Origin: an uncultured Anaerolineaceae bacterium
GTDB lineage: Bacteria > Chloroflexota > Anaerolineae > Anaerolineales > E44-bin32
Direction of reading: 5' to 3'
Length of the DNA stretch: 39,533 bases
Assembly: GCA_964569445.1 (NCBI GenBank)
Contig: CAZMVJ010000003.1
Coordinates: 1-39,533, forward strand
The notes under the pieces are model-generated. The model was not told where the DNA came from and did no database searches. It worked only from the letters and a program-made list of their open reading frames with translations. The position numbers were made by a program, and so were the translations under genes. How positions within the stretch are numbered: position 1 is the stretch's first letter; every line of letters begins with the position of its first letter. This document shows, piece after piece, positions 1-39,533 of this stretch.

Positions 1-782
1 CGCCCGGGTTCGTCGGCGCCGACCTGGAGAACCTGGTGAACGAGGCCGCCATCCTGGCCGCCCGACGTAACAAGAAGAGCATCGGCCCCAGTGAATTCCA
101 GGAATCCATCGAACGGGTCATCGCCGGTCCCGAACGCAAGAGCCGTATCATCAGCCCGGAGGAAAAGCGTATCGTCGCCTACCACGAGGCCGGGCATGCC
201 GTGGTGACGCACGTCATCCCCGACGGCGACCCGGTGCACAAGGTCAGCATCATCGCCCGCGGCATGATGGGTGGCTTCACCATGGCTCTGCCGACGGAAG
301 ATACCATTCTGCAATCGCGCAACAAGCTCAAGGCCGACATGGCCATGCTGCTCGGCGGTCGGGCGGCGGAGGAGATCGTCTTCAGCGACATCACCTCCGG
401 CGCCGCCAACGACCTGGAACGGGTGACGCGCCTGGCGCGCAATATGGTCACCCGCCTGGGGATGAGCGCGGACCTCGGCCCGCTGACCTATGGACAGAAA
501 GAGGAGCTGATTTTCCTGGGGCGTGAGATCTCGGAGCAGCGCGACTACTCGGAGACCGTCGCCGAGCGCATCGACGCCGCCGTCCGCTCGCTGGTCGACG
601 AGTCGTATGCGCGCGCCCGGCGCATCCTCAACCAGTACCGGGCGCAGCTCGACAACATCGCCCGTCGCCTGATCGAGGTCGAGACGCTCGACAGCGAGGA
701 GTTTGTCAGGATCTTCGACCAGCCGGTCGAGCCGAAGGTCAGCGGCACGCCGATCCCGATGCCGCAGGCGACGCCGGCCTAG
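1..782 (+). CDS. ftsH: ATP-dependent zinc metalloprotease FtsH, C-terminal part (5' end cut by window edge)
   Basis: The frame is open from base 3 with no start codon (PGFVGADLENLVNEAAILAARR). It has the HEAGH zinc motif (VAYHEAGHAVV) and an M41 protease domain. Stop TAG at 780-782. Confidence 0.95.
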   Translation, partial: PGFVGADLENLVNEAAILAARRNKKSIGPSEFQESIERVIAGPERKSRIISPEEKRIVAYHEAGHAVVTHVIPDGDPVHKVSIIARGMMGGFTMALPTEDTILQSRNKLKADMAMLLGGRAAEEIVFSDITSGAANDLERVTRLARNMVTRLGMSADLGPLTYGQKEELIFLGREISEQRDYSETVAERIDAAVRSLVDESYARARRILNQYRAQLDNIARRLIEVETLDSEEFVRIFDQPVEPKVSGTPIPMPQATPA

Positions 783-787
783 CAAAA

Positions 788-844
788 CAGTGGTCAGTGG
801 TCAGTGAACGGTGGTTAACCGGACAGGCTGACCACTGACCACTG
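788..844. terminator. Perfect 17-bp inverted repeat between the convergent ftsH and acyl-CoA ligase genes; candidate bidirectional terminator
   Basis: CAGTGGTCAGTGGTCAG (788-804) pairs with CTGACCACTGACCACTG (828-844). The 23-nt loop contains the GGTTAACC palindrome. The arms are built from GGTCAGT/ACTGACC heptads, and a further CCACTGACCAC copy lies at 853-863. There is no U-tract. Confidence 0.5.
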
Positions 845-868
845 GCCACTCCCCACTGACCACGTTTC

Positions 869-2554
869 TTAGGCCGGGTGCTTTTCCTTGTCCTGGCGGA
901 CCAGCTCGCGCCGCAGGATCTTCCCAACCGTCGTCTTGGGCAGCTCGGCCCGGAACTCGACCTGGGTCGGCACCTTGAACACTGCCATCCTCTCCTTACA
1001 CCAGGCCCTGACCTCTTCCTCCGTCAACGTCTCACCCGGGCGTACCACCACCCAGGCCTTGACGGTCTCGCCGCGGTAGGCGTCCGGGATACCGGCCACA
1101 CCGACGTCGAGCACTTTCGGGTTCTTGGCGATCTCCTCCTCGACCTCGCGCGGCCATACCTGGAAACCGCCCGGTTTGATCAGTTCCTTCTTGCGGTCGA
1201 CGATGTAGAAGTAGCCGTCCGCGTCCATCCGGGCGATGTCGCCGGTGAAGAGCCAGCCGTCTCGCAGCGAATTGGTCGTCTCCGTCGGCATGTTGTGGTA
1301 GCCGCGCATGACGTTCGGCGACCGAATGGCGAGTTCCCCGATCTCTCCCGACGCCAGCACGGTCACTCCGTCATCCAGCGAGATGATGCGGCAGTCGACG
1401 TCGGGGAAGGGCAACCCGATCGATCCGGAGCGGTTCTCGCCGAGCAACGGGTTGCAGTGCGTTGCCGTCGGAGCCTCCGATAGGCCGAAGCCTTCCACCA
1501 ACTTGCCGCCCGTCAACGCCTCGAAGCGGTCCTTGGTCTCCCGCAGGAGAGGCGCCGAGCCGGAGATGCAAGCCTTGATCGAGGTCAGCTTGTACTTGCC
1601 GGCGGCGACGTCGGGGTGGTTGTTGATGGCGTTGTACATGGTCGGGACGCCGGGGAAGACCGTCGGTTGAACCTTGTCGATGTTTTCGAGAACGTCCTTC
1701 AAGTCGCGTGGATTGGGGATCATGACCATCGAGGCGCCGCTGCGGACGGCAAAGGACATCCCGGCGACCATCCCGTAGACGTGGAACATCGGGATCGCCA
1801 TCAAGACGATCTCTTCGCCGTCCCGGCATTGGGTCATCCAGCTGTGGATCTGGAGGGTATTGGCGACCAGGTTGCGGTGCGTCGCCACCGCCGCCTTGGA
1901 CAGCCCGGTGGTCCCGCCGCTGTACTGGAAGAGCGCCACGTCCTCCGGCCCGATCTCAAGTGCCGGCCGCTCACGGCGATCGTGCCGGCCGAGCACATCC
2001 TGCAGCCACAGGTCGCCTTCTGCCAGAGTCACACGATGGCCGCCCTTTTTCTCCTTCAGCAGCGTGAACAGCGTCCGCATCGGGCCCGGCAGATACTCCT
2101 TGATATTGGTCACCACCAACCGCCGCAAGCGGGTCTTGGGCTGGACGCTCTTGACCAGGTTGTAGAAGTTGCTCATCACCAGCATGATCTCGATGCCGGC
2201 GTCGTTCAACTGGTGCTCGATCTCGCGCGCCGAATACAGCGGGTTGGTGGCGACGACGACGCCGCCGGCCTTGAGGATGGCGTAGAAGGCCATCACGAAT
2301 TGCGCCGAGTTCGGCATGAAAATCCCTACCGGGTTGCCCTTCTTTACCCCGAGGGCCGCCAGGCCGGCTGCCAGCCGATCGGTCAGCTCGTCCATTTCGG
2401 CGTAGGTCACGACGTGGCCTTTGAAGATCGCGCAGGGGCGGCTCCCGTAGGTTCGGGCGGAGGCTTCCAGGAAATGATGGAGCGGGATGGGCGGCACGTC
2501 GATATGGTGGGGAACGCCGGGGTCGTAGCGCTTCAGCCAGGGCCGATCGTCCAT
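869..2554 (-). CDS. fadD: AMP-dependent long-chain acyl-CoA synthetase (FadD-like)
   Basis: 561-aa ORF with the AMP-binding signature FQYSGGTTGLSKAAVATHRNL, then GWLFTGDIARMDADGYFYIVDRKKELIK and C-terminal PKTTVGKILRREL. An AAGGAGA Shine-Dalgarno (complement of 2561-2567) sits 6 nt upstream of ATG 2554. Confidence 0.9.
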   Translation of the reverse strand: MDDRPWLKRYDPGVPHHIDVPPIPLHHFLEASARTYGSRPCAIFKGHVVTYAEMDELTDRLAAGLAALGVKKGNPVGIFMPNSAQFVMAFYAILKAGGVVVATNPLYSAREIEHQLNDAGIEIMLVMSNFYNLVKSVQPKTRLRRLVVTNIKEYLPGPMRTLFTLLKEKKGGHRVTLAEGDLWLQDVLGRHDRRERPALEIGPEDVALFQYSGGTTGLSKAAVATHRNLVANTLQIHSWMTQCRDGEEIVLMAIPMFHVYGMVAGMSFAVRSGASMVMIPNPRDLKDVLENIDKVQPTVFPGVPTMYNAINNHPDVAAGKYKLTSIKACISGSAPLLRETKDRFEALTGGKLVEGFGLSEAPTATHCNPLLGENRSGSIGLPFPDVDCRIISLDDGVTVLASGEIGELAIRSPNVMRGYHNMPTETTNSLRDGWLFTGDIARMDADGYFYIVDRKKELIKPGGFQVWPREVEEEIAKNPKVLDVGVAGIPDAYRGETVKAWVVVRPGETLTEEEVRAWCKERMAVFKVPTQVEFRAELPKTTVGKILRRELVRQDKEKHPA

Positions 2555-2632
2555 GTCGCTTCTCCTTCGAGGCGTACGGAGGGGATCTCCTCATTCTATA
2601 TACACCGGAAGAGGCGGCCGACAAAGCGCCAA

Positions 2633-2641
2633 TGCTATAAT
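2633..2641 (+). promoter_or_regulatory. Candidate extended -10 element (TGCTATAAT) in the divergent intergenic region
   Basis: The sequence tgctataat at 2633-2641 matches TGnTATAAT. No convincing -35 is present. It would give a leader of about 100 nt before GTG 2751, and that leader contains the hairpin GCCCCGctcgtCGGGGC. Confidence 0.3.
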
Positions 2642-2750
2642 TCTTCGCTCCCAGGCCGCCGCGCCGCGGTCGGCCTCGCCCCGCACAGTCGCCCCGCTCG
2701 TCGGGGCTTCGGCATCAAGGATAGAAGCTAGACCCAGGAGGTCCGATTCC

Positions 2751-4073
<1,323 letters not shown>

Positions 4074-4183
4074 AACGGCGCGCCTGGATGGCCGGAGGCA
4101 CCTGGGCCGTTCCATCTCCGCTCAGCCTCCATTCCGCCTCGGCGCGTGGCGCCTCCATGATCGCCTGGCCGGCTCGCTAGACC

Positions 4184-5737
4184 ATGCTGCCCGACTACCG
4201 CGTTCGCCAGCGCGACGAACTGCTCGCCATCAATCGGCTGATCAGCGAAGAGCTCGATCTCACCAAGGTCCTCGCCAGGATTCTGCGGGCCGCTTCTCAG
4301 CTCTTGTCGAGCCATGCCAGCCTGATCGCCCTGCGCGGCGACGGCGGCGGCTGGCGCCTGGCCGCCTCTTACGGCATCCGCCAGGAGTTCCTGCGGGAGC
4401 TCGATCCCCTGCTGAGCGATATCCCCGATCAGGGAGACCCGGCGCGCTTCGCCCTACCGGAGGTCAATCGGCGCCTGCAGCGGATCACCCGCGCCGCGAC
4501 GATGGGCCTGCTCAACGGCGTCGGCCTGCCGATGATCGCGCGCGGCCGGGTGGCGGGGGTCATCTTCGTCTTCCGCTCGTACGAGGGTACCTACTCGGCC
4601 GAAGACCGGAGTCTGCTCCAGGCCTTCGCCTCTCAGGCGGCGATCGCCGTCAACAATGCCAGCCTGTACACCGAGGTCCACCGCCAGAACCAGTACCTCG
4701 ACGCCGTCCTCGAATCCTCGGCCGATGGGATCTTGCTGCTCGACCCGCAGCATCGGATCCTGCGCTTCAACCCGGCCTGCGGGCGGCTGACAGGCTACGG
4801 CGCCGACGAGGCCGTCGGCCGACCCCAGGAAGAGGTTTTGCGCTGGCTGCGCCGCGAGCCCGGGCCCACCCTGGAACAGGCGCAGACCGACGGCTGGCCG
4901 CTTTCACCCCAGGCGACCCTCTACATCGAGGGCGACCTGCTTCGACGCGAAGGCGGCGGGGTGAGCGTCGGCATCACCTACGCGCCCATCGTCTCTCCCG
5001 AGGGCCGGCTGGTCTCGATCGTCGCCAACCTGCGCGACATCACCCGCTTCCGCGAAGCGGAGGAACTGAAGAGCACGTTCATCTCGATCGTCAGCCACGA
5101 GTTGCGCACCCCGGTGGCCTTGATCAAGGGCTACGTCGGGACGCTGCGGCGCGACGATGCGGCCTGGGACCCGGACGTCGTACGCGACAGTCTGGCGGTC
5201 ATCGAGGACGAGGCCGACCGCCTGGCGCGCCTGATCGACGACCTGCTCGACGCCTCGCGCCTGCAGGCCGGCGCCCTGGCGCTCGACCTCGGGGACGTCG
5301 CCCTCGGCCCCTTGCTCGAGCGCCTGGTGACCCGCTTCCGGACCCAGTCGCCGACGCAGCACTTTTCGCTGACCCTGCCTCCCGACCTGCCGATCGTGCG
5401 CGGCGACGAACAGCGCCTGACGCAGGTCGTCGCCAATCTGCTGTCGAACGCCGTCAAGTACTCGCCGGAGGCAGGTGAGATTCGCGTCCGCGCCGAGGCC
5501 AAATCGTCGGAGATCGTCGTTTGCGTGTCCGACGAAGGCCGCGGCATCGATCCCTCCGACGCCCCGCACGTATTCGACCGTTTCTACCGTTCGGCGGCGG
5601 TCACCCGCAGTACCCAGGGCGCCGGCCTGGGCCTGTTCCTGGCCAAGGCCATCGTCGAGGCGCACGGCGGCCGCATCTGGGTCGAACCGCGGGCGCCGCG
5701 CGGCGCCACCCTGTGCTTCTCCCTCCCCCGCGAATGA
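4184..5737 (+). CDS. Cytoplasmic GAF-PAS sensor histidine kinase
   Basis: N-terminal GAF-like region, then PAS (LDAVLESSADGILLLDPQHRILRFNPACGRLTGY). H-box FISIVSHELRTPVALIKGY, N-box NLLSNAVKYSP, G-boxes DEGRGI and GAGLGLFLAKAIVEAHGGRIWVE. No obvious TM segment. Confidence 0.9.
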   Translation: MLPDYRVRQRDELLAINRLISEELDLTKVLARILRAASQLLSSHASLIALRGDGGGWRLAASYGIRQEFLRELDPLLSDIPDQGDPARFALPEVNRRLQRITRAATMGLLNGVGLPMIARGRVAGVIFVFRSYEGTYSAEDRSLLQAFASQAAIAVNNASLYTEVHRQNQYLDAVLESSADGILLLDPQHRILRFNPACGRLTGYGADEAVGRPQEEVLRWLRREPGPTLEQAQTDGWPLSPQATLYIEGDLLRREGGGVSVGITYAPIVSPEGRLVSIVANLRDITRFREAEELKSTFISIVSHELRTPVALIKGYVGTLRRDDAAWDPDVVRDSLAVIEDEADRLARLIDDLLDASRLQAGALALDLGDVALGPLLERLVTRFRTQSPTQHFSLTLPPDLPIVRGDEQRLTQVVANLLSNAVKYSPEAGEIRVRAEAKSSEIVVCVSDEGRGIDPSDAPHVFDRFYRSAAVTRSTQGAGLGLFLAKAIVEAHGGRIWVEPRAPRGATLCFSLPRE

Positions 5738-5766
5738 TTCCCATCCTGTAGCTCCCGAGGTATCCC

Positions 5767-7116
5767 TTGGCCCTGTCGAACGTGCGCTGCCCCAATTGCC
5801 AATCCCCGCTGTCGATCCGGGTCGAGCAGTTGATCGACGTCGAGCGCGATCCCGGCGCCAAGGCGCGCTTGCTGAGCGGCAGCCTCAATCGAGTGCGCTG
5901 CCCGTCCTGCGGCTGGGAAGGCCAACTGGCGACGCCGCTCGTCTACCACGACCCGGGCCACGAACTCCTGCTGACCTATATGCCGGTCGAGATCAACTTG
6001 TCCAAGGCGGAGCAGGAACGACTCATCGGCCAGTTGATCAATCAGGCGATCACCCAGCTCCCGGCCGAACGCCGCAAGGGCTATCTCTTCCAGCCTCAGG
6101 CGGCCCTGACCACCCAGGGATTAGTCGAACGCATTCTCGGGGCGGATGGGATCACTCACGAACAGTTGGAGGAGCAGCGCGCGCGGGTGCGGCTGCTGGA
6201 GGCTCTCCTGCGGACGCCGCCCGAGGGGCAGGCCGCCTTCGCCGCACAGCACGACGCCGAGCTCGACGAGACCTTCTTCCAGCTGGCGGCGGTGAGCCTG
6301 CAGGCGGCGCGCGACGAACGCGCGGCGCGGGCGTTGAGCGAACGCCTGGAAGCGGTGCTGCCGCACACGGCTTACGGCAAGCGGATCCTGGCCCGCGAAG
6401 TGGAAGTGCGATCGGCCGCCGAGAGCTTAAGCCAGCTTAAGGAGCCGTTGACGCGGGAGGCAGTTCTCGATCTGATCCTGCAGGCACCGAGCGAAGAGCG
6501 CCAGGTGACGCTCGCCAGTCTGGCGCGCCCGGCTCTCGACTATGCGTTTTTCCAGGCACTGAGCGAACGTATCGAGCGCGCCGAGGCGCCGGAGAAGGTC
6601 CGGTTGGCGGCCGTTCGGCAGCGGCTGCTGCAGGTCACCCAGGACATCGACGCTGCCCAGGAAGCGCGCGTCGCCGACGCCGGGGCGGTGCTCCAGGCGC
6701 TGCTGCAGGCCGAAGACCTCGATCAGGCGCTGGCGCGGGCCTTGCCCGGCGTGGATGACTTGTTCCTCAGCCTGCTGACCTCCAATCTGCAGGCGGCGCA
6801 GCAACGCGGCGACCAGAAGACGTTACAACGCTTGATGGAGATCGACCGCCGGCTGAGGGAGATCATCCACGAGAGCCTGCCTCCCGGGCTGCAGGTGGCG
6901 CAGCAAGTGCTCGACGAACCTGACGAAGCCGCCGCGCAGCGTCGCCTCGATGAGGCGGGCGAAGCGCTCGACGACGATCTTCTGAACACGCTGCTCTCGA
7001 TGGCGCAACGCCTCGAAAGTTCCGGCGACGACGAGGGGGCCGCTCGCGTACAGCGGCTCCATCGCTACGCCGTCGGAGTTTCGATGCGCCGGAAGATGGC
7101 AGGCGGCAAGGCCTAG
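5767..7116 (+). CDS. CpXC-type zinc-ribbon protein with a long helical Ala/Leu/Glu-rich C-terminal region
   Basis: TTG 5767 lies 7 nt after GAGGT (5755-5759). The N-terminus carries paired motifs VRCPNCQSPL and VRCPSCGWEG (CpXC pattern). The remainder is predicted helical with no recognisable enzyme motif. Confidence 0.7.
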   Translation: MALSNVRCPNCQSPLSIRVEQLIDVERDPGAKARLLSGSLNRVRCPSCGWEGQLATPLVYHDPGHELLLTYMPVEINLSKAEQERLIGQLINQAITQLPAERRKGYLFQPQAALTTQGLVERILGADGITHEQLEEQRARVRLLEALLRTPPEGQAAFAAQHDAELDETFFQLAAVSLQAARDERAARALSERLEAVLPHTAYGKRILAREVEVRSAAESLSQLKEPLTREAVLDLILQAPSEERQVTLASLARPALDYAFFQALSERIERAEAPEKVRLAAVRQRLLQVTQDIDAAQEARVADAGAVLQALLQAEDLDQALARALPGVDDLFLSLLTSNLQAAQQRGDQKTLQRLMEIDRRLREIIHESLPPGLQVAQQVLDEPDEAAAQRRLDEAGEALDDDLLNTLLSMAQRLESSGDDEGAARVQRLHRYAVGVSMRRKMAGGKA

Positions 7117-7232
7117 GTCATTGCGAGGCCCCGAAGGGGCCGTGGCAATCTCCCCATGATGCGATTGCCACCCCTCGGCTGCGCTCGGGGCAGGCTGTGC
7201 CCTTCGGCAAGCTCAGGGCGGCTCGCAATGAC
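7117..7232. repeat. Nested palindromic intergenic element (about 116 nt) between convergent genes
   Basis: Outer arms GTCATTGCGAG (7117-7127) and CTCGCAATGAC (7222-7232). Inner hairpins are GCCCCgaaGGGGC (7128-7140) and GTGGCAATC (7142-7150) with GATTGCCAC (7163-7171). Confidence 0.6.
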
Positions 7233-7250
7233 ATCCTGACTGGCCTCCGC

Positions 7251-8486
7251 TCAGCGCGGAGGCGGTTGTTCTGAATACCAGGCCGACGTCCCCTTGCGGC
7301 AGATCAGCCCCTTGAGGTAGCGTCCCTCGGGGAAATGTGCCGCCACCGGATGGTCTGCCGGTTGGCCAAGCCAGGCTTCGATGAGGACGTGCGCCCCGGC
7401 ATCGCGCGCCGCGCCGGCCACGATCTGCTCGAACAACTCTGGGCCCACCCCGCCGGAGCAGGAAAAGGTCATCAGACGGCCGCCGGGCCGCAACAACTTG
7501 AATGCCAGCAGGTTGATGTCCTTGTAGCCCCGCGCCGCTCGCTGGATCTGGCCGGCCGTCGGGGCGAAGCGAGGCGGGTCCAGGACGATGGCGTCAAACG
7601 ACCTTCCCTGGTCGCGCAGCTTCCGCAGCTCGATGAAAACATCCCCGGCGATGCGCTCAGATCCTTGCGGATCGAGACCGTTGACCGCCAGGTTCTCCGC
7701 CGCCACGTCCAGCGCTCGCTGCGAGCTGTCGACCGAGAGGACCCGGCCGGCGCCGCCGCGCAGCGCGGCGACGGTGAAACCACCCGTATAGCAGAACGCG
7801 TCGAGCACGTCTTCCCCGGCAAGCACCTCACCGGCCCGTCGGCGACTGTCGCGCTGGTCGAGATAGAAGCCCGTCTTGTGGCCTTCGACGACGTCGACCA
7901 GGAAAGTCAGGCCGTATTCCCGAATGGGCAGCAGGCCGGAGGGGATCTCCCCCCACAGGCAACCTCGACTGGGTGAAAGCCCTTCGAGCCGCCGGGCGTC
8001 GTTGTCGGAGCGTTCGAAGATGCCGCGGCAGTCGCCGCGCCGCTGCAGCCCGTCGACCAGAGTCTGGCGGAACCGTTCGGCGCCCGGCGTGAGGAGCTGA
8101 AGGACGCGAATGTCGGCGTATCGGTCGACGATCACACCCGGCAGCAGGTCCGACTCGGCGTTGACCTCGCGATAGGCATCGACCTGCGCTGCCCGGGCCA
8201 GATCGCTCCGCCGCTCGATGGCGGCGTGCAGACGCCGTTCGACCAGACCCTCATCGACCGGCTCGTCCGGGTCGAAGGTCCACACCCGGCAGGCGATGCG
8301 CGACGACGGCGCATACGCGGCGCGGGCCAGCCAGCCGCCGGCGGCGTCGATGATCTCGACGGTGTCGCCGGCGGCGGGAACCCCCTCCATCGACTCGATG
8401 GCGCCGGAGAAAAGCCACGGGTGGCCGTGGAGGAGCGAACGCTCGCGGCCGCGGCGCAGGCGGAGGATGGATGTGGAGGGGGACAT
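7251..8486 (-). CDS. rlmI: RlmI-like rRNA (cytosine-C5) methyltransferase (PUA + class I SAM MTase)
   Basis: N-terminus LRLRRGRERSLLHGHPWLFSGAI is typical of RlmI/YccW. SAM fold motifs VLDAFCYTGGFTVAAL and FDAIVLDPPRFA are present. Confidence 0.8.
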   Translation of the reverse strand: MSPSTSILRLRRGRERSLLHGHPWLFSGAIESMEGVPAAGDTVEIIDAAGGWLARAAYAPSSRIACRVWTFDPDEPVDEGLVERRLHAAIERRSDLARAAQVDAYREVNAESDLLPGVIVDRYADIRVLQLLTPGAERFRQTLVDGLQRRGDCRGIFERSDNDARRLEGLSPSRGCLWGEIPSGLLPIREYGLTFLVDVVEGHKTGFYLDQRDSRRRAGEVLAGEDVLDAFCYTGGFTVAALRGGAGRVLSVDSSQRALDVAAENLAVNGLDPQGSERIAGDVFIELRKLRDQGRSFDAIVLDPPRFAPTAGQIQRAARGYKDINLLAFKLLRPGGRLMTFSCSGGVGPELFEQIVAGAARDAGAHVLIEAWLGQPADHPVAAHFPEGRYLKGLICRKGTSAWYSEQPPPR

Positions 8487-8520
8487 CGGCGTGCGGCGAC
8501 GCAGGCGCGGCGCCGCCTGC

Positions 8521-9729
8521 TTAGAGGATGCCGACTTTGTGCCCGGCCTCGGCGAAGACCGTCGAGGCGGCCTCGATCTCTTCCGGCAGGTGGGCGGCAG
8601 TCACCGTCGCCCGCAGGCGAGCCAGCCCCACCGGGACGGCCGGCGAGACGACGGGCAGGACGAAGATATCTTGCTTGTGCGCCTCCGACGTCATGCGGAA
8701 GGCGCGATCATCCGTCCCGCACAACACCGGGACGATCGCCGTTTCCGTCCGCAGGGTATCAAATCCGTGGCCGCGGACCGATTGGATGAAGTGGGCGGCG
8801 TTGCGTTGAACGGCCTTGACCCGCCAAGGTTCGTCTTCGATGACGCGGAAACCTTCCAGCGCGGCGGCGGCCTGCGCCGGCGGCAGGGCCGCCGAGAAGA
8901 TGTAGGCCCGCGATTGGTGGCGCAAGTAGGTGATCAGATCCCGGGCGCCGGCGATATAGCCGCCGACGCTGGGAATGGTCTTGCTGAGCGTCCCCATCTT
9001 GATGTCGATCACGCCCGGCATGTGGAAATGCTCTTCGATCCCTCGCCCGGTCTCGCCCAGCACCCCGAGCGAATGGGCCTCGTCGATCATCAACCAGGCA
9101 TGATAGCGGCGGCACAGATCGACGACCGGCGGCAGATTGAGGATGTCCCCATCCATGCTGAAGACGGCGTCGCTCACGACCAGCCGGGCGCCCTTCGACG
9201 GCGCCTCCTGCAGCCGCTCCTCCAGATCCTGCACGTCGTTGTGGCGGAAGCGGACGAACTTGGCGCCGGAAAGCAGGCACCCGTCGACGATGCTGGCGTG
9301 GTTGAGTTTGTCGCAGAAGACCGTGTCGTGCCGTCCAACGAGCGTCGACACCGTCGTCAGATTGGTGGCGTAGCCCGAGGAGAAGGTGATGGCATCGTCG
9401 GTCCCCTTGAAGTGGGCTATCATCTCCTCCAACTCGCGGTGGAGGGTCAGGCTGCCGGCCAGGGTGCGCACGCCGTGGGTTCCGGTCCCGAACCGGTCGA
9501 CGGCGTTCTTGGCCGCTTGGCTGATGCGGGGGTGGCCGATCAGGCCCAGATAGGAATACGAGGCGAACATCTTCATCTCACGCCCGTTCACGACGACCCG
9601 CGCACCTCCGCGCAGCTCCGTGACCGGTATGTTGTAGAAGTAGATGCCCCCCTGACTGACGGCTTCGACGCGCGCGCACATCGCCTCGATGCGCTGGCGA
9701 ATGCCGTCTTCCGCCGGGATCCAGTCCAT
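8521..9729 (-). CDS. Alpha-oxoamine synthase family PLP enzyme (BioF / Kbl / serine palmitoyltransferase-like; subfamily not resolvable by eye)
   Basis: Motifs: FASYSYLGL, GTGTHGVRTLAGS, FSSGYATN, SMDGDI, IDEAHSLGVLGETGRG, and the PLP-lysine motif GTLSKTIPSVGGY. Confidence 0.85.
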   Translation of the reverse strand: MDWIPAEDGIRQRIEAMCARVEAVSQGGIYFYNIPVTELRGGARVVVNGREMKMFASYSYLGLIGHPRISQAAKNAVDRFGTGTHGVRTLAGSLTLHRELEEMIAHFKGTDDAITFSSGYATNLTTVSTLVGRHDTVFCDKLNHASIVDGCLLSGAKFVRFRHNDVQDLEERLQEAPSKGARLVVSDAVFSMDGDILNLPPVVDLCRRYHAWLMIDEAHSLGVLGETGRGIEEHFHMPGVIDIKMGTLSKTIPSVGGYIAGARDLITYLRHQSRAYIFSAALPPAQAAAALEGFRVIEDEPWRVKAVQRNAAHFIQSVRGHGFDTLRTETAIVPVLCGTDDRAFRMTSEAHKQDIFVLPVVSPAVPVGLARLRATVTAAHLPEEIEAASTVFAEAGHKVGIL

Positions 9730-9789
9730 ACCGGTCTCCTCCGGTGACGCTGATGACCGGGCCCGCCGCTCCCCCGCGGCAACCCGGCG

Positions 9790-11811
9790 TTACGCCTGGT
9801 GGATCAAGCGCTCCAGTTCGGCCGCTTCGATCGTCTTGACTCCCAGGGCGCGAGCCTTGTCCAGCTTCGAACCGGGTTCGGCGCCCAACAACAGATAGTC
9901 GGTGCGCGGGCTGATGCTGCCGGCGACCTTGCCGCCGTGCTTCTCGATGAGCGTCTTGGCATCCTGCCGCGAGAGATTCGGGAGGGTGCCGGTGATCACG
10001 AAGGTCTTCCCGTTGAGCGGCCGACGAACGGAGGCCGAGTGGATGGCGCGCGGCCAAACGCCGGCCGTCTTGAGCTTCTCCAGGAGCTTGTGATTGCGGC
10101 GACGGGCGAACCACCCTGTGACGGCTTCGGCCGTCTCCGGCCCGATTCCCGGCACCGCCTGGATATCGTCTTCCGTGGCGGACGCCAGGGACCCCAGATC
10201 GCGGAAAGCGCCCGCCAGATCGGCGGCGACGGTCTCACCCACGCCGCGTATCCCCAGGGCATTGATCAGACGCGCCAACGGCTGCGCGCGGGAGGCCTGG
10301 ATGGCGCGCACCAGATTGTCCGCCCGCCGCTCGGCGAAACCCTCCAATTCGAGCAGGTCGTCCACCGTCAGCCGGTAGAGGTCCGCCACATCTTTGAGGC
10401 GGCCCTCGGCGACGAGGAGCTCGGCCACTTTGATGCCCAAACCCTCGATGTCCATGGCGCTGCGTCCGGCGAAGTGCTCGAGGTGGCGGACGAGCTGCGC
10501 CGGGCAGGCGGCATTGACACAGTATAGGGCGACTTCGCCCTCGCTGCGCTGCAGGCGCTCGCCGCAGGAAGGACACGACTTGGGCAGCGCGTAGCGCCGT
10601 TCTTTCCCGGTGCGGGCTTCGACCACCGGGCCGATGACGTAGGGGATCACCTCGCCGGCGCGCTTCAGCAGCACCCGGTCGCCCAGGCGGAACTCCTTCT
10701 CTTCGATGTAGTCGAAATTATGCAGGGTCGCCTGGCGCACGACGACGCCGCCGACCAGCACCGGCTCGAGAACGGCGAAGGGCGTGATGACGCCCGTCCG
10801 GCCGACGTTGACTCCGATGTCTTGCAACACCGTGCTGACCGTTTGCGCCGGGAACTTGAAGGCCACGGCGCCGCGCGGGTCCTTCCCAACGACGCCCAGG
10901 GCCGCCGCCAGCGCGAGATCGTTGATCTTGAGGACCATTCCGTCGGCCTCGAACGGGAATGAGGCGCGCCGTTGGGCGCCTTCCTGGGCGTAGGCGATCG
11001 CCTCGTCCAGGTCGCGGCACAGGCGCGCCTGGTCCGCCACGGAGAACCCCAACCCACGCAGGTATTGTAGGACGTCCCACTGCGTTTTCGGCGCCGACCG
11101 GTCGCCGTCGACGATGGCATAGGCCAGGAAGCGGATCGGACGAGTGGCCGTCAGCGACGAGTCCAGCTGCCGCAGGGCGCCCGCGGCGGCGTTGCGTGGG
11201 TTGACGAAAGTGCGTTCTTCGGCCTGGCGCAGGCGCTCGTTCATCGCCTCGAAATCCGCCACCGGGATGTAGGCCTCGCCGCGGACGACCAGCCGTCGAG
11301 GCGCGGCCGGCCGGCCGTCTTCGACCGGAATCCGCAGCGGGAGATTGCGGACGGTGCGCAGGTTAGCCGTCACATCCTCCCCGGTTTCGCCGTCGCCGCG
11401 GGTCGCCCCCTGGGAAAAGACCCCTCGTTCGTAGGTCAGGACCACTGTCAGGCCGTCCATCTTCGGCTCGACGACGAACTCGGCTTCGGCTGCACGCTGG
11501 TCGAGGCGGATCGCCCGATCCAGCCAGGCCCGAACTTCATCGGCCGTGTAGGCGTTGCTCAGGCTGAGGATCGGCGCCGGGTGGACGACCCGGGAAAAGC
11601 CATCGGCCACTCCTCCCCCCACGCGCTGCGTCGGGGAGTCCGGACTGCGAAGCTCGGGGTGAGCCTGCTCCAACGCCAGGAGTTCTTGCAGCCATTGGTC
11701 GAATTCCGCGTCGCTGACGACGGGCGAGTCCAGCACATGGTACCGGTAGGAGTGAAAGTTCAGCAGCCTGCGGAGCTCGGCTGCTCGGGCCGTCAGGTCC
11801 TTCGGGGGCAT
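9790..11811 (-). CDS. ligA: NAD-dependent DNA ligase
   Basis: 673 aa. Adenylation lysine motif VEPKMDGLTV, Zn-finger CPSCGERLQRSEGEVALYCVNAACPAQ, HhH repeats, and a C-terminal BRCT (GKTFVITGTLPNLSRQDAKTLIEKHGGKV). Confidence 0.97.
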   Translation of the reverse strand: MPPKDLTARAAELRRLLNFHSYRYHVLDSPVVSDAEFDQWLQELLALEQAHPELRSPDSPTQRVGGGVADGFSRVVHPAPILSLSNAYTADEVRAWLDRAIRLDQRAAEAEFVVEPKMDGLTVVLTYERGVFSQGATRGDGETGEDVTANLRTVRNLPLRIPVEDGRPAAPRRLVVRGEAYIPVADFEAMNERLRQAEERTFVNPRNAAAGALRQLDSSLTATRPIRFLAYAIVDGDRSAPKTQWDVLQYLRGLGFSVADQARLCRDLDEAIAYAQEGAQRRASFPFEADGMVLKINDLALAAALGVVGKDPRGAVAFKFPAQTVSTVLQDIGVNVGRTGVITPFAVLEPVLVGGVVVRQATLHNFDYIEEKEFRLGDRVLLKRAGEVIPYVIGPVVEARTGKERRYALPKSCPSCGERLQRSEGEVALYCVNAACPAQLVRHLEHFAGRSAMDIEGLGIKVAELLVAEGRLKDVADLYRLTVDDLLELEGFAERRADNLVRAIQASRAQPLARLINALGIRGVGETVAADLAGAFRDLGSLASATEDDIQAVPGIGPETAEAVTGWFARRRNHKLLEKLKTAGVWPRAIHSASVRRPLNGKTFVITGTLPNLSRQDAKTLIEKHGGKVAGSISPRTDYLLLGAEPGSKLDKARALGVKTIEAAELERLIHQA

Positions 11812-11819
11812 CGCACAAG

Positions 11820-11825
11820 ATTATA
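11820..11825 (-). promoter_or_regulatory. Candidate -10 box (TATAAT on the minus strand) 8 nt upstream of the ligA ATG; possible leaderless or near-leaderless transcript
   Basis: The minus strand reads aaaTGTATAATcttgtgcgATG. There is no Shine-Dalgarno between the box and the start codon. Confidence 0.35.
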
Positions 11826-11953
11826 CATTTGTTCCCCGATCCTCCCCGCGACCGCACCCCTGAGGATAAATCCGACCCCGAAGGTGCCTTTTGTCCATTG
11901 CCCCCTTCACCCCCCGTTTGCTAGACTGCCTCGCAGGACGGGAGGTTCCCGCC

Positions 11954-12316
11954 ATGAGTGCCGGACGGATCATCGCCTATATCGCCGCCGCCATCCTGAT
12001 CTTCTTCGGTTTCCTGTTTGTCTACGGCGCCTTCAGCCCGCAGGGGTCCGCCGGCTGGATCCCGATCGGCCTGATCAGCCTGGGCGCCGGTTTCGTCCTG
12101 ATTTGGCTCGCCGGACGGCGCGCGGCCGCCGCCGGGAAGCAGGAGATCGTCCAGCGCATCGAGATCTCGGGAGATGTCAGCCTGGAGAAAATGACCTGCC
12201 GCAACTGCGGCGGGGCTCTCAGCCCGGAAAACGTCAAGGTCGTGGCCGGCGCCGCCGTCGTCACCTGCCCCTTCTGCGGAACCTCGTATCACCTCGAAGA
12301 AGAGCCCAAGTGGTAG
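11954..12316 (+). CDS. Small membrane protein (2 predicted TM) with a C-terminal CxxC...CxxC zinc ribbon
   Basis: ATG 11954 lies 8 nt after GGAGG (11941-11945). Hydrophobic segments IIAYIAAAILIFFGFLFVYGAF and WIPIGLISLGAGFVLIWLA. C-terminus CRNCGGAL...CPFCGTSYHLEEEPKW. Possible promoter TTGCCC (11898-11903) / TAGACT (11922-11927). Confidence 0.6.
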   Translation: MSAGRIIAYIAAAILIFFGFLFVYGAFSPQGSAGWIPIGLISLGAGFVLIWLAGRRAAAAGKQEIVQRIEISGDVSLEKMTCRNCGGALSPENVKVVAGAAVVTCPFCGTSYHLEEEPKW

Positions 12317-12396
12317 GGCGGCCGAGGATCGAGGCCGCTCGACGATCTTCCCGCGAGCTTGGAGCTCGCAGGAAGACGACAACTGGGGGACCCAAG

Positions 12397-14052
12397 ATGC
12401 GAAAGGCACTCCTAGTCCTCGCGCTGGCGCTCCTGGCCATCGCCTTGATCGCCTCCCCGGCGTCCGCCCAATCGTATTCGTTTCAGGTCCCCGAACAGGC
12501 GGTCGACGTCTACCTGGAGGAGGACGGCTCGATGCGCCTGGTATACCGGATCGTGTTTGCCAACGATCCGGGCGCGCCGCCGATCGATTTCGTCGATGTC
12601 GGGCTGCCCACCGAGGATTACGACCTCGGGTCCGTGCTCGCCTGGGTCGACGGCCAGCCGATCTCGTCCATCGAGGCTTCGCCCTACGTGACCCCGGGGA
12701 TCGCCCTCGGGTTGGGCGGCGCGTCGATCCCGGGCGGCCGCACCGGCGAAGTCGTCGTCGAGATCCCGCGCGTCGACAATGTCCTTTACGCCGGTGACGA
12801 GGCGGGCTACGCCAGCGCCAAGTTCTCCCCGAGCTGGTTCGACAGCCAGTTCGTCCGCGGCTCGACGGACATGACCGTGACCTTCCATCTCCCACCGGGA
12901 GTCCAGCCGGACCAGCCCCGCTGGCACACCCCCACCGGCGGCTGGCCGGAATCGCCTCCGGCGGTCGGGCTGGACGAGCAGGGGCGCATTGTCTACTCCT
13001 GGCGTGACACCTCGGCCAACGCCTACACCCAGTTCATCTTCGGGGCGTCCTTCCCTTCGACGGTCGTTCCCGCGGAGACCCTGCAGACGCCGACCTCCGG
13101 ACTCTTCACCGGACTCTTCGCCGCCTTCTCGTCCTTGATCGCCGGTATCGCCGGATGCTTCTTCCCTCTCCTTCCGGTGCTGATCGTCGTGGGCCTGATC
13201 TTCTTCGCCCGCAGCCGCTCGCGTCTGGCCTACCTGCCGCCGAAGATCGCCGTCGAAGGCCACGGGATCAAGCGCGGCCTGACGGCCGTCGAATCCGCCG
13301 TCTTGCTGCAGACCGGCCTCGACAAAGTCCTGACGATGATTCTCTTCGGCGTTGTCCGCAAGGGCGGCGGCCGCGTGATCCAACAGGAGCCTCTTAAGAT
13401 CGAAGCCCTCCCGGCGCCGACGACCGAGCTGCGCGCCTACGAGACGGCCTTCATCAAGGCGGCGGTCGAGCCCGATTTACGTCTCCGCCAGCGGGCCTTC
13501 TCCGACCTGATGATCGACCTGGTCCGTTCGGTGCAGACCAAGATGAAAGGCTTCAGCACGGGCGAGACCCGCGACTATTACCGCTCGATCATGCGCAAGG
13601 CGTGGGCCGAGGTCGAGGCCGCCGGGACGCCCGAGGTTCGCTCGGAGCGCTACAGCGAAGGCCTCGAATGGTTGATGCTCGATGGCGACTTCGACGATCG
13701 AACGCGCCGGACGTTCACGTCCGGCCCGGTCTACGTGCCGGTGTGGTGGTCGAACTACAGTCCGGCTCGCCCGGCGACGCCCGTCGTCAGCGGAACCTCA
13801 GCCAGGGGATCGGGCGCGGTCTCGCTGCCGCACCTGCCGGGCGCCGACTTCGCCGCGTCGATGGCTCGCAGCGTGCAGAACAGCGCCGGCGCGCTCGTCG
13901 GCAACGTCGCCGCCTTCACCCAGGGCGTGGCCAAGACGACCAATCCGCCGCCGGTCACGCGTTCCTACGGCGGTTCGCGCAGCGGGGGCGGCTGCGCCTG
14001 TGCCTGCGCCTGCGCCGGATGCGCCTGCGCGTGTGCCGGAGGCGGAAGGTGA
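12397..14052 (+). CDS. Signal-peptide / TM-anchored envelope protein (tentatively DUF2207-like) with a C-terminal Gly-flanked (Cys-Ala) repeat tail
   Basis: ATG 12397 is in frame inside ORF 11581-14052 and follows GGGGGA. Signal peptide MRKALLVLALALLAIALIASPASA/QS. A hydrophobic stretch of about 37 residues (GLFTGLFAAFSSLIAGIAGCFFPLLPVLIVVGLIFFA) is followed by RSRSR. The C-terminus is GGSRSGGGCACACACAGCACACAGGGR. The DUF2207 resemblance is from memory only. Confidence 0.8.
   Translation: MRKALLVLALALLAIALIASPASAQSYSFQVPEQAVDVYLEEDGSMRLVYRIVFANDPGAPPIDFVDVGLPTEDYDLGSVLAWVDGQPISSIEASPYVTPGIALGLGGASIPGGRTGEVVVEIPRVDNVLYAGDEAGYASAKFSPSWFDSQFVRGSTDMTVTFHLPPGVQPDQPRWHTPTGGWPESPPAVGLDEQGRIVYSWRDTSANAYTQFIFGASFPSTVVPAETLQTPTSGLFTGLFAAFSSLIAGIAGCFFPLLPVLIVVGLIFFARSRSRLAYLPPKIAVEGHGIKRGLTAVESAVLLQTGLDKVLTMILFGVVRKGGGRVIQQEPLKIEALPAPTTELRAYETAFIKAAVEPDLRLRQRAFSDLMIDLVRSVQTKMKGFSTGETRDYYRSIMRKAWAEVEAAGTPEVRSERYSEGLEWLMLDGDFDDRTRRTFTSGPVYVPVWWSNYSPARPATPVVSGTSARGSGAVSLPHLPGADFAASMARSVQNSAGALVGNVAAFTQGVAKTTNPPPVTRSYGGSRSGGGCACACACAGCACACAGGGR
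13993..14037 (+). repeat. Imperfect TGYGCS hexanucleotide repeat encoding CACACACA-G-CACACA
   Basis: In frame with the CDS: TGC GCC TGT GCC TGC GCC TGC GCC GGA TGC GCC TGC GCG TGT GCC. Confidence 0.9.
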
Positions 14053-15428
14053 GCTGGTTGCCCGGGCGCACATCCGCCACCGCGCGCGATTCGCGCCAAG
14101 GGCGCTTGGAGGTCTTTCGCCGCGCCACGCCGCGCGGCTCGGCGACGATCCACCTGCGCCGCGCCGCCGATGGGCGAGCCGAGCTCTTCATCAACGCCAA
14201 CCAGGTCTACCGCCTCAATCCGACGGCGGCGCAGATGGCCAACTTGATCCTCTCGGAGATTCCCAGCGCGGAAGCCGTGCGCCGCTTGGCGCGCGTTTTC
14301 CGCGCCGACCGCCGCCGCCTGGCCCGCGACCTGGCCGCCTTTCGCGCCGATCTGGAAGGACTGCTCGACCCGGAATCGGTCTGCCCCGTGCACGACCTGA
14401 ATCTCGAGGTCATCGCACCGTTCTCCGAGATCCCCGACTCCCCCTACCGGATGGACCTGGCGCTGACGTATCGCTGCAACGACAATTGCGCGCACTGTTA
14501 CAACGCCCGACCGCGGACCTACCCCGAACTCCCCACCGAGGACTGGCGGACGATCCTCGACCGTCTGTGGGCCGTCGGCGTCCCCCACATCTGCTTTACC
14601 GGCGGCGAGGCGACGCTGCGCCACGACCTGCCTGAGCTCGTCGCCCACAGCCACGGCCTGGGTCACATCGTCGGGTTGCTCAGCAACGGGCGCCGCCTTT
14701 CCGACGCCGCCTTCGTGCGTACGCTGACCGCTGCAGGCCTCGACCACGTCCAGATCACGCTCGAATCGAGTCGGGAGGATGTCCACGATCGGATGGTGGG
14801 AGCTCGCGGGGCCTGGCGGCAGACGGTCGCGGGAATCCGGAACGCCCTGGAGGGCGGCCTGTTCGTCATGACCAACACGACGCTGCTCGCCGACAATGTC
14901 GGGCACATCGGCGAGACGATCGACTTCCTGGCCGAGGTGGGCGTACCCACGATCGGCTGCAACGCCTTGATCCACGCCGGGCACGGCGCCGAAGTCGGCT
15001 CCGGTCTGCCGGAGGGCTGGTTGGCGCCGGTGTTGCGAGACGTGCAGAGCCGAACCGAGGCTCATGGACAGCGGCTGATCTGGTATACGCCGACACAATA
15101 CTGCCACTTCGACCCCGTGGAGGCCGAGCTGGGCGTCAAAGGCTGCACGGCGGCGCGTTACAACATGTGCGTCGAACCAGATGGCGCCGTTTTGCCTTGC
15201 CAGTCCTACTATCAATCCGTCGGGAACATCCTGCGGGATCCGTGGGACTCGATCTGGAACCACGACCTTTCGATGTGGCTCCGGCAGCGGAAGTACATGT
15301 CTGACGACTGCCGCGCCTGCTCGCTCGTCGCCGAATGCGGGGGCGGCTGCCCCCTGAGCCCGCCGGCCGCTACTTACGGATCCGGCTGGATCCCGGTTGG
15401 GGATGTCTCCCTGGCCGGGCGAGGTTGA
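14049..15428 (+). CDS. Radical SAM / SPASM-domain enzyme with an N-terminal PqqD-like (RRE) domain
   Basis: GTG 14049 overlaps the upstream TGA 14050-14052 (GTGA). RRE-like segment ELFINANQVYRLNPTAAQMANLILSEIPSAEAVRRLARVF...FRADLEGLL. CxxxCxxC motif LTYRCNDNCAHCYN; GGE motif CFTGGEATL. SPASM cysteines GCTAARYNMCVEPDGAVLPC and CRACSLVAECGGGC (CX2CX5CX3C). Confidence 0.9.
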   Translation: MSWLPGRTSATARDSRQGRLEVFRRATPRGSATIHLRRAADGRAELFINANQVYRLNPTAAQMANLILSEIPSAEAVRRLARVFRADRRRLARDLAAFRADLEGLLDPESVCPVHDLNLEVIAPFSEIPDSPYRMDLALTYRCNDNCAHCYNARPRTYPELPTEDWRTILDRLWAVGVPHICFTGGEATLRHDLPELVAHSHGLGHIVGLLSNGRRLSDAAFVRTLTAAGLDHVQITLESSREDVHDRMVGARGAWRQTVAGIRNALEGGLFVMTNTTLLADNVGHIGETIDFLAEVGVPTIGCNALIHAGHGAEVGSGLPEGWLAPVLRDVQSRTEAHGQRLIWYTPTQYCHFDPVEAELGVKGCTAARYNMCVEPDGAVLPCQSYYQSVGNILRDPWDSIWNHDLSMWLRQRKYMSDDCRACSLVAECGGGCPLSPPAATYGSGWIPVGDVSLAGRG

Positions 15429-15433
15429 GCGCC

Positions 15434-16603
15434 ATGACCGACATTCTGCATCGCGTATTCCCGCCCGCGCCCGAACGGCCGATCGTCCCGCCCGGGACCT
15501 ATCACTGCATGCAGGTCGACCCGCCAGCCCAACCGCGCCGTCTGCACCTGCGGGTCGAGTCCGACGGCCGGGGTCTGCTGATCGTCAACGCTTCGACCGT
15601 GCTCCACCTGAACGAGAGCGCCACGGCTCACGCCTGGCACCTGGTCCAGGGCAACAGCGAGGCCGACGCGGCCGAGTGGATGGCGCGGCGCTTCCGCATC
15701 AGTCGCAGGCGGGCCTTGAAAGACGGTCGGCTCATCCGGGACCAGGTCGAGTCGCTCGCCGAAAGAGAGGACCTCGACCCGGTGATGGTCATGGGGCTGG
15801 GGCGGGCCGATCCGTACGGGGCGCGTGCGACGGCCCCCTATCGTCTTGACTTGGCCCTGACCTACCGTCTCGCCGATGGCGTGTCGGTGGACCCACAGGC
15901 GCGCCGGCGGGTCGATCATGAGCTCACGACCGAGGAATGGAGAGGCGTCTTGGACCAGGCCTGGTCCATCGGGATTCCGCACGTCATCTTCGTCGGCGGT
16001 GAACCCACGGTCCGCCCGGATCTGCTCGACCTGATCCGGCATGCCGAGCAGCTCGGTCAGGTGTCGGGCGTCGTTACCTCCGCCGAAGGCCTGCTTACGC
16101 CGCGGCGACTGGAGGGATTGGCCGCCGCCGGCGTCGATCATCTCCTGGCCGTCGTCGATCCGAAAAGCGCGTCATCGCTGGACGGGCTCCGGCAGGCTGT
16201 GGCTTCCGACGTCTTTTGCGCGGCTCACCTGACGATTGATCCGAAGGACGAAGCGATCATTATCGAGGATCTTCAGCGAGTTCGCGAGACGGGGGTGACG
16301 CACGTCTCCCTGAGCGCGCCGCCCGGGGCGGCAGGCGCCGCCGCGCTCGGAGTCGCTCAGCAGGCTCTGGCGGAGGCCGGACTGAGCCTGGTGTGGGATC
16401 TCCCCGTGCCCTTTGCCGGCCACAACCCGATTCGTCTCGAGGCCGGTGCCGGCCCTGAGGCCGGGGCCTGGCTCTACATCGAGCCGGACGGCGACGTGCT
16501 GCCGGCGATCGGCGCGGAGACGGTGCTGGGCAACGTTGCGCGCGATTCGATCGCCGACATGTGGCGCCATGCGGCGGAAGGCCTGGCCCTTCCCGCGAGC
16601 TGA
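15434..16603 (+). CDS. Degenerate radical-SAM/SPASM paralog retaining the RRE-like domain but lacking all Fe-S cluster cysteines
   Basis: ATG 15434 lies 5 nt after the upstream stop. PYRLDLALTYRLADGVSVDPQ aligns with PYRMDLALTYRCNDNCAHCYN of the neighbour. IFVGGEPTVRPDL aligns with CFTGGEATLRHDL. YIEPDGDVLPAIGAETVLGNV aligns with CVEPDGAVLPCQSYYQSVGNI. Only 2 Cys occur in 389 aa, and the protein ends before the CX2CX5CX3C block. Confidence 0.8.
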   Translation: MTDILHRVFPPAPERPIVPPGTYHCMQVDPPAQPRRLHLRVESDGRGLLIVNASTVLHLNESATAHAWHLVQGNSEADAAEWMARRFRISRRRALKDGRLIRDQVESLAEREDLDPVMVMGLGRADPYGARATAPYRLDLALTYRLADGVSVDPQARRRVDHELTTEEWRGVLDQAWSIGIPHVIFVGGEPTVRPDLLDLIRHAEQLGQVSGVVTSAEGLLTPRRLEGLAAAGVDHLLAVVDPKSASSLDGLRQAVASDVFCAAHLTIDPKDEAIIIEDLQRVRETGVTHVSLSAPPGAAGAAALGVAQQALAEAGLSLVWDLPVPFAGHNPIRLEAGAGPEAGAWLYIEPDGDVLPAIGAETVLGNVARDSIADMWRHAAEGLALPAS

Positions 16604-16627
16604 CGCAGGCCCCCACCCCGGCCAACC

Positions 16628-17392
16628 ATGGCCCGCCCTGATCCCATCGATCGGCGACACCTGCGTTTCACCGAACAGGCCGCCTGGACGGCGGCACTTC
16701 GCGCGCAGCTGCTAAGCCGGATTCCCGACGAGGCCGCCGCCCTCCTGCTGGAGGTCGGCGCCGGGACGGGTGCCGTCGCCGGCGATCTCGCCGCTCAGCG
16801 TCCGGCGGCGCGGGTGATGGCGCTCGACATCGATCTGGCGGCCTGCCGTTACGGGGCGGAGCATGCTGCCCGTGCGGCCTGGCAATGCGGCGACGCCCAC
16901 GCGCTGCCCTTCCGGTCGTCGTCCCTCGACGCCACCCTCTTCCACTTCGTGCTGCTGTGGCTGGACGATCCGGCCCAGGCGTTGGCCGAGGCCGTGCGCG
17001 TCACGCGCCCCGGCGGCTGGGTTGCGGCGTTGGCCGAGCCCGATCATGCCGCCCGGCTCGACTTCCCCGATGTCCTGGCGCGCCTGGGCGAGCGCCAGAC
17101 AGAGGCGCTGGCCATGGAAGGCGCCGACGTCCGGATGGGCCGGAAGCTGCGCGCCCTCTTGGCTGCGGTCGAGCTTGAGGATGTGGAATGCGGCGTGCTC
17201 GGCGGGCAGTGGCACTCCGGCGCGGGGGCCGGCGAATCTTCGCTCGAGTGGGAGACGCTGCGCCGCGACCTGGACCTGACCGTTCCGGCGGCGGACCTCG
17301 ACGCGCTCGAGGCCTTCGATCGCGGGTCCTGGGAGCGCGGTGAACGCGTGCTCTTCGTTCCGACTTTCTACGCCATAGGGCGCGTAACCTGA
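16628..17392 (+). CDS. Class I SAM-dependent methyltransferase
   Basis: Motif I LLEVGAGTGAVAGDL, followed by acidic ALDID and post-II/III motifs (LDATLFHFVLLWLDDP, VTRPGGWV). Confidence 0.85.
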   Translation: MARPDPIDRRHLRFTEQAAWTAALRAQLLSRIPDEAAALLLEVGAGTGAVAGDLAAQRPAARVMALDIDLAACRYGAEHAARAAWQCGDAHALPFRSSSLDATLFHFVLLWLDDPAQALAEAVRVTRPGGWVAALAEPDHAARLDFPDVLARLGERQTEALAMEGADVRMGRKLRALLAAVELEDVECGVLGGQWHSGAGAGESSLEWETLRRDLDLTVPAADLDALEAFDRGSWERGERVLFVPTFYAIGRVT

Positions 17393-17423
17393 CCCTCGGC
17401 TACGTACCGTCGCTGATAATTGG

Positions 17424-17503
17424 GTAGGGGCGAAGCACCCTGGCACCTCCCGCCACATCGTCCCGGTGCCCTGCCGGGAGGGCAGGTTGTCCTTCGCCCC
17501 TAC
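17424..17503. repeat. 80-nt palindromic element just downstream of the methyltransferase; possible terminator
   Basis: GTAGGGGCGAAG (17424-17435) pairs with CTTCGCCCCTAC (17492-17503). An inner stem is CCTGCC (17470-17475) / GGCAGG (17481-17486). Confidence 0.5.
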
Positions 17504-17580
17504 GGTCTTACCGGCTGCACCAGCCAGCGTCTAGCGGATTGCGGAGGATCGCCAGATGTCGTCAAACCCCCACCCCCTAT

Positions 17581-17757
17581 CCCCCTCCCCCCCGCAATGA
17601 TGAGACTTTCTACGTTTGCGCTGTCCTGCGGGGGGAGGGGGAGGGATTCTTCAAAGGGGATGGGGGTGGCTTCGCCACCCCCATCCCCTTTGAGACTCTT
17701 TCCCCCCTCTCCGCCACGCGCCTTGGATTTGAGACGAGCCTCAGCGCGGAGAGGGGG
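17581..17757. repeat. Tripartite GC-rich hairpin array (long-loop hairpin, TTC-loop hairpin, long-loop hairpin)
   Basis: (a) CCCCCTCCCCCCCGC (17581-17595) pairs with GCGGGGGGAGGGGG (17628-17641), differing by one C/G. (b) A perfect stem GGGGATGGGGGTGGC-ttc-GCCACCCCCATCCCC (17656-17688) is extendable to 17652-17692. (c) CCCCCTCTCCGC (17703-17714) pairs with GCGGAGAGGGGG (17746-17757) around a 31-nt loop. Confidence 0.65.
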
Positions 17758-17801
17758 TCAGGGGGTGAGGTGGAAGACGGTTTTTTCGCATGCTCCAAGT
17801 G

Positions 17802-18518
17802 TCAGCTGGGCGCCAATGCTGGTAATCCATCCCGGGCTGCGGGTTTCCGCCGGGTTACCCACAACAACAACGCCGCCTCCACTAGCGTCAGGGCCATCAG
17901 CAGCGCGAACACGTCGCGCCAGAATCGCATCGGAAAAAGGCGAATGAGGGTGTCCGAAGTGTAGAAGACCCAGGTGCCGCTTTGGAAGAAGACCTGATGG
18001 AACCCGGTGAAGAGGACGGAGAAGGACAACAGGAGCAATCCGACCAGGGCCACCATCAGGAACAATGTAATGCGCGCGCCCAGGTTGAATCCGCGCCGGA
18101 CCGTCCCGCTGGAGGCGAATCGCCAGGCGGCAAGGCCCACACCGGCCAGCAAGACAACCAGGGCCGCCCAAATCCTTACGGCGCCTTGGACCAAGATCTT
18201 GACGTCCACCATGTGGCTCAGCTCGCGCGGATTGTAGAGAGCGATGCCGTTGGGGTCGCGCACATCGGCCAGGAATTCCGGGCCGGCATCGTTGAACAAG
18301 TAGGCTCGGGCGATCTCGGCCAGGCGGACGCGTTCCTCCCGGGTGAAGCCGTAGGGGTCGTCGGGGAACCCGGGCGTCGAATACTCGACCGAGACGAAGA
18401 GCGGGGTCAGGAGCAAGCGGACGTTGGTCAGAATCAACACGACAGGCACCAGGATGCCGATGGCGACGCGAGCCGTCGAAGACAGTCGTCGCTGCGTCGG
18501 AAGAGCCTCCCGGCTCAT
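17802..18518 (-). CDS. Integral membrane protein, TIGR01906/DUF1461-like (family assignment tentative)
   Basis: ATG 18518 overlaps the upstream stop (ATGA at 18515-18518). There are four or more hydrophobic segments and an extracytoplasmic loop with PGFPDDPYGFTREERVRLAEIARAYLF...RELSHMVDVKILVQG. Confidence 0.7.
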   Translation of the reverse strand: MSREALPTQRRLSSTARVAIGILVPVVLILTNVRLLLTPLFVSVEYSTPGFPDDPYGFTREERVRLAEIARAYLFNDAGPEFLADVRDPNGIALYNPRELSHMVDVKILVQGAVRIWAALVVLLAGVGLAAWRFASSGTVRRGFNLGARITLFLMVALVGLLLLSFSVLFTGFHQVFFQSGTWVFYTSDTLIRLFPMRFWRDVFALLMALTLVEAALLLWVTRRKPAARDGLPALAPS

Positions 18519-20101
18519 TGGAGCAGCCCCATGTCGCCTGTCAGGAGGAACTGAAGGGCGACGGCGTTGGTCAGCTGTTCGATCGGCGCCCAATCGTCTG
18601 TAAAGACGACCGTCGACATCGGTGTCGGCTGCAGATTGCCCAGTGTTCGCACCAGAACATCCTCCAGGAGCGGGTCGGCCCCTTCCCTCGCCAGGCGGTC
18701 GAGGTTGGCGACCAGGTTGCCCGGCTCGGTCGGCAGCATTGTGGCGTAGACAATTGTGTTGAAGCTCGCCGGGACGTCGACGACGTGGACCGACGGGAAG
18801 ACGGCCCCGAGCGTGCCGGCCATCCCGTCGACCAGGCGGCGGTCCTCCGGTGTCCGCCCGACGTTGATCACGACGACTCCGTCCGGCAGCAGATGCCCCC
18901 GGACCTCCTCGAAGAATTCACGCGTTGTAAGCTGCCAGGGGATGTACGGCAGGCGATAGGCGTCGATCGCCACCACGCTGTACAGCTCCGGGCTGTGGGC
19001 CAGCCCCCACCGGCCGTCGGCGGTAATGACATTGAGATTCGGTTCGTCCATGGCGAAGTAAGCGCGCCCCACCTCGGTGATCCCCGGGTCGATCTCCCAG
19101 CCGTCGATGGGCAGCGGCCCGAAGACCTGGGTGTACTGTTTGGCGATCGTCCCCGCCGCCAGACCGACGATCCCCAGCCGCTCGACTTCTTCGCCCGGCA
19201 CAGGCGACACGTTCCAATAGGGCGCCGCCAGGAAGTAGTCCCACGTCCCGTTGGTCGCCGGCTGGTCGGGGTCGTAGACGGAGTGAATCCCCTGCCCCTC
19301 GTTCAGCAACAAGTAACGGACGCCGTCGCGCTCGACCACCTGGATGTAGTTGTAGGCGGACTCGTCCTCGAAGATCTGTCCGGCGGTGGCTTTGATCGGC
19401 TGGCTCAGGCTCAGCCAGGACCAGGCCACCAGGACGATCGGCATCCACAGGTAGCGCAGCATCCTCTTGCGATCGATTTGCCACAGACCCACGAACGCCA
19501 CCGCCATCAAAGTCATGCTGAACACGAGAAAGGTGCGCGCCGTGCCCACGGCGGGGATCAGCCAAAGCACCGGCACGAACGTCCCGAGGATGGCTCCCAG
19601 GGTCGAGATGGCGTACATCCGGCCGGAGACCCGACCGGCGTGCTGCGGATCCTGGATCGCCAGGCGGATGGCGAAAGGCGAGACGCAGCCGAGCAGGATG
19701 ACCGGAAGGCTGAAGAGGATCAACACCGACAGGAACGACCCGACCATGATCGCCGCATCGAGTCGTTCGACGGCGCCGACGGCCGCCAGCAGCACCGGCC
19801 GCGCTACCGGCGGGATGACGCCGCCCAGGAAGGCCGCCCACGCCAGCAGCGTGTAAAACGTCCGTAGATAGGGAGATCGATCCGCCCAGCGACCGCCGAT
19901 GAAATAACCGACCGTCAGGTAGAGGAGGATGAGCCCGATGATGTTGGCCCACACCAGATTGCTAGTTCCGAAGACATTGCCCAAGAGTCGGGAAGCCGAG
20001 ATCTCGAGGGCCAACGTAACCATGCCGGCGATGAAGACGGCCAGGGTCAGCAGGCGGTTGGTCGGGCGATCCAAAGAGACACGGACATCAGGCTGCGTCA
20101 C
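18515..20101 (-). CDS. Fused polytopic membrane domain + spermidine-synthase-like (class I MTase fold) protein
   Basis: The N-terminal 220 aa or so hold multiple TM segments. The C-terminal part has SAYNYIQVVERDGVRYLLLNEGQGIHS, LGIVGLAAGTIAKQY, VVAIDAYRLPYIPWQLTTREFFEEVRGHLLPDGVVVINV. The start overlaps the DUF58 gene by 14 nt. Confidence 0.8.
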   Translation of the reverse strand: MTQPDVRVSLDRPTNRLLTLAVFIAGMVTLALEISASRLLGNVFGTSNLVWANIIGLILLYLTVGYFIGGRWADRSPYLRTFYTLLAWAAFLGGVIPPVARPVLLAAVGAVERLDAAIMVGSFLSVLILFSLPVILLGCVSPFAIRLAIQDPQHAGRVSGRMYAISTLGAILGTFVPVLWLIPAVGTARTFLVFSMTLMAVAFVGLWQIDRKRMLRYLWMPIVLVAWSWLSLSQPIKATAGQIFEDESAYNYIQVVERDGVRYLLLNEGQGIHSVYDPDQPATNGTWDYFLAAPYWNVSPVPGEEVERLGIVGLAAGTIAKQYTQVFGPLPIDGWEIDPGITEVGRAYFAMDEPNLNVITADGRWGLAHSPELYSVVAIDAYRLPYIPWQLTTREFFEEVRGHLLPDGVVVINVGRTPEDRRLVDGMAGTLGAVFPSVHVVDVPASFNTIVYATMLPTEPGNLVANLDRLAREGADPLLEDVLVRTLGNLQPTPMSTVVFTDDWAPIEQLTNAVALQFLLTGDMGLLQ

Positions 20102-21422
20102 GACGCAAATCTCCGGCTGGCTGGCTGAGGGACCGCTCCAGCGGCTGCCCGCGACGGATCACGCGCACGGGGATGCCCGCATCCGACAAGGCCAGCGCCA
20201 GGGGGCGTGCGGACATGCGTGAGCCGAAATCGGATGGTTCGACGAACGACGCCACGGGGACCAGCCCGCGTCGGCGGAGCTCGAGCATCTCGTGGTAGAG
20301 GTCCTCGCGCACGTTCGGAGTGAGCACGGCGATCGTCGCTCCCCTGGGGAACCAGGTTGTCTCGATCCGGAAGACGTCCGTCAGGTCGACATCCCCGTCG
20401 GCGCGAAAGCCGGCCAGGGCCTCCAGCAGGCGAAACAACTGTGCTTCGCCGCGCTCGGGCTGGACGACCATGCGCGAGGTTCCGTAACCGAGCAGGCCGG
20501 TGGCCCGGTTGCGTCCAAGAACGTGCAGCGCCACCGAGGCCGCCGCCGCGATCATGTACTCCTCTGTCTGAGGCGGCAATCTCAGCTGCCGGCCCGGCCC
20601 TTTCCCAGCCAGCGATTCTTCACCAGCCGGCTCGCCGAAATGCATCCGGCGCTGACCGTCGAGCACGATCCAGACGTCGGACATCGGATCGAGTTCGAAT
20701 TCCTTGGAGATCAGGCGCCCTCGCCGCGCCGTCGACTTCCAGTGGATGCGGCTGAGACTGTCGCCGTGAGCATACTCGCGCACGCCCGAGGCGTTCGGGG
20801 TGACCTGGTAGGTCCGCCTCCGCAGCGCCTCGCCTCCGCTCAACCGGCCGGCCGGAATCGGGAAGCTGGGCAATGGAACCGTCGGGGGAAGGACGACGAC
20901 CTCGCGGACGCCTCCGACGCTGCGGTGGGAAGGGAACAGGCCGAACGGGTCGCCGGCGATCAATGTCGTCGGGCCGAGGCGGAACCGGCCGCGGCGGGTG
21001 CAGATCGTGCGCGCCGTCCACAGCCAGGCTTGACGGGCGCCCAGCCCGGCCGCCACCGCCGAAGCCCGGTGCCCGCTGAAGTCGTGAGTCCCGCCCTCCG
21101 TCGAAAGCCCGATGGCGCGCGCGGCGGCCCACGATCCCGGCAGGTCCGACTCGTCGCGGACCTCCACCCACAGTTTGGGGAGCCGGCTGTCGTTCTTGAG
21201 TGAGAGAGTCTCCTCGAAGACCCGGCCGACCTGACTCGTCAGACTGCGGGAGGTGCGCTCGAGGCGTAGTCCCCGCAAGGCCGCCCACGACCAGGCCCAG
21301 GCCACGATCAGCACGCCGGCGAACAGCACCGACAGGCTGCCGAAGACGGACCGGCCGGTGAGGGTCAGGCCGGCCAGACTGACGAGCAGCAGACCCAGGA
21401 CGACCAGGGCCCGCTGGGTCAT
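20088..21422 (-). CDS. DUF58-domain protein (MoxR partner), N-terminal 2 TM
   Basis: Motif [34 protein letters not shown] overlap with the moxR stop at 21419-21422. Confidence 0.85.
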
Positions 21423-22372
21423 CGTCCTCCGGCCGTTCCGGGAACCGGCGTCGCCCCCAGGATCTCCTGGACGATCATGCGCGCGTCGACGTCGCGGATG
21501 CGGGCTCCCGAGCCGATGATCATACGATGGGCCAGCGCCGGCACAGCGACGGCCTTGATGTCGTCCGGCAGGACGTAGTCGCGCTCCGCCAGCGCGGCGT
21601 GCGCCTGGGCGGCACGGAAAAGGGCCAGGCTCCCACGTGGGCTGGCCCCCAGGTAGACCTCGTGGTGCTTGCGGGTGGCCGTGACCAGATCGAGGATGTA
21701 ACGCTTGAGCTCGTCGACCACGCGGACTTCGCGAACCTTGCGCTGCGCTTCCATCACCTCGTCGACCAGGGCCACGGCCTGCAGCGTCTCGAGGGGATGC
21801 TGGATCTGCTGCCCCTCCAGCATCCGAATTTCATCGGCCAGCAGCGGGTATCCCAGGCTGATGCGCAGCAAGAAGCGGTCGAGCTGCGCCTCGGGCAGAG
21901 GGAACGTCCCTTCGTATTCGATCGGGTTCTGAGTGGCCAGCACCAGAAAGGGCGTCGGCATCGGGTAGGTGACGCCGTCGACGGTCACCTGCCGTTCTTC
22001 CATCACTTCGAGCAGCGCCGCCTGCGTCTTGGGCGTCGCCCGGTTGATCTCGTCGATCAGCACGATCTGCGCCAGCACCGGCCCGGGCCGGTATTCGAAG
22101 GTGTGGGTCTGCTGGTTGAAGATCGAGACCCCGGTCACGTCGCTCGGCAGCATGTCCGGCGTGAACTGGATGCGATTGAACGAACCGCCGATCGAACGGG
22201 CCAGGCTCTTAGCCAGCACCGTCTTCCCGGTGCCGGGCACGTCCTCGATCAGAATGTGGCCCTGGGCCAGGAGGCCCAGCAACGTCAGACGGATCGCCTC
22301 CGGCTTGCCGACGATGACCCGCTCGATATTCTCGGCGATGCGCTTCCCCAGCTGGGAAACGGACTCGATCAA
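21419..22372 (-). CDS. MoxR-family AAA+ ATPase
   Basis: [44 protein letters not shown], Walker [24 protein letters not shown], and a C-terminal AAA lid. Confidence 0.95.
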
Positions 22373-22402
22373 GGTGACCTCGCGCGGACGAGATGTTTCA
22401 GG

Positions 22403-23509
22403 CTAGCGGCGGACCAACAGGACAAGCATCGCCGCCCAGGACAACGAGTAGTTCAAGACGCGTCGCAACCCGAGACCGGCGGCGAACAACAGCAGGGCCA
22501 GCACCAGGCCGGTCGCCAGCCGGACGAGGCCCAACGGCTCCCGCGCCGTCGAAAAGGGTACGAACAGGATCACGGCTGCGTTCAGCAACAGCGCCCAGGC
22601 CTCGGGCTGCAGGCGTTCGGCCCGCAAGCGCCGGACGGCAGCCCAAACTCCCCACAGGGCCGGCAGGACGATCATCGGCCCGAAGATCACCAGGAACAAG
22701 ACGAAAGCCTGTGGGCTGAGCGCACCGATCCGCAGAAAGCCCATCAGCGGGATGAACTCGAACGGCGTGCTCATGGCGCCGCCGCTGCCGATCCCGGGTT
22801 CCCCGAAGATCCGCCACAACCACAGTTGCCAGATCAGGAACGCGACCAGCCCACCTGCGATCCACAAGCGGCGGCGGCGGTCCGCCCCGCTCCCCGCGAC
22901 GTGGAGGGCCAACGCCGCGACCACGAAGGGAAGCGTCGTCTCCTTGGCGAACAGCGACAACGTCAACCCAACCGCCCCCCAGCCGTCCTTCGATCGCCGG
23001 AAGGCGAGCCAGGCGAGCGCGACCAAGCCATAGGCCAAAGCCTCGTGCAGAAAAAGGCCGACGCTCGCCACGACGCCGACCCACAGGCCGTATCCTAATG
23101 CATACCCTTCCCATTGACCATGGTCGAGCAGGATCCGGGCAACGGCGGCGGTGCCGGCCGCCGCGCTCACGACGCCGAGAAGCAACAGGGCCCACGGGAC
23201 AGCACCGGCGTCCCCGAGGGCGACGGCCCGCGCCAGAAGCGGCAACAGGATGCGCTGGTACCGATAGGCCGGCCGATCGAGATGCGGCGCCACGGTCTGC
23301 GGGTCCAACTCGACCGCCATCATGTAGCTGAACTGCCCGTCGTAGCCTTCGGTCCCTTGCGGGTCGAGCACGGTGTAGCGCGTCCCGAGCTCCGCCAGCT
23401 GAGCCGCGTCCCAATCGACGTGGGCTAATCGCGTGCCGGCGAACAACAGGCACACCAGCGCCGAGGCTATAGCCGGCCAGGCTACACGGATCGGCGACGA
23501 GCGATCCAC
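22403..23509 (-). CDS. Polytopic membrane protein (uncharacterised, possibly GT-C-like)
   Basis: It has eight or more hydrophobic segments and an N-proximal loop GYDGQFSYMMAVELDPQTVAPHLDRPAYRYQRILLP. The start is ambiguous: GTG 23509 overlaps the upstream gene by 28 nt, and GTG 23455 is the alternative. The upstream part of ORF 22403-23722 is Arg-rich junk. Confidence 0.6.
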   Translation of the reverse strand: MDRSSPIRVAWPAIASALVCLLFAGTRLAHVDWDAAQLAELGTRYTVLDPQGTEGYDGQFSYMMAVELDPQTVAPHLDRPAYRYQRILLPLLARAVALGDAGAVPWALLLLGVVSAAAGTAAVARILLDHGQWEGYALGYGLWVGVVASVGLFLHEALAYGLVALAWLAFRRSKDGWGAVGLTLSLFAKETTLPFVVAALALHVAGSGADRRRRLWIAGGLVAFLIWQLWLWRIFGEPGIGSGGAMSTPFEFIPLMGFLRIGALSPQAFVLFLVIFGPMIVLPALWGVWAAVRRLRAERLQPEAWALLLNAAVILFVPFSTAREPLGLVRLATGLVLALLLFAAGLGLRRVLNYSLSWAAMLVLLVRR

Positions 23510-25785
23510 AAGCCTACGACTCCCATCAGAATGACGAGGGCGCCCGCGGAAACGAGGACGCCGACGCGAAACGACGTCGGTTGATACAGCCACGTGACCG
23601 TGGACGAGCCGGGAGGGACCCAGACGGCGCGAAACGCTCCGTCGGCGGGGTAGGAGTCGGCCGGCGCGCCGTCGACGCTTGCCCTCCAGCCTGGGTACCA
23701 GATGTCGGAGAGGACGAGCCACCCCCCGGCCACCGCCTCGACCTTCACGTCGAGCCGGTTCGGATCGCGGCCGGCGAACACTTCAGCGGCGCCTCCGCCC
23801 CCTTCGAGGCGGGCGATCTCCGGCGGACCTTCCAGGACCACCTCCCGATTCGGATCGAAACTCGGGCTGCCGAGCACGCGCAAGGCTTCGGTCACACTGT
23901 CCGCTGCGATCGCCTGTGGGACCAACCGGGCGCGCTGCGCGCCAGGGACACGACGATAGGATACCCAGGGAGCCTCCGGACCCACTTCGCCCCCCGCCCA
24001 ACCCACGTCCATCAGCCGCAGGCGTTCGGCTTGGCTTGCTTCAGGCGCGAGCACCAGCGCCGAGATCCAATCGGCATAACGTCCCGGAAGGAGGGGGTCG
24101 AAGTTGTTCGCTGACGAGAGCCCGTCCAGCATGGTCGTGTTCGGCAGACCACTCTCCCGAATGTGCCGCGGATCCAGGTCCGTCTGAAAAGAATCGAAGC
24201 GATGGGTTCGCTCGAACTTCAAGACGCGCTCGGTCTCTGGGAACACATACAACCGGTGATCATCCCCGGTCTGCGCGGTCAGCGCCGTCGTGCCTTGATA
24301 GATTGAGGCCGAGGTTGTGGGGTTGAGCCCGCTGCCGGCGACGACGAGATCCAGCGTGACCACGACAGCGACGAGCCCGACCCATCGATGGCCGACTCTG
24401 GCCGGCCAGAGCAATGCCAGCGCTCCGGCGAGCAAGAGCCAGATCCCTGCCGCGGCGAAGCTGCGGCCGAAACTCTCGCGGAGTTCGGTCGGGGCAAACG
24501 CAGCCGTCGCTCCCAGAAGGAAGACACCGCCGGCGGCGGCTGTTCCGAGGCGGGTCCAGTACAGGGCGCGCCCGGTTGGGCGCGCCCACAGGTCGGCGCC
24601 GATGCCGGCCAACAGCGCCAGGCTGAAGGTCGTAATCAGGTTGAATCGCGTCGGGGCGTTGAAGACGTCGAAGAACGGCACGTTCCGGAAGAGGAACGGG
24701 AAGAAGGGTGTGTTGGCGCCGAGCGATAACAGGAAGGCGATCCCGGCGGCGACAAGCAGGAACGTACGCGTTTTCCCCATCTGCGGGCCCAGGCGGCCGG
24801 CTCGCAACGCCGCCGACGCCGCCATCAGCAAAGGAAGCACGCCGACGTAAAGCGCATCCTCCCAGTAGTTTCCGTAGCCCCAATAATCGCCGGTAGCGGG
24901 GCTGCCGAACAGCCCGGGCAGGATGAGGCCGACGGTGCGCCACGGCCAAAAGGAATAAGTGAGCGCACCGGTCTCCGGCAATCCGGCGACCCTGCTCGAT
25001 TCGACCAGGTACTCCGCCGTCGGGACAAATTGCGCCGCCGCCAGCCCCAGCCCGAGCACGCCAGCCGCCAGCCACATCAGCGTCAGCCGCGCGACGGCGC
25101 GCCATCCGGCCAGGGTTGCCGCTCGCCAGAACGACCAGGCGACCGCGAACAAGAGACTGTAGGCCGTCGACTGCGCATGTCCTGCCAGCGCCTGCAGGCC
25201 GATCACCACGGCCAGTGCTGCGATCGCTCCAAGTCTCTGGAAGGCAGCCCCGGAGAGAGCCGCTCTCGCCGCGATATCGGCGCACAGCACCAACCAGGGG
25301 AGGTACGAGGCGGCGGCATTAAGACTGAAGAACCCGGCACGTGCAACCAGATAAGAACCCGAGGCGAAGGCGATACCACCGATCGCCTGGCCGATCAGTC
25401 CGACGCCGATCCGGCGGAGGAGAAGCGCCATCCCTGCGCCGGCGAAGACGAGATGCGCCAGGACAAGCAGCCCCTCTCCCCAGCCGGCCGTGGTGATGGC
25501 GAGGATCCAGTTCGCAGGATAGAGCAAGGCCGACTGATAGTTGGCCAACAATGGCGCCCCCATGCCGAGGAGAGGATTCCAGAGAGGCAGCCACCCCTCT
25601 CGAATCAGGTCGAAGGCAGCCATCCTCCACGGGACGAATTGGAGGAGCGGCGTCCCCCAGTACAGGACCTCGCCGCGGGCCAGCATCGGACCGAAGAGGG
25701 CGATCGGACCGAGCGCGATCAGTCCGACGGGGAACCAGCGATCGAAGCGCGACTTTCCCGATGAGCGCGAGGCGGTGTCAGTCAT
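23482..25785 (-). CDS. YfhO-family-like large polytopic membrane protein (GT-C-type glycosyltransferase candidate), copy B'
   Basis: ATG 25785 lies 2 nt after the upstream stop (25778-25780). N-terminal motif GWLPLWNPLLGMGAPLLANYQSALLYP. The C-terminal extracytoplasmic domain ends LVLSDIWYPGWRASVDGAPA...FRAVWVPPGSSTVTWLYQP plus a final TM. Confidence 0.8.
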   Translation of the reverse strand: MTDTASRSSGKSRFDRWFPVGLIALGPIALFGPMLARGEVLYWGTPLLQFVPWRMAAFDLIREGWLPLWNPLLGMGAPLLANYQSALLYPANWILAITTAGWGEGLLVLAHLVFAGAGMALLLRRIGVGLIGQAIGGIAFASGSYLVARAGFFSLNAAASYLPWLVLCADIAARAALSGAAFQRLGAIAALAVVIGLQALAGHAQSTAYSLLFAVAWSFWRAATLAGWRAVARLTLMWLAAGVLGLGLAAAQFVPTAEYLVESSRVAGLPETGALTYSFWPWRTVGLILPGLFGSPATGDYWGYGNYWEDALYVGVLPLLMAASAALRAGRLGPQMGKTRTFLLVAAGIAFLLSLGANTPFFPFLFRNVPFFDVFNAPTRFNLITTFSLALLAGIGADLWARPTGRALYWTRLGTAAAGGVFLLGATAAFAPTELRESFGRSFAAAGIWLLLAGALALLWPARVGHRWVGLVAVVVTLDLVVAGSGLNPTTSASIYQGTTALTAQTGDDHRLYVFPETERVLKFERTHRFDSFQTDLDPRHIRESGLPNTTMLDGLSSANNFDPLLPGRYADWISALVLAPEASQAERLRLMDVGWAGGEVGPEAPWVSYRRVPGAQRARLVPQAIAADSVTEALRVLGSPSFDPNREVVLEGPPEIARLEGGGGAAEVFAGRDPNRLDVKVEAVAGGWLVLSDIWYPGWRASVDGAPADSYPADGAFRAVWVPPGSSTVTWLYQPTSFRVGVLVSAGALVILMGVVGLWIARRRSV

Positions 25786-27367
25786 CGGCCGGCTCGACCC
25801 GATAGACGACATAGCCGGATTCGTTGTAGACCGCTTCGAGCCGGCCCGTCGGCAGCGTCCCCCATTCCCCCAGTTTCCTCTCGGTCGGTCCACGGAACAC
25901 GAGGGACACCCGCTGCTCGCTCAGGAAGCGCTCGGCAGCCGTCCCCGCGAGGTCGCCGCCGAAGAAGCGTTCGACTTCCGGTTGAAGCTCGGCCAAGTTG
26001 GCCGTCTCGGGTCCGTGGCCGATCACGGACCGGACGGGAGCCCAGGCAGGCAGCGCATTGCCCGTGTCGAAAGCGGCAAGGACGACCGAGCCCGGAGCGG
26101 CGTGCTCAGCGATCCAGTCGAACGCCGCCACTTCAGGGGCCGGCCGAAAGAGGGGCAGAGCTGGATTCAAGGCCGCCAGCAAGCCTCCGCCCAGCAGCAG
26201 GACCGAGGTCAAAGCGGAAGCGGCCAACAGCCCGCCGGCGACCAGGCGACGGCGCCGAGCCTCCATCGGAATCGTCCGCAGCCCCCGCGCCGCGAGAACG
26301 GAGAGCACCACCCATGCCCCCTCGATCAGACGTCGCTGGACCGTGAGCGGCGCGTAAGCCAGGACAAAGAGGACGATCAACCAACTCGCCAGGAACCATC
26401 CGAGGACGGCCTCCTTGCGAATGAGGTCGCGCCCTCCCAGGAAGGCCGGAACGAGCACCAAGGCGTAGGCGAGCAGATAATGGATGGGATGAGGGGACGG
26501 CAGGATATTCTGCGCCGCCCATTGCTGGAGGGCTTGGACGGAATAGGACCCAAAGGTGTAGTAGAGAACCAGCGGTGATGAAACCACAATGGCCAGAGCT
26601 GCCCGACGAAACCATGGGCCGACGGCTTCCGTGGTACGTCCGGCGATCTTGAGGCCGAGAAGTGTGAGGAGATGCGCCCCGATCGCAGCGTAGGCAGAGA
26701 CGACCGCCAGCGGCTGGACCAAGCCCAGTCCCAGCAGGACACCCCCGGCGATCAGACCTGGGCGGAGTCCTCCGCGGAGGGTCAAGTAGGCCGTCAGCGA
26801 AAAGAGCAGTAGAGCTCTCGCCAAGAGGAGATGCGGCAGGCCATAGACGGCCAGGAATCCGAAGCTCTCCGGCGAGTAGAAGTCGAGCGGTAAGCTCCCC
26901 AGCAGTTGGCTGTTCCCGCTGAGGGCCAGCAACCATCCCAGCCCTCCTCCGGCCGCCGCCAAGACAGTCGCCCAGCGGCGCCAGGCCGGCTCCGGAAGAA
27001 AGAGCGACGAGAACTGATAGATCGCGTAGACCATTAACGGGATGAGCGCCAGGCGGGCCACGTGGAAGAGAATAACGAGCTGGGCGTGAAGTTCCAACCC
27101 GGCGGCCAGCTTTCCCAACAGAAGATACGGAAGGAAGGCCAGAATGCCCGGTGAGTCTTGCGAGGAGTAGGGAGTCTGGAACAACCACGCACCCGATTGA
27201 CCCTGGAGCATCTTGGCGATGTAGGAGTTGCCATCGCCCACTCCGAAAACGAAACCCGTGAAGCTCCACTCTCCCTGGGCCTGGAAGCCGACGAGGTAGG
27301 GAATCGAAGTCAGGACCATCAATACAATGGAGAAGAGCAGGCACCATCGACGCTCTGCTTGCGTCAT
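25778..27367 (-). CDS. Polytopic membrane protein with a C-terminal soluble domain (GT-C-like, uncharacterised family), copy A'
   Basis: ATG 27367 overlaps the upstream stop (ATGA at 27364-27367). It is a paralog of 29478-31046: SFTGFVFGVGDGNSYIAKMLQGQSGAWLFQTPY matches FVFTGFLVNPIDGFSYLAKMRQGMEGSWLFQLPY. Confidence 0.75.
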   Translation of the reverse strand: MTQAERRWCLLFSIVLMVLTSIPYLVGFQAQGEWSFTGFVFGVGDGNSYIAKMLQGQSGAWLFQTPYSSQDSPGILAFLPYLLLGKLAAGLELHAQLVILFHVARLALIPLMVYAIYQFSSLFLPEPAWRRWATVLAAAGGGLGWLLALSGNSQLLGSLPLDFYSPESFGFLAVYGLPHLLLARALLLFSLTAYLTLRGGLRPGLIAGGVLLGLGLVQPLAVVSAYAAIGAHLLTLLGLKIAGRTTEAVGPWFRRAALAIVVSSPLVLYYTFGSYSVQALQQWAAQNILPSPHPIHYLLAYALVLVPAFLGGRDLIRKEAVLGWFLASWLIVLFVLAYAPLTVQRRLIEGAWVVLSVLAARGLRTIPMEARRRRLVAGGLLAASALTSVLLLGGGLLAALNPALPLFRPAPEVAAFDWIAEHAAPGSVVLAAFDTGNALPAWAPVRSVIGHGPETANLAELQPEVERFFGGDLAGTAAERFLSEQRVSLVFRGPTERKLGEWGTLPTGRLEAVYNESGYVVYRVEPADD

Positions 27368-29481
27368 GCCCTTCTCCACATTAGCGCGGCGGACAAGGCG
27401 GCCGCCAACGCGATCGCCAAACCGACGACAAGGCTCAGCGGAACGAAGCGGAAACGCACCGTGTGCTCGCCGGCCGGGACCGAGACTGCTCGCAGCACAC
27501 CCAGGTACGGTTCAATCGGCACATCGGCGCCATCGAGGGAAGCGCGCCACCCCGGGTACATCGGATCGCTTAACACGAGCGTCCCGGGCCCCGAGGCTCG
27601 CACCTCGACCCGATTGGGGGTGCGCTCGATCGAGGCCACCGGCGACACGGTTGTCCCAGCGGAGGTACCCGATTCAACCCAGGCATGAGGCCGCGCAACT
27701 TCATTGCGGTATATCAGGATTCCGTCCATCGTGGTTTCGGGGGACAGCCCAGGGGCATCGATCGGGTACGTCGACAGGATCCGCCCGATGCCGAGCAGCC
27801 CCAGGGCGTCGGCATCCAGGCTCGGCCCCCAATCGTCGGCCGGGTCCCCAGAAGGAAACGGCGGGAGGGTGACGGAATACGACTCGGCCGCGAACCCGGT
27901 TGCGGCGGCCATGAATTCGACGTAGCTCGCCAGTTGCAGAGGATGGACCCCATCCGCCAACTCGAGACCGGCTTCAGCCGCCGCCTCCTGCGGGACCGCG
28001 TACGATGGCGAGAAAACACGCTCTCCGTCCGGCCTCGAGAGAAACTCGGCGATCGACCGCCCCGCGCCGAGGGCCTGATCGGCCGGCCGCGATTCGACAA
28101 GAGCGATGTCGATCGAGCACAGCTCGACGACCAAGAGCAAGGTCACGGCCGGAACCGCCCAGCCTGGCCGCCGAGCCCGCAAGCCGAACCATATGCCGGC
28201 CACCGACAGAACCGCGAAAAGCGCAGATGCGCCAGGCGAGGAATCGGACAGCAGGTCGATTGCGACGCTCACAGCCACGACTACCGCGCCGGCGAAAAGG
28301 GTCGCCAGTCGCATCCGGCCCAAGGCCCGCGCCTCGACCTGGCCGTCGAGCGCCGACAATCCATGAGCCGCCAAAGCCGCGATGGCCATGCCGGCAAAGA
28401 ACAGCCAGCGCGCCGGGACTCGCATCAGGCCGGCGCCGGGTATGGCGCCTAACAGGGTTCCCAGCGGGGTGGCCTGACCCAGAGCAAGGATGAGCGCCAG
28501 GGCCAAGACCACGCCCCAGAAGAGGGTCCGCTTCGGCCAGGCGGCAACCGCGGCGACGGCCAACACCAAGGCCGCCGACCCCATCGAGACGATCCACTCT
28601 CCCCACGCGCCGGGCGAGGCGACCAGCAGGCCCAGCAGGCGCGACGCCGGAAGGGCAAAAGCGTCGGCAGCGGCCGCAGTCATCGTCTGGCGTGTGGTGA
28701 GCCCGACGAACTCCGCCAGCGGGACGGCGAAAGCCGCACCGACGGCAACGATCGCCACGCCGGCGGCGGCGGTGCCCTTGAGGAGCTCGGGGATCGCGCC
28801 TCGAGATTCGCGCTCACCCATCCTCCACCGCCATACGCCATAGCCGAAGGCGACCAGCCCGACCGGGACAAACCAGCGCGGATCGGCAAGGATCACGATC
28901 CCGGCCACCACTCCGGAAATTAGAAAACCGCGGATCGACCGCGAATGGCCTACCCTGTCCACTGCTCTTCCGACCGACAGGAGGACCCAGGGCGTCCAAC
29001 TGACGGCGGCGACTAGAGTCAGGTGACCGAGCCCGACATGGCCGACGAGCTTAGGCATGCCTGCGAAGGCCAAGCCTCCGGTGAGCGCAGCCAGGGGCGT
29101 GAGTTTCTCCGACCGCAGCAGACGGAACATCCCCCATCCGCCCAGCACCAAGTGCAGCCAGAAAAGCAGGTTGATCACCGGCGCGCCGGGAAACAGTGCA
29201 AGGAGCCACAAGGGTGGATACCACAGGCCCGAGAGCGGATCCGCGGCGAAGGGCATGCCGCTGAGAATCGTCGGATTCCAAAGCGGGATCTGGCCCCACA
29301 TCTCAACGGCGCGATGCAGGAAGTACGCGCTCGAGAGATGCGCGATCAGGGCATCCGAGTAGGCGGCGCCGGGAGTGAAGGGAAATCCCTGCGGCCGCGC
29401 GGCGAGGGGGAAAAGGAAAAGCGCCGCAGCCACCGCGAGCAGCAGGCCAACAAGCCACGGCCGGGAAAGGGCGCGGGTCAT
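27364..29481 (-). CDS. YfhO-family-like large polytopic membrane protein, copy B
   Basis: ATG 29481 overlaps the upstream stop (ATGA at 29478-29481). Motifs GQIPLWNPTILSGMPFAADPLSGLWYP and C-terminal LVLSDPMYPGWRASLDGADVPIEPYLGVLRAVSVPAGEHTVRFRFVP plus a final TM. The first 108 codons of ORF 27364-29805 are rejected. Confidence 0.8.
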   Translation of the reverse strand: MTRALSRPWLVGLLLAVAAALFLFPLAARPQGFPFTPGAAYSDALIAHLSSAYFLHRAVEMWGQIPLWNPTILSGMPFAADPLSGLWYPPLWLLALFPGAPVINLLFWLHLVLGGWGMFRLLRSEKLTPLAALTGGLAFAGMPKLVGHVGLGHLTLVAAVSWTPWVLLSVGRAVDRVGHSRSIRGFLISGVVAGIVILADPRWFVPVGLVAFGYGVWRWRMGERESRGAIPELLKGTAAAGVAIVAVGAAFAVPLAEFVGLTTRQTMTAAAADAFALPASRLLGLLVASPGAWGEWIVSMGSAALVLAVAAVAAWPKRTLFWGVVLALALILALGQATPLGTLLGAIPGAGLMRVPARWLFFAGMAIAALAAHGLSALDGQVEARALGRMRLATLFAGAVVVAVSVAIDLLSDSSPGASALFAVLSVAGIWFGLRARRPGWAVPAVTLLLVVELCSIDIALVESRPADQALGAGRSIAEFLSRPDGERVFSPSYAVPQEAAAEAGLELADGVHPLQLASYVEFMAAATGFAAESYSVTLPPFPSGDPADDWGPSLDADALGLLGIGRILSTYPIDAPGLSPETTMDGILIYRNEVARPHAWVESGTSAGTTVSPVASIERTPNRVEVRASGPGTLVLSDPMYPGWRASLDGADVPIEPYLGVLRAVSVPAGEHTVRFRFVPLSLVVGLAIALAAALSAALMWRRA

Positions 29482-31046
29482 GGCAGCGGGAGTCCGTAAA
29501 TCGTCACGTCCTCGTTCTGATAGACCGGAAGGAGGGCCGCCAGCCACTCCAGAGTGCCCATCGTTCGTTCGCGCGGGCCGATGAAGACATAGTCGACCGC
29601 CCGACTGCGCATCATCTCCAGAACTTCCTCCGTCGAGGCTTGGCTCCGATAGATCGACTCGACCCAGGCCAGCTCGTCGGCCGCATTCGGGGTTTCGAAT
29701 GGGTGGCCATAGCGAACCCTGACGTCGGCATAGGCCGGCAATCGATTTCCGGTGACCTCGCCGGCCAGAATCAACGACCCCTCCGGCACATCGTCCGCGA
29801 TCCACGCATAGGCTGCATGCTCAGCCGAGCTCATGACCAACTCCGGTTCCTGAGCCAACGCGCCGCCCATGGTCGCGGTGAGCACGACGAGATTCGACGG
29901 GAGACATAGCACGAAGAGCAGGCAAGCCAGCCACCTCCTCCATCTCCCTCTAGCGACGAGTTCGGCCAACGCAAGGCCCGCCAGGGCGGCCATCGGAAAG
30001 AACATCCCCAGCAGCATGCGGCGCTGAAGCCCGAAGGGGACGAAGACCAGTAGCGATCCGATTGTCAACCAGGCGACGAGAAGTCGGCCGCCGGAGGTCG
30101 CCAGGGGCCGGACGACGATGAGCGAAGCCAACGCCAGACCAAGCACCACGCCATAGCCCAGCAGGACGTCGACCAACGGCGGCGTGGGCGTCAGGTTCTG
30201 GGCCGACCAGGCAGCTAGGGCAGGCTGGCTGGTTGTGACCCACCCGTCATAGATCAGCCATGGCACGCTCGCCGCCAGGAAAACCAGAGCCGCCACGAAT
30301 TGCTGTCGCTGCACCTCGCCCGCTGGCGCGTCCGGGGAAGGTCGCAGGCGAGCCCAAGCTCCCCACACAATGCCCACAGCGACGACCGGCAGGACGGCGA
30401 AGGGCTGGACCACGGCCAGCACCAAGCCGGCCAACCCTGCCCCGCCCCATCGGACGGCGCGGCGCAGATCTCGCGCGCACAACATGGTCATCGCCATCAG
30501 CATGGCCGCCGCCGCAAGCGGAAAGTGGGCGTTGGCGTAGGCGGACAGAAAGGGGATCGCCTCCGGAACCCAGAGGTCGATGGGCAATCGCCCGGCTCCC
30601 ACTCCGATCCAACCGAGTCCGGAACCAAACAGGGTCAGCACCATCGCCCAGCGGCGCGCCCCGCTCTCGGCAATGGCCGTTCGGTAGAAGAGGCAGGCGG
30701 CGCCGAGCATGGCCGCCGTCGCTGCGACCCTGGCACCATGGTAAACAACCTCAGGCGCCGCTCCCAGGGCGCGCTGAATGTGGCCGAGGAGGAGGTAGTA
30801 GAGGAATAGCAGCGCCCCGGCACCGGGTTCTGCGGCGTACGGGAGCTGGAACAGCCAGGAGCCCTCCATCCCCTGCCGCATCTTCGCCAGGTAGGAGAAA
30901 CCGTCGATGGGGTTGACCAGAAAACCGGTGAAGACGAAACCGGATGGCTGAGCCCGCCAGGCCACCAGGTACGGGGCCAGGACGACGGTCAGGAGCACCG
31001 CCGACCCCGCGAGCCAGACCCAAGTGCGCCGGCGCATGGCGGACAT
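29478..31046 (-). CDS. Polytopic membrane protein with a C-terminal soluble domain (GT-C-like, uncharacterised family), copy A; first gene of the operon
   Basis: Start ATG 31046 (MSAMRRRTWVWLAGSAVLL) or ATG 31037. It is a paralog of 25778-27367 along its whole length, including the C-terminal YAWIADDVPEGSLILAGEVTGNRLPAYA...YVFIGPRERTMG versus FDWIAEHAAPGSVVLAAFDTGNALPAWA...LVFRGPTERKLG. Confidence 0.75.
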   Translation of the reverse strand: MSAMRRRTWVWLAGSAVLLTVVLAPYLVAWRAQPSGFVFTGFLVNPIDGFSYLAKMRQGMEGSWLFQLPYAAEPGAGALLFLYYLLLGHIQRALGAAPEVVYHGARVAATAAMLGAACLFYRTAIAESGARRWAMVLTLFGSGLGWIGVGAGRLPIDLWVPEAIPFLSAYANAHFPLAAAAMLMAMTMLCARDLRRAVRWGGAGLAGLVLAVVQPFAVLPVVAVGIVWGAWARLRPSPDAPAGEVQRQQFVAALVFLAASVPWLIYDGWVTTSQPALAAWSAQNLTPTPPLVDVLLGYGVVLGLALASLIVVRPLATSGGRLLVAWLTIGSLLVFVPFGLQRRMLLGMFFPMAALAGLALAELVARGRWRRWLACLLFVLCLPSNLVVLTATMGGALAQEPELVMSSAEHAAYAWIADDVPEGSLILAGEVTGNRLPAYADVRVRYGHPFETPNAADELAWVESIYRSQASTEEVLEMMRSRAVDYVFIGPRERTMGTLEWLAALLPVYQNEDVTIYGLPLP

Positions 31047-31244
31047 TGTACGCGACCGCCGGTGGGTTCGCCACGCGCCAGCGGCGTGGACCGAGGTCGG
31101 CAAGACTGAGCCGAAGGCCGGCGCAGTCAACCCAAGGGGACCCCGGCATCGCCGCATCCTGCCACGCCTCGCCAAGAGATTGCTGAGAAAAGGATGCGCC
31201 TTCGCACCCCCTCCCCTGGCCCTCGCGAAGCAGAGCCCTGTGGG

Positions 31245-31339
31245 CCTCCCCCTGCATTTGCCAGCTCTCGAGCACAAATGAATTGTGCAGGGGGAGGGGA
31301 GTTATTCCTGGTGGAAGGGGGGAGCTTCGCTCCCCCCTT
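31245..31339. repeat. GC-rich hairpin pair of the same family as 17581-17757 and 34721-34882
   Basis: CCTCCCCCTGCA (31245-31256) pairs with TGCAGGGGGAGG (31286-31297) around a 29-nt loop. Then comes AAGGGGGGAGC-ttc-GCTCCCCCCTT (31315-31339). Confidence 0.6.
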
Positions 31340-31543
31340 TCCCCAGATATTCCACCCCGTGCAAAGCCGCCCGTAGCGCAGCGGAGGGCCTCTCCGCCCG
31401 GTTGTTCATACTGCCCGACGATGTCGGCGGAGAATAGCCCCTACGGCTACGCCTCGGGGGGCTTCGCACGGGCCGGGGGGTGAGGGCGGACCGGCGCTTT
31501 CCAGCAAGGTCCTGGGCCCTTGGTCCTACTGGGCCGTAGCGGC

Positions 31544-31572
31544 TTGCCCGGCGCGCGCCATCGCATCTATAA
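31544..31572 (+). promoter_or_regulatory. Candidate sigma70-type promoter (TTGCCC, 17 nt, TATAAT) placed for a leaderless GTG 31580
   Basis: -35 ttgccc at 31544-31549 and -10 tataat at 31567-31572. Seven nt separate the -10 from GTG 31580, and there is no Shine-Dalgarno. Confidence 0.4.
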
Positions 31573-31579
31573 TCCGTCC

Positions 31580-32281
31580 GTGAGCCGAGCCTCCTCCCTG
31601 TATCGCCTGCAGCAGACGGACCTATCGATCGATCAGGCCCAAGGGAAACTGGCGGCGGTCGAGGCGGAGTTGGCTGAACACGGTCCGGTCGAGCGAGCCC
31701 GCCAAGAGGCGGCGCAGGCCGAACATGAGCTTCGGCAATCGGCCCAGAACATGCAAGCGGCCGAAGACGCAGTCGCGACGCAGAGAGAGAAGCTGGTACA
31801 GGTCGACGAACGGCTGTACGGCGGCGCCGTTCACAACCCGAAGGAACTCCAGGAACTGCAGGCCGAGGCCGAGGCCTTGCGTCGGCACCTGGGCAGCCTG
31901 GAGGATCGACTGCTCGAAACGATGCAGCTCGCTGAGGATGCCGAAACGGCGGCGCAGGGCGCGCAAGCCCGGTTGGAGCTGGCGGAAGCCGACTCCTCCG
32001 GGCGCGAGTCCGGCTTGAGGAAGCAGCGCGAAACACTGACGGTATTGCTGGACCAGCACGCCGAGGAACGAGAAGCTGCCGAAGTGGGAGTCCGCCCGGA
32101 GGACCTGCAGCTCTACCGATCGTTGCGCAAAGGCCCGGGGAGTCTGGCCGTCGCCGAAATGCAGGACGATACCTGCAGCGCCTGCGGGGTCTCCCTTTCG
32201 GCGTCGGCGCGGCAGGAAGTCCGCAGCGGGCCCGGTTTGATCCGCTGCCGGCAGTGCGGCCGGATCCTGTACGCGAGCTAG
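31580..32281 (+). CDS. Coiled-coil protein with a C-terminal C4 zinc ribbon (COG1579-like)
   Basis: The start is VSRASSLYRLQQTDLSIDQAQGKLAAVEAEL. Long heptad-like Glu/Ala/Leu region. C-terminus CSACGVSLSASARQEV...IRCRQCGRILY. Confidence 0.8.
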   Translation: MSRASSLYRLQQTDLSIDQAQGKLAAVEAELAEHGPVERARQEAAQAEHELRQSAQNMQAAEDAVATQREKLVQVDERLYGGAVHNPKELQELQAEAEALRRHLGSLEDRLLETMQLAEDAETAAQGAQARLELAEADSSGRESGLRKQRETLTVLLDQHAEEREAAEVGVRPEDLQLYRSLRKGPGSLAVAEMQDDTCSACGVSLSASARQEVRSGPGLIRCRQCGRILYAS

Positions 32282-32286
32282 GACAC

Positions 32287-34683
32287 GTGTTTCAGAACAT
32301 CTTCGGTTTCCAATTCGATCTCCCCGAGTTCCTCCTGGGACTGTTCGCCGGGTTCCTGGTCCTGCTGGCGTTCAACCGCGGCTTGCCGATAGCCAAGGAA
32401 CTGCTCAAGTGGGGGCGAGGCCAGGCCGGCCAGGTCTCGGCGACTGTGGCGGTGGGATCGCGCGATCGCTTCCGGCGCGAGATCGAAGCACGCGCCCAGG
32501 GAATGCACTTGGCGCGGGCGCTCTTTCTGCTGGAGGACATCGTCGTCCCGCCGCGCCTGCTGGCTCCGCCGTTCTCGGCCGATCCGTCTCACACCGAGCC
32601 TCGCGCCGAGGACACCTTGGGAGCGCTGCCCAACCTGCCGGATTGGGTAACCCTGGCCGGGATTTACCAGACGGCCTCCCTCGGGTTGCCGGCTGCGCTG
32701 CACTCGAGCCCCAGATTGCTCCTGACGGGGGAACTCGGCGCCGGAAAGTCGACGGCGCTGGCCTACCTGACCATCCTGACGGCTCAGCTCTCGCCCGAAG
32801 CCGGCGAGCTTTCGGGTTTGGTTCCCTTCCTCGTGCATGCCGGCGACTTTCGGCTGGCGCGTTGGGACGGGAAAGACCCGCTCGAACCGTTGATCGGCGC
32901 CGCTCAGCAGACCGTCTCCGGCGGTGTCGCCGGACGTCTGCCCTCGTACATGCGTCAGGCTTTCCGTCAGAAGACCGCCCTGCTTCTACTCGATGGGCTC
33001 GACGAGCTGACCCTCGACGAAGTCTCCAAGGTCGCGGCTTGGTTAGAGGCGCTGGAGGATGACTACCCGGAGCTGCGCATCGTAGCCGCCGGCCCGGCCC
33101 GCGGCTACGATGGTCTTGTCGGTCAGGCGCGGTTGGCGCCGGCCGCCCTGGCGCCGTGGACCGAGCACGATCAGCGCGCCTTCATGTCGAAGTTCGCCGC
33201 GGCGTGGCAGCGCGACGTGGCCCCCAAGCTTCCCAAGCGCGGCCTGGCCGATATCGATCCGGCGCTGATCACCGGGTGGATGGTCGGTGCGGCGCGGGGC
33301 GCCTCGCCGCTCGACCTGACCCTGCGGGTCTGGGCCAGCCATGCCGGCGACGTGCGCGGCGCCACCATCGTCGAATCGTTCGACGCCTACTTCGGACGCC
33401 TGCTCTCCCAGGAGGAACGCCAGACGGCCGAAGCCGCCGCCCTGGCCTGGCTCGAGAGCCGCGCCGGCGTCTTCTCCGAACAGGCCCTTCGGCGCGGGAC
33501 GCCTGCGAACGATCTGGTGGAGGCGGGCATCCTGGCGCGACGCGAAGGCGGCAATTACTCCTTCAGCCAACCGGCGCTGGGCGCCTACCTGGCGGCGCGC
33601 GCCATGGCCTCCAGCGGACCGAGCGAAGCGGTCATCCGAGGCGGCTGGCCGCCGGCGGAAGCCGCCGTCGGGTTCTTCGCCGCACTCAGTGACGCCGGTG
33701 CCATCGTTCAACGCTGGATCGAAGCCGGCCGCGACGCCCTCGAAACGGGGACGCTCGACGCCGCCCGGTTGCTGCGCTACGGCTCGCGCAAGGCGGCCTG
33801 GCGGCAGAACGTGTTGCGCGCCCTGGCGCAAATCCTCCAGTCCCACCAGCGGCCGTACGGCCTCCGCCTGCGCGCCGTGGACGCGCTAGTGCTGGCCGGT
33901 GAGCCGACGGCGGCCATCCTGTTCCGACGACTGCTCACGGCGGAGGCCGCCAGCACGCGGCTGCTTTCCGCAGTCGGGTTGGGCGGGCTCCGAGACGAAG
34001 AATCGGTCCCGGCCCTGGTGGCGGCTATGTCCCACGACCGCGAGTTGATGGTGCGCCAGGCGGCCTGCCTCGGCCTGGCCGGGATCGGCTCGGAGGCCGC
34101 GCTGGAGGCGTTGGGGCGGGCCCTGTTGGAGGCTGAGGAGGCCGTGCGCCTGGCCGCCGCCGAAGCTCTGGCCTGCCACCCGGATGAGGGCTACGGCATG
34201 CTGCGCGACGCCTCGGAGGTCGAGAATCTCCTGACGCGCCGCGCCGCCGTCTTCGGGCTGGCGCGCGTCCCGGAAGACTGGGCGATGCAAATCCTCGAGA
34301 AGGTCTCCGTCGATGACGAACAGTGGGTGGTCCGCGGCGCCGCCGCGGAAGCCGCCGAGCGGCGTCGCAATCCGCCGTGGAGGATTCCGGCGCCGGTCCT
34401 GGATCCCAGTCAGTTGCCCTGGTTGACGGCGTACGCCGGCAAAGTCGGTTCGGGGATGGCCGCCGGAAAGGCGGCGATGGAGATGCTGCGCCGGGCGGTA
34501 TCCAGCGGGTCGGTCGAGGAGCAGATCGCCGCCCTCGAAACCTTGGGCTGGATGGACGCCAGCGAGTTCCAGCTCGAACTCAACAAGGCGCTCCGCTCCG
34601 AACAGCCCTTCTTGCGCGACGCCGCGTTCGAGTCGCTCTGGCGCCAGGCGGCGCCGGGCGTCCTGTTGATCCCTGCGATCTAG
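32287..34683 (+). CDS. Membrane-anchored STAND NTPase: N-terminal TM, NACHT-like P-loop, C-terminal HEAT repeats
   Basis: GTG 32287 lies 5 nt after the upstream stop. TM segment FLLGLFAGFLVLLAF. Walker A LLLTGELGAGKSTALAYL and Walker B ALLLLDGLDEL. HEAT-like repeats, for example EESVPALVAAMSHDRELMVRQAACLGLAGIGSEAALEALGRAL and EAVRLAAAEALA. Confidence 0.8.
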   Translation: MFQNIFGFQFDLPEFLLGLFAGFLVLLAFNRGLPIAKELLKWGRGQAGQVSATVAVGSRDRFRREIEARAQGMHLARALFLLEDIVVPPRLLAPPFSADPSHTEPRAEDTLGALPNLPDWVTLAGIYQTASLGLPAALHSSPRLLLTGELGAGKSTALAYLTILTAQLSPEAGELSGLVPFLVHAGDFRLARWDGKDPLEPLIGAAQQTVSGGVAGRLPSYMRQAFRQKTALLLLDGLDELTLDEVSKVAAWLEALEDDYPELRIVAAGPARGYDGLVGQARLAPAALAPWTEHDQRAFMSKFAAAWQRDVAPKLPKRGLADIDPALITGWMVGAARGASPLDLTLRVWASHAGDVRGATIVESFDAYFGRLLSQEERQTAEAAALAWLESRAGVFSEQALRRGTPANDLVEAGILARREGGNYSFSQPALGAYLAARAMASSGPSEAVIRGGWPPAEAAVGFFAALSDAGAIVQRWIEAGRDALETGTLDAARLLRYGSRKAAWRQNVLRALAQILQSHQRPYGLRLRAVDALVLAGEPTAAILFRRLLTAEAASTRLLSAVGLGGLRDEESVPALVAAMSHDRELMVRQAACLGLAGIGSEAALEALGRALLEAEEAVRLAAAEALACHPDEGYGMLRDASEVENLLTRRAAVFGLARVPEDWAMQILEKVSVDDEQWVVRGAAAEAAERRRNPPWRIPAPVLDPSQLPWLTAYAGKVGSGMAAGKAAMEMLRRAVSSGSVEEQIAALETLGWMDASEFQLELNKALRSEQPFLRDAAFESLWRQAAPGVLLIPAI

Positions 34684-34720
34684 TCCGCAGCCGAGAAGAC
34701 GGCTTCGCCCTTACCCCCTG

Positions 34721-34882
34721 CCCCCTCTCCGCGGCGGAGTTGCGTTCTCTAAGTCACGGTCATGCGGAGAGGGGGTGGAGAATTTCAAGGAGGCGGGGGC
34801 CTTCGGCCCCCGCCTCCTTGAAAAACCTCTCCCCTCCCCCGGATCAGGTCCTGGAGATCGGTGCTCCACTAGCCGGGGGAGG
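34721..34882. repeat. Tripartite GC-rich hairpin array with the same architecture as 17581-17757
   Basis: CCCCCTCTCCGC (34721-34732) pairs with GCGGAGAGGGGG (34764-34775) around a 31-nt loop; this stem is identical to 17703-17714/17746-17757. Next is a perfect 16-bp CAAGGAGGCGGGGGCC-ttc-GGCCCCCGCCTCCTTG (34786-34820). Last is CCTCCCCCGG (34833-34842) / CCGGGGGAGG (34873-34882) around a 30-nt loop. Confidence 0.65.
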
Positions 34883-34960
34883 CCCTCCGCTTCGCTACGG
34901 GCTGCTGCGCGAGGGCAGGGGTGGGGGACGGAGGCGACCGCCTCCTCTTTCAGCATCCCG

Positions 34961-35281
34961 CTAGTCCGCCTCGTTCCGGTCAATCCACTCCTGCAAGCGT
35001 CGTTGGACCTCGCCGGCCGAAAGGTCGGTAATGGACACGATCTTGTCCAGGCCCTTCTCTCCGGCGACGATCTCGATACGGCTCTTGCGGATCTCCAACG
35101 CGTCCGCCAGGAACGCGATCAAGGCCGCATTGGCCTTGCCTTCGACGGGAGGCGCCGTCACCCGAATCCGGATCGTCCCGTCTTCGAGGATCTCGGCCAC
35201 TTCGGTCCGCCGGGCACGCGGCGTCACCCGCACCGTCAGGGCGGAACCGCTCTTGCCGCCGTGCAGCTTGAACTTTCGCAT
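34961..35281 (-). CDS. yggU: DUF167 (YggU) family protein
   Basis: 106 aa. LTVRVTPRARRTEV...IRIRVTAPPVEGKANAALIAFLADAL...IEIVAGEKGLDKIV is typical of YggU. Confidence 0.85.
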   Translation of the reverse strand: MRKFKLHGGKSGSALTVRVTPRARRTEVAEILEDGTIRIRVTAPPVEGKANAALIAFLADALEIRKSRIEIVAGEKGLDKIVSITDLSAGEVQRRLQEWIDRNEAD

Positions 35282-35288
35282 CGCTCCC

Positions 35289-35543
35289 TCAGCCCGATGA
35301 GAGAAGTCGTAGGAAAAAGGCTCCGACCACCTGCACCAGGATCAATAGGACGAACGGGCTGAAGTCGAGCATGCCGACGGGCGGCAGAATCCGGCGGATC
35401 GGCGTCAGAAGCGGACCAACGATGGCATCCAGGTTGCGGCGCACGGGATGAAAAGGATCGAGCACGAAGCTGACCAGGACGTCCGCCAGGATCAGTATGG
35501 TCAGGCCGGTGATGAGCCACTGCAGGGTCGAAACCATGGGCAC
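35289..35543 (-). CDS. yggT: YggT family small membrane protein
   Basis: LILADVLVSFVLDPFHPVRRNLDAIVGPLLTPIRRILPPVGMLDFSPFVLLILVQVV. The start is either GTG 35543 or ATG 35537. Confidence 0.85.
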   Translation of the reverse strand: MPMVSTLQWLITGLTILILADVLVSFVLDPFHPVRRNLDAIVGPLLTPIRRILPPVGMLDFSPFVLLILVQVVGAFFLRLLSSG

Positions 35544-35554
35544 CGGGGCCTAGT

Positions 35555-36280
35555 TTACATCCGCTCGCCCAGAATCGCCCGGCCAATCCGGACGAGGGTC
35601 GCCCCCTCGGCGATGGCCGATTCGAAATCGTCAGACATTCCCATCGACAGCTCCGGGAGTTCGCACCCCAGCCGATCGCGCAGACGGCGGCGAAGTTCGG
35701 CCAGATGGCGGAACGCCGTGCGCTGGGTTGCGACGTCGTCGGTCTGAGGAGCCATCGTCATGAGGCCGCGCACCTCCAGGTGCGGCAGGCCAACGACCTC
35801 CCGGATCTCCTGCAGGACACCTTCGCCGGCCTGGCCCTCCTCCACGCGCCAGCCGGCCTTGGTCGGCTCGCCGCTGACATTCCACTCCAGGAGAATCGCC
35901 TGGCGTCTTCCGATCTCGGCTGATCGAGCATCGAGCAGGCGCGCCACTTTGAGCCGATCGACAGCGTGAAGTAGATCGAAGTGGTCACCGACCTGCGGGA
36001 CCTTGCGACTCTGGAGCGGCCCGACCAGATGCCAGGTGAGCCCAGGCAGCTCGCCGAGGGCGGCGATCTTCGCCAGCGCCTCTTCGACTCGATTCTCGCC
36101 CAGGCGGCGTTGGTCGCTTTCCACCAAGGCGTGCAGCCGGCTGACGGGATGACCTTTGGTGACCACGACCAACTGCACTTCGGAGGGATCTCGCCCCGCT
36201 CTTTCGGCCGCCGCGGCGATCCGCCCTTGGACGGCGACCAGCCGCTGGCGGGTCTCTTCCTCCATGGCGGCCTGGCTCAT
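35555..36280 (-). CDS. yggS: YggS-family PLP-binding (PLP homeostasis) protein
   Basis: LVVVTKGHP (PLP-lysine context), WHLVGPLQSRKV, and C-terminal LSMGMSDDFESAIAEGATLVRIGRAILG. Confidence 0.92.
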   Translation of the reverse strand: MSQAAMEEETRQRLVAVQGRIAAAAERAGRDPSEVQLVVVTKGHPVSRLHALVESDQRRLGENRVEEALAKIAALGELPGLTWHLVGPLQSRKVPQVGDHFDLLHAVDRLKVARLLDARSAEIGRRQAILLEWNVSGEPTKAGWRVEEGQAGEGVLQEIREVVGLPHLEVRGLMTMAPQTDDVATQRTAFRHLAELRRRLRDRLGCELPELSMGMSDDFESAIAEGATLVRIGRAILGERM

Positions 36281-36287
36281 GTCGTCC

Positions 36288-37070
36288 CTACCCGGCCAAC
36301 GCGATCAGCGCCCCGAAGCGTCCCGTCTGGCCGTGTTCGGCGCGGTGCGAGTACCAATCGGCGGCATCGCAGGCACTGCACAGGCCGGCAATCTCGATCT
36401 GCTCCACGCCCTGCTCCCTCAGCAGCTGCTCGTTGGCCGACCACAAGTCCAGGCGTGTTCCTTCCGGCCCGGCGGACAGGTGCGCCTCGGCCGCCTCGCC
36501 AAAGGAGCCGCGGAACGCCTCGACGACTTCCGGACCCACAGGGTAGTGATGCGCTGCGATCGATGGTCCGATTCCCACTCGCAAATCCTGGGGGTGGGTG
36601 CCGAACCGGTCGCGCATTCTCATCACGGCTTCCCGTACGACCTGGCGAACGGTTCCCAGCCACCCGGCGTGGACCATCCCGACCGCTGGCCGCACCGGAT
36701 CGTGCAGCAGGATGGGGACGCAGTCGGCGAAACGCATCATCAAGGTGACTTCGGGCCGGTCGGTCAGGATGGCGTCGGCCTGCTGCGGCGGTGCGTCGCC
36801 GCGAGGCGCGGCGGCCAGGATCACGTCCGCCGAATGGACCTGCCAGACGTCGAAAACCGATTCGGACGTGCGCCCCAGGGCCTCGAGCGCCAGTCGGCGG
36901 TTTTCGCGGACGCGCACCAGGTCGTCGCCGACCATGGCCCCCAGATTCAAGCTGGACCAAGGCGCCGGGCTCACTCCCCCGCGGCGGGTGAAAACGCCGT
37001 GCACGATGCCCGGCGACGCCAGCGATTCGAAGCGGAAAACGCGCAACCGCCCGAGGTCCTCAAACGGCAT
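36288..37070 (-). CDS. pgeF: YfiH/PgeF family (Cu-oxidase_4, peptidoglycan editing factor / purine nucleoside phosphorylase-like)
   Basis: GGVSPAPWSSLNLG, QVHSADV, ADAILTD, RFADCVPILLHDP...VGMVHAGWLGTV, and C-terminal CSACDAADWYSHR. Confidence 0.9.
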   Translation of the reverse strand: MPFEDLGRLRVFRFESLASPGIVHGVFTRRGGVSPAPWSSLNLGAMVGDDLVRVRENRRLALEALGRTSESVFDVWQVHSADVILAAAPRGDAPPQQADAILTDRPEVTLMMRFADCVPILLHDPVRPAVGMVHAGWLGTVRQVVREAVMRMRDRFGTHPQDLRVGIGPSIAAHHYPVGPEVVEAFRGSFGEAAEAHLSAGPEGTRLDLWSANEQLLREQGVEQIEIAGLCSACDAADWYSHRAEHGQTGRFGALIALAG

Positions 37071-37092
37071 TGGCGCAGCGCCCGGTGGACCC

Positions 37093-38064
37093 TCAGGGCT
37101 TGGCCGGGGGCGGCTCCGACCCGGCCAGCTTCACCGAGACGGCGGTACGCGTCTCGGCCATCGACTCTTCGAGGTAAGGGTAGGCCAGCCACACGTTGAG
37201 CAGGCCAAAAAGGAGCCCGGTGGCGGTTCGCAGCAACGGGGTGCTCTCGCGCAGCGCCCAGCCGGCCGGCGCGATCGGAAACGCCGAAATGAGCTGCGTC
37301 CCGCCGTCGATCGCCATCGGCAGCACGCCGAACACCAGCCAGGCCCACACCGGCAGGGGCCTCACCCGGCCGCGCACCCGGGCGAAGATCAACCCGCCGA
37401 GCAGGATTCCGCCGTAGATCGCCACGTCGCGCTCGCACAAGGCCACTTTGAAACCGAGGCGACTGTCTCCGACCAACGCTCGCGCAGCCGCCAGGTCATT
37501 CTCGTCCAACCCGGTCGCTTCGCCGTAGGAGGTGAGCGACGTCCCGGCCAGAGTCCGCGGATAGGCGGCCTGCTCCCCGAACAGAAACCAGGATCGGAAG
37601 GCGAGCTGGTGGCAGACCGGCGAATACACGGTGTAGATCAGACGCGCCGGGCCGTCGGCCCCGGCCTTCATCAGGATCGGGGCCAAGAAGGGAAGGCCGA
37701 CGTACAGAAAGACGATCGTGTTGAGGATCGCCAGCCAATGACGGGAGAAACCCCCGACGGCGCGTGTCATTCCGACGGCTCTCGTCCGGGCGCGACCCTC
37801 GGGGGGCGGATTGCCGGCGGCATGCTGCTGGGCCGAGAGCAGGACGACCTTCAAGTCGGTGAGGCTGAAAGGCGCGCGCAGCGTATAGGGTCCGGTTTCG
37901 ACCACCGGCACGCTGTCCCCGTGCCGCGCCGACAGCACCGGGTCCGAATCGATATCGATCTCGACCAGACGGTGGGGCACGCTGGGCTGCAGCTCGGCCA
38001 GGTCGGCACGAGCCTGGTCGCACAACGTACAGTCCTTCTTCGTGTACAGCGTCACCCGCATCAT
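37093..38064 (-). CDS. Fusion of a glutaredoxin-like CxxC domain with a DUF2085-like polytopic membrane domain
   Basis: N-terminus VTLYTKKDCTLCDQARADLAEL...SVPVVE is glutaredoxin-like. The membrane part has VCHQLAFRSWFLFG and ALCERDVAIYGG motifs (the DUF2085 recollection is tentative). ATGA overlap with the upstream stop at 38061-38064. Confidence 0.75.
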   Translation of the reverse strand: MMRVTLYTKKDCTLCDQARADLAELQPSVPHRLVEIDIDSDPVLSARHGDSVPVVETGPYTLRAPFSLTDLKVVLLSAQQHAAGNPPPEGRARTRAVGMTRAVGGFSRHWLAILNTIVFLYVGLPFLAPILMKAGADGPARLIYTVYSPVCHQLAFRSWFLFGEQAAYPRTLAGTSLTSYGEATGLDENDLAAARALVGDSRLGFKVALCERDVAIYGGILLGGLIFARVRGRVRPLPVWAWLVFGVLPMAIDGGTQLISAFPIAPAGWALRESTPLLRTATGLLFGLLNVWLAYPYLEESMAETRTAVSVKLAGSEPPPAKP

Positions 38065-38639
38065 GCGGTTAGACCCATTTGCTGCAGGTACTCGTCCAAC
38101 TGACCTCCGCTCATCAGGCCGATGTGCTGGAACCGGATCGTGCCTTCTTCGTCCAGGAAGAACGTCGTCGGATAGCCCAGGACGCGGTAGAGACGCTGCA
38201 CGTCGGCCTCGGGATCCAGCAACAGCGGAAAGTCAACGCCGACCTCCCGGCGAAAGGCCTCGACCTGCTCGGCGGTCTCGGCGAAGTTCACGCCGATAAC
38301 GGCCAGCCGATCGGGGAATCGTTCGGCGCGCTCCTGCAGGTCCGGCATTTCGAGCCGGCAGGGCGCGCACCAAGTCGCCCAGAAGTTGACGGCGACGACC
38401 TTGCCGCGCAGGTCGCTCAGGCGCAGGCTCTCGCCGTCGACGGTCTCGAGCGTGAAGTCTGGAGCGGGAGCACCGACCACGGGCGCCGGCGCCGCCGCTT
38501 CGGAGGCGGCGAGCACGCCCGACCCGGGCGAAGTCGGAGCGCGGAACAACAGCAGGCCGACGACCAGCCCCACCAGGGCGCTGCCGCCGAGGGTGAGCCA
38601 GCCAACTCGTCCGACGCGGGATGGCGGCCGGAGGTCCAC
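38061..38639 (-). CDS. TlpA/ResA-like membrane-anchored thiol-disulfide oxidoreductase
   Basis: GTG 38639 directly abuts the ccdA stop (38640-38642). N-terminal TM anchor, then a thioredoxin fold with active site WATWCAPCRLEMP. Confidence 0.88.
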   Translation of the reverse strand: MDLRPPSRVGRVGWLTLGGSALVGLVVGLLLFRAPTSPGSGVLAASEAAAPAPVVGAPAPDFTLETVDGESLRLSDLRGKVVAVNFWATWCAPCRLEMPDLQERAERFPDRLAVIGVNFAETAEQVEAFRREVGVDFPLLLDPEADVQRLYRVLGYPTTFFLDEEGTIRFQHIGLMSGGQLDEYLQQMGLTA

Positions 38640-39362
38640 TCACAACCCCAGGTTGATAAAGAAGCCGTACTGCGCCAGCCGCCCCATCGATCCGGTGAAG
38701 AGCAGGATGCCGATGATCACCATGACAGCCCCGGTGACCTTCGAGATGACCTGGACCGCGCCAGCGTGGCGGCGCATCCATTCCGCCGCGCGTCCGATGC
38801 CCAACGCCGCCAGGAGAAACGGAATGGCCAGGCCAGCGGAGTAGGCCGTCAACAGAGCGACGCCCTGATTCAGGCTGCCGGTGGCCAGGGCCAACGTGAG
38901 GATCGCCCCCAGAACCGGGCCGACACACGGCGCCCAGCCGGCGGAGAAGAAAACTCCCATCAGCACCGAGGAACCGTAGCCGAGTCCCGGGCTGGCCCGC
39001 ACTTGGCGCCGCATGTCGTAGTCGAGAAAGGGGATGTTAATGACCCCCATCGTGTGCAAACCGAAGATGACGACGACCACGCCGCCGATGCGCGCCAGCC
39101 AGATCCGCAGATCGTAGAGCACGGCCCCGATCAGCGACGCCGCCGCCCCCAGGGCGATGAAGACCAGGCTGAAGCCGGCGACGAAAGCCACGCCATGGCC
39201 GAAGGTCTGCCACCGATTCTCGACGACGACGCCCTCGGCCGTCACCGACCGCCCGCTGAGATAGCCGATGTAGGCGGGGACGAGCGCCAGGACGCACGGC
39301 GACAAGAAAGAGGCCAGGCCGGCCAGGAACGCCAGCGGTACGGTCACGCTGCCGGGCGACAT
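38640..39362 (-). CDS. ccdA: Cytochrome c biogenesis protein CcdA (DsbD-type transmembrane electron transporter)
   Basis: Six TM segments. Conserved Cys-Pro contexts FLSPCVLALVP and SAGWAPCVGPVLGAIL. Confidence 0.9.
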   Translation of the reverse strand: MSPGSVTVPLAFLAGLASFLSPCVLALVPAYIGYLSGRSVTAEGVVVENRWQTFGHGVAFVAGFSLVFIALGAAASLIGAVLYDLRIWLARIGGVVVVIFGLHTMGVINIPFLDYDMRRQVRASPGLGYGSSVLMGVFFSAGWAPCVGPVLGAILTLALATGSLNQGVALLTAYSAGLAIPFLLAALGIGRAAEWMRRHAGAVQVISKVTGAVMVIIGILLFTGSMGRLAQYGFFINLGL

Positions 39363-39366
39363 CGGT

Positions 39367-39533
39367 TCAGGCCTCGCTCACGATGACGGGCGTCCCGGGG
39401 TTGGGAAACAAGGACTCCACATCGCCCGGCTTGTACGCCACCGCCGGATTCGACCAGCGAAAGAGCCACTTGGCGTCTTCCGGGAGCACGTTGATGCAGC
39501 CGCGGGAGCGCGGCGTACCGAAATCGTTGTGCC
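39367..39533 (-). CDS. L,D-transpeptidase (YkuD domain), C-terminal fragment (5' end outside the window)
   Basis: It is absent from the ORF track because there is no start codon in the window. Reverse-complement translation gives HNDFGTPRSRGCINVLPEDAKWLFRWSNPAVAYKPGDVESLFPNPGTPVIVSEA*, which contains the YkuD catalytic H...S/R-x-GC-I/V pattern. Stop at 39367-39369. Confidence 0.7.
   Translation of the reverse strand, partial: HNDFGTPRSRGCINVLPEDAKWLFRWSNPAVAYKPGDVESLFPNPGTPVIVSEA

Follow-up and report, generated by a model that had tools for sequence, protein, structure and literature searches.

The question raised by this locus is what an RRE-bearing radical SAM/SPASM enzyme modifies when no small precursor gene accompanies it. 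To our knowledge, nearly all described maturases of this kind make small-peptide natural products or free cofactors. The window analyzed, a whole stretch of 39,533 nucleotides from an uncultured Anaerolineaceae bacterium, harbors such an enzyme (g3) as the third of five closely spaced genes (g1 to g5), and the gene directly before it (g2) encodes a large membrane protein that ends in a repetitive Cys-Ala tail. The cassette looks like a system devoted to the post-translational maturation of this membrane protein's cytoplasmic C-terminal tail.

Organization of the Locus

All five ORFs were recovered on the forward strand (Table 1), with gaps of 80 nt between g1 and g2, 5 nt between g3 and g4 and 24 nt between g4 and g5, in agreement with the tight spacing (≤80 nt) given in a preliminary description of this DNA. 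The overlap of the g2 stop codon with the g3 start codon, also described there, was found in the GTGA at 14049-14052. The domain assignments of four genes stood as well: hydropathy and weak zinc-finger Pfam matches agree with two TM helices and a CxxC...CxxC zinc ribbon in g1; the ORF, its hydropathy and the AF2 model agree with a signal peptide, an envelope domain, a TM region and a tail-bearing C-terminal region in g2; the motif positions and the Pfam matches to PqqD, Radical_SAM and SPASM agree with a PqqD-like RRE, a CNDNCAHC core and a SPASM CX2CX5CX3C in g3; and g5 is matched by Methyltransf_11 (73.5 bits), as expected of a class I SAM-dependent methyltransferase. Judged from the sequences, the five-gene arrangement is far beyond chance, with 80 independent species genomes sharing it and clear purifying selection on the tail peptide.

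Table 1. Features of the five-gene cassette in the window (residues refer to the respective protein, positions to the window).
Feature	Residues (aa)	Positions	Strand	Description or basis
g1		11954..12316	+	ORF, 120 aa, membrane protein
g1 TM helices	5-54		+	Two, N-terminal; hydropathy
g1 zinc ribbon	82-108		+	CRNC...CPFC, cytoplasmic; weak Prok-RING and zinc-ribbon Pfam matches
g1 C-terminal EEPKW		12299-12313	+	PKW invariant
g2		12397..14052	+	ORF, 551 aa, type I membrane protein (predicted)
g2 signal peptide		12397-12471	+	
g2 beta-sandwich ectodomain	26-225	12472-13071	+	AF2 pLDDT >93
g2 TM region	about 234-274		+	Hydropathy, AF2 model
g2 winged-helix and helical domain	279-445	13231-13731	+	Cytoplasmic (predicted); AF2 model
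g2 leader-like segment	476-519	13822..13953	+	LP.LPG.DFAAS motif, amphipathic helix, TNPPP
g2 spacer	520-532	13954..13992	+	Variable, Gly/Ser/Arg-rich
g2 core tail CACACACAGCACACAGGGR	533-551	13993..14049	+	Followed by stop codon, 14050-14052
g3		14049..15428	+	ORF; RRE, radical SAM and SPASM; GTG start
g3 RRE	about 20-106		+	PqqD match; AF2 beta strands and three helices
g3 CX3CX2C (CNDNCAHC)	143-150	14475-14498	+	Radical SAM cluster motif
g3 SPASM CX2CX5CX3C	421-434	15309-15350	+	7 conserved SPASM Cys
g4		15434..16603	+	ORF; Cys-less paralog of g3
g5		16628..17392	+	ORF; class I SAM-dependent methyltransferase

Distribution and Synteny of the Cassette

A total of 83 related loci were obtained in the synteny survey, of which 81 were evaluable, the other two being cut by a contig end. 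In every evaluable locus (81/81, from 80 Anaerolineae species genomes), a tailed g2 is located just before g3, and CACACACAGCACACAGGGR followed directly by a stop codon was found upstream of g3 in 78 of the 83 loci, with a form one CA repeat shorter in three more. The preliminary proposal hinged on g3 homologs being syntenic with Cys-rich-tailed proteins, and among the 81 loci none departs from this pattern. Relatives of g3 occur in at least 585 species-level genomes, and all of the top 80, which belong to Anaerolineae without exception, carry the cassette. Thermanaerothrix daxensis GNS-1 and Anaerolinea thermophila are cultured carriers.

Besides type A, a second Anaerolineae lineage (type B) contains the same five components in the order g1-g3-(x)-g4-g2-g2-g5, and Bathyarchaeia contigs with a GC content of about 46% harbor g1-g2-g3 only; g4 and g5 were not found in the archaeal loci examined. 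The genes are inherited together in both gene orders and in both domains, their linkage persisting through the rearrangement and through transfer to Bathyarchaeia across the domain boundary, with g1-g2-g3 forming the conserved core and g4 and g5 being accessory.

That a separate small precursor gene is missing, as the preliminary description had it, proved correct: the gaps between the five genes of the window leave no room for a small ORF, and the tail-coding genes in 96 loci are all g2 homologues, the complete ones being 544-838 aa in length, with the extra tail-coding genes, where found, being full-length g2 paralogs. No peptidase and no ABC or MFS transporter was detected inside any cassette version examined. 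The surroundings of the cassette consist of housekeeping genes, with ligA adjoining, and in type A the wider neighborhood (ligA, Lit-like, DUF58 and MoxR genes) is also conserved. In about a dozen loci, phospholipid genes (CDP-alcohol phosphatidyltransferase, acyltransferase and PAP2) are inserted within the cassette.

The Membrane Proteins g2 and g1

The g2 homologs fall into 3039 clusters, with 867 representatives at 50% identity. A relation to DUF2207, which had been listed for checking, found no support, since neither PF09972 nor any other Pfam model matches g2 even at E ≤ 10, and the profile search returned no NCBIfam model either. Proteins of the DUF2207/YciQ-like plan have a signal peptide, a beta-rich ectodomain, a TM region, a cytoplasmic region and a low-complexity Gly-rich C-terminus; g2 resembles this overall plan, but its invariant Cys-Ala core and its radical SAM partner are not DUF2207 features. 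Structural matches obtained with Foldseek were Ost1/ribophorin and the M1 aminopeptidase N-domain.

Most g2 homologs have a single TM with a net charge of about +3 after it. The hydrophobic stretch of the window g2 is 41 aa long and the AF2 model draws two helices there, so for this protein the cytoplasmic placement of the tail rests on the homologs and the positive-inside rule. On this basis, g2 is predicted to be oriented N-out/C-in, so that its tail would share a compartment with the Fe-S enzyme g3.

The C-terminus of g2 is a built-in leader-spacer-core module, comprising a conserved helix, a variable Gly/Ser spacer and a near-invariant core. Across 43 homologs, the leader-like segment maintains P478, L480, P481, G482, F485, A486 and A487, along with F507, V511, T515, N516, P517 and P519, and the AF2 model places a helix at residues 483-515. 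The LP.LPG.DFAAS motif is retained in archaeal and type B g2, and the whole segment (residues 476-519) is a candidate recognition sequence for the RRE. The spacer that follows is hypervariable, with about 70% Gly+Ser, and the distance from the NP motif to the first tail Cys has a median of 18 residues among g2 homologs.

The smaller membrane protein, g1, occurs in both Anaerolineae types and in Bathyarchaeia, and an ORF of the form CxxC..CxxC..PKW-stop was found in 78 of the 96 loci retrieved. PKW is the C-terminal end of g1 in 69/69 orthologs as well as in the archaeal and type B forms, which makes this invariant end a second candidate target, overlooked by the preliminary description.

The Cys-Ala Tail

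The C-terminal tail of g2, read from the ORF, is GGGCACACACAGCACACAGGGR, with a (Cys-Ala)n core that ends in GGGR and seven Cys in C-x-C spacing. The core CACACACAGCACACAGGGR is identical in 118 of the 120 closest g2 homolog clusters, the two exceptions being one CVCAC- variant and one truncated record. All the full-length g2 relatives examined (352/352), extending to about 30% identity, retain the tail, and its variants follow the grammar (C[A/V])2-5 blocks ... CACA[G/S]GG[R/A]; the rest of g2 falls to 30-50% identity, but the tail stays near-invariant. Selection acts on the peptide: behind 88 identical tails lie 86 distinct DNA sequences, in which all synonymous codons are used.

The number of CA repeats varies, with 2-5 per block in 1-3 blocks, which argues against one fixed cross-link topology; this variation would fit per-residue modification or simple metal binding equally well. 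The 18-residue Cys/Ala/Gly stretch has a mean hydropathy of +1.6 and is followed by a single Arg.

The Radical SAM Enzyme and the Accessory Genes

The Pfam matches of g3 are PqqD PF05402 (25.7 bits, cut-off 23.4), Radical_SAM (88.5 bits) and SPASM PF13186 (36.3 bits). In a set of 40 sequences that includes archaeal and type B forms, C143, C147 and C150 never vary. C112 and the SPASM residues C352, C366, C384, C421, C424, C430 and C434 are invariant, too. The AF2 model (pTM 0.79) shows an RRE fold, and the best Foldseek matches are SkfB, SuiB, PqqE and CteB, with SkfB also being the best PDB match by sequence (1.4e-25). As far as motifs can tell, g3 is equipped with every one expected of an active RRE-dependent radical SAM/SPASM peptide maturase, and it is presumed to be the tail-modifying enzyme. 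A comparison with the NCBIfam equivalogs for PqqE, NirJ, AhbC/D, SkfB, AlbA, MftC, GeoRSP, ScmE, StsB, WgkB and ACGX revealed that g3 lies below every curated radical SAM cut-off, the best being PqqE with 128.2 bits against 381 and the others falling further short, so its chemistry is not transferable from any known enzyme.

For g4, the description as a g3 paralog devoid of Fe-S cysteines held (32% identity over 386 aa, E 9e-48, RRE region included), but the RRE ascribed to it is visible only through homology to g3 and not with the PqqD model. The protein has a Radical_SAM match of 39 bits, an RRE-like N-terminus and a TIM-barrel remnant with a GGEPT motif, and contains no Fe-S cysteine motif, with a median of one Cys among 78 orthologs; type B g4 retains only the C-terminal CX2CX5CX3C. 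This catalytically dead g3 paralog is presumed to serve as a non-catalytic partner or substrate chaperone. The methyltransferase g5 reaches no NCBIfam equivalog and is presumed to be a tailoring enzyme; it is linked to g2 in both gene orders and directly follows g2 in type B.

Comparison with Known Systems

The arrangement had been called undescribed, and neither a curated family (Pfam, NCBIfam, PADLOC) nor a paper describing the system was found; PADLOC returned generic viperin-like radical SAM matches (47 bits) and one generic methyltransferase only, with none for g1 or g2. Among the nearest known systems are those of SkfB, AlbA, StsB, CteB and PapB, which share the fused RRE, radical SAM and SPASM/twitch domains and a Cys-rich C-terminal core encoded beside the enzyme gene; SkfB is nearest by sequence and fold, and CteB aligns over its full length. 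Known substrates of sactipeptide and ranthipeptide maturases are short dedicated peptides that are later cleaved and exported, whereas the substrate proposed here is the tail of a 551-aa membrane protein with neither protease nor exporter, and g3 stays far below the curated cut-offs (e.g., SkfB, 94.8 vs 300; AlbA, 68.8 vs 850).

An invariant core peptide and a PqqD-type RRE are shared with the PQQ (PqqE/PqqD/PqqA) and mycofactocin (MftC/MftB/MftA) systems, PqqE being the top NCBIfam match, and in those systems core invariance is expected of a cofactor rather than an antibiotic. However, the g2 core contains no Glu...Tyr or Val-Tyr, the RRE is fused, and the product is likely to be protein-bound instead of a free cofactor. 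In QhpD-QhpC and anSME-sulfatase, a SPASM radical SAM enzyme modifies Cys in a folded protein and the product stays in the protein; the concept of whole-protein modification is the same here, and anSME is among the g3 fold matches. The Cys-to-Asp/Glu links of QhpC, however, are those of a small soluble subunit, the NCBIfam search gave g3 no QhpD or anSME membership, and we know of no fused RRE, dead paralog or membrane-protein substrate in either system. Formylglycine maturation of the anSME type targets the motif C/S-x-P/A-x-R, which is absent from CACACACAGCACACAGGGR on direct reading.

Of the Lys-Trp cross-linking maturases (StrB/SuiB and WgkB), SuiB is the second-best g3 fold match (450 columns), and the WgkB model gives partial matches (71.7 bits for the window g3 and 119 bits for the archaeal g3, cut-off 650); g1 has Lys-Trp at its end, but no KxxxW or WGK motif is present. 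The ACGX system (TIGR04340/TIGR04341) pairs a radical SAM/SPASM enzyme with a repetitive Ala-Cys-Gly-type low-complexity target. That target is a separate short peptide, unlike the g2 tail; the archaeal g3 reaches 69 bits where 400 are required, and the ACGX model is absent from the 25 best NCBIfam matches listed for the window g3.

Alternative Explanations

The tail might instead function without modification, as a ladder of C-x-C units that resembles a metallothionein and serves as a metal, Fe-S or thiol-redox motif. Its variable repeat number suits a ligand array, and g3, g4 and g5 would act elsewhere, most plausibly on the E-E-P-K-W end of g1. One possibility would be a carbon-carbon cross-link of the Lys/Trp type known from StrB/SuiB or WgkB, in line with the invariant PKW end, the whole-length alignment of g3 with SuiB and its partial WgkB matches; moreover, g3 and g4 each have an RRE-type domain, which would allow for two docking peptides. 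Yet g3 scores far under the WgkB cut-off, the adjacent Lys-Trp of g1 differs from the spacing of known KxxxW or WGK substrates, and g1 lacks the leader-spacer-core layout. In type A it is g2, not g1, that is translationally coupled to g3, and in type B it is g2 that g5 follows. The Cys-rich tail is the better-positioned substrate, and we regard this first alternative as unlikely. Mere inherited synteny of five neighbors within one lineage, lacking joint function, would agree with the conserved type A neighborhood but is scarcely credible given that the linkage survives the type B rearrangement in different flanking contexts, persists in the archaeal contigs with their GC content of about 46% and includes the codon overlap of g2 and g3.

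Two further readings concern the fate of the tail. Because the leader-spacer-core layout, the RRE-radical SAM-SPASM enzyme and the methyltransferase together make up the grammar of RiPP clusters, as the preliminary description reasoned, g2 could be an oversized RiPP precursor whose modified core is cleaved and released as a small bioactive or signaling peptide. This is very unlikely: no version of the cassette was found to carry a protease or exporter, and the cassette sits among housekeeping genes beside ligA; the core keeps one sequence throughout a bacterial class and almost does so in archaea, which natural-product cores do not; and the 480-aa "leader" is itself conserved, a membrane protein spanning two compartments whose ectodomain is folded with confidence in the model. 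Alternatively, the tail could embed in the membrane as a small-residue helix, be a tail anchor, or act as a signal for sorting or lipidation (S-acylation), with the radical SAM genes linked for another reason. Its hydropathy and terminal single Arg loosely resemble C-terminal sorting domains, and phospholipid genes do lie inside some cassettes; however, the hydrophobic residues number only 15, under the length of a TM helix, the lipid genes are confined to those few loci, and g3 is always co-inherited but no sortase-type partner is, making a membrane or sorting role highly improbable.

Proposed Function and Implications

We therefore return to maturation of the g2 tail in place, in which g3 probably acts on the tail and the product stays attached. 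The RRE of g3 would dock on the conserved g2 helix and the spacer would feed the Cys-Ala core to the active site, where g3 would make radical-mediated modifications. Cys-sulfur-to-carbon thioether cross-links are the leading guess, favored by the chemistry of the closest characterized relatives (SkfB, AlbA, StsB and CteB), though this specific chemistry is a tentative and somewhat doubtful assignment. The degenerate copy g4, with its RRE-like domain kept, may serve as a non-catalytic partner or chaperone, g5 may add a methyl, e.g., to a thiol or the C-terminal carboxylate, and g1 may be the membrane partner of g2. With no protease or exporter in the cassette and an invariant core, the modified tail probably remains on g2 as a structural, redox or metal-binding module rather than being released as a natural product.

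What sets the system apart is that a large membrane protein carries the leader-core logic in its cytoplasmic tail, with a core as invariant as a cofactor precursor and a conserved dead-enzyme partner. If true, RiPP-type chemistry would be extended to in-place protein maturation, and two new protein families (g1 and g2), one new radical SAM subfamily and its pseudoenzyme would be added; as the tail is short, invariant and easily synthesized, the chemistry is directly testable. A bolder reading, speculative and rather unlikely, sees in the modified (Cys-Ala)n tail a new prosthetic group, peptide-derived and tethered to its protein, which a radical SAM enzyme would install at the cytoplasmic end of a transmembrane protein. 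It could, for example, be a module laddered with thioethers or methyl-thioethers, or a polythiolate one, for binding a metal or metal cluster or for relaying electrons or sulfur. In that case, g1-g2 would constitute a membrane device for redox or sensing that is new to biology, found in essentially all Anaerolineae and in Bathyarchaeia as well. The system is no rarity: Anaerolineae are a group that dominates in sediment, sludge and subsurface settings, and the core cassette extends to Bathyarchaeia. If the proposal is true, it would offer a handle on an evidently important membrane function in poorly studied anaerobes.

Conservation of the g2 Tail

The homolog searches with g2 (the membrane protein carrying the Cys-Ala tail) and g3 (the RRE-radical SAM-SPASM enzyme) recovered 3039 and >6000 clusters, respectively, both mostly from Anaerolineales/Chloroflexota metagenome-assembled genomes, and many of the g2 and g3 matches were on contigs that share the same length. 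Among the 120 best g2 clusters (50–94% identity), 118 end in exactly the same last 19 residues, CACACACAGCACACAGGGR, the two exceptions being P0209, whose tail starts CVCAC-, and P0146, a truncated record. An exhaustive g2 search over 1.84 billion cluster representatives yielded 867 relatives, and the tail grammar was kept in all the full-length ones, down to ~30% identity. The commonest forms in 352 full-length proteins were (CA)4G(CA)3GGGR (136), (CA)3G(CA)4GGGR (97), (CA)2G(CA)4GGGR (47) and (CA)5G(CA)3GGGR (38), alongside rarer proteins with a single block and others with three blocks, for instance CVCACVSCACVCACVSCACACAGGGAG. In the fetched loci, 88 identical tails are encoded by 86 distinct DNAs, which use all synonymous Cys, Ala, Gly and Arg codons and all three stop codons, placing selection on the tail peptide; a DNA-level repeat or artefact as its origin was ruled out by this codon diversity.

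The tail is preceded by a spacer of variable sequence (~70% Gly+Ser, median 18 residues), and the spacer by an invariant LP.LPG.DFAAS, which runs into an amphipathic helix and then TNPPP. The leader-spacer-core layout of a RiPP precursor is thus seen at the C-terminus of a large protein, g2. According to a recent survey (PMC12710340), W/Y/L-x-x-P/L/I is a recognition sequence to which many RREs bind, and LPHLP of g2 fits it loosely, as a lead only.

Distribution and Gene Order of the Cassette

As the preliminary description claimed, five ORFs lie on the same strand of the window (Table), with intergenic gaps of 80 nt (g1-g2), 5 nt (g3-g4) and 24 nt (g4-g5), an overlap of the g3 start with the g2 stop, and a terminator-like hairpin 3′ of g5. 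Each GTDB species was represented by one genome in a g3-pattern scan, which gave at least 599 matched stretches, at least 585 of them encoding a g3 relative. The best 80 of these at least 599 matches were from Anaerolineae without exception, among them Thermanaerothrix daxensis GNS-1 and a MAG labelled Anaerolinea thermophila; three loci found by exact look-up were added to them for analysis. The proposed synteny of g3 with a Cys-rich-tailed protein was confirmed, the canonical tail and stop being found upstream of g3 in 78 of the 83 loci; three others carry a (CA)3G(CA)3GGGR tail and two are cut by a contig end. The g1 gene precedes g2 in every locus with available sequence, and a separate g4 and g5 were found in 79/83 and 68/83 loci, respectively, many absences falling at contig ends. 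Neither the cassette nor the 400-nt downstream spacer contains a small precursor ORF, in agreement with the earlier reading, and the second tail-coding ORFs considered as small precursors in four loci are all full g2 paralogs. Both tandem copies are tailed there, the second having an identical tail, and the second copies in L046 and L050 have a duplicated ectodomain (~770–800 aa), a form also seen among database matches of 765–838 aa (g2 records P0147, P0148, P0150 and P0241-P0244).

When metagenomes were scanned from the g2 forms of greatest divergence, contigs of ~46% GC containing g1-g2-g3 only were recovered. Locus L085 is recorded at NCBI as Candidatus Bathyarchaeia, and L087 also encodes, as read by eye, archaeal ribosomal protein S6e and aIF2-gamma. 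Two loci of high GC, L093 and L094, have g5 directly after g2 and no g3 or g4, and were considered as tailed g2 without an enzyme; longer contigs of this subfamily show g1-g3-g4 just upstream, and they are therefore rearranged cassettes cut by contig ends. This type B subfamily, also from Anaerolineae (e.g., Promineifilaceae), has the order g1-g3-(two small genes)-g4-g2-g2-g5 or g1-g3-g4-g2-g5. By gene content, the conserved core is g1, g2 and g3, with g4 and g5 as bacterial accessories.

In ~12 loci, a same-strand trio for phospholipid synthesis lies between g3 and g4, encoding a CDP-alcohol phosphatidyltransferase (CDP-OH_P_transf), a lipid A-type acyltransferase (Lip_A_acyltrans) and a PAP2 phosphatase. 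It was treated as a neighbouring housekeeping operon, not as a component of the system. An acyltransferase and a glycosyltransferase also adjoin g1 in L001. These lipid genes could be a coincidence or a hint of a membrane-lipid connection.

Coordinates of the features described in the window, the cassette proteins and related loci
Feature	Position	Strand	Remark
Cassette, g1 to g5	11954-17392	+	
E-E-P-K-W-stop end of g1	12299-12313	+	invariant
GTGA, g3 GTG start/g2 stop	14049-14052	+	
Nested hairpin	17560-17770		between g5 and convergent Lit-like gene
ligA (NAD-dependent DNA ligase)	9790-11811	-	
CpXC-domain protein, 449 aa	5767-7116		
g2 β-sandwich ectodomain	aa 28-225		pLDDT >93
g2 winged-helix-like unit + helical bundle	aa 297-441		
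g2 amphipathic helix	aa 483-515		followed by disordered tail
g2 predicted tail peptide	SGGGCACACACAGCACACAGGGR		trypsin/Arg-C cleavage after last spacer Arg
g3 RRE	aa 20-106		strands + three helices
g3 CNDNCAHC	aa 143-150		
g3 CX2CX5CX3C	aa 421-434		
Tandem g2 copies	L031:5868-7880; L046:3066-5462; L048:6176-7882; L050:5605-7929		
Phospholipid insertion	L062:3142-5306		also L022, L030, L043, L044, L046, L050, L055, L056, L059
Type B g4	L095:6976-8274		
Type B extra genes between g3 and g4	L095:5641-6901		179-aa polytopic membrane protein; 232-aa soluble protein
Two radical SAM-like genes after g5	L095:12645-14890		one HemN-like (by eye); one with CNRWCPDC

Domain Architecture of the Cassette Proteins

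The domains and motifs ascribed to g3 were recovered: the profile search matched PqqD, Radical_SAM and SPASM, and both cysteine motifs are in place (Table). Assignment to a named rSAM family was rejected, all 61 NCBIfam matches scoring far under their cut-offs, with PqqE at the top (128 bits vs a cut-off of 381). The best PDB sequence matches were SkfB (1.4e-25), PqqE, BlsE, GDGT-MAS, SuiB and CteB. The AlphaFold2 model of g3 (pTM 0.79) comprises an N-terminal RRE, a partial TIM barrel and a SPASM region; Foldseek ranked SkfB, SuiB, BlsE, PqqE and CteB at the top and aligned g3 to SkfB, SuiB and CteB over 430–460 columns, RRE included. These three are the solved RRE-containing peptide maturases, and two of them make Cys thioethers.

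The description of g4 as a Cys-less paralog of g3 also held, with 32% identity over 386 aa (E 9e-48), N-terminal RRE region included. It matched Radical_SAM at 39 bits and SPASM below threshold, and has no cluster cysteines, the median being one Cys in 78 orthologs. The type A g4, window included, has lost both CX3CX2C and CX2CX5CX3C, while a type B g4 keeps the C-terminal CX2CX5CX3C (CDICPGLVICAADC) without CX3CX2C, which suggests a stepwise degeneration of a duplicated maturase.

The membership of g2 in DUF2207 suggested earlier was not borne out, since g2 has no Pfam or NCBIfam match even at E ≤ 10; a PDB profile search with its alignment gave nothing meaningful. Its AlphaFold2 model, built on a 43-sequence alignment, contains a signal peptide, a β-sandwich ectodomain followed by a hydrophobic region, and a C-terminal half with the features listed in the Table. 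The Foldseek matches of the ectodomain, to M1 aminopeptidase N-domains and to OST subunit 1/ribophorin in its luminal domain, reflect generic sandwich similarity. The hydrophobic stretch of the window g2 is 41 aa long; 141 of 172 homologs have a single TM at the corresponding segment, followed by a net charge of ~+3, and type B paralogs have, by eye, one or three hydrophobic segments. Segment parity and the positive-inside rule place the C-terminal domain and tail in the cytoplasm, so the tail would lie within reach of an Fe-S/SAM enzyme, although this is not proof.

The g1 protein has a predicted layout of two TM helices and a cytoplasmic zinc ribbon, and gave only weak zinc-finger matches in Pfam and NCBIfam. 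The g5 protein, which matched Methyltransf_11, is a class I methyltransferase of generic type; RlmA and the lanthipeptide methyltransferase LahSB are among the PDB neighbours, with generic similarity only.

Genomic Surroundings

On one side of the cassette lies ligA in divergent orientation, on the other a convergent gene for a Lit-like membrane protein, and the outer flanks are housekeeping (aminotransferase, PUA-methyltransferase, DUF58, MoxR ATPase and YfhO). The ligA gene is likewise divergent in L003 and lies upstream of g1 in L001, with two genes intervening; local synteny of this kind is conserved among type A Anaerolineae and probably has no functional meaning. The CpXC protein, whose zinc-binding domain is N-terminal, comes after a GAF-PAS histidine kinase; the two also occur together in L003 and seem to have no connection with the cassette. 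Downstream of g5, a single-copy, G/C-rich nested hairpin of ~200 nt with the perfect core GGGGATGGGGGTGG-cttcg-CCACCCCCATCCCC has an MFE of -133.8 kcal/mol (z -8.4 vs shuffles); Rfam gave only sub-threshold, miRNA-precursor-like matches for it, and it is likely to be either a bidirectional terminator or a structured intergenic element. Neither leader nor spacer was taken to contain a riboswitch or other known RNA, all Rfam matches to hairpins being sub-threshold, and no less rejected was a defence-system reading, PADLOC matches being generic only. The promoter scan gave no usable result.

Proposed Mechanism and Alternatives

By its motifs, g3 is an apparently active RRE-rSAM-SPASM enzyme, co-inherited and translationally coupled with g2, and we consider it probable, though far from assured, that the g2 tail is the substrate of g3 and remains part of g2 once modified. 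The conserved helix of g2 is docking-like and its spacer flexible; the RRE of g3 would dock, and g3 would alter the tail core in place. Thioether links, in which Cys sulfur is bonded to carbon of either the backbone or a side chain, as made by SkfB, AlbA, StsB and CteB, would be the leading candidate, with Ala or Gly as acceptors; by analogy, thioethers specifically are a tentative choice of chemistry. The number of CA units varies, and this speaks for a modification repeated unit by unit, or for a ladder, and against one fixed macrocycle. With its RRE-like domain retained, g4 may be a non-catalytic partner or chaperone, while g5 might transfer a methyl group and g1 might be the membrane partner of g2.

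The PKW end of g1 is found in 69/69 orthologs and in the archaeal and type B forms, and could serve for docking or be another site of modification. It is unlikely that g3 targets this end while the tail serves as an unmodified metal or redox motif. The tail resembles a RiPP core, and its release by cleavage is very unlikely; the cassette has no small precursor, protease or exporter, and the invariance of the tail across the whole class suggests that the finished tail is structural, redox or metal-binding, not antibiotic. That the tail is an anchor, lipidated or embedded in the membrane, or that it serves as a sorting signal, seems highly improbable. That the genes are adjacent through synteny only is scarcely credible: the type B rearrangement and the archaeal contigs indicate that the linkage survives reordering, new flanks and an inter-domain jump.

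Relation to Known Systems

The rSAM, SPASM and RRE features of RRE-dependent rSAM/SPASM peptide maturation are all found in the cassette, but a short precursor, a protease and an exporter are not. QhpD/QhpC and anSME are conceptually alike in taking a whole protein as substrate. The cassette belongs to no curated family, its scores staying below family cut-offs, and there are no family models for g1 and g2. A corpus of 8 million papers and preprints yielded no description of the tail, of a Cys-rich tail with an rSAM enzyme, or of an Anaerolineae SPASM system, nor did two recent RRE/rSAM surveys under Chloroflexi/Anaerolineae terms. The comparative tests proposed in the preliminary description supported its interpretation. 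On sequence grounds, the system is classed as a putative cassette for the maturation of a protein tail, in which a pseudoenzyme is the partner; it is widespread among Anaerolineae and also occurs in Bathyarchaeia, and its chemistry and biological role are directly testable on an invariant substrate of 19 residues.

What the first reader, a model, noticed from the sequence alone, without database searches (positions are those of the whole stretch)
13975..14052. C-terminal (Cys-Ala)4-Gly-(Cys-Ala)3 tail encoded by a hexanucleotide repeat and coupled by a GTGA overlap to the radical SAM gene
Seen directly: codons TGC GCC TGT GCC TGC GCC TGC GCC GGA TGC GCC TGC GCG TGT GCC (13993-14037) are flanked by Gly runs and followed by a final Arg. 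TGA 14050-14052 overlaps GTG 14049-14051 of the rSAM/SPASM enzyme.

The tail holds seven cysteines strictly alternating with alanine.

The synonymous variation (TGC/TGT, GCC/GCG) argues that the peptide, not merely a DNA microsatellite, is maintained. The 6-nt periodicity could still allow in-frame expansion or contraction.

The RSRSR cluster after the hydrophobic segment suggests the C-terminal region is cytoplasmic. That would make it reachable by a cytoplasmic rSAM enzyme.

Possible chemistries are Cys-S to C-alpha thioethers, Cys to dehydroalanine or formylglycine, or a metal / Fe-S binding tail. I recall Gly/Cys-rich tails on some membrane-protein families (for example TIGR04222-domain proteins), but that is memory only.
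Basis: partly seen in the sequence, partly recalled or inferred. Interest (0 to 1): 0.8.

Follow-up and report, generated by a model that had tools for sequence, protein, structure and literature searches.

The report
Conserved Cys-Ala tail with radical-SAM partner
A membrane protein found in many bacteria and archaea always ends in the same short alternating cysteine-alanine tail and nearly always sits beside a dedicated radical-SAM enzyme, which points to an undescribed protein-modification system whose chemistry is still unknown.

Summary
Gene 12397-14052 encodes a 551-aa protein ending GGG-(CA)4-G-(CA)3-GGGR, and its TGA overlaps the GTG of an RRE/radical-SAM/SPASM gene.

- **Not a drifting microsatellite.** Forty genomes encode the identical 19-aa tail with 40 different DNA sequences. 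Protein bodies diverge to 25-50% identity, yet every complete member ends (CA)n[G](CA)mGGGR.
- **Wide distribution.** The family spans Chloroflexota, Planctomycetota, Myxococcota, Acidobacteriota, Methanomassiliicoccales, Heimdall/Hodarchaeota and others. It has no Pfam, NCBIfam, PDB or literature match.
- **Linkage to the enzyme.** About 66 of 75 tail-seeded loci carry the rSAM orthologue. All 61 testable rSAM-seeded loci carry a CA tail upstream.
- **Conserved cassette.** It has four or five genes: a 2-TM zinc-ribbon protein, the CA-tail protein, the rSAM/SPASM, a Cys-less rSAM paralogue and a class I methyltransferase.
- **Topology.** A signal peptide, an odd number of TM segments and net +3 charge after the TM place the tail in the cytoplasm.

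Best reading: the tail is a protein-borne, RiPP-like core modified by the adjacent maturase. A Cys-to-Ala/Gly thioether is the likeliest chemistry, but this is inferred and untested. A metallothionein-like metal-binding tail is the main rival. I rate it a new variant of a known kind, with high interest.

The parts
11891..12316 (+). Small membrane protein (141 aa) with two TM helices and a C-terminal CxxC...CxxC zinc ribbon, ending in an invariant E-x-PKW. A conserved cassette member.
   Evidence: An orthologue lies directly upstream of the CA-tail gene in most loci. It forms ORF cluster 2, present in 59 of 75 loci. The alignment shows four conserved Cys and the PKW terminus. Pfam gives only weak zinc-ribbon hits.
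12397..14052 (+). CA-tail membrane protein, 551 aa. Order of parts: signal peptide, beta-sandwich ectodomain, TM segment, cytoplasmic helical domain, Gly/Ser linker, (CA)4-G-(CA)3-GGGR.
   Evidence: Translation. More than 3000 homologues at 90% clustering and 867 representatives at 50% clustering. No Pfam, NCBIfam or PDB sequence match. AF2 model has mean pLDDT 83.9.
12397..12471 (+). Sec-type signal peptide, MRKALLVLALALLAIALIASPASA|Q.
   Evidence: A hydrophobic N-terminus followed by an AxA-Q motif is conserved in the family consensus. Helix 2-19 in the AF2 model.
12481..13056 (+). Extracytoplasmic beta-sandwich domain (residues 29-220).
   Evidence: AF2 pLDDT is above 95. The best Foldseek PDB matches are ribophorin I/Ost1 (8b6l_O, E 2.3e-8; 6s7o_E; 6ezn_A) and the N-terminal domains of M1 aminopeptidases.
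13093..13218 (+). Hydrophobic membrane segment (residues 233-274), followed by RSRSR.
   Evidence: Hydropathy scan. Most homologues have a single 26-31-aa segment followed by RRRK. The Planctomycetota-type members have three segments.
13228..13941 (+). Cytoplasmic domain (residues 278-515). It carries the conserved motifs YLPPKI-EGHGIKRGLTAVEAA, KMKGFS, TPEV-S, LEW-MLD and LP-LPGADFAAS...FT-GV-KTTNPPP. The last two helices (482-515) are a candidate recognition ('leader-like') region.
   Evidence: Invariant columns. AF2 models. No PDB fold match (best Foldseek E 3.8). The leader-like role is inference only.
13993..14049 (+). The tail CACACACA-G-CACACA-GGGR: seven Cys alternating with Ala, then the terminal GGGR.
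   Evidence: Invariant in all 119 complete proteins among the 120 closest homologues (the one exception, P0026, ends inside the conserved TNPPP motif) and present in 118 of 150 unbiased representatives, the rest mostly fragments or frameshifts. Forty identical peptides come from 40 different DNA sequences. AF2 predicts it disordered, pLDDT below 50.
14049..15428 (+). RRE (PqqD-like) + radical SAM + SPASM enzyme, 459 aa. Its GTG start overlaps the TGA of the tail gene.
   Evidence: Pfam PqqD, Radical_SAM and SPASM all pass their cut-offs. All NCBIfam hits are far below cut-off; the best is PqqE at 128 bits against 381. Closest solved structures are SkfB (6efn, 1.5e-22) and PqqE (6c8v, 1.9e-17). 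Invariant residues include C143/C147/C150, plus C366, C384, C421, C424, C430 and C434.
15434..16603 (+). Cys-less paralogue of the rSAM/SPASM enzyme ('pseudo-rSAM'), 389 aa. It keeps the N-terminal RRE-like region and part of the barrel.
   Evidence: Radical_SAM 39 bits; SPASM 20.2 bits, which is below its cut-off. All 37 orthologues lack CxxxCxxC and have a median of 2 Cys. A second triad-less paralogue is also present in the Planctomycetota/Myxococcota-type loci.
16628..17392 (+). Class I SAM-dependent methyltransferase, 254 aa. A conserved cassette member.
   Evidence: Methyltransf_11 at 73.5 bits. Orthologues occur in 51 of 75 loci, including Heimdall/Hodarchaeota and Methanomassiliicoccales.

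Best explanation
The (Cys-Ala)n-GGGR tail is a protein-borne, RiPP-like core peptide. It sits at the cytoplasmic C-terminus of a single-pass (in some clades three-pass) membrane protein and is modified after translation by the co-encoded RRE-radical SAM-SPASM enzyme.

**Proposed mechanism (inferred, not shown)**
1. The PqqD-like RRE of the enzyme, and/or of its Cys-less paralogue, docks on the conserved helical/TNPPP region just upstream of the Gly/Ser linker.
2. The flexible linker delivers the tail to the active site.
3. A tail thiolate binds an auxiliary SPASM cluster.
4. The 5'-deoxyadenosyl radical abstracts a hydrogen from a neighbouring Ala or Gly carbon.
5. Intramolecular Cys-S-to-carbon thioether links form, as in sactipeptide or ranthipeptide chemistry.
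6. The class I methyltransferase may then cap remaining thiols or the carboxylate.

**Shown here:** the tail is under intense purifying selection at the peptide level. It forms a conserved 4-5-gene cassette with the enzyme across Bacteria and Archaea. The predicted topology puts it in the same compartment as the enzyme.

**Inferred:** that the tail is the substrate, which region is recognised, and the type of chemistry.
For: 1. **Peptide-level selection.** The tail is identical in all 119 complete proteins among the 120 closest homologues at 50-94% identity. Forty identical tails are encoded by 40 different DNA sequences, using both Cys codons and all four Ala codons. Members at only 24-32% identity, from archaea and other phyla, still end (CA)nG(CA)mGGGR or (CA)5-7GGGR. 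118 of 150 unbiased 50%-cluster representatives carry it, and most of the rest are fragments or frameshifts.
2. **Reciprocal linkage.** An rSAM orthologue (40-63% identity) lies next to or near the tail gene in about 66 of 75 tail-seeded loci from more than 10 phyla. All 61 rSAM-seeded metagenome loci with more than 400 nt of upstream sequence carry a CA tail upstream.
3. **Gene order.** The order is permuted between clades: ZnR-CAtail-rSAM-pseudo-MT against ZnR-rSAM-pseudo-CAtail-MT. The set of genes is nevertheless kept. All-against-all ORF clustering finds only these families conserved around the tail gene.
4. **Enzyme type.** It has a PqqD/RRE domain, the hallmark of peptide-modifying rSAM enzymes, together with a complete CxxxCxxC and the SPASM motifs CX12GX4C and CX2CX5CX3C. 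The closest solved relatives are the thioether-forming SkfB and the peptide cross-linking PqqE.
5. **Gene spacing.** The genes overlap by 4 nt in the window. The gap is at most 120 nt in 52 of 60 loci.
6. **Topology and flexibility.** The signal peptide, one or three TM segments and +3 net charge after the TM place the tail in the cytoplasm with the enzyme. The tail and its linker are predicted to be disordered, so accessible.
Against: - No experiment or structural model links the enzyme to the tail, so co-occurrence is the only tie.
- Six loci keep the tail with no SPASM rSAM within the DNA held (up to 8 kb per side) (L037, L038, L054, L058, L069, L074). Either the enzyme is unlinked in those genomes or the tail can function without it.
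- The enzyme scores far below every curated NCBIfam cut-off, so no specific chemistry can be transferred.
- CxC spacing is typical of metal-thiolate binders and is not seen in known sactipeptide or ranthipeptide cores (my knowledge).
- Known RRE-dependent substrates are short peptides, not the end of a 550-aa membrane protein.
- The rSAM-seeded reciprocal test covered only close relatives (at least 54% identity), mostly Chloroflexota.
Confidence: 0.5

Rival explanations
1. The tail is a membrane-anchored, metallothionein-like metal-thiolate site binding Zn, Cu(I), Cd or an Fe-S cluster, and it works unmodified. The rSAM cassette is then linked for another reason. It might use the tail as a cluster, sulfur or electron donor, or it might act on a different substrate in the same pathway.
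For: - Seven or eight Cys in C-x-C spacing with small neighbours (Ala, Gly, Ser, Val) is the metallothionein pattern (my knowledge).
- The variants keep the Cys and tolerate A-to-V/S/H changes (CVCACHACACACACVSCACACAGGGAR).
- The tail is disordered in the apo-model.
- Six loci retain the tail without a nearby SPASM rSAM.
- The cytoplasmic location keeps the thiols reduced.
Against: - A simple metal-binding tail would not need near-absolute invariance of the Ala positions, the Gly break and the terminal GGGR over such distances.
- It would also not need a dedicated RRE-containing rSAM, a paralogue and a methyltransferase kept together in both domains of life.
- Metallothioneins vary widely in sequence (my knowledge).
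Confidence: 0.25
2. The tail is a scaffold or carrier on which the rSAM, its paralogue and the methyltransferase assemble or hold a cofactor or metallocluster. This would resemble NifB or HydG building a cluster, or a Gly-Gly-ended sulfur carrier. The tail itself would not be cross-linked.
For: - The cassette pairs a catalytically dead paralogue with a membrane zinc-ribbon protein, which suggests a multi-protein assembly machine.
- The enzyme's nearest NCBIfam neighbours include cofactor-making SPASM enzymes: PqqE, NirJ, AhbC/D and MftC.
- The wide, housekeeping-like distribution in anaerobes fits a cofactor better than an antibiotic.
Against: - No small-molecule biosynthetic genes are conserved in the neighbourhood.
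- The RRE points to a peptide substrate.
- There is no precedent for such a carrier (my knowledge).
Confidence: 0.12
3. The tail is a low-complexity by-product of a GC-rich hexanucleotide microsatellite, or a lipidation (S-acylation) anchor. Under this reading it has no functional tie to the rSAM gene.
For: - TRF detects a period-6 array.
- Repeat number differs among clades.
- Cys-rich juxtamembrane tails are S-acylated in eukaryotes (my knowledge).
Against: - Forty different DNA sequences encode one peptide, and the third codon positions are saturated.
- The tail occurs in low-GC archaea as well as in this 67% GC genome.
- All 61 rSAM-seeded loci carry it.
- The tail lies about 270 residues from the membrane segment.
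- Bacterial cytoplasmic S-acylation machinery is not known (my knowledge).
Confidence: 0.03

Closest known systems
Sactipeptide/ranthipeptide maturases with RRE and SPASM domains (SkfB, AlbA, CteB/SCIFF, PapB)
   Same: - The domain order is the same: PqqD-like RRE, radical SAM, SPASM.
- SkfB is the closest solved structure.
- The substrate is Cys-rich and encoded next to the enzyme.
- The chemistry proposed here, Cys thiolate on an auxiliary cluster followed by a C-S bond, is theirs.
   Different: - Scores are far below the curated cut-offs: SkfB 94.8 against 300, AlbA 68.8 against 850, StsB 85 against 625.
- The substrate is the cytoplasmic end of a 551-aa membrane protein, not a short exported precursor.
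- No protease or exporter is conserved in the cassette.
- The core is a strict C-A alternation.
- The system occurs in both Bacteria and Archaea with housekeeping-like conservation.
PqqE/PqqD and MftC/MftB (peptide-derived cofactor biosynthesis)
   Same: - PqqE is the best NCBIfam hit (128 bits) and the second-best PDB hit.
- Both use RRE-guided modification of a C-terminal core.
- The product is used inside the cell rather than secreted.
   Different: - The score is 128 bits against a cut-off of 381 for PqqE, and 91 against 265 for MftC.
- There is no Glu/Tyr or Val-Tyr core.
- No other pqq or mft genes are present.
- The core stays attached to a large protein, as far as can be told.
QhpD/QhpC and anaerobic sulfatase-maturing enzymes (rSAM/SPASM enzymes that modify Cys in proteins)
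   Same: Both are SPASM radical SAM enzymes that act on cysteine residues of a folded or large protein partner. QhpD forms several Cys thioethers within one polypeptide (my knowledge).
   Different: - The anSME motif C/S-x-P/A-x-R is absent from the tail.
- QhpC is a small periplasmic subunit with Cys-Asp/Glu links.
- No amine dehydrogenase or sulfatase genes are present.
- Neither family was among the 25 best NCBIfam matches listed (61 matched in all).
His-Xaa-Ser (HxsA/B/C) and other short-repeat RiPP systems
   Same: - The core is a short sequence motif repeated in tandem.
- It is served by a pair of related rSAM proteins.
- HxsC and HxsC4 are weak NCBIfam hits (70-76 bits).
   Different: - The repeat unit is different (Cys-Ala).
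- Here the second paralogue has lost its Cys triad.
- The substrate is fused to a membrane protein.
- All scores are below cut-off.
Metallothioneins and Cys-rich metal-binding tails
   Same: The C-x-C spacing with small intervening residues is shared, and the sequence is predicted disordered without a ligand.
   Different: - The tail is invariant over vast evolutionary distances.
- It is always at the extreme C-terminus and always ends GGGR.
- It is tethered to a membrane protein.
- It is genetically tied to an rSAM cassette.
DUF2207 / TIGR04222-type membrane proteins with Gly-rich or Gly/Cys-rich C-terminal tails; ribophorin I/Ost1
   Same: - The overall plan is similar: signal peptide, beta-sandwich ectodomain, TM segment, cytoplasmic domain, low-complexity Gly-rich C-terminus.
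- The ectodomain's best fold matches are ribophorin I/Ost1.
- One Heimdall member gives a faint DUF2207_C hit (E 0.069).
   Different: - No significant match to DUF2207, TIGR04222 or Ribophorin_I models was found.
- Those families are not known to carry a (CA)n tail or an rSAM partner (my knowledge, not tested).

Membership tests
RRE-dependent radical SAM/SPASM peptide maturases (general class) | CxxxCxxC radical SAM cluster motif | tested here: met
   C143-N-D-N-C147-A-H-C150 is invariant in 19 diverse orthologues. 63 orthologues in the loci carry the motif. Pfam Radical_SAM scores 88.5 bits.
RRE-dependent radical SAM/SPASM peptide maturases (general class) | SPASM auxiliary-cluster cysteines (CX9-15GX4C ... 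CX2CX5CX3C) | tested here: met
   C366-x12-G379-x4-C384 and C421-x2-C424-x5-C430-x3-C434 are invariant. Pfam SPASM scores 36.3 bits. The final downstream Cys is missing in the window's clade but present in other clades.
RRE-dependent radical SAM/SPASM peptide maturases (general class) | N-terminal PqqD-like RiPP recognition element | tested here: met
   Pfam PqqD scores 25.7 bits against a cut-off of 23.4, at residues 50-103. The HLR...LN-TA motif is conserved.
RRE-dependent radical SAM/SPASM peptide maturases (general class) | A co-encoded substrate with a conserved core | tested here: met
   The tail is present in all 61 testable rSAM-seeded loci and the enzyme in about 66 of 75 tail-seeded loci. 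The substrate relationship itself is inferred.
RRE-dependent radical SAM/SPASM peptide maturases (general class) | Demonstrated covalent modification of the core | not testable with these tools
   This needs mass spectrometry of a native or co-expressed tail.
PqqE (TIGR02109) | Score above the curated equivalog cut-off, with the pqqA-D gene context | tested here: not met
   The score is 128.2 bits against a cut-off of 381. No pqq genes are conserved in the neighbourhood.
Sactipeptide maturases (SkfB TIGR04403, AlbA NF012164, StsB NF045574) | Score above the curated cut-off, with a short leader-core precursor | tested here: not met
   Scores are 94.8 against 300, 68.8 against 850 and 85.1 against 625. 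The putative substrate is a 551-aa membrane protein.
   The 551-aa protein has no NCBIfam hit at E of 0.01 or better.
DUF2207 (PF09972 / PF20990) | Match to the Pfam models | tested here: not met
   No hit for the window protein. One Heimdall member scores E 0.069, 13.3 bits against a cut-off of 33, for DUF2207_C. A remote relationship is neither shown nor excluded.
Ribophorin I / Ost1 | Two luminal beta-sandwich domains, a TM segment and membership of an oligosaccharyltransferase complex, with a Pfam Ribophorin_I match | tested here: inconclusive
   Foldseek gives E 2.3e-8 to 1.3e-6, but TM-scores are only 0.25-0.33 and sequence identity 12-14%. There is no Pfam hit, and no STT3/AglB gene appeared among the conserved neighbour families.
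Anaerobic sulfatase-maturing enzyme substrates | C/S-x-P/A-x-R motif in the target | tested here: not met
   The tail CACACACAGCACACAGGGR has no C-x-[PA]-x-R.
Metallothionein-like metal-binding sequences | Clustered C-x-C / C-x-x-C motifs that bind metal-thiolate clusters | tested here: inconclusive
   The C-x-C pattern is present by inspection. Metal binding cannot be tested with these tools.

The most novel reading that the evidence does not exclude
A previously unrecognised post-translational system is shared by Bacteria and Archaea, including Asgard lineages. A ribophorin-I-like single-pass membrane protein carries an invariant cytoplasmic (Cys-Ala)n-GGGR tail. A dedicated radical SAM/SPASM enzyme, its catalytically dead paralogue and a methyltransferase convert that tail into a new protein-borne structure. 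This could be a poly-thioether ladder or a modified thiolate site that holds a metal or redox centre at the membrane.
Probability: 0.4. Interest if true: 0.85.

Novelty: new variant of a known kind. Interest (0 to 1): 0.74.

Why it matters
- **A new kind of substrate.** If the tail is the enzyme's substrate, RRE-guided radical SAM chemistry extends from small secreted peptides to the cytoplasmic end of a large, widely conserved membrane protein. A 19-residue sequence frozen from Chloroflexota to Heimdallarchaeota implies a demanding structural or chemical role.
- **A family to annotate.** It would define a protein family of thousands of sequences that currently has no Pfam or NCBIfam model. 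It would also define a 4-5-gene cassette that can be annotated in many uncultured anaerobes.
- **A tractable experiment.** Co-expression followed by mass spectrometry is feasible. That would address what Cys-x-Cys repeats become under SPASM enzymes, and what Cys-less rSAM paralogues do.
- **A possible evolutionary link.** The ribophorin-I-like ectodomain in Asgard members adds a possible connection to explore.

Tried and rejected
1. **Family and structure searches on the CA-tail protein.** Pfam and NCBIfam found nothing for the window protein or for seven distant members. A PDB sequence search with the family profile found nothing.
2. **Fold search on the cytoplasmic domain alone.** A separate AF2 model gave no match (best E 3.8).
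3. **Literature.** Five full-text searches for the motif, for Cys-Ala repeats with radical SAM, and for RRE/SPASM with membrane-fused precursors returned only primer sequences and unrelated papers.
4. **Tail on other protein architectures.**
   - A 44-aa concatenate of two tail variants found only 16 short proteins, all C-terminal fragments of the same family.
   - There is therefore no evidence that the tail is a portable tag, but this search was weak.
5. **Tail-less relatives as a natural control.**
   - P0267 is a frameshifted call; the tail is in another frame in L158.
   - P0252 sits on a 1.8-kb contig.
   - P0266 has an acidic tail and a truncated context.
   - P0268/L159 lacks both the tail and an rSAM within 4.8 kb.
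   - The control is too thin to be decisive.
6. **Microsatellite drift.** Rejected on codon evidence.
7. **Two-TM hairpin, which would put the tail outside.** AF2 breaks the window's 41-aa hydrophobic stretch at FPLLP. Homologues nevertheless have one 26-31-aa segment or three segments, always an odd number, and positive charge follows the last one.
8. **Multimer modelling of the tail against the RRE.** This was not possible with the tools on hand.
Full report
**1. The observation**

Gene 12397-14052 on the + strand encodes a 551-aa protein that ends ...YGGSRSGGG-CACACACA-G-CACACA-GGGR. The stop TGA at 14050-14052 overlaps GTG at 14049-14051. That GTG opens a 459-aa ORF with PqqD, Radical_SAM and SPASM domains, all above their Pfam cut-offs.

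A GGAGG at 14038-14042, formed by the Gly codons of the tail, lies 6 nt before that GTG. Close orthologues of the enzyme align from residue 1, so the start assignment is sound.

The degenerate pattern (TGY GCN)3 occurs nowhere else in the window and in none of 100 shuffles. TRF sees an imperfect period-6 array.

**2. A conserved peptide, not a repeat that happens to be translated**

The 120 closest database homologues are 46-97% identical and come from Anaerolineales and other Chloroflexota. All end in CACACA(CA)GCACACAGGGR except one, P0026, which ends inside the conserved TNPPP motif and so stops short of the tail region.

A scan of one genome per species, seeded on the tail pattern, recovered 75 loci. 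Besides Chloroflexota they come from:
- Acidobacteriota, Aminicenantes, Planctomycetota, Myxococcota, Hydrogenedentes and Sabulitectum;
- the archaeal groups Methanomassiliicoccales, Thermoplasmatota, Nanoarchaeia and Heimdall/Hodarchaeota.

Protein identity in these loci falls to 24-32%. The tail variants are (CA)3-5-G-(CA)3, (CA)2-3-G-(CA)4 and, in archaea, (CA)5-7. They always sit at the extreme C-terminus and almost always end GGGR.

Forty loci encode the identical 19-residue tail with 40 different DNA sequences. Codon counts are TGC 302 and TGT 213 for Cys, and GCC 290, GCG 89, GCT 88 and GCA 48 for Ala. Synonymous sites are therefore saturated while the peptide is frozen.

That scan was biased toward the tail, so I also ran an unbiased phmmer search of 1.84 billion cluster representatives. 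It gave 867 hits. Of the best 150, 118 carry the tail. The other 32 are nearly all truncated or frameshifted gene calls. One apparent tail-less member, P0267, has the tail in another reading frame of its contig.

**3. What the protein looks like**

The AF2 model has mean pLDDT 83.9. In order, it shows:
- a signal peptide;
- a very confident beta-sandwich at residues 29-220;
- a hydrophobic segment at 233-274;
- a cytoplasmic winged-helix-like plus helical domain up to about residue 455;
- a disordered stretch;
- two conserved helices at 482-515 that end in the TNPPP motif;
- a disordered Gly/Ser linker and then the tail.

The ectodomain's best PDB fold matches are ribophorin I/Ost1 and the N-terminal domains of M1 aminopeptidases. 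The cytoplasmic domain has no fold match.

No Pfam, NCBIfam or PDB sequence family matches the window protein or seven distant members. The recalled TIGR04222 link is not supported.

On topology, homologues have one hydrophobic segment before the conserved YLPP motif, or three in the Planctomycetota type. Net charge is +3 after it and -1 before it. With the signal peptide, this predicts the N-terminus outside and the C-terminus inside.

**4. The neighbourhood is a conserved cassette**

I searched the window's proteins against the 75 tail-seeded loci with tblastn. An rSAM orthologue at 40-63% identity is present in about 66 of them. The small 2-TM zinc-ribbon protein (11891-12316) is present in most. 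The methyltransferase (16628-17392) is present in many, including archaeal loci.

All-against-all clustering of every ORF in these loci finds only four conserved families:
- the CA-tail protein;
- the rSAM together with its paralogue;
- the zinc-ribbon protein (59 loci);
- the methyltransferase (51 loci).

Gene order differs between clades. Chloroflexota have ZnR-CAtail-rSAM-paralogue-MT. Planctomycetota and Myxococcota have ZnR-rSAM-paralogue-CAtail-MT. Methanomassiliicoccales have ZnR-CAtail-rSAM with the MT on the opposite strand. A gene set that is kept while its order is shuffled argues for a functional link.

The paralogue (15434-16603) has lost the CxxxCxxC triad in all 37 orthologues, which have a median of two Cys in total.

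For the reciprocal test I seeded a metagenome scan with an alignment of the enzyme. It returned 80 loci at 54-93% identity. Sixty-one of them have more than 400 nt upstream of the enzyme gene, and all 61 carry a CA tail there. In L131 the tail sits at the contig edge, followed by an inserted gene.

The distance from the tail's stop codon to the enzyme's start has a median of about 51 nt. The genes overlap or abut in 14 of 60 loci, as in the window. Eight loci have an insert of 0.6-1.7 kb.

**5. Exceptions**

Six tail-seeded loci show no SPASM rSAM in the DNA held (up to 8 kb on each side): L037, L038, L054, L058, L069 and L074. L037, L038 and L074 keep the zinc-ribbon gene. The rest of those genomes could not be searched, so it is unknown whether the enzyme is merely unlinked there.

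**6. The enzyme**

The invariant residues are the radical SAM triad (C143, C147, C150), the SPASM motifs C366-x12-G-x4-C384 and C421-x2-C-x5-C-x3-C434, and an HLR...LN-TA motif in the RRE.

Every NCBIfam hit is far below its curated cut-off. The highest are PqqE (128 against 381), NirJ2, AhbC/D, GeoRSP, SkfB, MftC and ScmE. The closest solved structures are SkfB and PqqE. The enzyme is therefore an uncurated subfamily of the peptide-modifying SPASM group. No specific chemistry can be transferred by homology.

**7. Interpretation**

The simplest account of points 2-6 is that the tail is the substrate ('core') of the adjacent maturase and stays attached to its membrane protein. I think thioether formation between tail cysteines and Ala or Gly carbons is the most likely chemistry, for two reasons:
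- RRE-SPASM enzymes acting on Cys-rich cores typically form thioethers (SkfB, AlbA, CteB, PapB, QhpD; my knowledge of these families).
- In a hairpin centred on the single Gly, every cross-strand pair would be Cys opposite Ala. This is my own geometric inference and is not tested.

The main rival is a metallothionein-like metal-thiolate tail that is not covalently modified. A third option is a scaffold for cofactor assembly. Only experiments can separate these.

**8. Novelty**

Five full-text searches found nothing on this motif or system. No curated family covers the protein. A weak search for the tail on other protein architectures found only fragments of the same family.

I rate it a new variant of a known kind. 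It is RRE-guided radical SAM/SPASM maturation, but of a tail fused to a large, pan-prokaryotic membrane protein, with a dead paralogue and a membrane zinc-ribbon partner.

**9. Context**

The window is 67% GC, and its closest relatives are Anaerolineales MAGs. The flanking genes are LigA, an aminotransferase-class enzyme, an rRNA-type methyltransferase, a Lit-like protein and a MoxR/DUF58 pair. They look like housekeeping genes and are not conserved with the cassette outside close relatives.

Noticed in passing
window 15434-16603: A paralogue of the neighbouring rSAM/SPASM enzyme has lost the CxxxCxxC triad and nearly all cysteines. All 37 orthologues lack the motif, with a median of 2 Cys. 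A separate triad-less paralogue sits next to the active enzyme in Planctomycetota/Myxococcota-type loci, so an active/dead rSAM pair appears to be a conserved feature.
   Followed up: partly
window 11891-12316: A small protein with two TM helices and a cytoplasmic CxxC...CxxC zinc ribbon ends in an invariant E-x-P-K-W. It is conserved directly upstream of the CA-tail gene or of the rSAM in 59 of 75 loci, including archaeal ones. Its role is unknown; it could be an electron donor, an adaptor or a partner of the tail.
   Followed up: partly
window 12481-13056 (residues 29-220 of the CA-tail protein): The ectodomain's best PDB fold matches are ribophorin I/Ost1 of the eukaryotic oligosaccharyltransferase, followed by M1 aminopeptidase N-domains. 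The family occurs in Heimdall/Hodarchaeota, and 766-838-aa variants (P0027, P0121-P0124) have two such domains, as ribophorin I does. TM-scores are low (about 0.26), so this is only a lead.
   Followed up: partly
window 14038-14042: A GGAGG formed by the Gly codons of the terminal GGGR lies 6 nt upstream of the GTG start of the rSAM gene. In this lineage the tail codons therefore double as a likely ribosome-binding site. The same is not true in many other loci.
   Followed up: no
window 15340-15428 (C-terminus of the rSAM); alignment A3: The window's Chloroflexota clade lacks the last C-terminal cysteine that follows CGGGCPL by about 17 residues in the other clades. One auxiliary cluster may therefore have only three Cys ligands, as reported for PqqE.
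   Followed up: no
L046 6025-7806 and 7878-9806; L147 about 700-2364 and about 2400-4102: Two tandem paralogues of the CA-tail protein lie in one locus, each with its own complete tail. In L046 one copy has one TM segment and the other has three.
   Followed up: no
L038 1584-5047 (- strand) and L074 3235-5046 (- strand): In the lineage that keeps the tail and the zinc-ribbon gene but has no SPASM rSAM within 8 kb, the upstream ORFs begin MRILLVYPN...YPHGLG. That resembles B12-binding radical SAM enzymes. This was not checked with Pfam and could be coincidental.
   Followed up: no
window 13228-14049 (residues 278-551): The cytoplasmic domain is modelled with moderate to high confidence, with pLDDT 80-94 over residues 20-170 of the fragment. 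It has no detectable fold relative in the PDB (best Foldseek E 3.8).
   Followed up: yes
window 17802-22372 (- strand) and 5767-7116 (+ strand): The neighbouring genes are unrelated to the cassette: a Lit-like (lipoprotein intramolecular transacylase) membrane protein, a 528-aa multi-TM protein with no Pfam hit, a DUF58 protein with a MoxR AAA_3 ATPase, and a 449-aa protein with an N-terminal CpXC domain.
   Followed up: partly
L131 1-640: A roughly 600-nt ORF is inserted between the end of the CA-tail gene and the rSAM gene. Eight of 60 loci have inserts of 0.6-1.7 kb at this junction. The contents of the inserts were not identified.
   Followed up: no

Follow-up and report, generated by a model that had tools for sequence, protein, structure and literature searches.

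The concept of a radical SAM (rSAM) pseudo-enzyme is not new, because such proteins are named in curated databases, where "pseudo-rSAM" families exist. One of these is TIGR04150, which we take to be the 'pseudo-rSAM protein, GG-Bacteroidales system' that is paired with the rSAM/SPASM protein TIGR04148 and the precursor TIGR04149. Another is TIGR04347, a pseudo-SAM/SPASM family of NCBIfam that presumably keeps its SPASM part, as the name suggests. To our knowledge, the pseudo-rSAM proteins of neither family have been characterized biochemically. Our literature searches returned no functional study of any rSAM pseudo-enzyme, and the only relevant item was a mention in PMC4573289 of TIGR04150 and its co-occurrence with partner genes in cassettes. 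In view of these cassettes and of the curated TIGR04347, the novelty that the initial annotation saw in the pairing of an active and a Cys-less copy was overstated.

The pair analysed here lies in the window, the whole stretch of 39,533 nucleotides, where five genes follow one another:

11954..12316, + strand: gene A, about 120 aa, with two predicted transmembrane (TM) helices and, at its C-terminus, a zinc ribbon (CxxC...CxxC), conserved upstream of B
12397..14052, + strand: gene B, 551 aa, the presumed substrate, made up of signal peptide, beta-sandwich ectodomain (AF2), a single TM helix and cytoplasmic domain
13993..14052, + strand: C-terminal tail of B, CACACACAGCACACAGGGR, and the stop codon; 19 invariant residues with a Cys-Ala repeat
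14049..15428, + strand: gene C, an active-type radical SAM/SPASM protein with an N-terminal PqqD-like RRE (Pfam, conserved Cys)
15434..16603, + strand: gene D, the feature under study, a Cys-less rSAM/SPASM paralog of 389 aa
16628..17392, + strand: gene E, a class I SAM-dependent methyltransferase of 254 aa downstream of D (Methyltransf_11, 73.5 bits)

Anaerolineae loci with as little as about 40% identity preserve the order of zinc ribbon, membrane protein, active rSAM/SPASM enzyme, Cys-less paralog and methyltransferase (A-B-C-D-E). In the loci picked by D, C was found upstream in 69/75, B upstream in 64/65 and E downstream in 78/80, at a median distance of 76 nt, and A stood upstream of B in 58 of the 61 evaluable loci. 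When metagenome loci were picked by C, D was downstream in 55/57, and in 29/29 of those with a flank of at least 4.3 kb; B was upstream in all 40 (40/40). The co-occurrence of the five genes is near-obligate, and the proposal that the Cys-less copy accompanies its active paralog in related genomes was borne out from both sides. Short contigs, together with an insertion of 2.2-2.9 kb that separates C from D in related loci, account or plausibly account for four loci without an adjacent C (L054, L058, L060 and L069). The only two clear exceptions to the pairing are L064 (DATCIL01) and L079 (JBDLJU01), in which D comes directly after B with no C between them, and this is a point against a partnership of C and D. 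Both the cassette and the likely substrate, which is the Cys-Ala tail of B two genes upstream of D, were missed in the initial annotation. The literature searches found nothing on an A-B-C-D-E cassette or on Cys-Ala tails with rSAM enzymes, and the D family and the cassette appear to be undescribed.

In NCBIfam, each of the five proteins was below every family cut-off or had no match. Gene A, whose start was set by homology to L001, L002 and L004, gave only weak zinc-ribbon matches in Pfam and NCBIfam. Gene C scored above the gathering scores of Pfam for Radical_SAM (88.5 bits), SPASM (36.3 bits) and PqqD (25.7 bits), and its CX3CX2C motif, eight SPASM-region Cys and C112 are all conserved. 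Its best NCBIfam family was PqqE (TIGR02109), with 128 bits for C and 83.9 bits for D, both under the cut-off of 381. In gene E, the methyltransferase domain alone was detected by Pfam.

C and D share 32% identity over 386 columns (BLASTP, E=1e-50) and, on this comparison, are each other's closest relatives, which upholds the original description of D as a tandem paralog of its upstream rSAM/SPASM neighbour; the three landmark alignments quoted with that description were reproduced as well. Outside the Cys positions, long motifs are common to both proteins in the RRE, beta1, GGEPT, AGLDH and EPDGDV, and the RRE region of both contains NA.T.LHLN.TA. We compared the Cys by aligning 66 active sequences jointly with 84 Cys-less ones. 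In the active family, 12 Cys were conserved at 90% or more: C112, the CX3CX2C triad (143/147/150) and those of the SPASM region (352/366/374/384/421/424/430/434). In the Cys-less family, Cys occupied 0-8% of the sequences at each of these columns, with 8%, 0% and 0% at C143, C147 and C150, where the D of the window carries L, V and D. The three-Cys motif that supplies the ligand set of the SAM-binding [4Fe-4S] cluster is missing from D, and from the SPASM pattern, which provides the ligands of two auxiliary [4Fe-4S] clusters, all eight Cys of family C are gone. The last four columns are empty because the Cys-less protein ends earlier, upstream of the CX2CX5CX3C block. The loss of every Fe-S Cys (12/12 columns of the joint alignment) and the truncation of this block had both been recognized before and were confirmed. 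Judged from these residues, D cannot bind canonical Fe-S clusters.

The reading frame of D opens at 15335, and the ATG at 15434 matches Met1 in 24/24 aligned orthologs; the stop codon is at 16601-16603. The product of 389 aa has only 2 Cys, as had been stated, and the family alignment shows that neither is kept. Four parts of D were distinguished:

15491..15763, + strand: RRE/PqqD-like winged-helix region, residues ~20-110, with four predicted beta-strands and then three helices (AF2) and PqqD matches in Pfam
15836..15925, + strand: beta1 (PYRLDLALTY) followed by the ex-cluster loop, residues 135-164 (alignments)
15995..16003, + strand: retained GGE motif, G188 G189 E190, invariant in the ortholog alignment
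16469..16570, + strand: remnant of the SPASM beta-hairpin (WLYIEPDGDVLP...LGN), residues 346-379, with no Cys and with the CX2CX5CX3C block missing

Scanning the window for Rfam families and tRNAs gave no matches.

The Pfam profile of Radical_SAM (PF04055) recognized D with 39.2 bits, above its gathering score of 29.5, whereas SPASM (PF13186; 20.2 bits) stayed slightly under its gathering score of 21.5 and PqqD (PF05402; 16.1 bits) under that of 23.4. Among the 24 aligned orthologs of D, these domains were found at E<=0.1 in 24/24, 21/24 and 17/24, respectively, and the best PqqD match had an E of 8e-7. The RRE region of D aligns with that of C, which is itself above the PqqD gathering score, and it also has a weak match to the PqqD chaperone family of lasso peptides. 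The AF2 model of D (pLDDT 78, pTM 0.80) starts with the RRE, with strands at 21-59 and helices at 61-72, 76-87 and 91-110, and continues with alternating strands and helices. In Foldseek, its top matches were SuiB (E=5.7e-12) and SkfB, both RRE-bearing RiPP maturases, and then PqqE, within a range of 5.7e-12 to 1e-10. With PF04055 and this predicted structure, D belongs to the radical SAM superfamily as a fold, with a partial (beta/alpha)6 TIM-barrel core, and its N-terminus is modelled as a PqqD-homologous RRE winged helix-turn-helix, for which peptide binding is itself predicted. The retained RRE and barrel scaffold and the N-terminal PqqD-like segment of the initial annotation are supported by these results, although the window's own copy of the latter is sub-threshold.

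Orthologs of D measure about 385 aa across Anaerolineae genomes. Their dN/dS was 0.05-0.15, compared to 0.04-0.15 for C across the same pairs of genomes, and 70 columns were invariant in the D ortholog alignment A1. D is therefore a functional gene, and the purifying selection on it is strong, equal to that on the active enzyme. Being under such selection and having lost the essential catalytic residues, it is a pseudo-enzyme in the general sense, with a predicted loss of the ancestral activity. A frameshift or an artefact behind the missing Cys, which was a caveat of the initial annotation, was rejected because the same full-length Cys-less frame of ~385 aa is conserved in >80 species-level genomes. 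D as a pseudogene was rejected by dN/dS.

Members of the B family are about 555 aa long and have no Pfam or NCBIfam family; there are >3000 homologs, all of them 'hypothetical' where the source gives a name. Conserved segments of B include LPxLPGxxFAAS and FTxGVTKTTNPPP. The ectodomain is confident in AF2, with a similarity to ribophorin I and to the N-domain of M1 aminopeptidases. Only this domain and a part of the cytoplasmic domain were modelled with confidence, and the model gives no hint of the chemistry of the tail because disorder is predicted for the final ~150 residues, the tail among them. The tail holds seven Cys, and the stop codon of B overlaps the GTG start of C (GTGA at 14049-14052). 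All residues of the tail (19/19) are invariant in alignment A2, and it was present in 65/67 of the C-picked metagenome loci. It is identical in 68 sequences (67 loci and the window), in which every synonymous codon is used per position, as are all three stops. Such invariance of the amino acids while the codons vary freely is a point for the tail as a substrate. The tail is probably cytoplasmic, because basic residues follow the single TM helix of B when read from the sequences, and rSAM enzymes act in the cytoplasm.

We suggest, with a probability of about 0.5, that D is a cluster-less, non-radical accessory subunit for substrate binding or scaffolding in a pathway that modifies the Cys-Ala tail of B. 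D, as a paralog of C, would have arisen by tandem duplication and have been kept as an accessory subunit of a single pathway, whose target would be the invariant cytoplasmic Cys-Ala tail of the membrane protein. C would perform radical chemistry on the tail, and D, with its retained RRE and dead barrel, may bind the conserved C-terminal region of B or the tail itself and hold or present it, alone or in complex with C. E would transfer a methyl group. We infer the tail as the substrate, its binding by D, a C-D complex and the chemistry on the tail, and likewise a scaffold or heterodimer-subunit role of D. In a mirror-tree comparison, the distances of D followed those of C best (r=0.70, partial 0.42), then those of B (partial 0.33) and then those of E (partial 0.20), which is a weak preference. 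A second RRE is not obviously needed, because C has its own. A heterodimer of C and D would also be unusual because the solved SPASM enzymes are, as far as we know, monomers.

The invariant polar residues of D's own could form a new active site, and this is a point against a passive role. It is possible that the old barrel was turned into a new non-radical enzyme or a protein binding a small molecule or metal, new polar residues having replaced the cluster. The GGE motif, which contacts the amino group of SAM in canonical rSAM enzymes, is invariant, and so are the family-specific D115, R124, D153 and H265, with R158, R159 and D322 near-invariant. Moreover, the ex-cluster loop is a conserved Cys-free motif (...DPxARRRVDREL) and not a degenerate sequence, and a new function would agree with selection equal to that on the active enzyme. 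However, the cluster is required for canonical SAM binding, D has substitutions at those positions of beta3 (N213), beta4 (E239/S240) and beta5 (N276) that never vary in C, and most members of D have deletions of ~23 residues after beta4 and ~13 after beta6. In Pfam and NCBIfam, D had no match to other enzyme families. We consider such a new function unlikely.

D may instead be a substrate adaptor of the methyltransferase E and not of C, in which case its RRE would recruit the tail of B to E, perhaps after the action of C. The close position of E downstream of D agrees with this, and E has a methyltransferase domain only, with no peptide-binding domain of its own. The adjacency of D and E is kept even in L064, where C is absent between B and D, and the four-gene insertion of one clade (L033, L040) separates C from D and not D from E. 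However, other genes separate D from E in 21 loci, L086 has A-B-C-D with E not adjacent, and the distances of D follow E least. An adaptor of this kind is quite unlikely on balance. We give only a slim chance to a third role, in which D would compete with C as a regulator or chaperone, shielding the unmodified Cys-rich tail from oxidation or metals or timing the modification, with no catalytic help. A tail with seven Cys would be reactive, D has retained its RRE, and C and D may recognize the same sequence because the RRE motifs are common to both families; however, the sequences hardly separate this role from that of a scaffold. That D is a decaying pseudogene or its Cys-less frame an assembly or frameshift artefact has a practically negligible chance, because only the loss of the catalytic residues speaks for it and the full-length orthologs, the low dN/dS, the confident AF2 fold and the invariant columns all stand against it.

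If the accessory role of D is extended to the whole cassette, A-E might be a vertically inherited, Anaerolineae-wide system that turns the invariant (Cys-Ala)n tail of a membrane protein into a protein-bound cofactor or a metal-binding structure, with a two-component maturase of an active rSAM/SPASM enzyme and an obligate, substrate-docking, cluster-less paralog. This extension is tentative and, in our opinion, rather doubtful. If true, the cassette would represent a protein-derived cofactor pathway of a new kind, and D would be the first radical SAM pseudo-enzyme with a defined mechanism. The D family is a good model because it is large, strongly conserved and almost always paired with its active paralog, and because it has an obvious and very unusual candidate substrate, a Cys-Ala tail of 19 residues that shows no variation throughout an entire bacterial class. 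The Anaerolineae are widespread, poorly understood filamentous anaerobes. The role of D, once worked out, would reveal how a dead rSAM scaffold is reused and would also uncover an uncharacterized protein modification that is apparently a core trait of this class.

Compared with the described systems, the cassette is similar to that of TIGR04150 at the level of annotation, in that a cassette for peptide modification combines an rSAM-like protein with an adjacent true rSAM/SPASM enzyme. However, that system belongs to the Bacteroidales and acts on a small GG-leader peptide that is secreted, whereas here the substrate is presumably the tail of a membrane protein of ~555 aa. TIGR04150 was absent from the best 25 of the 32 NCBIfam families matched at E<=0.01, where a very weak match is possible. 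TIGR04347 likewise comprises curated rSAM/SPASM pseudo-enzymes and was matched weakly by D (42.2 bits), by the ortholog in L086 (80 bits) and by C (98 bits), but these scores are far under the cut-off of 525 bits. Because D is without the SPASM Cys too, which TIGR04347 presumably keeps, its loss of Cys looks independent of that in TIGR04347.

SuiB (5V1Q), SkfB (6EFN) and PqqE (6C8V) with PqqD have an RRE, an rSAM barrel and a C-terminal auxiliary domain, as in the fold predicted for D. The presence of an RRE implies peptide recognition, which for D is a prediction. These enzymes differ from D in being active, with CX3CX2C and auxiliary clusters, whereas D is without any of the ligands. The E1-like 'C protein' is the RRE carrier that partners the YcaO cyclodehydratase. 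Its fold and chemistry are unrelated to those of D and the comparison is an analogy only, but there a dead homolog keeps its peptide-binding domain and serves an active enzyme, as D may do for C. QhpD is an rSAM/SPASM enzyme that cross-links Cys within the protein subunit QhpC, and we know of no pseudo-enzyme partner for it. QhpC has no sequence relationship to B, but in both cases the target, which for B is presumed, would be Cys-rich and part of a functional protein and not an exported peptide.

Gene D is a real protein under selection, with the expected fold by prediction, and it belongs to the radical SAM (rSAM) superfamily by fold and not as an enzyme. In a conserved cassette, A-B-C-D-E, which is divergent from ligA, it occupies the fourth position:

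Gene A: 11954-12316, plus strand; protein of ~120 aa; two TM helices predicted, and a CxxC...CxxC zinc ribbon on the cytoplasmic side
Gene B: 12397-14052, plus strand; membrane protein with signal peptide, beta-sandwich ectodomain, one TM helix and cytoplasmic region
Gene C: 14049-15428, plus strand; active rSAM/SPASM enzyme, its start set at the GTG at 14049 because this overlaps the preceding stop, as in related loci
Gene D: 15434-16603, plus strand; Cys-less rSAM/SPASM paralog of 389 aa, start ATG 15434, stop 16601-16603
Gene E: 16628-17392, plus strand; class I methyltransferase by profile matches

Gene D begins after a gap of 5 nt from the stop of gene C. Its ORF opens at 15335, and Met1 of every aligned ortholog lines up with the ATG at 15434. 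Spurious overlapping ORFs are many because the window has 65-70% G+C, and none of those overlapping the gene D region had homology support.

The initial annotation described D as a tandem paralog of C that had lost its Fe-S cysteines. The paralogy was borne out by BLASTP (386 columns, 32% identity, E=1e-50), and the motif pairs noted earlier were reproduced. In Pfam, D matched Radical_SAM with 39.2 bits (gathering score 29.5) and SPASM with 20.2 bits, slightly under the gathering score of 21.5; Radical_SAM, SPASM and PqqD were all above threshold in C. We aligned 84 D orthologs jointly with 66 C orthologs. Family C has 12 Cys at >=90% conservation, consisting of C112, the CX3CX2C triad and eight in the SPASM region, and each of these columns contains only 0-8% Cys in family D. 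The C-terminus of family D falls short of the CX2CX5CX3C block, and most members carry deletions of ~23 residues after beta4 and ~13 after beta6. The described loss of the CxxxCxxC motif, of all SPASM Cys and of the terminal block is therefore confirmed, as is the count of two Cys in the translated product, neither of which is conserved across family D. Retained are the RRE motif NA.T.LHLN.TA of the PqqD-like peptide-recognition N-terminus, beta1 (APYRLDLALTY), an invariant GGEP, AGLDH, and the SPASM hairpin YVEPDGDVLP...LGN. The old cluster loop has become a conserved, non-degenerate Cys-free motif, DPxARRRVDREL.

Several details of these columns were seen in the loci fetched from other genomes and metagenomes (L001-L167). 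More than 60% of the D orthologs (L011-L085) have a single Cys in beta1 (RLDCALTY), which is Leu in the clade of the window (residue Leu140; window 15851-15853), and in ~8% the first Cys of the former CX3CX2C survives (TYRC). C112 of C (14382-14384), in the PDGxCP linker between RRE and barrel, is a conserved Cys outside the usual rSAM/SPASM motifs; the Asp aligned to it in D, D115 (15776-15778), is 99% conserved in the Cys-less family. A variant cassette in L086 (6587-11915) has a B of 771 aa with a duplicated ectodomain and no adjacent or downstream E. Its D (407 aa) has no Cys and still contains the ~23 residues after beta4 that other D proteins have lost, so the Cys loss may predate the deletions.

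Among the candidates scored in a large protein collection, 3677 relatives of D were found at E<=0.001. The best 120 of these are 46-92% identical to D and mostly 364-406 residues long, with a few shorter fragments; where given, their names are generic (e.g. 'radical SAM protein') and their organism is Anaerolineales. At least 563 stretches of GTDB species-representative genomes encode a D relative, and the best 80 of them all come from MAGs of Anaerolineae or other Chloroflexota, some of which carry the labels Anaerolinea thermophila, Longilinea and Thermanaerothrix. In genome pairs near enough for dS to be estimated, D had a dN/dS of 0.05-0.15 and C one of 0.04-0.15; two outlying C values, from pairs with L012, reflect a frame offset in the extracted sequence. 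D evolves at ~1.4x the rate of C, about as fast as B and more slowly than E. An AlphaFold2 model from a 24-sequence alignment (pLDDT 78, pTM 0.80) predicts an N-terminal sheet with three helices and, after these, strands that alternate with helices. In a Foldseek comparison with the PDB, SuiB (E=5.7e-12) and SkfB, both RiPP maturases that bear an RRE, ranked first, followed by PqqE; a sequence-profile search of the PDB was concordant (PqqE, E=1.7e-17). The homology to C, the lost ligands and the low dN/dS support the pseudo-enzyme reading.

Co-occurrence was measured by tblastn of the five window proteins against 83 non-redundant loci fetched via D (D-picked) and, in reverse, against 80 metagenome loci fetched by patterns specific to C (C-picked).

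Co-occurrence of cassette genes in evaluable loci
C upstream of D: 69/75 (D-picked)
B upstream of D: 64/65 (D-picked)
A upstream of D: 58/61 (D-picked)
E downstream of D: 78/80 (D-picked)
D downstream of C, flank >=1.3 kb downstream: 55/57 (C-picked)
D downstream of C, flank >=4.3 kb downstream: 29/29 (C-picked)
B upstream of C: 40/40 (C-picked)

The pairing of D with its active paralog, for which profiling had been suggested at the outset, was thus found from both sides. C was absent upstream of D in six D-picked loci; in four of these the upstream sequence spans just 1.5-3.2 kb. In L060 and L069, gene C probably sits beyond the contig end, because the genes directly upstream of D are those of a 2.2-2.9 kb C-D insertion in related loci. 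Real exceptions within the locus are L064 (4119-7707) and L079 (5295-8179), in which B is followed directly by D; they are 56% identical and not sister sequences.

The C-D insertion, found in one clade (L033 4244-6925; L038-L040, L048, L060, L069), comprises a CDP-alcohol phosphatidyltransferase, a lipid-A-type acyltransferase, a PAP2 phosphatase and a nitroreductase. Between ligA and gene A, L087 has phosphatidyltransferase, acyltransferase and PAP2 types on the other strand, L002 and L004 have an acyltransferase, and L004 also a phosphatidyltransferase. These neighbours hint that the cassette is connected with membrane-lipid genes. In L050 (8114-10033), and similarly in L073, L032 and L026, D and E are separated by genes for an ICMT-family membrane methyltransferase, a C_GCAxxG_C_C redox protein, a PilZ protein and a DSP-type phosphatase. 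Gene E has a weak similarity, at 50.8 bits against a cut-off of 155, to the 'DVU_1556 family methyltransferase', and gene A a very weak one (E=0.14) to the 'DVU_1557 family redox protein'. Downstream, the ~400 nt between gene E and a convergent Lit gene (17393-17801) had no Rfam or tRNA match. The minus-strand neighbours at 17802-22372 include the Lit-family protein (Pfam, 72 bits) and a 528-aa membrane protein; further ORFs match the DUF58 and MoxR-type AAA ATPase genes of L001 by length and order only. As the neighbour order is that of L001, the window shares synteny with an Anaerolineales genome.

Gene B has no family match in Pfam or NCBIfam, and its more than 3000 homologs are 'hypothetical' wherever the source gives a name. 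Its ectodomain is a confidently predicted beta-sandwich similar both to ribophorin I and to the N-terminal domain of M1 aminopeptidases, and its TM helix is followed by basic residues and a cytoplasmic region of ~280 residues. The last 19 residues, CACACACAGCACACAGGGR (13993-14052 including the stop), are invariant in a 28-sequence alignment and identical in 68 sequences (67 loci and the window), in which all synonymous codons at every position and all three stops are used; 65 of 67 C-picked loci contain the tail as well. Because the tail is identical while synonymous codons vary, the comparison indicates that selection acts on every one of its amino acids. Recent transfer does not explain the invariance, and neither does overlap with the start of C, since just 27 of the 68 have an xTGA overlap. 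Some B orthologs have one CA unit more or fewer immediately before the tail. In the window the overlap is GTGA (14049-14052), which suggests translational coupling of B and C. We infer that the tail is the obvious candidate substrate of C, because it is cytoplasmic, Cys-rich, invariant and encoded immediately before an RRE-bearing rSAM/SPASM gene. The invariance of this tail is arguably a more remarkable feature than the pseudo-enzyme.

D has no ligands for the SAM cluster or either auxiliary cluster, and radical chemistry by D, judged from its residues, is therefore excluded on established principles. It keeps a peptide-binding-type RRE and a well-folded predicted barrel, and is constrained as much as the active enzyme. 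In the reading with the best support, to which we give about an even chance, D is an accessory, non-catalytic subunit of a tail-maturation pathway. Such a subunit would bind the conserved C-terminal region of B and hold or present it, alone or complexed with C, and this scaffold role is plausible. In a mirror-tree comparison, distances of D correlated with those of C at r=0.70 (partial 0.42), with partial values of 0.33 for B and 0.20 for E; this weak evidence points to C as the closest co-evolving partner. D may instead be an adaptor for the methyltransferase E, to which it is tightly linked, the two staying side by side in L064, which lacks C between B and D. It may also have gained a new, non-radical activity, as the conserved motif in the old cluster loop and the family-specific residues (invariant D115, R124, D153 and H265; near-invariant R158, R159 and D322) would allow. 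Lastly, D may protect a reactive B tail or time its modification.

D scored under the cut-off of every NCBIfam family, with 42 bits against the 525-bit cut-off of the 'TIGR04347 family pseudo-SAM/SPASM protein'. Another such family is TIGR04150, 'pseudo-rSAM protein, GG-Bacteroidales system', whose rSAM counterpart is TIGR04148. Their co-occurrence is noted in a passage of PMC4573289. D is outside both TIGR04347 and, among the NCBIfam matches listed (25 of 32 at E<=0.01), TIGR04150, and its Cys loss appears to be independent of theirs. In the literature searched there was no biochemical study of any pseudo-rSAM protein and nothing on the A-E cassette, which does not prove that none exists. A pseudo-rSAM partner is a concept already present in curated databases; no description appears to exist of family D, of its conservation across the class or of its link to an invariant Cys-Ala protein tail. 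Functional analogies for an accessory, non-catalytic D are PqqD with PqqE and the dead E1-like partner of YcaO cyclodehydratases, and for the whole system QhpD acting on the protein subunit QhpC.
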